Made by a program: the position numbers and the translations under genes
The notes under the pieces: model-generated
The model's database searches: none
Told to the model about the DNA's origin: nothing
The model's input: only the letters and a program-made list of their open reading frames with translations
Part shown: piece by piece, positions 1-64,000 of the stretch
Numbering within the stretch: the stretch's first letter is position 1
How the letters are laid out: each line of letters opens with the position of its first letter
Source: Psilocybe cubensis
Lineage: Eukaryota
Assembly (NCBI GenBank): GCA_017499595.2
Contig: CM039010.1
Location: 248,001 to 312,000 of the forward strand
Length of the DNA stretch: 64,000 nucleotides
Direction: 5' to 3'

Positions 1-482
1 CTTGATACGCTACCACGACCACTTCCATCCGACTAGATGCTCCCCGTTTTCGCTGCGCCAGCTCTCTTATGAGCGTATATTTCTCTGGAAGCTCGAGCCT
101 GGCGCGGTTTATGAGTTCAAGCGTTATGTAGAGATTCCCAGGGATCCTGTCCTTGACAGTTGATGCGGTAGAAAAAGTGAACTATCATTTTTATATCATG
201 CCCACACAATGTTGGGAAAGTTGATTCTCTGGAAGCCTGGAGTGGTTGAGGTCGCTCGATACTAGCCATGCCAGCGTCGAGGCCTCCCATAAATAACTCC
301 ACCGCCCACCGTCTATCATCTATGATGTCAAATGACAAACTTCCAACAACGATGAGATACATATCTGAGTTCCTGTCGTGTCTCGTCACTGCGAACAATG
401 CGCCTTTGATGAGTGTGATTTTGATTGTGTTTCGAAATGTAAAGTTACTATACCATAGGCTAGGTGACATATCGCAATTCAC
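1..482 (-). CDS. Possible spliced gene running off the left edge; product unknown
   Basis: ORF 117..482, plus a second open frame continuing to base 1 (FSTASTVKDRIPGNLYITLELINRARLELPEKYTLIRELAQRKRG...). The exon structure was not resolved and no family was recognised. Confidence 0.3.
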
Positions 483-1170
483 GAGAGCTGAATAACTTGC
501 GGCTCTTGAAGACCGCAGGTCGTAAAAGAGAACTTGGTATGACCAATCTCTGAAAGTAGCAAATTATACCTAGTCTATCTTAACTGCGTAAAAAATCATT
601 ATGAGCATTGAGCGTCTCGCCAAGACATCCTAAGTCACTCACCCTACGCTGTCTTTTTCGACGTTTTTCGCTTTTAGCACCGCAGACAATTCACGGGAGG
701 GTAGCAACGACGACTGGTGTGGGAAATTCGGTCCATCTGTTACCCAGTGCTATTTTTACGCGGTGGCCGTGCGGTGCCTACAAGCCGAGAGTTATCAATT
801 CTGGTTGATCATTGGAATGAAGTCAAAAAACAGGAAAAAAGCACTGTATGCTCGTCATTCCTATATTACTGTCTTTTACCTGCTTTGAGAAGCTTTAAAA
901 GTAGATGTTTGGGCTTTGGAATTAATCGCAATCATAAGCTTGCCGACATGCCGTTAATCCGATCAGAGGTAGTTCATCAGCATTGTGACATCAGGATGTG
1001 AGCTATAAATAGCCAGTGGCGTTTACATCGGGCATTGGGCAGTCCGGCATGGCACTGGCATGGAGGAATCCGCGTGAGGTCAAATCAACGACGGCGTTGT
1101 TTTGTTCTCCCACTCTTCTTTTCTTCCACATTTCTTTTAGGTCCCTTTACGATCTCCTTCACCTTCCCCC

Positions 1171-3670
1171 ATGTTGTCGCCTCGACTATCCGTTGCGGCT
1201 CTATTGCTGGGGTCTTCGACCGTCCTAGCAGGCACCGCTGGTTCGTTTGCCCAGGCTGGTAATACACTCGTCAGTGCACTTTTGGTGAGTATGTCATCAC
1301 CTGGCTCCGCTCCGTGTCAAACTCAATTGGCGTCAAGATGTTTTTGGGGAATGAGGAAACGGTATACATTATCGACAAAGCTGAGGGGAACGCCGCTGCA
1401 GTCGCGGGCCATCCAGCATGGGGTGCAAAGTGGTGAGATTGAGTGCATCAAAAGAGCTTTACCTCCGGCTTGACGTGTTACCCAGGGATATAGCGTCGCA
1501 ACAAGCAGAAGTGATGGATATTCGATCAAATACATTTTGTTCCTCAGGGATGCATCTGCCTAACGGTTCCTTCATCAATTTGGGTGGAAACGACGGTATC
1601 ACAATAAACGGCGCTCCTGGTTCAATAAAAAATACAGACGGATCAGGAACAGGCTTTTGGGACTCAATATACCAAGATTTTGACGGACGAAAATCGATTC
1701 GCATTCTTAATCCTTGTGGATCAGCCGACGATATAACCTCACCACAGTGTCGTTGGTATGATGATTCTTCAGTTCTGGCGATGAAATCTGGGCGATGGTA
1801 TGCTGCAGTAGAGCCGCTTGGGGATGGTACGATTGTTATTCTAGGTGGATTTACAGCTGGTGGATACGTTAATCGGGAGTTCCCTGTTAAAGATCCTATT
1901 ACGCAGAGTGGCCAAGCACAGAACACCTACGAGTACTATCCTCCGAAGGACGTTGCTCCTCCACTGGTTCAGTTCCTCGTGGATGCAGGAGGCCTAAATG
2001 CATACGCGCACATGTTTTTGATGCCCTCAGGAAACATCTTTGTTCAAGCTAATCGATCTTCCAGTAAGCTTTCACCGATTGACATGTGGACGTGGTTTTG
2101 AACAATTTATGTAGTGCTTTGGGACCACACGTCCAACACGCAAACTCCTTTGCCAGACATGCCAAACGGTGTTGTTCGTGTCTATCCAGCTTCGGGTGGT
2201 GCTGCCATGCTCCCTCTCACTCCCGCCAACAATTACACGCCCACGATCATCTTCTGTGGAGGTTCAACAATGCCAGACGATGATTATGGTAATTATGGTG
2301 GACCCCACGCCGAGACTTGGAATATCCCTGCGTCGAATGACTGTCAGCGTATCACTCCAGAACCTCAGGATGGATCTGCGCCAGTATATGTAGCTGATGA
2401 TCCCATGCTCGAGACGCGCACCATGGGACAATTTATTATCCTCCCAGATGGAACGTTGTTGATGATCAACGGAGGCCTGAACGGAACTGCTGGCTACACT
2501 ACAAACCTCAACGAATTCATTACAGAACTCCCCTTTGGAACGTCACTGGCGTCTGGTCCTGTCTTTACTCCGGCCATTTTTAACCCTAATGCGCCACCTG
2601 GCAGCAGGTGGTCTAATCAAGGACTATCTCCATCTACTATCCCCCGCTTGTACCATTCCTCTGCCATCCTGCTCCCAGATGCCTCCGTTCTGGTCGCCGG
2701 ATCCAACCCGAACCCGGATGTCAATTTGTCGACGGTCTTCAACACGGAGTACCGCGCCGAGATTTTCTACCCACCGTACTTTAGCGCCAGCATTCGCCCA
2801 GCACCCACAGGTATCCCGAAGACACTGTCGTACGGTGGTGCTCCATTCGACATCACGATTCCTTCAACGTCATACACCGGCTCATCAAACGATGCTGCTG
2901 ACAATACGACAGTCGTGGTCGTCCGTGGTGGATTTACTACACACGGCATGAACATGGGACAGAGGTTCTTGCAGCTGAACAATACATACACTGTGAACAA
3001 GGACGGATCCATTACCCTACATGTATCTCAGATGCCTCCCATCCCCAACATTTTCCAACCAGGACCTGCATTTGTATACGTCAATATCCACGGGATTCCA
3101 AGCAACGGCTCGTATGTCATCATTGGCAGTGGCAACATTGAACAGCAGCCAACCTCGCCTCCTGGTACACTCCCATCAAGCGTCCGTCTCGACTCAGCTA
3201 CAGGAGGGATCCATAACGGGACATCCCAAGATAACGGCTCATCAGACAGCGACCCAAAGAAATCTTCCAACCTCGGTGTCATCATCGGTGCCATCGCTGC
3301 GGGTGTGGCCGTCGTCGCGGTTGTCGGAGCGCTCATCGCCGTCTTCCTCGCCCGTCGCAGACGCGCTGCGGCCCGCCTCGCGCCGAGCAAGGAGTACCCA
3401 CTCTCAACCGCAGGCGCTGGCTGGACATCACACAACACCGATTCGAGCGTGTTCGTCCCACTCGCGCAGGCCAAATACGACGATACGTGGGACCCACGGA
3501 CGTCGTCGATTAATGCGCCATATATGGACGAGCGCAGGGCGGCGTCGTCGATTGGGAGCAGGAGCCAGGTGTTCGGAGAGTACGACCCGTACTCAGGCGA
3601 GCCTGCGCAGACTCATGCAGCGCCCATTTCGCACAGCGGTTATCGAGAATCGCCGTCGAGCTTCCGATGA
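1171..3670 (+). CDS. Copper radical oxidase / glyoxal oxidase-like (CAZy AA5_1) with signal peptide and C-terminal transmembrane anchor; 4 exons
   Basis: Signal peptide MLSPRLSVAALLLGSSTVLA. GT-AG introns at about 1285-1337, 1433-1485 and 2064-2114. Motifs NTFCSSG (Cys), GRWY, RLYHS (Tyr/His ligands) and FTTHGMNMGQR (His). Hydrophobic helix LGVIIGAIAAGVAVVAVVGALIAVFLA followed by RRRR. Confidence 0.93.
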
Positions 3671-5432
3671 TGAGCGCTGTAGCACTTTCCTGTTTCCTCT
3701 TTGCATCTGTCTCATGTCCTCCACCCGCCCATGTTTCAATATCTCCATAAACGTTTGTTTCATCTCGCGCTATTCTGAAGAACTGGAACCTGTGCAAAAT
3801 CCTGTATTTAACGAATCATGTTGTCTGGACTTTATATCTCTCTCACTTATTGACTGTCTACCTGCTTGTTTCTCTCAATGAACCGGACTAGACCTTAGCT
3901 ATAAACCTACCTATACGTATATCTCACTGATCATCTTTCACTTTACTCCCGCACTTCATACTTTCTCGCATAGTAGTAGTAGTAGTCACATTCCTTCTGA
4001 TGATCTGTTTACCCATACTCTGCTCACTTCCGGAAGCTAACCTCCTTGCTTGTTGCATTTATACCTACACTATTACGATGTGGACTAGATGTTTACTACA
4101 ACCCGACCTTGTAGTGATATGTGTTAGCCCTAGCAAATCGAATGTTAATTTCACTTATTCCATTCACTCGGGCGATAGTCAGAACCCAGGGGAAACAGGG
4201 AGAGAGGATGGGTTTGGAACAATTTCGGGAGTAAGAAATTTGGGCGGAAAGGTCCATCCAAATTTGTCAAACTCTTAACCAATTTTGGCATATACTCTCA
4301 CTGAAAAATTTGTGATCTTTGATTTCGACCAGATCTGGCCAAACAATGTTAAATTATGTACCACCAACCTTCAGTTACCATCCACCTCAATATTGACTTT
4401 CATGAACTCGGGACCCATAATTCGCACCTCATATCGTGGAAACATAGGTTAGAAAGGAAAGCCCACTGGTATCCCTGGTGTCTTAGAGCATTTTTGTTCT
4501 GGAAATTTGAAGGCCAGTGGGTAGCTTCTCCTAGATCCTTTTTTTTTTCTTGACATTCACCCATCTGTCAGATGTTGTCGTTCTCTCGATAACCGCATCG
4601 CCTCGAGCCCCGGGGTTCCCAATCCTCAAAAACGTTTCACCAATCCTGCTAAACAGAGTCTAGCAAGTGATGGCTGTGTCTCGGTGGGTTGGCAGGCTTA
4701 CAGTCAGAAGCTATTCTCGCACTCGCCTCGAAAGACCGCACAGAGTGTAGACACTGGATCTCGTTGTCGAAAAGAGGATGACTGTAGTTGTTTCCATTCT
4801 GGAAGAGGCGGAACGCGATGATCAACAACAATAGCTTTCAGGATCATACTGTTTCTGGTTCATAATCCCAAAGTACGTTTCCGTTTCCTGGTTTGTGACC
4901 TTAACCATTGATCCAGCGTCTTCAAGGCCGTTATATTCATATTTGGTCCTCTTCCCGCTACAAATCGGAATTCTCTAAGTCAATGTTCGCAAACAGCAAT
5001 GCTAGTTTATTCAATTATTTCTCTTCGATACCGGTATTCGACGTGAGATAAGAAGGGGATCGATTTGTAAGTCTGTAATCAATCGGATAAATGCCAGCGA
5101 AGGTCACAGAGCGCGTCATTTTATAGGTGTAATGATTGAATTCCGAGCCCTGGCCTCCCTTGCACTTATATCACATCCTTTGCAGTATGTTCCCCGTCGC
5201 ATATTTTTCATTAGGATGAGGTTTCTGTCAACAGAAATCAAATTGGGGAACACAGAAGTACAGCTGATCATAATACGCGTTACTCGTGAACTTGAGGAAG
5301 CTCGGTAGTGATGGTAGCAAATATTACTACCGGGATCGATTCTCTCCACCTCTTCCACTCTTCGCAATTTCCCCTATATTCCCTCGGTGTTGTCGACACA
5401 CCATGATGGATTCAAATCGGCAATGATGAATC

Positions 5433-6065
5433 CTAGGTATCATATCCCCGTAGAACAGCGGAGTAGGACCGCTTGATGTCTTTGGGGTCCTCATTGTAAA
5501 TCTTCTCCCAGTCTTCTTCCCAAAGCAGGTCGTCCTCCCAGATCTCAAAATCTTCGCCGTCGAGAAGCTTGCCTTTCGACTCGTTCTTGACCATCTCGAA
5601 ATCCTTTGCGACACCTTCATTGGATTTGGTTTTAGCAACAAAACAAAATTTTGGGAACTATTTGGTCATTACCTTTTCGCTTAGCTGGTCGAGCTAGATC
5701 CATGATAGAGACGCATCTATCGGTCTCGTGCTTCTTCTCCACGTTGGAGAGGTCGATGTCGAAGTCATAGATATCATCTTCGTAGAGGTGAATATCCCCA
5801 TCGTCGATTAGTGGGGCATCACTGTACCACCCCCTGATATTGCGTTGTGACAAAGGAGGTTCTTCAGTCCTGTACCCTAGGAGTACTGCCTTAGCGGCTT
5901 TCGTGTTTTTGGATTCTTCCAAAGCGACTTTGAAAATGGTTCCTTCTTTGTGAGCCTGAGCTCGAATTGACTATAAACCAACAATCGTCAGATTTAATTA
6001 CGATAGATCAATATTCATCATACTCTGATGTACTCTGCTCGCTGCGTTGAGAATCCTTTTGGCAT
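5433..6065 (-). CDS. Hypothetical protein (about 175 aa, 3 exons) with acidic Trp-rich C-terminus
   Basis: Splices cleanly: MPKGFSTQRAEYIR | SIRAQAHKEG...VSIMDLARPAKRKG | VAKDFEMVK...WEDDLLWEEDWEKIYNEDPKDIKRSYSAVLRGYDT*. Donors are GTATGA and GTAATG. Confidence 0.7.
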
Positions 6066-6768
6066 TTTGGTCGTTCTGCTAGTCGGAACTGTTAAATGGC
6101 TTTGTTGAGACTGTAAGGTAGGTGTGGAAGTAAAGCTCAGTCGCTGTGTGAGTAGCGGAGTCGCTGAGGTGGTTGTGTTTTACCGAGTAACGTTGGATCC
6201 GGCTTTAAGTATCTGAGGTTGGCATGTTTGGTCTTGCTCAAAGGTAAGTAAATGAGTCAGCAGTACCGAAGCGCAATGTCTTGTATTGGAACTGACTCAC
6301 AATTTCATGTTGTTAAATGACAGGGCTTCACGAAATGGCAGTGTCGGAGGCGATTTCGCTATGCAGTGACATCCGGCGGTGCCACAGAGTCGAGTCATAA
6401 CATATCACTCGATTTCTCTGAAAAGTGCTTAATGTATCTTCCGATGTAGGTCTTGACAGATGTGAAGAGTGTTCTGTATTTACAATGCCACTTGCGAATA
6501 TATTACTATCTTCATATTTTCTCTGGGTTAAATTGGAAGCGAGCACCAAAGTCAACAGTTGACTTGAATATTGAGCGTTCTGACTACCGGGCCCGAATGA
6601 CCGTATTCATGATCTTATCTTATCGCATAATGGAGGGCTGACCGACAGCTGTCAAGGCGGTTGCAATTAACACAGTAAAAATTCCCTCCTCACTTGTAAC
6701 ATGTTCAAATTGTCGTCAAGATGATCATTAACCTGCGTGCAAACAAAAAAATAGTACAGTTTACTCAT

Positions 6769-9308
6769 TCATAACGTATACCTGAAGTCTGGTGCCCTAT
6801 CACCCAGTTCGCGTAGCTGTTGTTTGGTCAATTTGTTTGCTTCTCCCCGATTTATAGCCTCTTGTTGCAATGCTTCTCGTTTCCTGTTGATGATAGTATA
6901 CGAGAGCACGAGAACGGGAACCACAATGAACCCAATTCCAACAAACATTAATTCCACTCCATCTGAAATAGCTATCAGGGGGGTCGATATCGTATTGTAA
7001 TGGAAGAACACTTACGACCAACAAGGAAGCGTGGTGAGTCCTTTGCACGGTAGATGTTTGATGCAATCGCACCACTGAAATTCCCTACACCAATATGTAT
7101 TGCCATCCCTATACCACGCTTGTACTGTCCAGCTAGATTGTTCCCCAGCCTGATATGTTTGCATTAGATATAAGATACGTGAATTGTACGTATGACCCGT
7201 ACCATGCGACTATACCGGGAAACGCTGCATAACTCCCCGATACAACGAAGAACGTCCCAAAATATTTAACACCATTTGGAGCATCGGAGATGTTGATTGC
7301 AAAGCCAATCAAGCAGCATACTAGTCCAAGGATAATGAAGGGGGACCTCATTTTCATTTTGTCTGAGTAGTGAGCCCAAGTATATGCACAGATAGCTGGT
7401 AGAAAGCTGTAAGCAAAAGTAATTAGGAAGCGCTGAATGAGGGCTCACTCGCAACCACATAGGGAGGCACAGTGAGTAGCTGACTGATTGCAGGTGGATG
7501 ACCGAACGCATTGATAATAGTTCTGTTACCGGCGTCAGTTCGATTGCTAAGTGTAAAAAGTGACGGTCTCACGGAAGGAAAAGAGTAATTCCATACACTA
7601 AAAGATGTCAACAATCGGTTTCTCTTGGATAGTTGCTACAACTTACAAGGGCCAATGATGGACATGTATGCCAGAACGTGTAGCCAAACCTAGAATCGTA
7701 TGAGAATGGCTTGATGCGACTGCTGGATTGTTGAAAGACCCACCTGCCAATCGGTTATTGCTGCCCAGAGGTGCCGCATTTCGAAGTGTTCTTCTTCGCC
7801 CACGCTCGAGTTGTCATACTCTGCTTCAATGAGCAAGATCGTTCTTGAATAATCAATAAATGACGACCGTACTTTTGGTATGGACAATGAAGGCCCTCTC
7901 TTCCAATGTTAAGAATTTGGCAGTGGCAGGGAAGTCAACCAAAACTATTACGTGGTTATCTCGTTAGGGATTGAACAAAATCACAGTGAAGGTACTGACC
8001 ACAGAATGCGATGAGGCCAACGATGACAGTGAGAATCCCTTCGAGAATCTTTGATTCGATTGTCAGGTAAGAAATGACTTCTACATGAAAAATAACTCAC
8101 GAAAATCCATGACCACCCAAGGAGCCCTGCAGTACCACTCATGAAGCTAATTCCGTACGCAAGAAGACCTGAAAAGGCGCCGGCCAGTGATGCTGCACCA
8201 AAGAATATACCAATTCGGAACTGAAGCATATGTCGTGGATACCACAGCGTCAGGCTTGATATCGCGCTTGTAAGCCATACTTTCGGGAACCTTGAGAACT
8301 GGCGACACTCACTAGTATACCACCCCCGGGAACAGTCCGGCCTCTGCGACGCCGAGACAAACGCGAACTCCAACCAATTGTGGATAGCTAAACGTTGTAG
8401 GAGATAACGTAAATAACGTGGGAACCGTAGCTTATGGACGCTTACTTTTTAACGAGACCCATCATGGTCCTGATGACGCTCAATATCATGACTGTGTAGG
8501 TCTGGGTCGAGAATGTTTACTCACATGACTATACCCCATGTAACCTAGATGAAGGGTGTGAGAGAGGAGAGCTAAAGGCATCACATCTACGTATTAACAT
8601 ACTGTGATCCCGGGAAGCCACCTATAAATTATCGATAAGCACTAAAAACAATATGAAAGAAAGCAAACTTTCCTGGAGGGGCGGAAACGCTTTAACACAA
8701 GGCTGGAGATATAGATAATGAGTGACTGTGATAGAGAAGTTGGGGGACTGAATAGGAAAAACATACTTTGAGGGACATTCGAATATACAATATGGCTATG
8801 GAGGGGAATTGAAGTCAAAATTGGCAAATGCCAAAGGATTACTACTAACGATAAAATACATTGTCTACAAACAAAAGTGAGCCACATGGTCAATCGAAAA
8901 TTGGGTGGAGTACGACCTACCAGAGCAATGTTGTATCGATTGCCTGTTAGATCAAGCTGGGTAAGCAAACCTTGGAGCTTTGCATTTCCTGCGAGAAATT
9001 TAGCAAAAAAAAGCATATTTTTCATGCTACACACCAATATTTCCTATTAGAAGAAGTTATTATACACTGCGGGGTATTTTCGGGGAGGATACCAATGGCG
9101 TACCTCTATCCATGAATGAAAGCAGATACATCAATGCAAGAATCGGCATCAACCTAAGATCGACCTTCTGCCATAACCTGCTCTCTTCCTCGGGCGTAAG
9201 CTTTGGAGGAGGTGGTAAAGTTGTGTCGCCTCCGAAATCTATGTCGTCTGATGGAGTCCCGGGGCGCTTTTCATCCATCGATGGCGTAGAGTCTTTCTTG
9301 TCCGACAT
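6769..9308 (-). CDS. MFS transporter, anion:cation symporter family (Dal5/Tna1-like), multi-exon
   Basis: EESRLWQKVDLRLMPILALMYLLSFMDRG, GNAKLQGL, LWYPR...RIGIFFGAASLAGAFSGLLAYGI, GWSWIF, SQLLTVPPYV and C-terminal LGDRAPDFRYTL*. Many short GT-AG introns. Confidence 0.93.
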
Positions 9309-10588
9309 GTTGGCGGTGGACAGGAAGGGGGAAGAAAGGCTCCCATCCAACGCCATTTTAACTGGAGTGCTCTCCACATGGAGATAGGTAGGATCAACAG
9401 CGCAAGTATTGGACGATGAGGCGATGGACCACATAGTGCAATTATAGAAACGAGCATAAAAAAAGACAATTTATCACACAGTCGTAATTGCCGATACAGG
9501 ATGTGGGGAACGTTGATAATGTGGGGTATTTCCATTCATACAAAATGCAGAAATTAAAAGTCCACAATGACATGTCAGCATGATGCTCCGCCTCCTTTTG
9601 AAATCTCAGTAGGTTGAACGATTATGACGTCTGTCAAGTAGGGGGTTACTCACCACAAACGACTCCCCAACAAATTATTGGCAACATATCCATTCTGAGA
9701 TGTACGCCGTTTTGTAGCTTGTAGATAGTTTGTAGGATTCTTTATCGCATCCCGAAAACAGAGGCGACAGGCGGGGAGAGGTCGAGGCTATTATCCTATC
9801 AATACAGGATCAGACGGCCTCGAGAACAGGGTTACTGGAATTGTGAGGATCCTAGTTCATTGGGAGGGGGGGAATTTGACAACAGATATTCGTTGGTTCA
9901 CGGTGAAGGTCCGAGAAAATCAGTTAGGCAAACTTGTGTTGGTTATAGGAGGTTGAACATAAGTTCAACATGATCCGGTTACTGGTTAACCGTAAACCGG
10001 TTCCGGCAATCTATGGCGGAGATTAAAGTATTATTCTCAGATAATCTCAGCTCTTAGATGAAAAAACAGTTTCTGAGTTCTCTTGATCCTGTTAAACATG
10101 GCCGTAGACTCCCGCACCAGCATTGAAAGAAATTAGCGGCGAAATTTGAAGTGACAAGACTCGAAGTTTGAGGATAGTTAAAGGTGTCCCGAGAAAGCTT
10201 GGATCAAGAATAGACATATGCGGCACGCCGAAATGCCGAATGTGGTTGGCAGTGGCAAATGTGCCACTGTGGCAGGCAGTGCCATTGTGCCACCAATAGC
10301 GGCGCTTCACGAGTAGAAAGAAGCGGAAGGAAGATGAGATAACATCCGGGAAATCAAGGTTTCCGCCATTACACAAAACAGAAATCCGATCCGCATTCAT
10401 ATCTTCACCATAAGTAAATGATTCAATTACATGTGGTGGACTATGACAGAAAGAACTGATAATACTTATTTACAGACCAACTAGAATAACTGCAGGTCAT
10501 ATTTGAGTTTGAAATGGCTTAGGTATGTTTTTTAAGTGAACGGTCCTAGTTATTGAATCCTTGTATGGATCTTACACGCGCCCCACGT

Positions 10589-11456
10589 TTAGCAGAAGGT
10601 TATTGCGAGGTTGACCTGTTTCATGGTTAGCCATTATACGTTGTCAGTAAGTGACAATGAAACTTACATCATTCTGTTGGCAGGCAACTTGAACCTGGTT
10701 ATCATCCGGCTTGTGGAAGGCAGTGTTGCAGTTCTGGTTGTTGCCTGTGTTGCGCTCAGAAAGTCGATAAGAAGAAAATAATGGTAGACTCACAGGATGC
10801 ACCAGCTCCGTTGCAACCATTGTAATATCTGGTTATTTTGTAAGCAATATCCGTGTAGGAATGCCTTCAGTTGAAAAAGGTAAGTCACATACCCGAACCC
10901 AGTGGTGACCGAGAATGCGAGCCTATGGAACATAGATATATTACAAAACTCCCTTCGAATAACCAAAACGACTCTTACGGGGGAATAAGGGAAAGGTCGG
11001 TACTCGATCCACTGCCTGGTGTGGTAGGGTTCTGCAGAGTTGTCTCGACGGTTATGCATCGTTCTCCATTAAAGCCACAGTTTCCGGTCTGCAGATAGCT
11101 AAAAACACGGAGGTAAAGATTTTTTGTGACGGTATATAATAATTACGCTTACGCAATGGCGGCCACAAGTGGGCCGTTGGAGGTGTAGTCACCTCCCGTG
11201 GAAAGGACCCTCCCGTTTTGAATAAGTTGAGGCTATAGTAGCGAGTATGTTAGTCAACAGCTAACCACAACAACCAGACTGAGAAATCATACAGTTCCAT
11301 GGCCACATCTGGTAAAGAGTACAGCTAAGTATTCTGTTTCCAAGCCGGGTCAACGTTCTGTACTAACCTGTTGACGAAGTGAACGGTGTGGCGTTCTGCC
11401 TGGACGCTAGCAGCAAAAACGGCCAGAACGACGGAGAGTGTCTTGAAAGAGAACAT
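10589..11456 (-). CDS. Small secreted thaumatin/osmotin-like protein (basidiomycete 'glycopeptide' type), 157 aa, 8 exons
   Basis: Manual splicing with 7 GT-AG introns gives MFSFKTLSVVLAVFAASVQAERHTVHFVNRCGHGTPQLIQNGRVLSTGGDYTSNGPLVAAIAYLQTGNCGFNGERCITVETTLQNPTTPGSGSSTDLSLIPPLAFSVTTGFGYYNGCNGAGASCNNQNCNTAFHKPDDNQVQVACQQNDVNLAITFC*. It has a signal peptide, 8 Cys, the thaumatin-like N-terminal H-T-V-x-F-x-N-x-C, DLSLI and a terminal ITFC. Confidence 0.88.
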
Positions 11457-12573
11457 ATTGGATGTGGTTGCAAGTCAGTTGACTGGTGTCAGAGAGCAGG
11501 TGCAGACTAGACTTTATACCTACAAAAACACACTAGAAGACATAGTCTTTGGAGAGGTTTGGAGATTTCTGTTAGAGCCGACATTTTACCTAAGCCATTA
11601 TTTCTCGTTGGGCGCGCACTAAAATATTAGGACATCGAATTTTTATTAGAACTGCTAGCACGGGAGGAGCAACGGAAGGACAAAAGAGGCCATTATGGGT
11701 TTCAAGGTCAGCTAAAGAACGGAGGTGTTTGATAACCAATGATTCCTGAATCAAACTTGAAGTAATTTTGGATTTTGATACGCCATCTCTGATCAAAAAC
11801 AGCTTATTCAAGTTATAACATAGACTGTTGGTTTTTTTTTCTCATAGTACATCTCGTTAAACAGTTCAAATCCAGCTGTGATTCCTCAAGTCCAGTCATA
11901 TCAGCATTATACCACCTACAGGGGTTCGCTTGAGCAACAGCGGATGTTATCAATGTGTAAGAGTATATAAGTATCATAAGTAATCATGGTACAGTCAACT
12001 CTCGTGATTAATTTAGTGTTCATCTGAGCTTACAAAAATGGAATAGTTCTTTGATGCAATGTTGTTAGTGAAAACGAAAACACAACATTGTGGAGATTCT
12101 TCCAAAACGCTTCCGGCTTCTGCGCGTCTGTCGGTTGTCTATGGAGACATCGCGTCATATCGCTAACGAAGCAAAACGAGGAGCTCGGACTCGTTGAAGA
12201 AGTTAGTTGAGTCTGACATCATCTATCAAGCCCTTTGTTACCTTAATGTACTTAGCCGTTTTTTTTATTCTCAAGTTCTTTATATATTTATTGAATTTCA
12301 GGTCTTTTGAACGACTACATAGAAGAAGACTACTAGTAGTATACCTTTTTGTAAATAAGAGTAATTATTGGGGAGCTTGCTCCCCTTTGTACTGGTGGGG
12401 ACCCAAAATGCTTAAGCACACGTGATCCACCAGTGTTTTGATCGTCACCCCGTGCGAACCTAGCAGGGAGACCTGCCGACATTTGTGATGCGGCAAGATT
12501 CTACTAGAGCATGCCAGGTACTGGCATAGCAAATTAATCGTTCTTTTTTCTCCTTATCCCTTCGCCTTATTTA

Positions 12574-14991
12574 GGGCAGTATCAAGGGCGGTAGGCAGAA
12601 TCAGTGTAACACGAGCGCTAACTTGCACACATTGCATCGGTCATACAAGGCCAAACGGCTGGCACCGGGGGTTATTTGTGTGGGAAAAGAAAGCTTAAGG
12701 GTGTCCGATAAGATTCGAATCAGTAACTAGTCGACCTTTACGTCCCCTACTGGCGATCTAACCTCAACCATTCCAAATTGCAAAAGAATGTGCACTATTC
12801 GCATCAGGAAAACAGTCGAGGAATAGAACAAATAGAATTAGCGAAAATATTTGATTATATTAAATATATTGATTTTATTTGATTATTTGGCGAAATAGGG
12901 CTAAGCCCTCTGATCGGATTGCAAATCGACTTTTAGAAATATTCGCCATGCCCCAAAATATATCTGCTTGTAGAAATCAGACCTCAAATATTTCTAACAT
13001 GCACTTATAGAAGGATTAGAATTTAGATATAGAAATTGCTTGTATTGAATAGAATTTTACTCTTTTAATGTTTCACACACATAGTAGTAATAGAAAAGGT
13101 ATAAATTGGCTAATAAGTACTCGAAAACATTGTAAACTAGTGGTATTGGAGTCAAGATTATCGCAAGTAAAGGTGGGGCACTCCGCTCGACATATTCCTT
13201 CTCTTCATCCAGAAAGGAGCTGAGAGCAATGTGATTAGAAATGAAGGAAGTTTGTTAGGAGAATATGAAAACGTACCAATGGGGTCAGCAATCCAAAGCA
13301 CAACCAACGCCGTTCTAGCTATGGTAAGCGTACACTGAGATGCACACCAGCTCACTTACCTATTTATTTGCAGCGCATCTTGACCGAAACCCGAAACCTA
13401 CACACGACTCCCCGGCCCTTGTTGGTGAGTCAGGACGTAAACATAACATATCACTCACTTTTCCATTTGCAGTGCACCTCAACAAACGCCACACGTGACT
13501 CCTGTCTCTCTCCTAGACGACGCCAACGTGAGTATGGAGCTCAATATTGCGCCTAGTCATCACACAAAACTACTGATGACACACCTTGGCAAACCTCCAT
13601 TGGATGTGCTCGAGCCCAGCCTGTATATGCTGGCAGTTTGTTCCCGTAGCGCAGTCTACAATGGACTGGTCATCATTCCTACAAAGTTCAACATATCTTC
13701 CAAGATGAGTATGGTAGTCATGGTTGCACAACGCATAGACCGCGAACAAGTGACGACGGACCTTAACAAACTCCCTCGCACGAGTCACCACCACCCCGGC
13801 CATTTTCGCCGGCAGTTGTTTTGCAGAACGCGATAGCGAGTGGTGAGCGCAATTGACGACATGCCCGGGCTAATGAAGAGCAAAGAAGGTGAGGAATAGA
13901 ACGGTAAGTGCAACAAGCACCACTGACGCACCATGCCCGCACAACCTCCAGTACCGCATATTGTAGGCAATTCAGATGATGCGTTGCACGACAAGGCTAG
14001 AATGCGATGCCGGCAAAATGCATGGAGAAGAGTTCCTTGTCGTAATGAGCCACCCGCTACAAGCTTTGATCTCGATTGAAGCACATGACGCAAGGCGACG
14101 GAGGAGATATTAGAGGGACACAGGCTGGAGGGCACACTGGCAGACCCAGGAAGCTGAAGTGACGAGTTCCGGACGCTTGGGATGGAAAAGGACGGTTGAA
14201 CGAGAGCAGGAAAGGGAAAAAGGTGAGTGCAAGCCGCTGGCAGAATATGATGCTATACGCATTGCATTTCCATGCCCCAGGTGTGTCGTCCAAACCGACT
14301 CTTGTCTTGTCATGTCGTGGACATGGTTTCTTGCTATAAACCATCTTTCCTCATTACCACTGAGAACAGCGGTGAGGGAAAGCCACTCTAATGAGAAGAA
14401 TGTACGAGGACAGTGGAGAGGATAGTAGGAGAGACGCGGTTGGATGCATAGCCTGGTAAGTGGGGACTTGTGTTGAGAGAACGTGAAAACATGCTTGTAA
14501 GTCGGAGTTTGAACATGTGAAAATTAATTCGGATCACTTGTCGTTTGAATAAAATTTCGGCCGCACGAAGTCCGCGCGGAGATGGATCCGATAAGTGCTT
14601 CTGCGACGCTGTTCTTTCGCGTTGTGGGGGTCAATTCGCTGTAATCATAGTTAGACATTGTCTTGCGTTCAAGTTGGCGCCGAGTAGTTCGCGTTTTTTA
14701 CTTCATTTTGTGTTGTGACCGCATTGTCGGCATTATTTGGTTCTTAAAAGTATGGAAACTTATACCACCTTTATGGTGTGGCGGTTATGTCTGACAGTCC
14801 TGATGACATTTTTTGTAAGGTCGTGTGTTCGATCCTGCAGGAGCGTCGTTTTTCTGGACTTGATAGAAATATAACTGACCTTTGGAAAACATAGAAAAAA
14901 AAATCGTCGAATAAAATATAATAGAAAAATTTCGTGTATTTGGTAAGAATAGGAAAAAAATCTTAGGTAGAAAATGGCCCATTATATACCC
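12574..14991. mobile_element. Putative degenerate non-autonomous DNA transposon relic
   Basis: Imperfect terminal inverted repeat: TA|GGGCAGTATCAAGGGC on the left versus GCCCATTATATACCC|TA on the right, with TA on both flanks. The interior has no coherent ORF, and tRNA-like boxes lie near both ends. Confidence 0.3.
14767..14853 (+). pseudogene. Degenerate tRNA-like / Pol III promoter sequence
   Basis: A-box-like TGGTGTGGCGG (14774-14784), B-box GTTCGATCC (14827-14835) and a T5 run (14849-14853). The acceptor stem pairs only partly, the T-stem does not pair, and there is an internal T6 run, so it is not a functional tRNA. Confidence 0.4.
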
Positions 14992-16299
14992 TATTACTTA
15001 TATATATTATATGTATTCTACTCGTCGCCTGTTTTCCTGATGCGGTTGTGGAAGCAGGAGAACATTTACACTGTTACACAGACAGTAGGTGCTCTGGGGC
15101 AGTTCCCAATTGTTCCGTTACTAATGATTTACTCTAGAATTATATAAAACTTGGTTTTTCTCTCATATACGTACAGACTTGCATTGCATGCCTTGGATGT
15201 CCCCTATATTTATTTTAAGCCCTCAGTCTAAGTCTAACTGGCGTTGCCACCGCCCCATCTGAGACTATCTTGTTCTTATTTTTGGTTGTACATTAAGCGC
15301 ATACAACAGAATACTAACATTAACGGTTGGCAGTCAATGACTGTCATATGCAGATAATTAGAGATCACTCAGTTTGACAGAAAACGTACTATGGGATCCG
15401 GGGAGAATATCAAGAGAATATAAGAATAACTTGCTTTTCATAAATTCATTTCCTCTCAACTCCGTGTAGCTAGAAATGCAGCGCATGGTGTTTTATGCCA
15501 CGATAACGTCTTCCGGCGGATTGTTGAACACTGGGCCGCAGGAGAGTGGGGCTTGCTGTTACACTTGAAACCCTCTGTACCTTGAACATCATAAGTTACG
15601 TATTTAAAACGTATTTGGGACATAACCCCGAAAATTCAATAAATTCTTATACGGCCCGAATGTGCATAGTAAGCGACGTAGCTGCCTTCTACGCCTACCA
15701 TCACGCTGTCTTGTTTTATCTCCCGCGAACACCGAACGAATAGTGGACGCTAGTTTGCGGACAGGCCTCTCCGCTAGGTTCTGGAGCATTCATACTATTC
15801 CTTCATGCCGTCGCGGCGCAGGGGTGACGGGGTCGGTCATCAAGAATGAACAACGCCATGGTGGTACGGCATCACAATCGGGTCGTCATGTGTCTACGAC
15901 TGTGAAAGAGTATTGTAATCGATCCGCCCATACCGCACCCTGTTCCGCATTTTCTAACACCATTGTGAACGAATTTAGGTACGTTACGTTACAGAGATTC
16001 AGTAGATGGCTTCACCTACTCATCTGCTGATCTGCTTGCAGCTCAATTCTAGGGCCAACTGTCAGTTTAGTGTCTGCAACTGGGAATGCTTTGTGGAACT
16101 ATGACGCTGCCCAGCGCACGTTCATAGTACGATCTTAATTGGAATCTACGGGGGTAATCCAAGATATTGTTCTCCTGAAATAGGATCGGATATTTCCAGG
16201 TATGACCCTCATGGTACGGGGCAATGGCGGGGTGTTCCCATGGTTCATTTACGATTTGTAGATTCTGAATCGAATTATTCCTTCTTGACTGCAACCACC

Positions 16300-17950
16300 A
16301 TGGCTAAATCGACTGCCAACAGGAAAACTATTGTCTCCAATGCTGCTCGCGACCTCGTCAGAGCACTGGAAAAGCGCGGCTTCACATGTATACTTGTCCA
16401 AGATATGGCGGCCTTTCTTCAAGGAAGTAAAGTTGTCCCTAAAGTAAGTGTACCTCCTGTCCCTGGTTCTTCTTGATATTCAAAATCAAATTGCTTTCGT
16501 GCAGGACGTTAAACTAGTGGTTCTACCCCAGTCTGTGGGGATCCCCGTCAACAACCAGCTGGGACGAGACCTTGTCGAGCAGCAACCCTCCAAGTTTCGG
16601 GTCCGTCAGCGAAAGAACAAATCCGACGTTTTGTCATATTATGACTCTTCGATCGCACCTCCTAAAAAAACATTCTGTGATTTCGAGCTCATCTCCGTTA
16701 AATATCCCCCACCGCCAGAGTATCGCCCGGAGCTTACTAGCCGAGTCGATGGCCTACCGGTTCTTTCTTTGCTTGCCATAGTCGTCGACAAAGTCAACGA
16801 ACTGTTGGAGCAGTACGACGCATCGTCCAACAAGAGCGACTTCATTCAACGACCACCGAGGAAACTTTGCCAGACGATCCGAACATTATTGCCGACATCG
16901 GGCCATTCGATCTGCACTCCTACCGACAAGTCATTCCGACTAGAAGCTCTGGATTGTTTTATACGAGCTTCTGCCCTATTCCCGGAGTTTTCGTCCGGGC
17001 TAACAACATTGATCCGGGCTTGCCAAAACATGAAGACCATTCGGCTGTCACGCCCCGACGGCTTTCCTGTTCTCGACGTTGCCCATTTCTTTCGGGGTAT
17101 TGACCTAGCCTTTGAGAGCCGTCGAGAACTCGCCTTGCCGGTTAGCAGCATGGAAGTGGCCTCCCCTGTCTCCACGGCAAGCTCATTAGAGCCATCAGAG
17201 AAAGCATTTTCGCTTCCAGATTCTGATGCCACCGCTGTAGATGAAATCAAGACCGAAGCTCAATATAGAACCGAGGTCACCTGCCTAGTGGCGAAGAAGG
17301 TGGTCGATATCCTCCAAAATATTGGAGTTGAGACAGCTTTGTTCGGCAGTTTGGCGTGTCATTTGTACGGCAATGAAAGGGCTCCGAACGACATCGACAT
17401 CATTACGTTCCCGCCGCCTGGACGATTGATGACCGCAGAATGGCTGAAGCAGGCGATCTACAACGGTGACCCCGAGAATTTTATCTTAGAGTATGGGAAG
17501 AACCCCAACATCGCATATCGCGTCCTCTATTATCGTGTCTCCGATGACTTGGCTCCTTCAAACACCTTTCATAAAGATAAATGCAAGGTCGACGTCCTCC
17601 TTCCAGGCACCATGAACCTTCCATTCCTACCTTCCTACAACATTAAATGGAGGCAAGGCCTTCCCGTGGTTCCTTTCTCACTCCTCCTTCTCCAGAAGCT
17701 TCAGGGCTGGGATGACCATCGACGAATGCCTGAGCCTTATAAATTTGAAAAGCACAAAGTTGATGCCTCGGACGTTCAGAGCTTGCTCCAGCTTGAGCAC
17801 GCTGTTCCTCTTCGGTTCTCGAAACCTTGGACTAATCGTAACTTGTTCAACGAGGATTTCTACGATCTTTCGTTGAAAAGAATCAAAGAATTCTCAGCCA
17901 TATACCCTGCTTGCGCTGATGGGTGGGCCCGCCTTGGCTTCACCGTCTAG
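16300..17950 (+). CDS. Pol-beta-superfamily nucleotidyltransferase-like protein with a duplicated domain (degenerate N-terminal copy, intact C-terminal copy)
   Basis: Exon 1 is 16300-16443, the intron is 16444-16504 (GTAAGT...CAG), and exon 2 runs to 17950. The C-terminal domain has ALFGSLACHLYG...PNDIDII, then KVDVLL, GLPVVPFSLLLLQKL and KHKVDASDV. The N-terminal domain aligns to it but lacks the catalytic residues. Confidence 0.8.
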
Positions 17951-18344
17951 AACATTCGTATTCGCATTTACAAATGCAAATATTTAATATCTATTCTTGT
18001 ACAGTGTAAAAATACTTCTGACTGGGTTTTTTGGGCATATCGATATTAGCATGTATGTAATTGTATCTTTCTGACTCGACATGTGTACATTTTACCTTCT
18101 GATCAACCTTGTAACATAATATATAGTACCATTATCCCAACGACAACATTTATTCAAGTCATTTTCTGACTGTCCTGTATGCTCAGTACGGGGAAGGCTG
18201 AAGCTGATGGATAGATCAACAAGATCAGGGGAATGTCTTGTCCGAACACCGCTAACATCTCTGACCTGAATTCGATCACTCGGGATTTTTGAGCCCCAGA
18301 GATAAGTACGAGAGAGTTACGTCGCCCTCGAAGAAAACAGTTCC

Positions 18345-18372
18345 GAGAAGCTTTTTATGAAAAAAGCTTCTC
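18345..18372. repeat. Perfect 12-bp inverted repeat (hairpin)
   Basis: GAGAAGCTTTTT-ATGA-AAAAAGCTTCTC. Confidence 0.8.
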
Positions 18373-21300
18373 ATGACCTGGCTTATTTCTAAATTCTTCC
18401 ATCACTTGGTTAACAGTCGTTTATGGAAACAAAATGTGTTGCATAGGGGTATATTTTCACACCAATTGTGCAGGATGACATGCCATGCTGAACATGATAT
18501 GATGGTGAGAGACAACTGCCAAACTCATCTCCTCCTCATGACCCTGAGGGAAGACGCGTCTGAAATACATACAATCGATGTTCCTTGCTCGAGGTACCAG
18601 AAGTTTTGCAAATCGATGGTGCCGGGGTTACATTTCCTCCGATGGGCCCTGCGAACGTATTTAGACAACCTGAATTCAAGCTGAAAAGATGGTGAATCAT
18701 TGTTTTCGTCTTTCAAAGTTCCGGGAGCAAATGAGGACAAAGACCTCGAAAGGAGCCGCGAAATATGGCGTTTGTCTGCCTTGACCGTAGCGAGGAATTC
18801 AGAGCGGGCGCAAGTATAGCTTGCATCGTGCTCGGCCCCGCTCCGCAAACAATTGGCTTCTGGGGCTCTGGAGTTACTATCTTGAGTGTATGCCCTTCAC
18901 CCTATGTATCTATTCTTTCGATACTTATAGATTCATGTTTATGAAGGATCGATCCCTCTGGGTATGGTGGAACTGCAAGTCTATTTACTTCACCCTCAAC
19001 CCATTATTGAACATATTGTTACAGTTGCACTCCACCCTTGTCTAACGCCTAAAGCCGTCGATGAATAGCCATAACGATAGCTTCTGAAAAATTTTTGACA
19101 CGTTTAGGCACCTGACGTCTGGTAGTACGTACGACTCGGTGTTCTTGTATGACCGGCATAACAGCTCAATTCCTCATTACTCGATGCCAGTGATGATGAG
19201 AAACCCAAGTATCGTTATCACCTTGAGCAGAATACTGGAGATTGGGAGAGGTGTGCCATGGCATAAACTCACAACTTGCCGATGTACAAATGTAGCTACG
19301 TTAAAGGGGTCTTAAATCGATTAATACTGTCCAGAATTACTCGCGAATCGTTTGCATGCCATCAGTGGAGTGATTCCAGTCCGGTGGGGTACAGAAAAAA
19401 TGCCCAATGGGATGAGCGTGAGTGGCAGAGAGATGTGCGCGGGCATGTTTGATGACTCAGAGGGTTTGAACAATGTAAGTAGGCATGATGGGGCGTGGGA
19501 ACAATGAACTTCACCAAATTTTATTTTCCTTTTAGGACTCTTCGCACCGTAATCGAAATAGTTTAATACATTTCTGTTCAAAAGGATTGAAAAGCTTTGT
19601 ATTTAATAAGAGTCATAGGGACTCCCATTTAGTTCTGGATTATAAGTATCGTGTGCGCCACATAGATGTGCAGTAAAGTGCAGGGGCATGGCTTCTGTTA
19701 CAATTGGAACGTTCGGGGAAAGTGAATGAAAATGGAATGGGCCTGAAGGTAAATTCACTCAGCATAACTGTCGCGCTGGTCCCCAGGCCTCAAGCCATTG
19801 GTAACCCTCGTCAAACTTTGTTACTTCTACTTATGCATGAATTACCAGAAATTTTGTCGAATTCCTGATATCTTCATCATCATGTCATATCATTCTCCTT
19901 GACAGGTAATGAACGTCTTTGAGCGCAAAAGCTTTTCAATTTTTTCAATTTCCATAATGCTAAATATTTTCTCGAGCTAACCAAAATTGTTTCCACATTG
20001 TGGCTCTCTCTTATCTCAAGGATATTTTGCTTTTTTTGTTCGCCTCCCATATCTCGACTCTCCGATCCGCCTCACCTCACCGAAGCCTTTTTCTGACTTT
20101 CTCGATCTCGCCCTATTCTCCCTTTTTATTACCTATGTTTGGTCCAGCTATATCGAGCCTCTTGTTTAGGCCCTCCGCGTGGTTTCGACCCAAACTCTCA
20201 GGACTTTGGAGGCCATACATCCAGATAGGTCCCTCCGGATCAGTCACCAAATCAGACCCCAGGAAGCTACGCTTGGGCCTTCTCCGGAATTATATGATTC
20301 TACTGATGAATATTCCTCCGAATATGGAAAATTTTCTTCCGTGCGGGGGCGTCAACACATCAGAATAATTTTTTTTTGCTAGCAATACCCCAATAATCGC
20401 CAATTATGGCGTTAAATCCCCCAGATCGCGGAGTCAAATTCGCCAGAAAATAAAAATAAAATGCCAAATCGTTGGCCTCATATCTGCGAGAATCCGGACA
20501 TGACCTTAGCACGGAAGCTAGACTCGTTTTACCTAGTACATCACTCTTTGTTTGCCTTTTGTTGTGACAATATTTGGATCGCAAACATCAACTCTGAGTA
20601 TCTTCTCCCTGCGACATTAGCTTATTGTATACCATCACGCTAAAGCTATACTACGGTTAACCTACCCCAATCGAATCTCCGTGTTGAAGTAATTTTTTTC
20701 ACAAGTTTTATGCAAGTCAGTCGTATTCATTCAACTCAAGACACTAATACCATATCTAATAATTCCAGAAAACTTGTACAGCAGATTAGCAGAGACCATG
20801 CGAGCGCTTTACTCGGGGGCATCTTCCTCACTTCTATCGGTCGTCTAAAACCTGCAGAGGAAGAGGTTCCACCTAGCCTTCGACCTCTCCATTACCCAGG
20901 GGCCAGACCTTATTACCTGCCTATCTAATCTAAAAATCACAAGGCACGATGTGAGAACATAATGTTATGTAAAGATGTTAATGAATGCTGACTAAACTTT
21001 AAAGCGATGGTCCTTGCACGTAGTCTTGGCACCGGCTCTCCAATCCGTGGTGCTGACGATAGCCTGGTCGAGCACAAGTCTCCTTCATGGCATACATGAA
21101 GAAGAACTCCGCGACGTGAGATTGGAAGGTGACGAGAAACAAATTGGAGGTAGTTGACTCGTAGGCTAAATGGCAGCTGGCGTGACTCTGCAGTGTAGAA
21201 TTTCCAACGTAAGCAATTTTATCAGCCTCTTTCCGTGGTTTTATTGATGAGATTGTCAACGCATTTATTGAATGGGTCTAGCTCGTAAAAAAACTCGCCA

Positions 21301-21865
21301 GATATTCCGTGCCTGCCAAATTCTTTAAGCACGACGTTCGTCCGATATTTGTCCAAAAATATGGCACACTGGAATAGTTCAATGGTCGTACAGGGAACTT
21401 GAAAAGTAAGAGGTAATTCAAAAAAGATAAAGTCAAAGGTAAGTTATTGTTGTTGAGGCGATCTCTCTAATATGACATGATAGGCAAGGTATCAATTCAG
21501 TAGGGATGCCAGGGGATGGCGGTTAATTCATCCTGATCCTAGCATGGAGATATTATTTGTCACCAGTGATGACATACGCGGTCTATCAACATACCTAGTA
21601 AGGAGCACACCGGACCACCGCAAGCTTAGCGGGAAAGGCCTGGTGGACAGGAGGAAGGTGGCATTTGTACTAAGGGTCTACGCTTAACCACCTCCGGAAG
21701 CGTTCGATGCGGACATCGTCCTGACATGTAAGGTTGCCCCTGTGCTCACAAAGCCTTTTGATATATTTATAAAGGATGTATGTGTCTTCCCCTTCCTTGT
21801 AGTGTGATACCATATACGCGTGCAGTCCTTTCGCGTTGTCGTCTGCGTTTTGTCGAGCTATCCTC

Positions 21866-23926
21866 ATGCCAGCATCTTCCATCTCTTCACGTTCTTCACT
21901 CTCTCGGCAGGAAATACGAAAGTTCGATAGCTCAGCTCGTAATGAACAGCCGATCTTTCGACCGTTTTTCGACAGTTCAAAAGAAGCAAAGTTAGCCCGC
22001 GCCATCTATTTAAAAATATTTTGTGGTGCTTCGTTGGCGATCATTGTGCTTATCTTCGCTGTATTTTCGATATATTGGGGGTCATTGTGGAAGACGCCTG
22101 TACGGGACTTGAAGGGCTGGGTCGTGGTGAGTCGGCTTCATAGTGCTTCCAACACAAATGCTCAATACTTCGGCTCTTTTCTCTTTGTTCGGGATACAGG
22201 ACTTTGACGGAGGTTTGATAGGGAAAAGTGTAGTTGATACGTTAAGCCTGTCCTCTAGCGCCTCGAAAGTGTCATGGAGCGTGATACCCGCTTCCGAATT
22301 TCCAGCAGGGCCTTCCGCAGTTGGAGCGTTAGTTCTAGAGGAACACACATGGGTTGCGATTACCAGTTGCGTATCCAATGAGTTCTACTTCTAGCACTGA
22401 GCTTACATCTCCAACAGTCAATCAGGGGTCTAGCTCGCGACTTTCTCAGTCATTAATCACGCCTAACGCTACGTACGATGGCTCAGAAGCTGTGTCAGTG
22501 TTCGCGGTGGAAGCTAGAAACGAGAATGCGTTGTAAGTTTCTCGTCCTTGTTTTAAACTCATCCACCTTTACGCATTATTCCAACAGCCGCAATCTTATC
22601 AAGCCTTCTGTAAGTTTGGAGTGATGGTTGACTTCATTTCTTCCAAGCTGACTTTGGTGCAAAAGGTCGAGGGAGCTCTGGACGCAATTTTCAAAACTAT
22701 AGCCACACAGTCCGCCCAGCAAATTGCCAATTCAACGAATCTCTCAGAACTCCTTACAATCTCCCCTCAAACACTTGTCACACCTGTATCATATCGAATG
22801 ACGAACCTTGCGCCATTTGATGTTCCACTGTACGTTACTTGTTTGAATCAAGGTATAAATAGTTCAATTTCTCACCGCCCATGGCTCTACAGCGCGACCG
22901 CAGTGACATTTGTCGGATTGATATATCAATTGATTCTGTCTTTCTTCATTGTGGTTAGTATATCGTTTCAGGCCTTTTTGAACAAAACTAACAATGTCCT
23001 AGATGATCACCAATGCAGCGCGCGAGGGATCAGGCCTTGACAAGACTCTTCCAACCCGTTCCTTGATCATTCTCCGACTGTTTTCATCATTCGCCGGCTA
23101 TCTTTTTATTTCTGTAAGCATTGACTAGTGAACCTTTGCGATTTGAGCGGAATGAGACTGAATGTCATTTGTGAAGCTATTCTATTGCCTTCTCAGCGTG
23201 GCCTTCCAACTCCCACTGTCTCGAAAGTGAGCATCGGGATTCGGATTTGCAGCGTTGTTCTTGGTTTCTAATGGGGCTTCATTTAACCGCAGATTTGGCC
23301 ATAGTGGATTTTTGGTATTTTGGATGCTTAATTATTGCAGCATGCTTTCCGTGTACGTTGTTCTCTACATGGGCGAATAATGTTGACTCATTATCAACCT
23401 TATAGCGGGCTCGCTCTCGAGTCATTGATGACCTTGTTGACCGTGAAGGGCATCCCATTTTTCATGATTACATGGATCATATGTGAGTGAAGTCATCCAC
23501 CTTGGTACCGCGGTTAAATTGACCACAACATCAGCCAATGTCGCTGTCTGCATTTTCCCCATCGAAGTCATGCCTATCATATTTCGCTATGGTTATGCAG
23601 CACCATTTTATAATGTATCACGGGCAATGCGAACTATTGTATTTGGAACCAAAAATATCGGTAGGTGCCTCGTTCAGTTCCAGTAAAGCGGCGATAGGTA
23701 TCCTGACATTATCACCTCGGATTAATCAGTGGGTGAATCCTTTGGCATTCTGATTGTCTGGATAGCCATCTCGTGTATGACCCTGCCACTCATCCAGATA
23801 TTCGTAAGGAGGAAGAGCGATGCGAGACCGTCTGGTTCTTCACATGCTCCACAGTGTGGTGTCGACGTGGAATCTCCAAATGCAGAGTCACTTCAAGTGG
23901 AAAAACCAGACAGTGAACGGTTTTAA
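21866..23926 (+). CDS. SNG1-like (DUF3533) multi-pass membrane protein, copy A
   Basis: IFAVFSIYWGSLW, GWVVDFDGGLIG, YDGSEAVSVFAVEARNENA, NLAPFDVP, FVGLIYQLILSFF, GLALESL, FPIEVMPIIFRYGYAAPFYNVSRAMRTIVFGTKN. Many short introns. Confidence 0.85.
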
Positions 23927-24719
23927 TTGGAATTGCTACGGACGGCGCACAGACTATCGATAGACTGTATACTTATATTGATAATACTAATATACCATTT
24001 GTAGCACCATTCATAGTATTGCTAATCAATTTCTGACCTTGCGACATCTCTGTTGACCGCCATTCCAAATTTTGGCCACACAGGTGTGAGCGCCAAGCAC
24101 AATGTCTAGCGGATCAACTGTCGGGTATTCCTCCGTTTTGCTATCTTATCAGAGACTGTCTGGAACCCATCAGTACTCGTGTGGTATTGAAAGAGGTCGT
24201 GTCTTGTAAAATAATTGGACAATGGACTTCGGAGGTTCATGATTGCCTATAAGTGAGTCCTAATTCCAAGAATTTAGCATGCTCTAACACTCCAAAACGG
24301 CGATCCTGATTTGCTCTTGTCGGTGTCTTACTGGTCGTCGTGAAGATAGTCGATAATGTTTCCCATCTCGACGGTGAGCGATTTACGAAAGAAGGGTAGA
24401 GAGAATAAAATTGACAAGAACGGATGCATTTATCCGTAAAGCAGACGGATGAATACTATCCGCTATTCCGTCAAGTCCTCTCCTCAGATCCTACCGCTCC
24501 CATAGGATGTAGAGAAACATCAGTCAAACATTGGCTCGACGTTACAACTGAAAGCCCGGGAAAATTTGAGACTCGAAACCACAAAGACTATGTATTTTGC
24601 TACGGTAGATTAAGTGTATATCAGTAAGCGTATTTTCCACACCGTCAAACATCTTTAATGAGACACACGATGCTCCGCTATCCAGGGTGTAGATGACATG
24701 ATATCTCCTTGGAAGGCGG

Positions 24720-26721
24720 TCACACCTGCTGTTGCTTTTCACCATTCGGTGTCTCGACACCATGCTCATGTCGCGCCTCTCGTACTGCGTCGATTTCTCG
24801 CTTTCGGACATACCACTGAAATCCTACCAGCGTTGTGCATGAGATAATAACCCATATTATAAGAATACCGACGTTCTTTCCTACTGTTTGAGGAAATTAT
24901 ACATGGAACGGTCAGGAACGTTACAAATTTGCAGAGCAAGTAAATAGTACTAACATGTATTCCGTGTGCCAAAAACTATTGTCCGAATAGCCTTGGACAC
25001 ATTGTAGAATGGGGTTGCATATCCATAATGAAATATTTTTGGAAGAACTTCGATGGGGTAAGAGTTCGTGGAGACATTGACTGGATTAATGGAAAGAATT
25101 CGAAACAATAATGACACAAAATTTGACAGCAATACTTACCTACAATCCAGGTAATCAGAAAGAAGGGGACGAACTGCTTCATCACGGTGATGAGAGACTC
25201 TAAGGCGAGTCCACTAGAAATATCGAAACATAAGCTGGTATAGAGGTCATCAAAGCAGAAATGACGTACACAGCAAGCATGTATGTCCAACTGACGATCC
25301 AGAACAAAACAAATCCTCCATGCCCATATCTACGGCGTGCCTATACATCAGTCTTTATTCTTTCAAGAATGGCTTGGTGCATACTTATGACCTAGATCCA
25401 ATTTGAATGCCAGATTCACGAGCGAGTACACAAGCTACACGTCGAACTAAGTCTCGGATATTTGGAAAACGTTGAATTAAAATACTCACAGAGAGGAAAA
25501 AATACACAATGAACAAGGTTCCAAGACGCAGGGCAATAAGATGCCTAAATGATAGAAGCTTGGGTAGTCCTGAAGCCAGGCGAGCGCCATTCGCAATCGT
25601 CTGGTTAAAAATAGAACAATATTGAGAGGATAACTATGAAGGCCAACAAAAAACCAACCACTACGAAATATGACATAATCAAAACAAAAATGAGCCCAGT
25701 AGACAAGGTTGCGACGGCTCTATCTTGAATGCATCAGTATGTCTGTTCGAAATAGTTTCCAAAACATATGACATTACTCACACGGGTTGCGAAAATGGTA
25801 TTAGATTAATAAATTTAAAGGATAATGGATTGACAATAGTCTGTGGTGACATAGCAATAATTGAATTGATGTTGGAAATTGAGGACATGTTCGCCCCAAA
25901 TTCAACGGCGAAAGCCAGTTGTACTGCATGCATAGATGCTTCGACCTAATTCAAAAGAAAGTTAACGCATCAGCACTCCTTGTATTGGAATAGAAGTTGA
26001 ATCACGAACCGAGGGTTTAATAACATAACGACTGATGCGTCAGAATGTTAAAGTCGTGTTACCAGGACATTGAGACAGGCGTACTAGGAATTCTCGTTCC
26101 TGGCCTCGACGGCGTATATACTGATAGCTTCTGTACCGTCATACGATACATTCGGGCTAGTAATCGAGTCCTGCAATCGCAAAGTAGCATCGGCATTAAC
26201 TAATTAAACTTTAGTCTCGCTGTATGAATGATTAAATAATAGAAAAAAGCGGACTGACCGACAACCGCAACCCATGTTCGATCCTCTTTCACAGCTTGTG
26301 TCAATTCTCCTAAACCACGAGGGAAGGCGGTCAGCGCGGGAACGACCTCCCACAATATAGCGCCTCGTTCAGTGAGCAATGTTTTTGCAACAAAATCTCC
26401 CACTTGTCCACCATCAAAGTCCTTGCGCAATGTCAGTCATGTATCGAATGAGTATCAAGGATACAAGCACACCACAATCCACCCAGGTAATGTATGATCC
26501 GGGTTTTTCCAGGCCGAACCCCAAAAGATGGAAAATACGGCCAGGATAGTTATTGCGACCAGCATCACTCCTGGTATTACAGTGTTCAAATAAAGATTCC
26601 ACGCCTTCTTCAGTTCTTCATCATCTCCTTTCCAGAAAAACAACCTTGACAATGGCCATAGCGGTAAGGTAGTCCTGTTGGAATTTTGGTCCTGTTCGAC
26701 ACTAGTCGTTGTTGACGCCAT
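24720..26721 (-). CDS. SNG1-like (DUF3533) multi-pass membrane protein, copy B
   Basis: LAVFSIFWGSAW, GWIVDFDGGQVG, YAVEARNENS, GLALESL, YPIEVLPKIFHYGYATPFYNVSKAIRTIVFGTRN. The last exon is LGKNVGILIIWVIISC...KQQQV*. Confidence 0.85.
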
Positions 26722-28218
26722 TGTGGAAAGGTAGACTTGAGAATGCTCCTGGGAATGAACAGTGGTAAGGAATGGATTAATGTCCTCTTTAGATATTTGC
26801 ATGCTAGGAGTATTGGTGAGGCCCCAAATCTACACAAGGTGAAGCTGAAATGGCTTTATATAAGCCTTAAGCTCTGTGATGTGTGGAATGCGATTGAGTA
26901 CATAATACCTTCGGAACTGTGAGATTCTGATAACCGTGAATGTACTGTGTAAATGCATCAGGAGTGGTATATGTCGGCCGAGAAAGATGTAAGAGAAGTC
27001 AATGCGATTATACACACCGGATAATCTTTAATCATGACCCATACGCTGACTGTTGACATGCTTACCGTAGCATACCAGAAGCTAATTTAGACGTAATCCG
27101 TCCCGAGTACCACGGCGTCCTGTACGAGCGTCGAGGAGGGGCTATATGCTACGATTTGACCTACAAATGTGGCGCACCTTACATTATTACCTTTTTTGTG
27201 GTAAAACGTTCCAACTTTGGCGCGCTCCGCGTCGGCAATGACGTATTTGCCACCTCTCGAGTCTCCGCCCGCAAAGGATTTAAGAACCAGTTAATCCATT
27301 ATATCTGGAACAATAAATAGAAACAAAATTCAGGGAAGTTTAAAGAAATGTTTTTGTAGAAGTGTTATGAGTCTTCCTTTAGCAGGATTCGTTTATATCA
27401 CCGACCTCCAGCCAAGATTTTGAAAATGCTTAATGAACCGGCGATCTCGATCAACCGGCACACATGAGCGGAGATTGCTTTCGCGATTTTTGGACGTTTC
27501 CTTCAGTCCCTGCACAAGAATCGCCGTCAACGAAACGTTTACAGCTATTTTCAAATTTTATATCGACAGGCCCAACCTCAAAGTATATTTATATAGTCGA
27601 ACTTAAATTTCTGCTTAACCAAGGAATGCTCCGATGTTGAGTTTATATCAATCTATGGGACAGTCTTGCATATGCTTTCCAGTTTCAGAAGAGAACGACT
27701 CTAGGGACGTTGCTGATGTGGTGGTATTAATGTTAGTTCTCGTAGCTCGACTGTAAATGCACATTGACTATTTTGTTAGTTTCCGTGATTTTGCCGTCTT
27801 CAAATAGTTCAACAATGAAAATCCGTAGGTTTCTCGTCGCTCTGGTATTGATGGGTCTACTAATTTTGGTAATTACCTATGTATACATACACCAGCCCAA
27901 TAGTTGTTTATTTCTTTTGCATTCAGGGCCCACTTCTTTACAGTGAAATCATTCTTTAAGTTCATGGTTTCAAGGACTCGTAACTGCCGTGCGTTGCAGC
28001 GGCCCACCTTACAAGTTTAACTTTAAGTATTCTGTGTGGGACTCTAAGTTTGTTCCAAGGTGGTCCCTATAGTCTGAGTAGTGGATCAGCCTTTTTTTTT
28101 ATCGTCATTTCTTACTGACTTGTTTCCCATCACTTTGAATCAAGGCAATATCATTCAAGTCAGTTTGTGATCTGACTGTATCTGACGAACTACTTTGTCT
28201 AAAAGAGGAAAAAATGTA

Positions 28219-28228
28219 ATCACGTGAT
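28219..28228. promoter_or_regulatory. Palindromic E-box (ATCACGTGAT) upstream of the ribosomal protein P1 gene
   Basis: Perfect 10-bp palindrome containing TCACGTG (bHLH/Cbf1-type core), about 100 bp upstream of the ATG. Confidence 0.4.
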
Positions 28229-28330
28229 GTAGCGGACGCAATCGACGGAGCCGTTGTGGACGACACATTTCAACGACCATCGACCAACCCTTTGTTCCAC
28301 TCACCACCCCCACCCCTCACGACAGTACCA

Positions 28331-28954
28331 ATGGTGCGTATTCCGTCTCGAAATGCTGGTTTGAATGCTGGGGCACCGTTTTCTGGGATTTGAAGGATGG
28401 ATTTGGGATGGATGCGGATGAAGGAGTTTGGATGTACCTTGGGAACTCAGGCCTTTGGCGATTGGATGACTGACATTTTTTTGGGTTTGTGCACAGGCCG
28501 ACCTCGCCCCCACCTACGCTGCTCTCATCCTCGCCGATGATGGTATTGAAATCACCGTGCGTCTATCCCCTCGGTTTTTGTATCAAAACGTCAAGGAATA
28601 TTGATATGATTTTTGGACTTCTACTCGATCAGGCCGACAAACTCATTGCTCTGACCAACGCTGCCGGTGTCGAAGTCGAGCCTATCTGGGCTACTCTCCT
28701 CGAAAAAGCCCTTGCGGGCAAGAACATCAAGGATCTCCTGTCAAACGTTGGTGGTGGTGGAGCTCCCGCTGCCGGTGCTGCCCCTGCCGCTGCCGCCGCA
28801 GGTGGAGCCGCTGCTGAGGAGGCACCCAAAGCTGAGGAGAAGGCTGAGGAGAAGGAGGAGTCAGACGATGATATGGTGCGTTTTGTGTCCATGGCCTATC
28901 TGGCGATGAGTGCTGAATGCTTTCCTTTTACAGGGCTTCGGATTGTTCGATTAA
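28331..28954 (+). CDS. RPP1: 60S acidic ribosomal protein P1; 4 exons
   Basis: M | [20 protein letters not shown] | [48 protein letters not shown]...[10 protein letters not shown] | GFGLFD*. The C-terminus is the canonical P-protein SDDDMGFGLFD. Confidence 0.97.
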
Positions 28955-29758
28955 ACATCACGCTCTCGTATATATGTTATTTTGCCCATCATCCTCATAC
29001 ATATACACACCAAAAAACTTCTGAAAACACTCATATCTTGTGTGCACATGAAGACCATCACGTTTCATTTCGATCCGGCATTATTGTACTGTTATATTTT
29101 CCCTCAACCTATTGGGTGACTGCTTTCTCGACCTTCAAAGTTCAGGCACGCAGTTTTTTTGTCTGTATGAGTGTCGGGCTACCCCGTTCTTTATAGTGAA
29201 CATATCTTAATGATTGAGCGGCAATGATTCTGCACAATTCTGCTGGGTCATAAATCGAATTAAGGTATCTATTCAGCAGTGTCAAATGTGTTGATTGGTT
29301 TTGGTTCCATCGTGTCCTTTGCATGTCACTGTCCCTTGTCCCTTTTCATCTTCTCCATATGTTTTTTATCTTTTAATTTTCAAAGCTCCCAAGGCTGAAG
29401 ATTCGAAAAACCTCCCATTGATCGGTGTAAGAGCCTCCAGATTCAATCATGTGACGTTGCACGGTCCAGGATGAGCGAACAGGACATACTTTGTTTTCCT
29501 ACTTCCATGTCATCTTGAGCCTTTTCGTTAACTATCGAACTTACATCGTTATCATGGTCAATTCGGCAACTATTTAAGCATAAGCATTTGGATTCTTGGA
29601 GATTTATCACATTAGGTATCTTAGGTATCTTTCGTCTACGCGGATAAGTATTCTGGTACTTACATTTTTGCAAGACCACATTGCACGGATTTTGGATTTA
29701 GGTTGTTCTGAAGATATACTTTCAACATTGGATCTCCTCTCCCACAATCGCGTCAATA

Positions 29759-32036
29759 ATGGAGGAAAACTATAAACAAGCAAAGGAGGATTTTGTGTCT
29801 GGAACTACAGGGTCCTCTATAACACACATCAATGCCATCTCCCTCGTCGCACTGGTACGTCGTATTATTAGTATTCTACAAGTACAAGTTGATGTACCCG
29901 GCTTCAATAATGCTATAGACTTCTGTCGCTCTCTACGCTGCCGTCCAAACACGCTCTCGAATGGCAAAATCAAGCACGGGGTTCTTTGCGTCGTGGGTGC
30001 TTCTCATTCTGCCCATGCTGTCCTCTATGACGGTCGCGGCCGAGTACCCGCGAGTCGTTTGGTTGAGTATAATTCTGGCAGGGTCCACTGGGTGGGTGCT
30101 GAGGATGCCATTAGTAGAAAGAGGGACGCCGTTGCCTTCCAGTCAGAAGTCGCCTGCGCGTAGGGTTACCCCAGGTGTTGGCGGGACGGTTGACGTCGAC
30201 GTTGGTGTTAGTTCTGGAAGAAGAGACGGTGAGGCTGGGTGGAGGAGCATGCACGAGAAGCAGAGAGCTGTCAGGCTACCACCATTACCTGCGTTGACAA
30301 CGTACAGGGCACATATGATGCTGATGACGGTCCTTGCCATTCTCGCCGTGGACTTTCCTGTGTTTCCGAGATCGTTGGCCAAGTGCGAGACGTTTGGCGT
30401 GTCCTTGGTGTGTAATTCTATTCCCAGTAGAATGTTTGATTGGGGAATATGACTGACCATACCGGGATGTTTGTCTTGCTTAGATGGATCTTGGGGTCGG
30501 TTCATTCGTATTTTCTCAAGGCGTAGTTTCTGCTATACCACTCATCAAAGACCCTCGCTACCTCCGTGCTCCACTCATCCCGAAGTTACTAAAAGTTGTA
30601 CGGAAATCGTTGCCTATCATTGCGCTGGGAATAGTGAGGGTGTTGCTCGTCAAAGGCACAGAGTATCCGGTACGCGGATTTTACTCTTCGTTGAACGGTT
30701 CACGGCGGGCATAATGACATTCTTGTGGCTGTATTCTAGGAACATGTCACCGAGTATGGTGTCCACTGGAATTTCTTCATTACTCTCGCTCTCTTACCAG
30801 TTCTTCAAGTTCTGTTGCATCCCTTGCTTGCTTGTTTCCCGATTTCAAACTCGGTTCTTGGCGTCGCGATCGGTGTTGGTACGTCCATTTCCTGAATATA
30901 TGCGTTCAGTTACTTGATTCTCCTACAGTCCAACAAATCGCATTGTCGGAACACGGGTTCGGCTTGCAGAATTACGTTCTTTTGGCGCCCAGGACGTCGG
31001 TGGTAAGCATGAATAAGGAAGGACTGGTATCGTTGCTTGGTTAGCCCATTTCATCTCTTTCTTTATTCTGCCATTAACATTGAGGTCTCAACCATCGTCT
31101 GCTTTATGTCAAATAGGCTACCTCTCCATTCATCTCCTTGGTCTCTCAACCGGGACGAAAGTCTTACCGCCAACACCATCCTTCTACGGCCGGCGTCAAA
31201 AAGCACTCGCCAAGTCTCTCGATAGTGGGGTGGGCGGTGGAAGAAAGCGACGGAACAGTGACCCCATGGACAGCGACGAAGAAGAGGAGGAGGATGTAAA
31301 AGGCAAACTCAAGCAAGGTAGCGGGAGCCCGACTGACCTTGACTTGTCGGCGCCTAGACAACTGGACAAGACGGCAACGGAGCTATGCGGGTATTCGATC
31401 GTCTGGTGGGCGCTTTTCGGCGTGGCACGGCTAACCGGTGTGGATGGCGGGTGGAGAAGGGGAGATGGAGGTGTTTCAAGGAGGATGGTGAGTCCCGCTT
31501 TGTGTCATTTTATCGAATTTGGTTTGTGATTGATCTGTGGAATAGGTCAACATCTCGTATATATTCTGGATAGCGGCTTTTAACGTTTCGTTCTTGCTGT
31601 GCTATGTCGTCGTTCTAGACCTATGGATATATGCAAAAGGCCCCTCGAAAGCGAACACCCAGAAGAGGTTGGATAAAGATACGACGCCTGCTATGGTCGA
31701 GCACGAGAATCCGCCCAGGTTGTTGGAAGCAATTAATGATTATGGCCTGTCTGTTTTTTTGTTGGTAAGTTCTTGTTATTCCATTGTGATATTGTTGCGA
31801 TGTAATATCCTTTATTCACGTTCTCATTCTTGGTTTGATTGTAGGCGAATGTTTTAACTGGACTTATAAACCTGAGCATGTCCACAATGTATATGTCGGA
31901 CGCGAAAGCCATGTTCGTCTTGAGTTTGTATTCGATGGTGTGCTGCGCGGTGCCTTGGTTTCTTAGCAGCAACAAGAGAAAGAGAATGGACACTTCGAGT
32001 CTAGGCGTTGTGCAGTCGGAGAATAAATACAAATAA
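29759..32036 (+). CDS. GWT1: GPI inositol acyltransferase GWT1/PIG-W, multi-exon
   Basis: [112 protein letters not shown]. Confidence 0.95.
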
Positions 32037-33261
32037 CTATCTCATCGTGCGTTAATACGTTGTTTAATCTATTTGAGGATCGGAACATATTCTTAGCCTT
32101 TGGCCCTTGGATATCGGTGATAATATGTGGCTTGAAAAGCCTCGGACGATGATACTTGAGTGTCTTGGGCATTCGCCTTGTTATTGGCTTGGATAGAGCG
32201 GCGTTGATTGGCTGAGCATTACTTCATGTTGTTCAACCTTTCCTTCATATTTATTCTGCATCTTTTCAATCCTCTATGAAATTTGGATGCGACATGACTT
32301 TCTGCATGCAGCGTTGAAATGTGATTCAATGAATTGGAATTGGCAGAATAAATTTACATGGAATTTGTAGTGAGCAGGCTAGACCTGCGTCCGTATTGGC
32401 TGCTCGTAACCGGCGCGCTTGCCCCGATGCGGCAAGGTTGAATGCCACGGTATCACATTGCTTACTTCTTTCCTCCATGACCTCCTTGCCCTGTGCTCCG
32501 AAACTGTCAAAGAACCTCAAAGAACCCAGATCGCAGCACTACTGCAGCATGTTCTGTGTACATTAATCGGCACAGCCGTTGAAAACTACGAAACCAAGGC
32601 CACGGAATGTTTTGAGTCCTCTAGGCCAACCCCAAGCTAATCTTGAGCAAGTCGTGAGACGGGCTTGACATGCGACATCGTCAAGAATGAATGTTATTTG
32701 CAAGAATGAAACGGATTATGGGAGTCACTACCTCCCCCCTGATGGATGATCGCGCCAATGGGAGCGGAGGACCGTGCGGAATGAGAGCATTGTCGAGAGT
32801 CCAGACCATGATTCGACCAAATGGTTATTTGCATCGACACCGCCGAATCTACTGGGAAGCCTTATAACTTACCGTAGAGTCGTTCGTGTCCATTTTTCGC
32901 TTTCCTTTGTCTTCTCACTACCACAACGTTGGAAGGCCCGCCTTACATTCACTCGCGGAAGGATCGTAATTTTGCTTTCACGCTCGAAGGATTCGACGGG
33001 GAGGGACCCAGGTCTTTTCATTTGTTGGCTATTTAACACAGGCGTCGCAACAAAGATATTCCGGCGGAAACAATTTTACATTCGCTAGACATTGGCTCTA
33101 CTAACCACTCAGTAAGAGACATCCGCTCCAAACTTGATCCTGCTGCTCAGTAATCTGTGCTAACCTTCGTCAATGATAGACATCGGGCGAATCACTGTGA
33201 TTCTGTACTCCTGATTCTAATTTCTCACTCGCGGAAACCAACATTGTCAAAAATATCAACA

Positions 33262-35360
33262 ATGCGCGCCGTCGCCGATGCCAGTGACGCCATTGTTCAC
33301 CACGACGTCGATCGAATATCTTTATTACCCCCGGAACTTCTTGGGGAGATATTCACGTACACCTCCTCGTTCGACCCGGATGCGCCTCTCCGCGTGGGCG
33401 AAGTGTCTACTCTATTCCGTCGCACTGTCCGGACTACACCGCAGGCGTGGACGCGCCTTTTGCTATCGTTGTCCGTCTCGCCATCGGATCTGTTGCAGGA
33501 TGCAAACTCCGTTGAGGACGCGGATGGGAGGGCCATTAGGAAAGCCGAGTTATGGTTCGCAATGAGCAAGGTGACTCTTGTGGATGTAAGCATCGAGTTG
33601 TCGTCTTCCGCTCAAGGCCCCAGCAAGAATGGTTCGAGGAATCATACACATATCCTAATACCTATGCGTGGGTACGTGTATGGTCACTGCCCCTTAGAGA
33701 GACGAAATCTCATAAACCTAGCCAAAATTTACAGGACGTACAAATTGATTTTTCAGAGCTTATTTTGCCCCATGTGTTGCGGAGCTTCACACAGCGGATA
33801 CGGGCGCTAGATCTGCTTACGACAACGGAGAATGAGGCTCAGGCTTTCTTGTCTGCTATGTATCCCTCACCGGCGAATTTATTGTCTCATGTTGAAGGCG
33901 ACCAAGTCTATCCATTGCAGAGCCTCGCTTTCCATGCTTCGTCAGATGGATCGGGTCATGTCCCAAACAGACGTCGTACTGACCAGGTCCGCGCCATCAC
34001 GAGACGTGGTACGTGCTCGAACATCAACACAACGACTGGCGCGCTCGTCCTTCCATCTATTCCATGCTTAAGGCACCTCTCGTTTTACAATCATCTACTT
34101 CCACCGCTCTCTCCAGAAAATGTCAAAAACTTAAGGGTGCTACAACTACATTACCCGCTACGCTTTTCACCAATATCCATTACCACGTTGTTGGGAGTAC
34201 TAAACGAGGCCAGGTCGTTAGAGAGGGTTGAGATTGAGGCGAGAGTCACTTTGGAGAACGTATCACCTTCCAATTCAACTTCTCCTTCTTCGAATTCTGC
34301 GTCGGGAAGTCATAATATCGCTGTTTCTCCACCGACAACTCACCCTTCCAACCTTGCTACGGTAGCCTTGGTACCTCTTTTATCACCGTCAGATTCCAAC
34401 CATGCTCCTTCTGCCTCTTCGAGCCTGTCCTTGGATTCTCATTCGACCTCCAATGATCAGTTACCGCTCATCTCTTTGCCGCGTCTCACATATCTGCACC
34501 TTCGGATCAACAACCTTCCGTCTGTGCTATCACAGCTTCTTTTACCTTCCCTACATACGCTTAGTATTGACGATCTAGATGGAAAGAGGTCTGGAGCTGC
34601 GAAGCAGATGGCTGAGGTGCTCAGAGGGTTGCTCGTCAGGATGGAGATGCCTGTCGATGATGTGGAAAACGTGGATACTCCAGTTGAAAAGAAAAAGCAG
34701 CTCGACGTACAGAAAGGTCTGGAGGTCTTGGATATGTGTAGTGTTGCTCTGCCTGCATCTCAGGGGCACCATGGGGGACTGATATCCGCAACCGATGCTC
34801 AAGCGGCGCATGCGGTGTGGGCGTGGTGCTTCAGGCGGATGAGGGTTCTTAAGGAGATGAGGGTTAAAAAGATGGACGCGGATTCCTTGTTCGAGTTGAT
34901 CACACCACGATTGCGGACATCACGTTCTGGCGTAGACGTTGGCGCCGCCGCCACTACCAACTCACATGGTCTCGAAAATGGGCAGAACGAAAAGGACGAT
35001 ATCCCTCTGCCTGCGTTGCAGAAGCTCGTCGTCGTCGAACAAGACGCGTACCATCCTAAATCAAGTGCTGCACTACATCGTATGAATGCTTGGGGACACG
35101 GCGATAACCATGAATTCAGTTCCGCCGTGTCATCTTCTCCCTTCGACGCTCCTCATTCGCCAGCTTCATCGAACTTGAATTATATGGATGGCTCTTCGTC
35201 GGCATCTCAGGACCGCAATATGGATCTTCAAGCACAAGGTAGTGCGCTTATCAGGTTCCAAATGAGACGGCCTGAGGTGGAGGTTATTTATGATGCTTCG
35301 AGTAGACAAGTTGTTTCGTCTTCGGTGGGCGTGGATTTTTTGGATTTGTATGCAGGCTGA
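33262..35360 (+). CDS. F-box protein with degenerate LRR-like and Ser-rich C-terminal region; 2 exons
   Basis: ISLLPPELLGEIF...PLRVGEVSTLFRRTVRTTPQAWTRL (F-box). An intron at about 33672-33721 joins it to ORF 33552..35360, which contains LPRLTYLHL and LLLPSLHTLSI repeats. Confidence 0.8.
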
Positions 35361-38139
35361 GAATGCTCTTATCAATCAAGTATATGCATAGAGTCGGCAA
35401 AAAACAGGTTGTACCAACATTCGGTAGTACACACCTTCTGGGGTCAATGAGTGATTTGGAAGGAGTTATTTCATGCTATTGTCGTCCGCTGAGCTGTATC
35501 TCCAAACCTGCAGACAACCAGATCACGCAAGCGGCAAGGCTTCTCAACTACCTTGGATATAGTATGTTCAATCGGACCACAAGGTGTGATAGTAGACTTG
35601 GAGGCAGCCATCTTATCAAACCGAGAATTGTCAATCTTACGCTCTGACCACCGGGCCCTTTCGAGTACGTGTTCTCAATGCTCAGCTGTATGGGCATGAA
35701 CAAGCGCCGATGAGATATCCATAAAATGTCAATGACATTCTGTTTCAATATGAGTTGTATTCTAGTTACTAGTATCTCACAGCTTATCCATAGCATACCA
35801 TATACCCTGAATTTGTTCTAACTATGAAATGTATGTGCATTTACAGTTTTGTCTTTGAAAGTCGATATGTCATGATTGTTTTAAATCACCTTACCAATCT
35901 ATCTAAATTCCACGTTTTCTGTTGTATTTTAATCTGGAAAGCTCAACAGTGAAGAATGCGATAATATCGTACGTGATTATCATTACATGGACCAAGATGT
36001 TCAGTTTAATCTCTGGATCCGCGGAACCGACTCCATTCCCGTCGCGGGACCTTCAACTACCCGGCCGTCACCTTCAGAATTCAGGAAATGAGTCCTAGGC
36101 GTCAATGAGGCCGCTTCCTTCGGATACCGGGACATTCCCTTGCCGGAAGGTGTCACTTACAGGGCGAAGACGGATTTAAATTTTTAATACCTTAACATAT
36201 ACGCACACTCAATTATAAGTTTGTTACAATTTCAAGACAAATCATTTTCACAAGACCTCGAGTCACCGTACTTATATTTGTCGGGTAACGCTAGACCGAC
36301 TTACTTACCCTGCTACTGCTGGGCGCTCGGAATAATAGTTTCCCATATTTAGCCGCTGATAATTGTATACCAGTTCACCCTCCAATGTACCAAAATCTCG
36401 ATAATCGGTCTCAGGCGGCGACTTGGGCAATTTTTACTGAACGCAGGCGGTGTGATTTTAGTTGTTTGATGCATCTGAGGTGATGCAGTGGTGAAAATAT
36501 ATGAGCAAAATTCTGTGACTTGAATTGCTCTCAGCAAATGGGGAGGTGCATCTAATAAATGATGACCTCCGCAAGCCTGCGTCATAAGCACGGCGTAAGT
36601 ATAGGGGGATGATTGGCGGCTTCGATCATCAAGCCATCATGCTCAATATGGCAGTTTTTACCATACATGGAAGTTCCTGAGGGGACGTGCTCCCAGCGCT
36701 GGATCGACCATAATCGATCAGCTCTTTTGCCTATTTTCTACATTTGCTGGAGAAAGTACCGACTATATCCTTGGAGCACTCTTGAGTCGCTTATGGTAAC
36801 TTTCAGATTGATGGCATCATATACATGCAATGGCATACAAAAACTGAAAGCCCGTGGCGGTCCATACTTTCGGTAGACTCGGGAAATCATCACAACTGTT
36901 AATTGTACATTACTGGGCACATTCGGGTTGTTAGCATAGAATATACTCTGACCTGCTAGAAATAGTTCTATCAGACAGTGTAACGGACATAGGGCCAATG
37001 CCTTTGCGTGAGTATCATTGGACGCGACTATTTATGAAAGACTCGATTTATTTGTGTTTCACACAATTCTACTACCTACTCCAGGTTCCAAACAGACAAA
37101 CCAACAGCAACCAGGGTGATTTATTGCTATGCAAATTTTACGCAGGCTTATACTGGCAATGGAGGAGTGAAGTTGGGTTTCTTCAAAACCCAGAGTAGTC
37201 ACCGGCTACAGCAATTCTTTAACTAACCCGGACTATCGCAACCATTTCGGTCATAAGATAGTGCTTCCCAATATGATCAGGATCACTCAAGGGGCTTTGC
37301 CATTCTTGAGCATAAAATTTACCTAGGTGCCTGGCGGACGATGGCTTTGTTCTAAATTGGTTTACATCTCCGCCAACTCCAATTATTTTGTCCCTGGAGG
37401 TTATCTCGCTTTATATTGAAGACAACTCCAGACGTTCTGCAGGTTGTCAGCTTTTTGAGGCTCGGTATAAACTGCGCATTATTATCAGTGGTTGATAAGC
37501 AATGATGCATTGGAACTTTCTCGAATGACTGCATATTCATGCTCCCGTGAGCGGAGGAGGAATCGTAAAATCTGTAATGCAACTCTTAAGTATATTAGTG
37601 GGATGTAAAACTTAGATTTCACTTTCGATGACATGATGACTCATTCTCTATTTTCACGAACACAACGCGCAATGACGGACCACCAGCCGGAAGAGTCCTA
37701 GCCTGCCATTAATCGGGCATCAACAAGACTTACGTATCCCTAGCCCTATCCCGATTTTGACACGTGCACCGATTGCAAAGAGACGGCATCGCACATGTTC
37801 ATCAGATCCAGGATGCTAACAGCCAATCCATGATCTACAATACTGTTTGTTTAGCCAAATCACGACCCTACCCGCAAAAGAGTTGGTCCATAGCTCCCAC
37901 TTTCGCGTATGACTCAATGATTAGTGATGCTTACTACCGGGGACTTCGTTTGGCCTCCGACGCGAATGGTTGGTGGCATAACAAATACTTTTCCTCTTTC
38001 ATCTGGGTAGCGTCATGTCCCATTTGGAGGATGGGTGGCTGAAGACTCATCAAGTACTTAAAGGAGAGGATATGGTGATACGTTCACTACAAACTCGTCC
38101 TTCTCAACTATTATACCTCATCCGACAGCTTAATTTAGA

Positions 38140-40169
38140 ATGTCTTCTTCATCGCATGCTGAAGAAAGGTCAACTTCTCAAGGATACCTTCCGCGTGGAG
38201 GAGCCTGTGTTAGTTGTCGCCGTCGAAAAATGGTACTCGCTCGCTTACGATCCTTAATAACTAGCACAACTCATCCACACTCATAGAAATGCGATGGGAA
38301 ACGCCCTATATGTTCTCAATGCGACCGCGCAGGACGCGCCGAGGACTGCGAATATACAGTTGGTCAAGAACGGTCAACAGTCCAGATTTTAGAAGAAAAC
38401 ATTAGCAGATTGGAAGCTCGGATACAAGAACTACAGAATCCAGCACCTCCGGCTTCGTCTGCTATTGAGCTCCATCAGCCCTACGGTGTTAGTTCATCTG
38501 ATTTCAATGGTATCGGTTCCAACTCACGCTATTTACTACAGGATCTTCCAGCACATCTTGCAGAGGCATTGTAAGTTCAATTTGAACGAAACCTGGTTTT
38601 CGTTACTTTTTCATAATATTTGATATAGAATCAATAATTTTATGCCGCACGCAGGCCAAATTGGTTTTTTCTTGAACCTGCCACGGTTCCAAGCATCTCT
38701 GCTCAATGGCCAAGCACCAGGAAGAATGACGCGGCCGTCTTGCGCATTGGCCGCAGCGACCTATCTATGGGCTATACGCCTTTCGAATGATCGCTCAGTC
38801 AAGGCTCATGAACATACATATCTAACACGCGCAACACAGCAAGCGGCTACTGCACTCTCGGGGCAGCATCCTGACAGAGTAATGCAATCTATACAGGCTG
38901 AGGTTCTCCTTGCCACGTATTTCTTTGCGAATGGGAGATTTTTCGAAGGGAAGTACCACGTAACTACCGCGGTCTCCATGGTCTTTTCGGCAGGTCTGCA
39001 TAAAATTCGGTCATCTGCTCCCCAGCAGCAGAGTGTAACTGGAAGCAGTACACGTCTCCCTGAGCCCAAGGACTCAATCGAGGAAGGAGAAAGAATCATG
39101 GCATTATGGACTGTGCTGGATCTTGATAAACATTGGGCAATTGCCCTGGAGCATACCCCAAATTTCGAGTATTCAACTCATCCCCTTGCTACCAAAGTTG
39201 ACACTCCATGGCCTCTTGAGATGGATGAGTTTGAGCAGGTAAGTGAGAGCACAATATATAGGCTACATTGATTGATGGTATTCGTTTTACACCCAGGATC
39301 GTCTACCATCTTATGCAATCACTTCAAACACGATATACAATTTCCTAAATTCTATAACAACCCCAGATCTTGGGATATCCCTACGAGCAATTGAGTCAAA
39401 AACAGCCATACTCTGGGAACGTGTTGCTGTGTTTACGCGTAAATGCAACGCAAGTCCGTCCCTAAATTTCCCCGTCCAGAGTTCCAGAGAAACTCAATTT
39501 GTATACATAGGAACCTCTCAGCAGTCTTTACAGCCGCTCGTAGAGGAGTTTACAGGGCTTTCCAACCTTTTGGATAGTGTTCTAGGCCTACTTCCGTCTC
39601 TTGACCCACAGTCCATTGGGCGGATTCAAAGCGTAGAAATGGCTCGGCGTTATGGTGTCGTGTACAGCATCCTATGCTCTGCGTTCATTCGTCTTCATGC
39701 TCCTTTCGCATTTTCGGGGAGGAGCGAATCCTCACTTCGGAAACGCCTTTCAATGGCGCGTACCATTTTGGAGCTCGCGATCGGCCTCCGGGGAAGAGGT
39801 GTCGGGTATCTGAACCCAATCATTGGTGTAAGCGCCCACCTTGGTTATTAATTTCCATGCTGTACATATGGACTTACCGCGCGCTCTTTCGTAGACTGTC
39901 TGGATTGAGGCGTCTCAAGTTGTTTTCGACGAAGTTTCCCGCATCCGTTCCATGAGAACATCCGGTACTTTACTTCCCGGGGGCCCTGATGAGCGAGTGA
40001 TGCTGGGTCTCGTTAACCGAGCTACCCAAGCCATGGCAGGGTTCACGATGAACATTCCCTTAACAAGTGAGCTACTATCTATCAATCTACAACATATCCA
40101 TTCAACAACCTCTTTCATCTATCAGGTTTCCAAGTTGCAAAAATACAAGAAACTTCTCAGTTGAATTAG
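38140..40169 (+). CDS. Zn(II)2Cys6 transcription factor with fungal-specific middle homology region
   Basis: Spliced N-terminus LPRGGACVSCRRRKM | KCDGKRPICSQCDRAGRAEDCEY followed by the coiled coil LEENISRLEARIQEL. Later IQAEVLLATYFF...GLHKI and EEGERIMALWTVLDLDK...VDTPWP. Confidence 0.92.
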
Positions 40170-41593
40170 TCATGTTTAATCACAAGAAAGCATTACTTTG
40201 ATAACTTTTAGCTATAATATTATCTCCTAGTCATTCACCGTGTATCCATAACCGCATACCCATCATCCGCATAGCTATTCAAACCCCGGTCCACATCCCC
40301 AGCCGTCTACTCTATTAAAGTAATTCAATCATGTACTTAGGTGCCCTTGTTCTAATTAAATTCTGTTCTATTCATGGATACCGTTGTGGAGCTTAATGCA
40401 TCCCTGAAAAAAAAGTCCCTGTTTGCGGTGTATGCGATATCTTGTAGCATAAAGATGCAATGCAAAGGCATATTTGGATTTTAAATCAGAGCCATTAGTT
40501 ATGACATGTGGTGCGCTAAACTTCTTATCCAGTTTATTTTTTATTTATTCATTACCTGGGTATGCTTGCGCAACAGCGTTATGCAGGGATGGATATGCAC
40601 CAAGGTACTTGATGCGACTACATGATTGGGTACTGCGTCTTGCCATTCAGCTACAGGTCGATTATTGAAAATTCTTCCAGTGTAGGCTAGATATCACCGA
40701 CACGACGCTTCATAAGCATAGAATTCAAAGAGTTGATGTTGAAAAAACTAGTTGGTATAGGTCAGCGAAAGTAAATTTGGATAGTGAAGAAATTATTCTA
40801 CCCCACTCAGTCCTTGGAACATAGTCATAGTAGTCCCTGTGCCCTCGATGCCCATTCACCGATATGGACGGCGCGTTTGGCTGTCAATAGGATAGCCTTG
40901 CACAAGTCTGGCTAAGAGTGGATTCGTTATAAAATATAAACTTATACTTAGTATCTCATATCCGTGTATCCTAGGATGGCAAGCCGAGAAGTGCCAACAT
41001 CAGATAACAATTTAACATGCTATCATACCCCGGTGTATGATTTGCCACCATCTTTGCTCGACCACGTTTCCGATGTGGTCTAAAGCTTATATTTAGAGTA
41101 CGCTAATTCAAACGAACTGATTTTCATTTTTCTTTGCCTTACTGGTTTAGCCGCGTGGGTGATGCAACAAGATCGATTATTCAGATTCCTTTTGTTGCTC
41201 AGCGGATTGAGACATGCAAATCACAGATCGGAGTACACCGTCATGTTTACTCTCCCCCGTTCTATTCCAGTATCATATGCATTAAGAAAAAAAATTAATG
41301 CATCCAGGCGATATGTTGCGGAACATGAAGCGACACGGAGTATTATGTGGTTCATTCAGGAATCAACACGGTCATGGCCTAAATAGAGTGCGGAATTTGC
41401 TCGTATCGTTGCGCTACAAACTTACTAAAAGCGGTTTAACGTAACCCTTTGGTGCCTGTAGCAAGTCAAAAATAAACGACAGATAGAACATACATAACAA
41501 CATTTTTTAAAAGAATCGGGGCACGTTTCAGAATTACATAGCAAAAAGAGAACAATACATGACAGTACATAGATTTAAGTCCAATACAAATAA

Positions 41594-42569
41594 CTACACG
41601 CTCATTTTCATGGAGATTGCCGGGTGAGAAGTGTATCCTTCCACAACGAAATCAGAATAGACGAAATCTTCAATATCTAAAATATTATCCCTGGCCCATC
41701 GAAGCTTTGGAAATGGTTTAGGCTCCCTTTTGAGCTGCTCCTCCAGAGCGTCGACGTGATCACGATAAACGTGGGCATCCCCGAGCTGGATGACCAGTTC
41801 GTGAGCGTCCGTGCCCGTAACATGTGCGATCATGTGCGTGAGGAGAGCGTAAGATGCGATGTTGAAAGGAATTCCAAGACCCAAATCCGCGGAACGTTGG
41901 TACATCAAACATGAAAGTTTGGGTTTTTGCGAAGGATTCGACGCGGGTGGGAGTTGGACATAAAACTGACACATCATATGGCACGGTGGAAGCGCCATGA
42001 GTGGGATATCTGTTATCCAGATCAGTGGTGTACTTTCTCGAATAAATCAGAGACGTACCTTTGGGGTTCCATGCACTCAGAATAATCCTTCGATCTGTAG
42101 GGTTTTCCTTGATCTTCTTAATACATTCTCGAAGCTGATCAACACCCTGCCCTGTGTAGTCTGTCTCGCAGTCAACATATTCGGCACCAAAATGTCTCCA
42201 CTGGAATCCATATACCGGACCAAGATCGCCTTCCCGTCGGTGTCCGAGTCCGCGACTTTCGAGGAATTCTTTCGAGCCGTTTCCGTCCCAAATCTTCACC
42301 CCCTTCTTGGCTAAGATTGTGGAGTCTGTTGATCCGTGAATAAACCAAAGAAGTTCTTCCACAATTCCTCTCATAAAAGTTCGCTTTGTTGTCAGAAGAG
42401 GTAAAGTGGAGTTGGCCAACGAGAAACGTAGTGAAGGTGGCGCAAAGATTGCTATGGTGCCCGTTCCTGTACGATCAGGACGCGTATCTCCAGTGTCCAA
42501 GACGCGTCGAATAAGTTTTAAATACTGATATTCATCATGTTCCGTAGTTTGAGAGACTGAAATAGTCAT
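41594..42569 (-). CDS. CDC21: Thymidylate synthase; 2 exons (intron 42010-42058)
   Basis: [91 protein letters not shown]. Confidence 0.98.
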
Positions 42570-43189
42570 TTTGACAGAACTATGAGAGTGAGGATGGAAG
42601 TGGATAAGGATGATGGGAGTAGGATTCAAGCCGCGCGTTGGGATTCATTTTTTGTCACACCATAGTAGTTGCGCGTGAGGTAACGTCACGTGGTGTCACT
42701 GTCAAAACCGCGGCGTCAAAAATCGCGTCGACTGCCAGTGAACTTCAAAGTATCCCAAGGAGGAACTTCAGTCCATTGATATAAAGGAAATATATCGTAT
42801 TATAGCATTAAAACTTAGTGAAAAACCCAGTAAATGCTTCGTCAGTGACCTTGGTGAGAATGGCCCCTAATTCGAGCACATGACAAATTACCAACTCCGC
42901 CCACAGGGGCCCCGAAGAATTTTTGCAACGTAATCTTCAACTTGAACCAACACATTAAAACAACTCAGCGGTGAGCTTTACTGCATCTCGAGCATTTCCT
43001 ATTGGCCTTCGATTCGTGTATATTCCAGATTGAAAACGTTGCGCCACGACATCATCAGAAACATCGGAGCGTCAGTCAACGCCGGTGAGTCAGTCATTCA
43101 TCTCTGAAAAAAAGCTCTGTGAATAGCTGGAATCCACTAGGTTATTATCATACCTCATATCCAACATAAAAATATCGAGTGTGTCATAT

Positions 43190-44292
43190 ATGGATGAAAC
43201 CGATGAAAAAGTTTCCCTAAAACGAAAATTGAACTCGGATGATGGAGAGCAATCTGCCGCGTATAGTCCTAGAAAAAACGCAAGTACCTACCTCAAGCAC
43301 GAGATGCATTGGCTTCTGGATGGAAACATGTTGCTACAAATAGGGAAAACGCGATTTAAGATACACAGGAGTCGACTTGCCAGTGAATCTCGGTGGTTTC
43401 AAGCTCTTGTAGAGCTTCGAGCCGGCAATTCTCCAGATATCCCAACCGAGTACCGGAATACGATCGACGAAGCAATTAAAAGCGCTCAAAAAGTGGGAGA
43501 ATGCGATCTATTCTTTCTTGATTTCGAAGATGGCCCAAATGCTAACAAATTTGCCGCGCTGTTGTCGGCGATGCAATACGGAATGTGAGTTGTCTTTCCA
43601 TCGAATCGTTCAGCTAACCTGGTTTGACTTCTGGTAGCGAATTCGTATACGAGAACCCCTCATTCAGCACTGTGGCTGATATCTATGAGGCTTCTCAATT
43701 CTTTGACGTACCGCGATATAGCAAATTCTCCGAAATGTACCTGAAGACGATGTTCGATGATTCTTTCGAATCAATTCCTCCGAATCCATCTCCATACGCT
43801 GCGCGTGCTTTAATACTTGGGGATTGCTACGGTCTACAGGACATTAAGCGCCGTTGCTTTTACGACTTGGCGCGAACCCATCCTATTGCCATTCCTACTG
43901 AAGATGATGCAAGCGATTGTGTTCCTTCCGCAAGTGACATTGATGATGCAAACTCAACCATACTCATCGATTTGCTTAACATTCAAAGGCGTCTTGCTCT
44001 GTCTTGGGACAGTATTTATCTCGCCATTGATGAAGGAAAGTTCTGTGATATCCCTAGTTGCACTCACCGCCACTGCGCCGCTGATTTAGTCGGATTAAAA
44101 GCAGCAAAGATCCAACATCCTTTCGACCCTATTACAGCGATGAATGTCATGCTTGCCACGGCATCTCAAAAAAAATCCTCCTGCAAGGTCCAGAAAAAAC
44201 GCCTCGAAGACTTTTTCGATCAACAATCTAATCAAATCTGGGAAGAGATGGCAGAATGGGCAGGAATTTCTGAATCGGAGGCTTTGGAGTAG
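43190..44292 (+). CDS. BTB/POZ-domain protein (basidiomycete-expanded type), copy A; 2 exons
   Basis: HWLLDGNMLLQIGKTRFKIHRSRLASESRWF...FAALLSAMQYG, intron ending near 43637, then a helical C-terminus with KRRCFYDLAR and HPFDPI. Confidence 0.8.
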
Positions 44293-45370
44293 CTCATTAC
44301 TTTGGTTGTACCTAGAGAATGACGACATCACATTTAGGCGAACCATCGTATTTACAACTTTTTCTGTCTTTGAAATGTCAAATCCGATTTCTCAGAGGAA
44401 TCCCGACTGTCTACATGGAGCAAAAGAATCCAGTTGTCGCAAATCTTTCGTTCGTAATCTTCATGACACTGTTAGACTGGGTACGGAAACCTGAAAATCA
44501 GCTTCTCACAAAGTTGCCGCAGCAAGTCCACACAGGAGCCTGATTGTCAAAGTTACAGTCAACCTCATCAGTTTTTTGACAATTTACTTCATAGAAGCAA
44601 TATTAGCGAATGTTATATTTTCATAGACTCGTATACTCACCGCCCAAACCAGTTGGCTGGAAGCTTCTGGGAGTATCTATTGGAACCACTCGCTCGCAGC
44701 ACGCTGGCTTACATCTGTCTAAGCCATTGCTATTAGACGTCTGAGATGTCATTACTGTCGAGAGTAGGAATGCTTTGATAAACAAAGCAGAAAGTGTTAC
44801 TTTCCGCTTCATTGTACTGGAAAACAGGCTTTCAAGTCGAGTAGAACAGGATCTGGGTTTTTGAAGGTCACGCGGCCTATTGCTCCTCTTTTTATACCTT
44901 TCCTGAAATCTACAGGTGGTCATTTATTCGCTAAGTTTGAATTGGGCAGAGAGGGTGAGTGCTTCAAGTTCCCGAGTCCGTCTATGCCAATCGATCTAAT
45001 TTAGTAAAGCAACCGATGGTTGTTTTTTAGCGTGGCGTAAGTACAGTGACATGATATGAGACCAAAAAAACACCTTAATTACTCTTCTAGATGTCATACA
45101 CTGCTCTACATATGGGTCATGGATATTTCGGATACTCAAATCGAGCTTTCAGCGCTTCAGCCCCTTAATTTTCTGCGTGACAGAAAGTGGCACGTGGGAT
45201 CACCTTTCGCGTCTTTTAGGCATCATCGGAGTATAAAAAGGGGAGCAACATCGTCCTTTGTTCATGACGACCTTCATACAACTGTTTTTCTATTCTTGTG
45301 CCACACAGTGGATCTGTATCGCTACATCGCACTCCTACAATTTTTATCCTCTAATCTGACAGACTGTAAC

Positions 45371-46771
45371 ATGAAATACCACACTGCTCCTACTGGCACG
45401 GCTGACACTATTACACGCGGGCGGGTAGATCCCTCAAATGCACTGGCACTCACACATTCAGGACATGCCACAGATGTGGCATTGACACATGGAGAATCCA
45501 ATACCGACGTCACAGACTCCGACAACTCCTGCGATGGCGGTGAAGAAAAGGGAACTTGGATCGAGCACGATACACGGTGGATAACAGATGGAAAGACAAC
45601 TGTCGAGCGGTCTATTCGTTTCAAGCTAAACGAGAACGAGTCGCGTCTAGAATCTAGACGCCGTCTGAGGCGCATCTTGTGCTACGAGTCTGATTCTGGC
45701 TACGACTCTGACACATCTGACTCGGAACAAAAGCCCACGTATAATCAACACGAGACACACTGGTATATGGATGGTAATGTCCAGCTTCAGATAGGTGCTA
45801 CCTGCTTTAGGCTGTACCAAAGGCGCCTGTCATCACAATCTCTATGGTTTAAAACTCTTCTAGAAAGGCATTATAATGAGCTCGAAGGTAACAATTTTGA
45901 TGATCAGGAAGAGATCGATCGAGTTGTGGATACCTGTGTCGTGGTCGAAGGGTGTGTTCACTTTAAACTCGATGGAGTTGGTACATTCTCTTCAAATGGA
46001 TCTGGTGTATCTGCCGAGGACTTCGCTGTCTTTTTGACCGCCATGGATGATGGGATGTAAGTACTCCGTCATCTTTTCTATATTGAATGTGGTCTCTCAT
46101 TTTGATCATGGATGAACAGCCATCATCTGGCTAACAGGCCCACCTTCTCAGAGCTACAGACTATCTTGAAGGTAGCACTGGCTTTTCGGTTTACTTCATA
46201 TACGGACACTTTGGTGTACGCTATTGGAGAGATGTTCGCAGCCGAGCCTGCCGATCTGGACCCGTATATCCTCCGTCATTCTGTGAATGGTATACGACTA
46301 TACAGAGACTACGGACATCTGTATCCCGAGCTTTCCCACATCCCTTGTTGTGCTTTCTATGTTCTGGCAAGAGGCAACTTTCCTGCGTCATCTAGCGATA
46401 TGATTGGTCAAGGCTTTACCACTGAGATCGAGTCAGACACTAATGTCAATATGGAGAACCTCAGCCAGCACGACCTTGTTCTGCTCATGGATATCCAGAA
46501 GCGCCTTTCATGGTCCTGGGAAAATATCATCGACTCCGTTGCCTCAATCGAGTTCCCCAGCATAGAAGCGGAAAAGATCATCTATGACGTTGTCACTCTG
46601 ACTCGCAAGAAATATCCGTTCGATCCTATCAAGGGTATAGAGTGTATTTCTGAGGAGAGTCGAGTGACCGAGACCTGCTATACCATCAGAAACATGCTCT
46701 TAAACACGTTGGAAGAAGAAAAGATGAAGATCTGGGAAAATATGAACGTATGGCTGAAAATCGACGCGTAG
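45371..46771 (+). CDS. BTB/POZ-domain protein, copy B; 2 exons
   Basis: HWYMDGNVQLQIGATCFRLYQRRLSSQSLWF...FAVFLTAMDDG, intron at about 46057-46119, then CAFYVLAR, IQKRLSWSW and YPFDPI. The start codon is inferred. Confidence 0.78.
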
Positions 46772-47820
46772 AAGCTTCGTGTCCGCATATTGGGTATCTC
46801 CTGTATCATCTATAATTTATCTGCCGGTATGCTACAGCCAGTGGTATATGCTCCGGTGTTGTGCTTGAGTCGTGACTGCGGCGTCGACCTCTGGTAGGAT
46901 TTATGCCACTTACATCCGGTTTTCACGTAGGTATACTTTTACGCTTGAATGATCATATCGCGCCCGTTGGATGTAAACATGACTCATAGTCATGAAAATT
47001 TTCAAGTTCTGTGAGCATAACATTGGTCTATGCCCACCTCCGATCGATTAGTTTGTCTGAAGGTAAGAAAACGCTGAAGAATACCATGGACATTTGTCAC
47101 CGCAAACTTGTCATGGGATACGAGTCTGAGGTTGATTAAACCATTTTCCCTAAACACTGGGGCAATTCTTGGTAAAGGTTCTTTCTTTGCTGAAGTTATT
47201 ATGCTCATCGACTCATGGTGTATCCGTTAACGATGTCGATAGCCAAGGTAAAAAAAATTGCTTATCCGGTCTGTGAAGTTTCGTTTCACTGACAATTGCA
47301 CCTTGAGAACCCTGTAAAGAAAGTAGAATCGCAAGTTTTGAACAGAAATTTGAAATGTTCTCTAGGTGCCCCGTGGAATCGGGGATCGATTCGGCTAAGC
47401 TTGAGCTTACCACTTATCCCACGATACTCGACTCACCATTGAATTTTGAGATTTGCTTGAGATTGTCAAATGTCACTAAGTTCAAATAGTAAGCTGCTCG
47501 GATAATCAAACTTTTTCGGAATGATGATCAAGTACAAATGAAAACCGATGTCAAGCCTGGATGGTCACGTTCCGCACTTGCCCGATGCGAGTGGAATTAT
47601 TGCGACCCAAGGCAACCAATTTAAAGCAAGGTGTGACCCGTCGCAAATCGTTTACTCCTGTTAAGGCCAGCCTTCTCTACTACCTATATGTTGAAAATAC
47701 ATGGCTCATTAAAAAGTACACAACCTGTAATGCGAATTTAGTTTCATGGTGATCAGCCAATTACTGATAAAGCAGGCGGGATAACCATACCGTTAAAAAT
47801 ATTACACAGAACCAAGCACG

Positions 47821-48410
47821 CTAAGACTCGGAGGGTGGATGTTCAGATAAGTACAAAAGGTATCTTCCTCCTTCAACCCATGGCAGTACTTCTTCGCCTT
47901 TGATATTAGAGAAAAGGGGTTCCTGATGAGCCTGGGTGCTCTGTGCGTCCGAGTCAGGTGAAGGAGGGTCAGGACATGGGATGGCTTGTGGAGGACAGTT
48001 GTCGCCCGCTGCTTCTAGAGCTTGAGAGCCGGTATGCTATTGACCAAAGTGAACCAGAGAGAGATTTTCTGGGCTACATTGCGAACTTACTTTGTTGTAA
48101 GAACATTTGCGTTCGGAAACGATGTCGTCAGGTGTAGGATGAAGTGTCGCGTACCTGTAAGTACGGAGCGTCAATGACAATGTCCAGAAGGCTGCCGACC
48201 AAGGAATGGCTATACTTACACACAATCAAATATAGTGTAAAATGTGTCAAATCCGAGCGCAAAGGGTCGTTTTACAAGTTTCCATGAAGCAAGATTCTCC
48301 GGTGGACAAGAGAATGTACAGCTTGGTGTCGGATTGGTATCCTGAGAAAATCCTAGTTGAAGCTGGAGTAAGCAGACAAGCGCAAGTATCCCGGAGTTGA
48401 GCAGACGCAT
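47821..48410 (-). CDS. Small secreted 6-Cys protein, copy A; 3 exons
   Basis: MRLLNSGILALVCLLQLQLGFSQ...CTFSCPPENL...IFDCV | YATLHPTPDDIVSERKCSYNK | HTGSQALEAAGDNCPPQAIPC...EPLFSNIKGEEVLPWVEGGRYLLYLSEHPPSES*. Both donors are GTAAGT. Confidence 0.85.
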
Positions 48411-48814
48411 TGTGCTAGAGCGAGCCACGATGGAATCAAAAGTATATGGACGATTTGAAAAGTGTCCGACGTTGAGATGGTGAGGGTGATGAGCAAAGGA
48501 AGCCGTCGCTGTAATTTGAATTGACAGGGTTCGTGTTCCCATCATCTTGCCATCCCTCCCAGGGGCATCAAAACTAAATCGTGCCGAGTCCTGTGATGAT
48601 TGCCGACGATCTGGCGCTCAAAAGCAATGAAAAAGTGGAAAGCACTGGGAAAGCAACGAAGTGAAGACGCAGAACTTGGAAAGAATGGAATCACTCTAGC
48701 AATGAGCTTAATACCACGTGTCTCGAGGACATGCATTCAATCTATTCATTCATTGAAGACAGCCTGTGTCTTAACTGGGCACTATTCGCATACTGTCTAG
48801 AAAAACCCCGTTGC

Positions 48815-49424
48815 TCATGCGCGTTCCGGATATTGTTTGAGGTAAAGGAGGAACCTTGCACCTTCAATCCATGAATACACCTCTTCTTTTTCCATATGCG
48901 AGAACAGGGGGGTATTTTCTGCAAATCTAGAATCCGAACCAAGAGCAGAAGAAACGCGGCACGGTATGGCACGAGGAGGACAGTTGTCCCCTGAGGCTGG
49001 TAATTCTTGGATACCAGAGCGCTTTCATAAAATCAGATCGGTAGATTGTGATTGATAATTGCGAAATACCTTGTTATATGAACATTTGTGCTCAGAAACG
49101 GTATCAAAGGGAGATGGATATGCGGTGGCATATCTAGATATTATATGACATCTGTAAATAGCTAGATATGAAGAATGTATGGGTCACTCACACGCACTCA
49201 AAAATCGAATAAAAGGAGTCAACTCCAACAGTGATTGGTCGCTTCACCAGATTCCATGAAAGGAGATTAGTAGGTGGACAGGAAAAGGCACATTGCCGAA
49301 CCGATGGCGATTGGTCGGAGGATGGAGTTGGAGTGTTGCTGTTGAGCTGAGCAAGCGATGTCGGTACATAGCTGACTAGTGAGAACGTGATAAGCATAGA
49401 CAAGATGGTGAAGTTGCAGCGCAT
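48815..49424 (-). CDS. Small secreted 6-Cys protein, copy B; 3 exons
   Basis: MRCNFTILSMLITFSLVSYVPTSLA...CAFSCPPTNL...IFECV | YATAYPSPFDTVSEHKCSYNK | RSGIQELPASGDNCPPRAIPC...TPLFSHMEKEEVYSWIEGARFLLYLKQYPERA*. Confidence 0.85.
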
Positions 49425-50998
49425 CTTTGGAGCGGTTTTGTCTAGAGTATGGATGGTATGATAACGAGGCCTCGACTATTGGAATAACTTTCGAAAGGAG
49501 TGGCGATAGCTTGGTCGTAGGGAGAAAATAGCACCCAGTCGGGTATGCTTCGGTTTAGACCGCAACGTTGCCACTGGTCATCGTCGGTTTCGAAATTATG
49601 TAGACCTCGAAAATCCGGGTTCCATTATGTGCATGAGGCTTGACCGGTGGGTCCGTTTGGTAAAATGATATTCCCTGCGTTGCATTGTATAAATTGGCTT
49701 TGACCATCTTATCATGGTAAAAAAAACCTTACGTTCTGTACCGGGGTCCATGAAGCAAAATTCCTAAACATCTCCATGGGAAACGGCACCAGCTAACTGA
49801 CATTGACAAAGTCTTTGACTATCTGTTGTGTCGTATAAACAAGAGGCGACAAGACGCCAGCCAACCGCTCGGCGATGAAAATTTTACTTGCCTTGGTGAC
49901 TTGATTAATAGCTAAACTGAGTCTTGGAGTCACGGAGGCCATGGCCACATAGACCTCTCCTGAGACGGAAAAAGTTGATTCTTGGGCGTCCCTACCATTA
50001 ATACTCCTATCTGAGTTGGTGGTTCTGTGGAAGAAAGGAGAAGAATGGTCCAGCTCAACCGTCAAAAACGCATAACCCTAACCTAATATGTAACCCAGGA
50101 GTCTAGACTCTAATACCGGCGGCAATTGGCGGCAATCTCATTTTTGACTTCCTTCAGCTTTCTTCTCTTTATCTTATCTATGAAGTGTGGAGTAGTAAAA
50201 GCACAGTACAGTAATGCAACATGATTTACAAAACAGAATGATAGCAATTGTACTTACATGTTTATTAAAACATCTGCGGTTGATAGGGGTGTGGACGATA
50301 CCATTCTTTGTTTCAAGTAAAATGTAATGCTTTGTGGGCTTTGTTGGTGAGGGACCTTATCTTCCATACCGTGTCTTAGGATGCATCATTCAATGAACAT
50401 TCTTGCTTGCGTGGTACTCTTGTTTCTTAGACATTCAATCTTTACGGGTATGTCACGAGCATTACAAGTTATAATGCCCACGCATTCTTCAGCGTCTTTT
50501 ACGACTTTAGTTGGGTGTCACTGGCTGAATTTCGACCAGTGAACGTTTTTGAAAGTATTTTTAGGATCACCTTGGGAAGTATATGCCTAATTAACTCGTC
50601 TGAAGATGATAAATATGAAATAAAACATATCATGGGTGTAGGTGAGGCTCCTGACTGACAGATGCTTTCTCTATACTGCGCATCCCATGACGTGGGTGGC
50701 GATGCGTGCTGTGTCTGTATTAAGTTCAATCCTCGACTAAAAGGAATTATCGAGCAAGCGCTCAGCGCCCAGATAATCAGTGGAATTTATGAAGGCAAAA
50801 GAATATTTATGGAAATTATACTTTACCAGGAAGTAACGGTGCTTTATTCCATCATAAGGCAACGATGTCATGGACTACAGTAAATGGTCTATCTCGCGGC
50901 TCATTGATACAGAAATAACTGTGGAAAAGAATTAAGCGCAGAAAAAGTGACTTTAGTACAAACAATACAACTGTATAGGATTTATTAGCCTTGATTAA

Positions 50999-52602
50999 TT
51001 ACACATAGCAGTCATCAGAAACTGGCAGGACGGTGACCGAAGAAAGAGCACCGTAGCGGTCTCTATGAAGTACATAGATCAAATTGTTGCCTGTAGTATC
51101 CTCGGATTTACGAGCAATAACCGTCTTGAGATGCTTGCATCTAGCCGCAATAGCTTTGAAGTATTCAAGAATTTCAGATTCTTTTCGGATAGATATAGTT
51201 GACCATGGCAGGGATATTGTCTCTACGTATTGAGGTATGCCAAACATGATTCCAAGGTGAGTCTATTGGATCGGTAGTCAGTGTTTATATCAATCAGGCG
51301 TAGTGTTAGTGTATGTTACGACGCACTGATGTCATCGGCGGCAGTCGCCCGTACCAGCTAGTCACTCCTGGGCAAAGCTCCGCAAATTGGTCCATACATT
51401 CCCGATGGATGAGTGAGGTTGTATCCTGCTCCATCATGGAATGTAGCTCAGTGAAGAACTCTAACCGCAGTTTCCTCACAAAGGGAAACTTTTGATCCCT
51501 CGGAGTTGTGTCTGCGTGCATGATGGCCCGAACCATCTGCTTTAGCCTTTCACTCAGGGTGGTGTCCTTGTAAGGACAGTATATCGACAGGGAAGCGAGG
51601 GTAAAAATGGACTGAACATTGTGGCTAGCAAGCAAGGTGATGTTTTCGAGAAACCCTTCGAATGACCTGAGCAAAGGGAGGGAATCTCGGAGTAGATGGT
51701 TTCCGTCAAACTGGAGAAAGAGGTCGTGGGCATTGGTGACATTGTTCTCGACGAGAGGCCTGGTTTTTCCCAGGGATAAATGGGTAATCTGGGGGTGATC
51801 TAATATAAAACGTGTGATTTGCGTGTTGACTTGTGCGGGATTCTCAGCATGTGCCAATGTCCCAAGCTCAAGTGAACGGAGACAGGGAAATCGAAATGTG
51901 TGAAGAGAGCTATAAATCTCTCCCCTGATCTCGCCAACAAACGAAATGTGAGTAATGGTGTTTTTTGAGGCGAACATTGTTTCATTGAGGGGCAAGCAGT
52001 AGTCCGAGTCACTATCATCTGGCAGTAAATATGTCAATTGGAGTTCAACCGTAGAGAAATGGATGAATCATACTCTGCCCAAAATGCCCTTCAATTTCTT
52101 GTAGCCTCGAAAGATCAAATGTGTCTGGCAAGGTTCTAAATCCAGGCCTGTATACAAAACGTCTGAGCTGGTGGCAGCAGCTATGCAAGGTGTAGACGAA
52201 GCGATCAGAACCTGGTCCATTCGAAAAAGGATACCCTCTGAGTTCCAATGACCTAAGATTAATCCAACGCTTGGCGATATCTGGGGCGATCCACTGGTAA
52301 ACTTGCTGAGTCTGTATGAGGGTGGGAGGCATCGTCGTCAGCACAGCCGAGACGATCTTCTGATCAATGCTCTCATGGCCTCGGAGGAAGTCCAGTGTGT
52401 ATTCAAGGTATAAATCATTGCTGCGAAGGTCGATGTGCTGGTAGAGAAGCAAGCATCCTGACAAGTTGAATGATTTGCACACTCTAACCACGTGGGCAAG
52501 GTCTCTTCGCGGGAGCGATGAGAATATGTTGGCGAGAAGCTCGGGAGCAAGCCCACGAAATTTAGACTCCGTAATGATTCTTCTAATTGGAACGTAATGC
52601 AT
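50999..52602 (-). CDS. F-box / LRR-like protein, multi-exon
   Basis: GLAPELLANIFSSLPRRDLAHVVRVCKSFNLSGCLLLYQHIDL (F-box), then repeats NLRSLELRG, CLRSLELG, HPQITHLSL, LPLLRSF. It joins ORFs 52045..52602, 51306..52037 and 50999..51247. Confidence 0.8.
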
Positions 52603-55600
52603 CTTAAAAACCTAGAGCGGTTCAAAACACTGCAGGCATGGTAGAAAATGTCTCTGAAAATGTCACTCACCACTTTTGCCACAAGTCAGGCTCGCACAAG
52701 GCTGCAGATTCCGGAACTGGTGAGGATTTCTAGAGAAATATCAGCGGCGTTTTCTTCTGGTATAGATTAGGGAGATGATAATGGTTGAGGTTCAAAACCC
52801 AGCGCTTATAAAAGGCCGCCCATGATTTTCCCTTTTGACGCCGGCCAGTCCTCGTCATTACACGTGTTCAAAAGAGGGTCTACAAGTACCGTTCAGTGAT
52901 GATACAGATACAGGAGGTATCTGTAAATGTACAACTGTGAAAGATACTGATGAATGTCTTGATGTGCGAACCCCTAGATTGTTTACTCGGGAAACATGAC
53001 GATCTGCCTTTGTCAATTTACAGCAGCAGTCAGGACGATGTTCTCCGAAATAAATGTTCTTTGATGTTGCCTGAGAAGAATCCACAATGCAAATGTGGTT
53101 ACACATAGCGGATCACAACCACAAACTAGAAATTTTCAAGTCAACCTCAATCTTCCGAAAATACACTGCCCGTTACTGTGGAGATCGTGTGTTGATACTA
53201 GACTCGTACGAGTGAAGGAAGCTAAATTTCATCTTCCTGCTTCCATGGTGCTGCTCTTGATGATCATCCGAGGGAAATGGGAGGAGTAGTGATGGATTTA
53301 AGCTCAAGCCCCGCGTGCTTCGGAAGTCAAAATCTTTTAATCGCCGCTTCCTTTCCCTGACAATGATAGACAGACAACAACAACGAGGTCAAACGGCGAT
53401 TACTCTGCAGAAATATGAAGTGATAGCTGATTGGTATTTGAATTTTTTTTCCATTCTGGTGGATCAGTTGATGAAACATGTTGATAAATGTCTTGTAAAC
53501 GTCGTTCAAATGGTAATTCAAGCGAGTGAATCTTTAACCGGGGACTGCGGATTTGAGAAGACTTCAGGCCAAAATTACGCATGGTGGGTGGTAACATGAT
53601 GCACATTGAAGGCCACAACACTGCCATTTACAGACATAAATGAACCTAATTTGCACAGATAAATAAGTGTAGGAATGCCTGCGAGCAGGTTGTGATTGAG
53701 ATGAGGTCTTCTTAGGCATTTCCTTTTTGCTCTGAGGGGTTACTGATGGCGACCTTTGATCGTTGTGCGATTTTCTTTTTCATTGTCCCTATATCTTTAT
53801 GAGTTTCTTGTGAGATCGCCGTCGTTTGTGTCCGGTAACGCGATTTCGCTCCAGCTTATCATTCCTAACCAAGAAATCCGCTTATTTTTCAATGTTGGAC
53901 AGTTGCGGCGAACAAAAAATTTCCAAATATGGATGGTCTTGGAGGACTTGAGACCTAAAAATTGGGTTTGCCCGGATACACTATCGGGAGAGTTTCTTGG
54001 GGCCAGTTGGGGCCTATCCATCAGAACTTCAGTATGATGGGCTAAAATCATAATAAACAGTACCACAGACGGCCATAATATTTACGGCGGGAACTCTCGA
54101 AATAAATATCTTAAGCAGAACGGCTGTATACTGAAAAATTACAGTTTGTTCTCAGACGCCGTGCTGATTATTGTTTTTGTTCGGCAGAGCTATGATCCTT
54201 ACTTCATTACCGGTAAGAATGAATCACTGTTGAATCAGCGTGTCATTTATATTAGCCACTGCTTAAATTCGGTTTAAATGAGACATACTTTGATGATGCC
54301 CCCGTGGTAGTTGTCGGTGTTGTCGTTAGTATTGTTTGAATGCTACCTTTGCGCCTTTGTCTGTAGCGGTTCTTTCTTGAATATAAATATTTAGTTCAAA
54401 TTTTTAGTAAGAGCAAAAGCCTTATCCAAAAGTTGTTCCAAAGGACGTCCAAAACATTGTACTCTTTGTTGTGCGCTTTCATTGTCTTAACTACTGAGAT
54501 TGAAGATGAATATATTTCTGCTATTAGCACTTGTAGATAACAACAAAATTTCATCAAATATTTTTTCTTGTCGAAGATTAAATCAAAACAGCCAGGAATA
54601 GCTCATGCTTCGGCCCAAGGTCTTGTAATAAAATGTCTCTGCTGGCAAGCACCTCATCAATATAGTGGCATATAGTATGGTATTTGATCACAGTGATTTT
54701 CAACGCCAGCTGGAGTGGCTAACATGCGGCTTATTTGTTTAACCTGAGAATAAATCCTATAAGTAATGTTTTGCATAGTAGGTACAAGTTAAAAGGAAAT
54801 TGTCCGCCACTGGTGAAGCCTGCCTGCATGTTTTAAATATTCTAAAGTTACGCTGAGACTGATATCCATTATCCAAAAATACTAAGCTCAAGTGGACGTT
54901 CTCAGTCGTGGGTTACGCCTGATACGTCGGCCCTATGCGAGTTATTCTCTTTTTTTTTGATGGAGCGTTTGATTAGCTTGTCGCTACGGCCTTTCCGCGC
55001 TAGGAGCCCGCTAGTTAGTACTAAGGTTTTATGTGCCCCAGCTCACATTTTATAATCGGGCAGCGCTAACCACCAGGAAGAAATGCATTTATGCAGACAA
55101 GTTGAAGAGCCTTTTACAGGTTCAACAAGTACTGTGGGACTCGACGTTATGGCCACTACCCACTAAAACTATAGTAAGGTCGGCCACGATAACTCGTGCC
55201 AGGGCGATGGCACTTGCGGCTAAGCCATCTTGCCCCTATGCGAACTAATGATCTCACACACCGATCACGCCCGAAATCCAAACAAGATATAAGTCACTCG
55301 AAAAGATTTTCAGTTGAGAGAGAAATTGTGAAAATTCGAGATGAAGAGATAAATTGGGAAGGATGCCAGAAATCCGTTGTTTTGGATATTCTGTGGGTGC
55401 GTAGGCTTTGGCGGGAGGTCTGAAAATACAAAGGTTGAGGCAAGCAACAACAGCGACATTGGATGACTTTGGTGTATTTGAGTGAGAGTTTGAAGAGTAC
55501 GTTGGAATTGCTTCTCCCATGCCAATAAATGAATGACTACTATAAAGGGTGTTCAAGATGACATGGTATCAATAAAAGCAAGAGAATCAATCAGATGATA

Positions 55601-55655
55601 ATTCAGTTACAGAAAATACAATTTGTTTGTGAGATATTGTTCTTGTTAATACTCT

Positions 55656-56439
55656 TTAAAGCTTGGAACCACCGACAGCCTCGTTGTAGCGAGCCTCAGC
55701 TTCTTCAAAGTTGATGACGTTCCAGATGGCAGCAAGGTACTGAATTTGTGCGTCAGACATTGTTCGGAAGGCAGAAACAGAACAACTTACGTCGACTTTG
55801 ACGTTCTTGTACTGGAGGTAGAAGGCGTGCTCCCAGATGTCGACGCCAATAATGGGGACGAGGTGAAGAAGAGGGTCCTGGTTGGCGGTGGTCGCAATCT
55901 CGAGTTGCTTGTTGGCAGGGTTGACGCCCTGACACGAATTGTTAATTATAGGCTACTTGAGACAGACAGATTAGATCAAATACGCACGAGCCATCCCCAT
56001 CCTGACCCCTGAATGCCGGCAGTGGTAGCATTGAACTCCTTCTTCAGGTTATCAAGCGATCCAAAAGTCTTTTCAATGGCAGACTTGAAGGGTCCGTCAC
56101 GAAGGACACCGCCGGTGCCTTTGTTGACTGCCGCAGAGGGAGCGAGGTTCTTCCAGAAAAGAGAGTGGTTGATGTGGCCTGATCAGCGGTGATAAGCATT
56201 CCGATAACATTTTTATCTTCAGAAATGAAATCGGCACCTCCTCCGTTGAACTTGAGGGCAGCCTGGAGAGCAATTCTCTCCTTGGGAGTCGAGGCTTTGG
56301 CGTACGAGGCCTCAGCAGCGTTCAGGGCGTTGACATACGTCTGATGATGCTTAGTGTGGTGAAGAACCATTATTTCTTCCGAAATATAAGGCTCGAGAGC
56401 ATTGTAAGGGTAAGGAAGAGGTGGGAGTGTGTGGGCCAT
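55656..56439 (-). CDS. Manganese superoxide dismutase with no N-terminal presequence and C-terminal SKL; 4 exons
   Basis: [81 protein letters not shown]; ends EAVGGSKL*. Confidence 0.96.
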
Positions 56440-57186
56440 GTTTATGCGACTGTTAAAGTGGTGGTTGGGGTTTAAAACCTGGAAAGCGCTACGCCGTTTA
56501 TCGATGAGACTGGCTCGCCGTGTGATGTCACAACACGTGCAGCGTTTATGGCGCAAGCGCGACTGAATTCGAACGTTGAGTCAGCGTAGTATTGGCACAG
56601 CCACATTTGCGCACTTCCGTATTCGACGGGCATTCTGGACAAAATTTATGTTTGTGACAATCTGTAAATACTAGTATTGTCAAATACTTGCAAGTCATTT
56701 CTCTTCAAAGTTTTAACAAAAATTATTATTTTGATATTCTTAAGAAACAAAGCAGAAATTGCAGATGTTATCTGCCAGCCGAATTACCGACACAGCGACA
56801 TTCCCGCCATCTTCAACATAAAGTTTTGGGGAGTAACGCTGCAAGAAACATCCTCTCCGTCAAAATTTCTCAAACTTTGCCATTTTTTTGCCTCCGATTT
56901 AAACTTGTGTACCTCCCGGAGTAAGATCGTGCTCGAAAGCGTCTGGGCGAGACTACATTTTCCCCTACACTGATTCATACAAAATGACTTTGCCGAATGC
57001 CTTCCTACTCTTGGTTACCACGGCGAACAGCTTTACACCAAGAATAATTGCGAGGCTGTGAGTCATGACTGACATCGCGTAACCTTTAAATACCAGTACA
57101 GTTCTTTAGAACAGGCGAACCCAGCCTTTTGACAAGGCAAAAGCTACCCTCTCTTTCCCACTGTAACAGCAGCATGCTGTTTTGTG

Positions 57187-59805
57187 ATGTTCAACAAGGC
57201 AAAGAATATTCTTATCTCTGGAGGGTCGTTTGTAAAACAGGAAGAACATCATCATCATGGACCGTCTTCGGTGCACATTCAGACCATCAGAAAGAGCGGT
57301 ACGAACGTCGTTTTATAACTGTTTTTAAACTCTTATCATGTCCTGGTAGCTATGGACCGGTTGATGGAATCTGCATCCCTAGGGGCGCTTCATAACTCAG
57401 GAGAAAGACTCGAGCCTCCGAAATGTCATCCCAAGACGCGAACAGCTATACTTCACTATTTGATGAAATGGATCATTGGACACGTCGGATGGGACATATT
57501 TGTCCTTTGGCTTTATGGCCCGGCAGGTGCAGGAAAATCGGCTATTGCTCAAACACTGGCTGAAAGATGTTTGGAAACGAACATTTTGCTCGCAACTTTC
57601 TTTTTCTGCAGGTCAGATCCAAGGAGGAACAATGACAAGGTTTTGGTTGCAACGTTGGTCTATCAAATGGCTATGCATCTTCCTGGGTTTTGGGAAATTG
57701 TCGAAGTGGCTATCGAGCACAATCCTGCCATTTTTCATCTGAACTTTGAGGCTCAATTCCAGACGCTACTTGTCGACCCTCTTCTTCGAATTTCAAGGAC
57801 CGGCATTTTCGAATCAAATGCTGCTTTCCCATATATATTCATCATTGATGGTCTAGATGAATGTTCTGGCTCTGACTCTCAAACTATAATACTAAATACG
57901 ATTTCCAGCACCCTTCAAAAGCATCGTTCAGCTCTTCCTTTTAAATTTTATATCGGCAGTCGACCGGAGCGCCACTTGGCAATGTCTTTCTCAACCACAT
58001 CTCTCAACCATTTAACATACCAGCTGGTACTCGACAATTCATACCACCCCGACAAGGACATCAGACTCTATTTGACGGATTCGTTGCGTGCTATACGAAA
58101 GGCCCATGTCGTGCGTGGACATATTCCAGCATACTGGCCGTCGGAGGAAGACGTTAATAGAATAGTCAAGAAATCATCCGGTCAGTTTATCTATGCAGCG
58201 ACAATCCTTCGATATCTCTCCTCTCCCCGATACAACCCAGTGCACCGCCTCAAGGTCATTCATGGATTACTTCCGCCTGACAACGATAAACCATATGCGG
58301 AAATTGACTCTTTATATCACAGCATCCTCTCGTCGGTGGAGAACGTTGAAGCTGCATTGACTGTGTTAGGGGTACATTTGGTCATTCGGAGCTCAATGAG
58401 TGTCAACCAACTGGAGAAATTTATGTTACTCCCGCCCGGCACCATTAGACTCCTCTTAGTTGACTTGACGTCAATAGTGACCGTTCCATCTACTAACTGG
58501 GAACCCCTTCGCATGATTCATGAATCATTCATCGACTTCCTTTTTGACGCGACACGATCTCTACAATTCTACATTGACCCAAGCAGAATGCACGAAGAGG
58601 TAGTGCGGTACTGTGTAGCTCAAATCAAGGTTTTCTGCTTCTCAGGTCAGTCAGTTCTTGGTGTATAACCTGCTCGCTCTAGGACTAAATGTATGGAAAC
58701 AGTACTCGTTGATCCAACGTCCGAAATTTACTTCCTCATGTACGCATTCCGAGAGCTTGCATATCATCTTTGGTTGTCTGGTCCTCTATCAAGCAATCCT
58801 GCTCTATGGGAAGAAGTTCGCACTCTGCCTTTCTTGACGTTTGTGAATGAGATTCACAGGAAGCACACCCTCGTTTCCAGTCGAACTCCAGGAGAGGTCA
58901 TCAAGCACTTCCTAAATACTTTGAAATGCTCGGTGCGTGCTTGTGTAGTCGACTTCTATGTATTTGTTGACTGTGTATAGGATTTATGGCGTACCGAGGA
59001 GCTTTATTTGTATCATCGAGACGTTTGGGATAAAGCAATGCTAGATACACTCTCGTTGGTCCCAAACAGCCCTGGACTTGCGTTCTGGATTGCTGTATGT
59101 CTCGAACCTCCTGATTCCCTGAGGTACGGAGTGTATCGCAACACTCTTCTGGCTTTACCCTCCTGTACATTTTCCTCTTCCGATTCACTACTCTATCTGC
59201 CGTTCACGCTATTTACGGGCCACATATTACTTCCACCTCACGCGTGTGGCAGTGCCATCCGGCGCTGGTCGCTGGGAGTGTCATGGGCCAGCATCAATGC
59301 CGACTACTTTGCTCTCGTCCGCGAATTTCTGGGAGATCCATCCCGCGCAGGATCATACGCCATGGATAAATCCGCTTTTACTTTGGCAGCAGAATTTATT
59401 GTCGAATTTGCCATGAGACCCTGGGACGATAAGAAGGCTAAAATTGTTACGGGAAATGATTCTCGGCAATGGGACCTGATCTGGGACGCCCTTGTGTCCG
59501 TTTTGTCGAGGGCAGGGAGGTCAGATAAGTTGTTGAAGATGCTCAATCATAGCATCGTAACTTTTACTTTGGGTTGCCCGTCGTATTTCTGGAAAGCAGA
59601 GGACGGCTTGCGAACAATGTGGCGAGTCGTTAATGAGTATATATTGGCACATACTGGTACTACTCCCCCCGGATTTGGCATCCTCATTGACTGGACTGAC
59701 TCGGTAAACGGAGCTACTCAACCATCAACGTATTACATCGGCTCCAAATGGATTCATACGGATGTGGTGTATAATCTGGACAAATCCATCGTAGAAGCGC
59801 ACTGA
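57187..59805 (+). CDS. NACHT-domain NLR-like (STAND) protein; 4 exons
   Basis: Exon 1 MFNKAKNILISGGSFV...IRKS; in-frame intron 57299-57349; GALHNSGERLEPPKCHPKTR, Walker A WLYGPAGAGKSAIAQT, Walker B IIDGLDEC, GSRPE, KSSGQFIYAAT, IDSLY, HESFIDFL. Further introns at 58646-58702 and 58933-58980. Confidence 0.92.
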
Positions 59806-60121
59806 TTGTTAATGAATAAATAACAATAACCTTCCAAGGAATTAGGGAGCGTTTCACTCATTCAACTACTCTGAGGCGCCTATTTAATGATTCCAATACA
59901 ATTCATTCATTTTTCCCACATCTATGCTTGATTTAGTACACCAGATTGTTACTTGAAAATGTAGAGAATATGATATATTTACTTCTATATCTTGTTATTT
60001 AGCCATGCCTGACCCAGAAACTCCGAGACCGTATGCTTTAATCATCCCCAAGTTAACTTTCTCACGGCCCCAATTTAACAAGTTCAAATTTTGCCACCAC
60101 ACCGTCACGATGAACTAACCA

Positions 60122-60285
60122 ATGCACTAACATACCCCAGCATGCACAGGCATGTACTGACACATCTTGACTGCACTGACATTGCACTGACATCACTGCA
60201 GTCTGCACTGACATTGCACTGACATTACTGTGGTATGCACTGACATGCACTGACCGCACTGACATTGCACTGACATTTTCCAGTG
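60122..60285 (+). repeat. Clustered short direct repeats (TGCACTGACAT), possible transposon subterminal relic
   Basis: Eight exact GCACTGAC copies plus the variants TGCACTAACAT and TGTACTGACAC within about 165 bp, ending at TTTTCCAGTG. Confidence 0.8.
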
Positions 60286-60342
60286 CCCAACGATTAAGTA
60301 TCCTACAAACCCACAAAACTCATTTTTTACTGTTAAAGGCAA

Positions 60343-61642
60343 TTACACCCGATTTGGCAGGGGTTCCGAACCCGTATTGGAATCTCCATGGATCTTTTCT
60401 GTAGACGATACATATTCTTCATCAATACTAGTCTCATCTTGCCTGGTTCGTCCGCTCTGGAACTTGAGACCAGATAAATGAGTGATAGTGGAGAGATGGG
60501 TGTTGTCAAAACTTGTCATGGAAATTCTTGCGACGACCATGGTTGGAGCCATTCCCTGCAAGTGATATACTCAGCATATGATTATGCGAATGCATAAGAA
60601 TTACTTACTCCAATAATTGGAAGAACCACCTGTGGCCAGAACTGGCCAGCACTATAGGAAGCGATAGCTCCTGAACAAAAGATGGTGTTGAAAAAAATTA
60701 CGACAGCGTAAAGAGCTGCTGATTGAATTAATATTTCAACGATGTGCTTGAACCTTCCCATCCGAGTGACTCCATCTAAACGAGCTGTTGTGTGTATCCT
60801 GTAACCAATGAGGACTGTCGTAATAAAGGTCGTCCCGAATGATATACAAAGATCAACAACCTGAAGATTGTTTATGAAGCGAGCGAGGGAGGGACTTGTT
60901 AACTGCGGAATTTTGAAGGCGTATATCGTAACAACAACAAAGAAGACTTAGAGAGAGGGGGGTTGAGTACTGAGTACTTATGCATCCTCATTAGAAAATC
61001 CGGGCGCTTACCAGTTTCTGAGAGAAGAAAAAATAATGGGAGGGAGATGATACGCAATGAGCGACCCCAGATATGAAAACATCGCCATATCTAAGAGGCA
61101 TTTAGTGAGTCATTGCACATCTAGCTCTGGCCATGTAGAGACACGTACCAGAAGGGAATCAGCGACGATGGGCAGCGAGAACTGGAGCATGACGTATATT
61201 ATGAATGTCCAAACAGGAGCTTGTACAGAGGCGATAAACATGGTTTCCCTCGTTTCTCCGTTGTCGACAAAGGTCCAATTTAGGCTGTACCAGTTCATGC
61301 TAAATATGACAGCGCACATAAGGTACAGAGCTGTTATGGTTGCTACGACAATCCTGCGCTGTGCATTTGGGCCCTTCTTGGACACTGTTGGAGCATGGAG
61401 GTCATTGAGACAACTCGCTGGGCATGGATGGATGAAGACCCACAATACAGGTACATAGTACTAAAATACACCATCGTATAAAACCCTAGAGTGCAGAGAG
61501 GGAGACAGTTAGTATGTATGAGCGGTTTGCGAAGAAATATCTATATACCCATCAAAAAGCATTGTGTCATTATCGAGTTAACCTGATTGCTGACCACGGA
61601 TATTTGAATTGAAAGCGGCGGCAATCCTCTGTCATCCGACAT
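60343..61642 (-). CDS. Multi-pass (about 7 TM) membrane protein of an Agaricomycete-expanded family; about 6 exons
   Basis: MSDDRGLPP...NSIMTQCFLMG | FYTMVYFSTMYLY | ...VDNGETRETMF...IVADSLL | IWRCFHIWGRSLRIISLP | ...TTVLIGYRI...IVEILIQSAALY | GMAPTMVVARI. Confidence 0.8.
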
Positions 61643-62421
61643 TTTGACCAACGGACTGGTGCTATACACGGTTCGACGAAAATTGCGAACCAGCAAAAAG
61701 TGCCGCTCGATTGCTTCAAAACACCATGGATTTGGAGAGAATTGGGGTTTCTCAGTGGGTGCTGAATGTGATAAACCATTGTGCGAAATCTGATAGTGGG
61801 TATGTGAATGGAAGGCGTTGGAAGAGACGGGGTTGTGATAAATCTAAGGGTGAGTGAGACGCCAACGTCGGCTGCAAAAACCGCCTACTGCAAATATGTG
61901 GTCTATAAGCTTGGCTTCTCAAACGGAGACAGTAGCGGAAAATAGCGGAAAATGACATACCTGCATCAACCACACGGATATTCCCAAGTGTAATCATGTG
62001 CGCCGCGATTTGTGTTCCCAACACCACGGAACATCGGACAACGGAATTCGCAGAATCGCAATTCCACATACTGCCTGTGTACCCACATGCTGAAAATGTT
62101 GTGAGTGGAGAAACTTGAAGGAAATGTAAAAGGAACATCTCATCACCATAAAACAAATAGTCAAAGATCAGTGCAATAAGTGCAAAACATCATCTATGTA
62201 AATACAGAAAAACGAAGCTAAGAAAAAACTTGCTAAGGAAATATGTATGTATGTGACAATGCGAATGTAAAAGAAAGTCCCAAATGAAAAACGACATTAA
62301 TAAGAAAACCAGTGCAGACGAAAGAAAGAAAGAAAGATTGATAGCAGGTTTATGGAGGATGAGGGTGGTAATACAATTGAAAAAATACAGGTGCTAGATG
62401 CGATCGCCTCTTCTGACTCAC

Positions 62422-64000
62422 TCACCATAAGGATGGCTGCCAAGAGAGTGTTTCAAATAAATGTTCAAGCGTATGGTCTTCACCGACAAGGAAGCTTTTC
62501 TTCCCCACTTGCACATTGCCTTGAAAAGGTAGACCTGAAAGAACAATTTCGCCGACCTTGCGTCCGGGTCCTTGGAGAGGCAACCCTGCGACAGCGATGT
62601 TAACAGCTGCGGATCCAGAGAGCCCGGCCGTTGCACCACCAGACCCGAAAATAACCTATGAACCGACAAAAAACCATTTAGTGAGGCAACGTACGTATTG
62701 CAAGAAATATAAGATGTACCTTTCCGACAAAATTACTGAACTCTTTCTGTCTGCCAGGTAGAACTTGCACAGGAACATCGACAACCTTCGCTGAAATAGC
62801 GTAGCTCTTTCCTTCGCCTGGTCTAGGAACGACAGGGACACTAACCGAGACCAACCAGTCATCTGGCCTTATGTGTCCAAATGCCTTTTCAGGTAACGGG
62901 TCCGGGAGGGGGACTTCTGGCGGAAGATCTGGAGCACTGCTGTGCTTCTTATGCCAATCTATGGATGGTGGCACCTCGCCATCGAAGATGATTAAATCGG
63001 GTAGTACATGAAAAACTTCGAGGCCAACTGTAATTCCCGTAGGAAGGACCAGTCGTCCCTCCACAACACCACTGGCTAAAAACTGGCTACCGGTTGGGAT
63101 AATCTTCATGTCGCGGATGGTGACGTCACGAAGAATTCGTGGCCGAGGGTGTGGTGCTGGAAAATCAGCTTCCATATAGACGTCGGATATCAGGTCAGAC
63201 GACACAAGTACTGTATTGGATTCGCCTGATAGGTAACGGGAGACAAAGTGGGAGAGAACAGGAAAATGTTTTGTTGAAATAGGGAGAACTTCGCCAGACA
63301 TAGATACGGTAGCATTTTGAGGGGTAAGGCTGAACGGTAGTGTCGTTACAGAGGCAAGTGCGATGGCTACAGTATCTGGAAGAGATACTGTAAAAGGTAG
63401 TGACGGTACTGATAAGCTGAATGATGGTGGTGCTGGATTTATGACACTGGCAGTAGCCTGGAGATTGAGTTGGTCGTCATTGGAAGAAACGTTGAAGGAT
63501 TTGAGCGTAATTAGCTGTGATATAGGAGGCATATCTCTCCCAGGACGGGGAAAACCAGGTAAAGATGGAACTAAAAATGAATAAGTTAAGCGGGATGAAA
63601 ATGGACAATAATACATACGTTTTATCTGTAGTGGGGTGCGGATGTTGGAGAGTTTACTACTGAACCTGCGTCGCCAATCATACGAATTCAGGGAACCGCC
63701 CTGAATATTTGCTTGCCCTACACTTGTTCGTACGGAAAGTACGCCATTCTTCCACGAATTCTTCACGAATTGAAGCAATAAACTGTGATTGGAAGAGATT
63801 TGCACTCGTACTGGCTGTGACATTGGGGTTAACCAGGAAACATCATTCGGCGGTTCAACTGAAAGTGGTATTTCGACAGGCGGGATATCCAGGGTTGCAA
63901 GAACGATTGTTGGGTCGTATTCAGGTGATATTGAGATGGTGGTGAGGTTGACTGAGACTACATCCAGAGCACGCACACCCCACCGCCCAATAGACTTCCA
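62422..64000 (-). CDS. 3' part of a beta-rich protein resembling the Tag1/DUF3712-like family; truncated by the window edge
   Basis: ORF 62678..63976 (LPDPLPEKAFGHIRPDDWL, VVDVPVQVLPGRQKEFSNFVGK) is spliced to a last exon VIFGSGGATAGLSGSAAV...LSGLPFQGNVQVGKK...WQPSLW*. The family assignment is from recall only. Confidence 0.6.

Follow-up and report, generated by a model that had tools for sequence, protein, structure and literature searches.

Results

The locus and its product

The gene JR316_0012810 lies on the plus strand at 16300-17950 of the window, by which we mean the whole 64,000-nt stretch of Psilocybe cubensis DNA analysed here; all features described below are on the same strand. 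Its two coding exons are exon 1 (16300..16443), which begins with the ATG at 16300 and encodes residues 1-48 (48 aa), and exon 2 (16505-17950), which encodes a further 481 aa and closes with the stop codon TAG that the sequence places at 17948..17950. They are separated by a phase 0 intron of 61 nt (16444..16504, GTAAGT..CAG), and a second intron of 62 nt (16198..16259, GT..AG) interrupts the 5' leader. Assembled contigs from runs X1 and X2 lack exactly 16444-16504 and 16198-16259, and contigs from runs X3 and X4 contain both introns. The label "RNA" for X1 and X2 is a guess, and the evidence used here consists only of the two GT..AG joints in the contigs. Spliced contigs in two runs show that the gene is expressed, and the spliced leader carries an in-frame stop 5' of the ATG. 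The database entry "hypothetical protein JR316_0012810 [Psilocybe cubensis]" has exactly the sequence of the spliced product (P0003, 529 aa). Since the splice is confirmed, the alignment that the original prediction had drawn across the exon junction (VVPK, then DVKLVVL) is legitimate.

A tblastn search of the 64-kb window with the protein returned the gene itself and no further paralogue, all other matches having E values of at least 0.38. Among 11 flanking open reading frames (ORFs) of at least 110 aa, between 9 and 23 kb, ten have no Pfam family and one has a weak match to DUF3533; none carries a related domain, and none is an antitoxin gene of the COG5340/AbiEi or MenA type. A NACHT gene at 57.3-58.7 kb lies at a distance of 40 kb from the locus and is not treated as a linked partner.

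An internal duplication

The two halves of the protein had been proposed to align with each other, and they do. BLASTP of residues 1-260 against residues 261-529 pairs 8-145 with 303-447 (33/148 identical, E=6e-7), and the Smith-Waterman score of the N copy against the C copy is 84, compared with 31.9 +/- 4.4 for shuffled sequences (maximum 55), none of 1000 shuffles reaching 84. In addition, an HMM built from C-domain columns only (32 homologues) detects residues 7-145 with E=2e-13. The internal duplication is thus real, and the chain holds two paralogous nucleotidyltransferase (NTase) domains. Past HMM position ~146, the tail of the N copy has no sequence alignment with the C domain. Between the copies lies an acidic and poorly conserved linker (17033..17254, residues 225-298, ~74 residues, pI 4.75), which is predicted to be disordered (pLDDT below 50 for residues 225-293 in the full-length model).

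The C-terminal AbiEii/MenT-like NTase domain (17255..17947, residues 299-529) is supported by invariant columns, structure matches, a family profile and a comparison of motifs. The FGS-x13-DID signature foreseen at 17345-17398 is present there: the G-S turn G329-S330 occupies 17345-17350 and the putative metal ligands D344-I-D346 occupy 17390-17398, with 13 residues between them. The third Asp, expected in KVDVL, is D411 (17591-17593), the last residue of K409-V-D411 (17585-17593) and also a presumed metal ligand. The K...D..D helical tail corresponds to K446 (17696-17698) and D468-x-x-D471 (17762-17773) in the helical lobe. All three of these tail residues are invariant in 32 homologues, as are G329, R340, P342, D344, K409 and D411, and S330 is nearly so.

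Each of the motifs defined for the bacterial toxin TglT, for which mutant phenotypes are also described (passages of PMC7205606), has a counterpart in this domain and pairs with MenT1. Motif 1 (hG[GS], where a helix begins) is F328-G329-S330, opposite G-G of MenT1; motif 2 ([DE]h[DE]h with a preceding Arg) is R340, D344 and D346, opposite R-x-x-x-D-V-D; motif 2a (h[DE]h, in the neighbouring strand) is V410-D411-V412, opposite VD-L; and motifs 3 and 4 (the catalytic Lys and the acidic pair) are K446, D468 and D471, opposite K-L and D-I-Q-D. The C copy alone retains the complete set of catalytic residues (G329-S330, R340, D344-x-D346, D411, K446 and D468-x-x-D471). This pattern recurs in the family. 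The set is complete in 128 of the 140 single-copy relatives in which each of the ten sites is aligned, and in the downstream copy of 37 of 44 multi-copy relatives; four of the remaining downstream copies are cut off, with their aligned sites intact, and three deviate. Among 26 upstream copies in which all three metal-ligand columns are aligned, none has three acidic residues.

One position departs from the bacterial enzymes. The phospho-acceptor (S78 in TglT, T39 in MenT1) is described as conserved in the family in passages of PMC7205606 and PMC11375011. The corresponding Ser/Thr column, two residues before the DxD, is P342 in the Psilocybe protein; Pro is invariant there in the 32- and 51-sequence alignments, and it is found in 184 of the 188 copies whose DxD is intact and whose alignment has a residue at this column.

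The N-terminal copy had been described as a degenerate NTase in which GS has become QD and DxD has become DxK, and the alignment to the C copy places exactly these residues opposite the catalytic sites. Exon 1 encodes the first helix and strand together with Q34-D35 (16399-16404), where GS has degenerated, and exon 2 the rest of the pseudo-NTase domain (16505..17032, residues 49-224), beginning with D49-V-K51 at the DxD position (16505-16513). E110 (16688-16690) stands at the third-Asp position, matching D411, and K144 (16790-16792), after which the helical lobe follows, matches K446. Two of the three acidic positions are therefore kept, and the Gly-Ser turn and the second Asp are lost. We conclude from the residues that the N-terminal copy (residues 1-224), which has the same fold as the C copy, is probably catalytically dead. 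The domain is supported by BLASTP, shuffles, HMM, AlphaFold2, structure matches and orthologue identity. Compared with Gymnopilus and Galerina orthologues, the N domain is 63-66% identical, the linker 27-30% and the C domain 68-72%. These identities suggest that the dead domain is still constrained by purifying selection.

Fold and superfamily placement

Structure comparisons were made with models predicted by AlphaFold2 and matched by Foldseek and VIA. In the full-length model (pLDDT 82.6), residues 1-222 and 299-529 have the same order of secondary-structure elements, but with a pTM of 0.53 it gives no confident prediction of how the two domains lie relative to each other. Folded by itself, the N domain reaches a pLDDT of 88.5 and a pTM of 0.84. 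Whether folded singly or in one chain, both halves match first 5UVD, an antigen of Paracoccidioides brasiliensis that resembles nucleotidyltransferases (C domain: Z 18.2, 202 aligned, rmsd 3.2; N domain: Z 13.9, 201 aligned, rmsd 5.5), and then MenT1 (C domain: Z 13.5, 177 aligned, rmsd 3.2; N domain: Z 10.3). JHP933, ANT(2'')-Ia and TglT/MenT3 complete the top matches common to both, the C domain scoring Z 12.8 against TglT/MenT3 and Z 11.1 against JHP933. The N-terminal region is thus predicted to be an NTase fold, and the best matches of the C domain are 5UVD, MenT1 and TglT rather than a characterised housekeeping NTase. According to the models, both domains share one NTase fold, in which a core and a helical lobe form a central cleft. 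The antigen 5UVD is likewise fungal, but it comes from an ascomycete, consists of a single domain of 221 aa and is only 14-18% identical; it binds ATP and CTP, but what it does could not be established (PMC11646218, in a passage that cites Coitinho 2019).

Sequence profiles point in the same direction. A profile of the 32 mixed homologues finds only 5UVD among PDB sequences, with E=0.054, and a cleaner profile from single-domain forms was needed. Built from 51 single-domain relatives, it matches MenT1 (8an4) with E=2.1e-8 over positions 12-179 of 230, covering motifs 1 to 4 and pairing G-G/S, R-x-x-x-D-x-D, VD-L, KL and D-x-x-D; its match to 5UVD is weak (E=2e-4). MenT1 is the sole characterised protein that the family profile matches significantly at the sequence level. 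The Psilocybe protein and its exon products have no Pfam family even at E<=10, and with a cut-off of E<=1 AbiEii (PF08843) is found in 13 of the 51 single-domain relatives, 6.2e-6 being the best value, and it is precomputed for 2 of 120 relatives; the matches being few and weak, the family lies at the edge of the Pfam model. Taken together, the profiles and motifs place the family in the AbiEii/MenT (DUF1814) superfamily, as a divergent branch from Agaricomycetes, in line with the likeness to these toxins noted in the original prediction.

With MenT1 (Rv0078A) and MenT3/TglT (Rv1045) of Mycobacterium tuberculosis and with AbiEii, the Psilocybe protein shares the NTase core and helical lobe, and its C domain contains every one of their motifs, namely hG[GS], R-x-x-x-D-x-D, h[DE]h, the Lys and D-x-x-D. 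It differs from them in being eukaryotic, encoded by an intron-containing gene and expressed from its own gene without an antitoxin neighbour, in having Pro in place of the Ser/Thr phospho-acceptor, in falling short of PF08843 and in carrying a fused dead paralogous domain.

Distribution among Agaricomycetes

The family comprises 502 clusters at 50% identity (E<=1e-3), and every match with a source name is from an Agaricomycete. A survey of single- and double-domain relatives found both forms, 217 single-copy and 44 multi-copy proteins among the 261 collected. The single-domain proteins, such as those of Trametes cubensis (P0201), Amanita thiersii (P0176) and Agaricus bisporus (P0235), are members of this family (matching the profile with E values as low as 1e-95) and have the same complete catalytic motif, but measure ~190-280 aa and have no pseudo-domain at the N terminus. 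The homologue in Coprinopsis cinerea is CC1G_10111. In Coprinopsis marcescibilis, four paralogues lie on contigs that are all 39,435 bp long, most likely one and the same contig.

In the tree, the 24 N copies without exception fall into a single clade, separate from the 160 other copies (support 0.88), and the clade without the Psilocybe group (19 copies) has a support of 0.928. This points to a single origin of the N copies, though long-branch attraction could contribute to the clade (mean root-to-tip distance 2.36 vs 1.70). N copies persist in many genera of Agaricales. In the C-domain tree, 34 tandem copies and 126 single copies are mixed with one another, with 17 changes between the two forms; in many cases, therefore, the N domain is lacking, lost or overlooked, and from its distribution the live domain would evidently work without it in many species. 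Two of the 261 proteins place the NTase beside receptor-type domains: P0082 has the NTase followed by NACHT, and P0136 has NB-ARC, TPR and zf-MYND followed by the NTase. These fusions could be merged gene models.

Discussion

The reading that we favour, and to which we give slightly better than even chances as a whole, mechanism included, is that JR316_0012810 codes for a cytosolic protein of two domains, the outcome of a tandem duplication of an NTase of the AbiEii/MenT type (DUF1814 superfamily). By analogy with MenT1 and MenT3, the live C domain would bind an NTP with Mg2+ and transfer NMP to a 3'-OH acceptor, most likely a tRNA 3' end or another RNA. In bacteria, the addition of CMP to the tRNA 3'-CCA end by MenT blocks aminoacylation (PMC7450476, PMC10435456 and PMC11162799). 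The N domain would serve as a non-catalytic tethered partner, gating the live domain through recruitment of the substrate or of a partner protein. Because the phospho-acceptor has become Pro and no antitoxin gene was found among the neighbouring ORFs, control must differ from that of the bacterial systems, and the fused pseudo-enzyme is an obvious candidate for it. The restriction of the named matches to Agaricomycetes, the clustered paralogues and the two NACHT/NB-ARC fusions would favour a role as a conflict or immune effector over a housekeeping one; this is the weakest step of our explanation.

A dead and a live NTase copy in one chain are not unique to this family. OAS2/OAS3 and the giant-virus poly(A) polymerases also pair inactive with active NTase copies. 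The original prediction had invoked the OAS2/OAS3 parallel, and it stands for the architecture only: the whole model matches OAS2 (9h1z, E=2.9e-4), the Megavirus polyadenylate synthase (4p37, E=2.3e-4) and OAS1 (4rwp, E=5e-3) weakly, whole-chain TM-scores are 0.15-0.22 (0.18/0.15 against 9h1z), and these enzymes belong to other NTase subfamilies. We treat the duplications as independent, and the likeness as an analogy and not as a sign of membership. The rest of that interpretation, namely the common fold, the likeness to MenT/AbiEii and an N copy that is degenerate yet conserved, has held up. The tandem dead-plus-live architecture is not described in the available portions of the literature on AbiEii or DUF1814 in fungi.

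The original prediction went further in reading the protein as autoinhibited. Here the C domain would be a growth-arresting tRNA NTase, and the N domain would act as an antitoxin in cis, plugging the active-site cleft until a trigger releases it, such as an NLR partner or the phosphorylation or proteolytic cleavage of the linker. We consider this unlikely. The full MenT/AbiEii motif set in the C domain, the replacement by Pro of the residue that serves as the bacterial off-switch (TglT S78, MenT1 T39), the antitoxin-free set of neighbouring ORFs, the conserved dead domain with its long disordered linker and the existence of NACHT/NB-ARC fusions are all consistent with it. However, the low full-length pTM leaves the placement of the N domain relative to the cleft without confident prediction, and the intact domain is common without an N copy; since an intact single-copy domain would be hard to tolerate if it were strongly toxic, the need for a cis inhibitor is disfavoured. 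It would be tempting to extend the idea and to suppose that mushroom fungi converted a bacterial Abi/toxin-antitoxin NTase into a single-chain, self-restrained effector of death or translation arrest, whose live domain extends tRNA 3' ends and whose dead paralogue, as a cis inhibitor or substrate gate, replaces both antitoxin and phospho-switch, deployed alone or on NLR (NACHT/NB-ARC) receptors in immunity or allorecognition. We regard this extended proposal as decidedly unlikely. The main text of a survey of fungal NLR effectors (PMC9815663) contains no mention of AbiE, nucleotidyl, DUF1814 or NTase.

More doubtful still is that the protein is a small-molecule NTase, like the aminoglycoside and lincosamide adenylyltransferases, which modifies an antibiotic or a fungal metabolite and in which the N domain takes the structural place of a dimer's second subunit. 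Antibiotic producers share the habitat of Agaricomycetes, and both domains resemble ANT(2'')-Ia (Z 10.3 for C, 9.7 for N) and LnuA (Z 8.8 for C, 9.1 for N), but 5UVD, MenT1 and TglT score higher with the C domain and the only significant sequence match to a characterised protein is MenT1. Moreover, the helical-lobe Lys and D-x-x-D motifs, here K446 and D468-x-x-D471, are described as exclusive to DUF1814 in passages of PMC7205606. That the N copy is a functionless, decaying relic, leaving effectively a single-domain NTase with a long leader, is highly improbable: its catalytic residues are lost, its tail is unalignable and single-domain forms occur in related species, but its identity between genera comes near that of the live domain and far exceeds that of the linker, it folds confidently, and N copies of one clade are kept across many Agaricales genera.

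As bacterial toxins, the AbiEii/MenT NTases have been studied in depth, but knowledge of their relatives in fungi is limited to Pfam counts from genome surveys, one of which states that the "biological functions ... in fungi remain unclear" (passage of PMC13468701). The Agaricomycete branch is sizeable, mostly invisible to Pfam and without the bacterial phospho-switch; a subset of it seems to have evolved a conserved pseudo-enzyme partner in cis, and the domain occasionally occurs on NLR-type proteins. The locus thus offers a testable entry to how a eukaryote restrains a potentially translation-blocking enzyme, and to whether fungal conflict systems use tRNA-end modification. If the protein were an ordinary RNA or small-molecule NTase, the interest would drop to that of a well-documented pseudo-enzyme duplication.

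The two domains also differ in charge among close relatives. In five of five close orthologues, the net charge of the N domain is +10 to +13 and that of the C domain is -3 to +2. We rejected a basic N domain as a family-wide signature of RNA binding, given that, of the 16 other tandem relatives, only 8 have an N copy more positive than the C copy; the strongly basic N domain is a feature of the Psilocybe/Gymnopilus/Galerina clade only.

Results

JR316_0012810 is an expressed gene encoding a duplicated AbiEii/MenT-like nucleotidyltransferase (NTase), in which the C copy is catalytically equipped and the N copy is not, both being folded and conserved. It is the one protein-coding gene at 16300-17950 (+), and runs from an ATG at 16300 through exon 1 (16300-16443), a 61-nt intron (16444-16504, GTAAGT..CAG) and exon 2 (from 16505) to a TAG at 17948-17950. 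The spliced product of 529 residues is identical to the database entry 'hypothetical protein JR316_0012810 [Psilocybe cubensis]'. This intron and a GT..AG intron in the 5' leader (16198-16259, +) are precisely spliced out of the contigs of two public sequencing runs (X1 and X2, whose RNA label is a guess), which indicates transcription and splicing in line with the gene model; both introns are retained in contigs from a further two runs (X3 and X4). The spliced leader carries an in-frame stop 5' of the ATG. Single-base differences from the window in the X2 and X4 contigs (16835, 16837, 17513, 17518, 17653, 17776, 17863 and 17866) are strain or allele variation.

The original prediction read the C-terminal half as an NTase and the N-terminal half as its degenerate copy, and both readings hold. 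G329-S330 is followed after 13 residues by D344-I-D346 (17345-17398), and the third Asp (K409-V-D411) and the K...D..D tail (K446, D468/D471) are present. The repeat within the protein clearly exceeds chance: when residues 1-260 are compared with 261-529 by BLASTP, 8-145 pair with 303-447 (33/148 identical, E=6e-7), the Smith-Waterman score of 84 was reached by none of 1000 shuffles (31.9±4.4, maximum 55), and an HMM built from C-domain columns only (32 homologues) recovers the N domain at E=2e-13. At aligned positions of the N copy, GS has become Q34-D35 and DxD has become D49-V-K51, as predicted, with E110 in place of the third Asp and K144 as the counterpart of the Lys.

An AlphaFold2 model of the full length with 32 homologues (mean pLDDT 82.6) has two domains, 1-222 and 299-529, whose helices and strands follow one another in the same order, joined by a linker (225-293) with pLDDT below 50; as pTM is 0.53, confidence is low in how the two domains are placed relative to each other. 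The predicted C domain is closest to 5UVD, a 'nucleotidyltransferase-like' antigen of Paracoccidioides brasiliensis (Z 18.2, 202 aligned, rmsd 3.2), followed by MenT1 (Z 13.5), TglT/MenT3 (Z 12.3-12.8), JHP933 (Z 11.1) and ANT(2'')-Ia (Z 10.3). The original prediction also turned on the N region adopting an NTase fold, and in the predicted models it does, with the same matches: folded alone with nine orthologues (pLDDT 88.5, pTM 0.84), it resembles 5UVD (Foldseek E=4.3e-8, Z 13.9, 201 aligned), MenT1 (Foldseek E=1.4e-5, Z 10.3), ANT(2'')-Ia (Z 9.7) and LnuA (Z 9.1). Residues 309-522 of the predicted model also match residues 57-195 of the AbiEi antitoxin C-terminal domain of Streptococcus agalactiae (6y8q_A; Z 8.7, near the level counted as common, 132 aligned, rmsd 3.0), which is absent from the best 50 N-domain structural matches.

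No Pfam family matched the protein. An exhaustive phmmer search gave 502 clusters (50% identity) at E<=1e-3, mostly single-domain proteins of about 200-290 aa matching residues ~305-529, and all matches carrying a source name are Agaricomycete (Agaricales, Polyporales, Russulales and Atheliales). A profile built from 51 single-domain members matched the MenT1 sequence at E=2.1e-8 over 168/230 positions, with five of five DUF1814 motifs in register, and 5UVD at E=2e-4. The suspected likeness to AbiEii/MenT toxins is thus borne out by both profile and C-domain structure. Furthermore, Pfam AbiEii was matched by 13 of the 51 at E<=1 (best 6.2e-6), and PF08843 is precomputed on 2 of 120 relatives. 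Judged by these sequence matches, the family is an Agaricomycete branch of the AbiEii/MenT superfamily that has diverged and is for the most part unannotated. DUF1814 is stated to occur in fungi in one sentence each of two papers on MenT, PMC7205606 and PMC11375011.

G329, R340, P342, D344, K409, D411, K446, D468 and D471 do not vary across the 32-sequence alignment. Among 217 single-copy relatives, all ten sites are aligned in 140, of which 128 carry the complete set. Two or more copies occur in 44 of the 261 collected proteins: 37 have a complete downstream copy, four stop short but keep every aligned site intact, and three deviate (P0040, P0066 and P0141). None of the 44 has a complete upstream copy, and where all three metal-ligand columns are aligned (26 upstream copies), no copy keeps three acidic residues. 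P0141 (Athelia psychrophila, 464 aa), with two full-length copies lacking catalytic residues, both in the N-copy clade, appears to be composed solely of pseudo-NTase domains. P0035 (Cyclocybe aegerita, 778 aa) may be dead-dead-live, because an extra stretch upstream of its N copy (alignment columns 1-200, ..KFRVRK..PPKQNWC..GLPVV..) resembles a third, partial degenerate copy. P0196 (Termitomyces sp. Mn162, 822 aa), ordered partial-N, C, N, C, probably represents two neighbouring tandem genes that a single gene model has merged.

Copies covering <170 HMM positions were excluded from the domain-copy tree, except five hand-added N domains of the Psilocybe group. The tree groups all 24 N copies in a single clade, separate from 160 other copies (support 0.88); without the Psilocybe group, the clade has 19 members (support 0.928). 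This fits one old duplication, although long-branch effects may play a part (mean root-to-tip 2.36 versus 1.70). In the C-copy part, tandem and single forms are interleaved (17 changes), which indicates that the N copy was lost, missed or truncated many times.

Discussion

In bacterial toxins, phosphorylation of a Ser/Thr two residues before DxD (TglT S78, MenT1 T39), described as conserved, switches the toxin off, according to passages in PMC7205606 and PMC11375011. That residue aligns with P342 of the Psilocybe protein, whose column is invariably Pro in the 32- and 51-sequence alignments and Pro in 184 of the 188 copies that retain an intact DxD and have a residue at this position. Moreover, whereas bacterial toxins have an antitoxin partner, a Pfam scan found no antitoxin-like neighbour among the eleven flanking ORFs of at least 110 aa (ten without a Pfam family, one with a weak DUF3533 match), and the Psilocybe gene, unlike bacterial toxin genes, carries introns and stands alone.

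MenT1 and MenT3 add nucleotides to tRNA 3'-CCA ends, blocking aminoacylation (abstracts of PMC7450476, PMC10435456 and PMC11162799). By analogy with these toxins, the most likely mechanism would have the C domain transfer NMP to an RNA 3' end and the tethered dead domain recruit substrate or gate the active site; control, lacking a phospho-switch and an antitoxin, would then fall to the dead domain. In the Psilocybe/Gymnopilus/Galerina group this domain is strongly basic (net +10 to +13 in 5/5, pI 9.44) and is accompanied by a near-neutral live domain and an acidic linker, but the pattern is not general: in tandem proteins outside this group, the N copy is more positive than the C copy in 8 of 16. 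Strict cis-autoinhibition of a toxin by the dead domain seems to us unlikely. An NTase that modifies small molecules, as ANT and Lnu enzymes do, a class represented among the structural matches of both domains, is less likely still. That the N domain is a functionless relic is very improbable, since by sequence comparison with Gymnopilus and Galerina it is conserved (63-66% identity, against 68-72% for the live domain and 27-30% for the linker).

If the domain is a tRNA-modifying effector under cis control, the finding gains interest. Genome surveys note fungal AbiEii-domain proteins and state their function as unknown (passages in PMC13468701 and PMC13448219), and a passage in PMC11646218 gives 5UVD, the closest solved fungal protein, no assigned function. 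Nowhere in the literature searched on fungal AbiEii/DUF1814 proteins and fungal NLR effectors did we find a tandem dead-plus-live arrangement described, nor a Pro in place of the phospho-acceptor, nor fusions of this domain to NLRs.

A role in conflict or immunity, the weakest link of the proposal, is suggested by the taxonomic restriction, paralogue clusters and NLR fusions. Two relatives join a STAND NTPase to an intact NTase domain: P0082 (Leucocoprinus birnbaumii, 1913 aa; NTase about 353-594, then NACHT 772-936) and P0136 (Mycena crocata, 1940 aa; NB-ARC, TPR and zf-MYND, then a C-terminal NTase); either may have arisen from the merging of separate gene models. Four paralogues in Coprinopsis marcescibilis sit on contigs that share a length of 39,435 bp and are most probably the same contig, and in Termitomyces J132 two members bear consecutive locus tags, J132_08708 (P0022) and J132_08709 (P0197).

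An ORF at 57319-58668 (+) is a fungal NLR-like gene, given its NPHP3_N (E=1.1e-22) and NACHT (E=3.3e-8) matches, with a further ORF beside it (58981-59805); it is 40 kb downstream from the NTase gene, with no link between them. F-box-like ORFs at 33154-33810 (+, E=1.3e-4) and 52045-52611 (-, E=3.1e-7) each adjoin a large ORF without a Pfam match (33540-35360 and 51306-52067). The remainder of the window holds ordinary genes: a glyoxal oxidase (1385-3670), a 60S acidic ribosomal protein (28474-29196), GWT1 (29919-31529), a fungal-specific transcription factor (38624-39271), thymidylate synthase (41760-42644, -) and an Fe/Mn superoxide dismutase (56044-56580, -).
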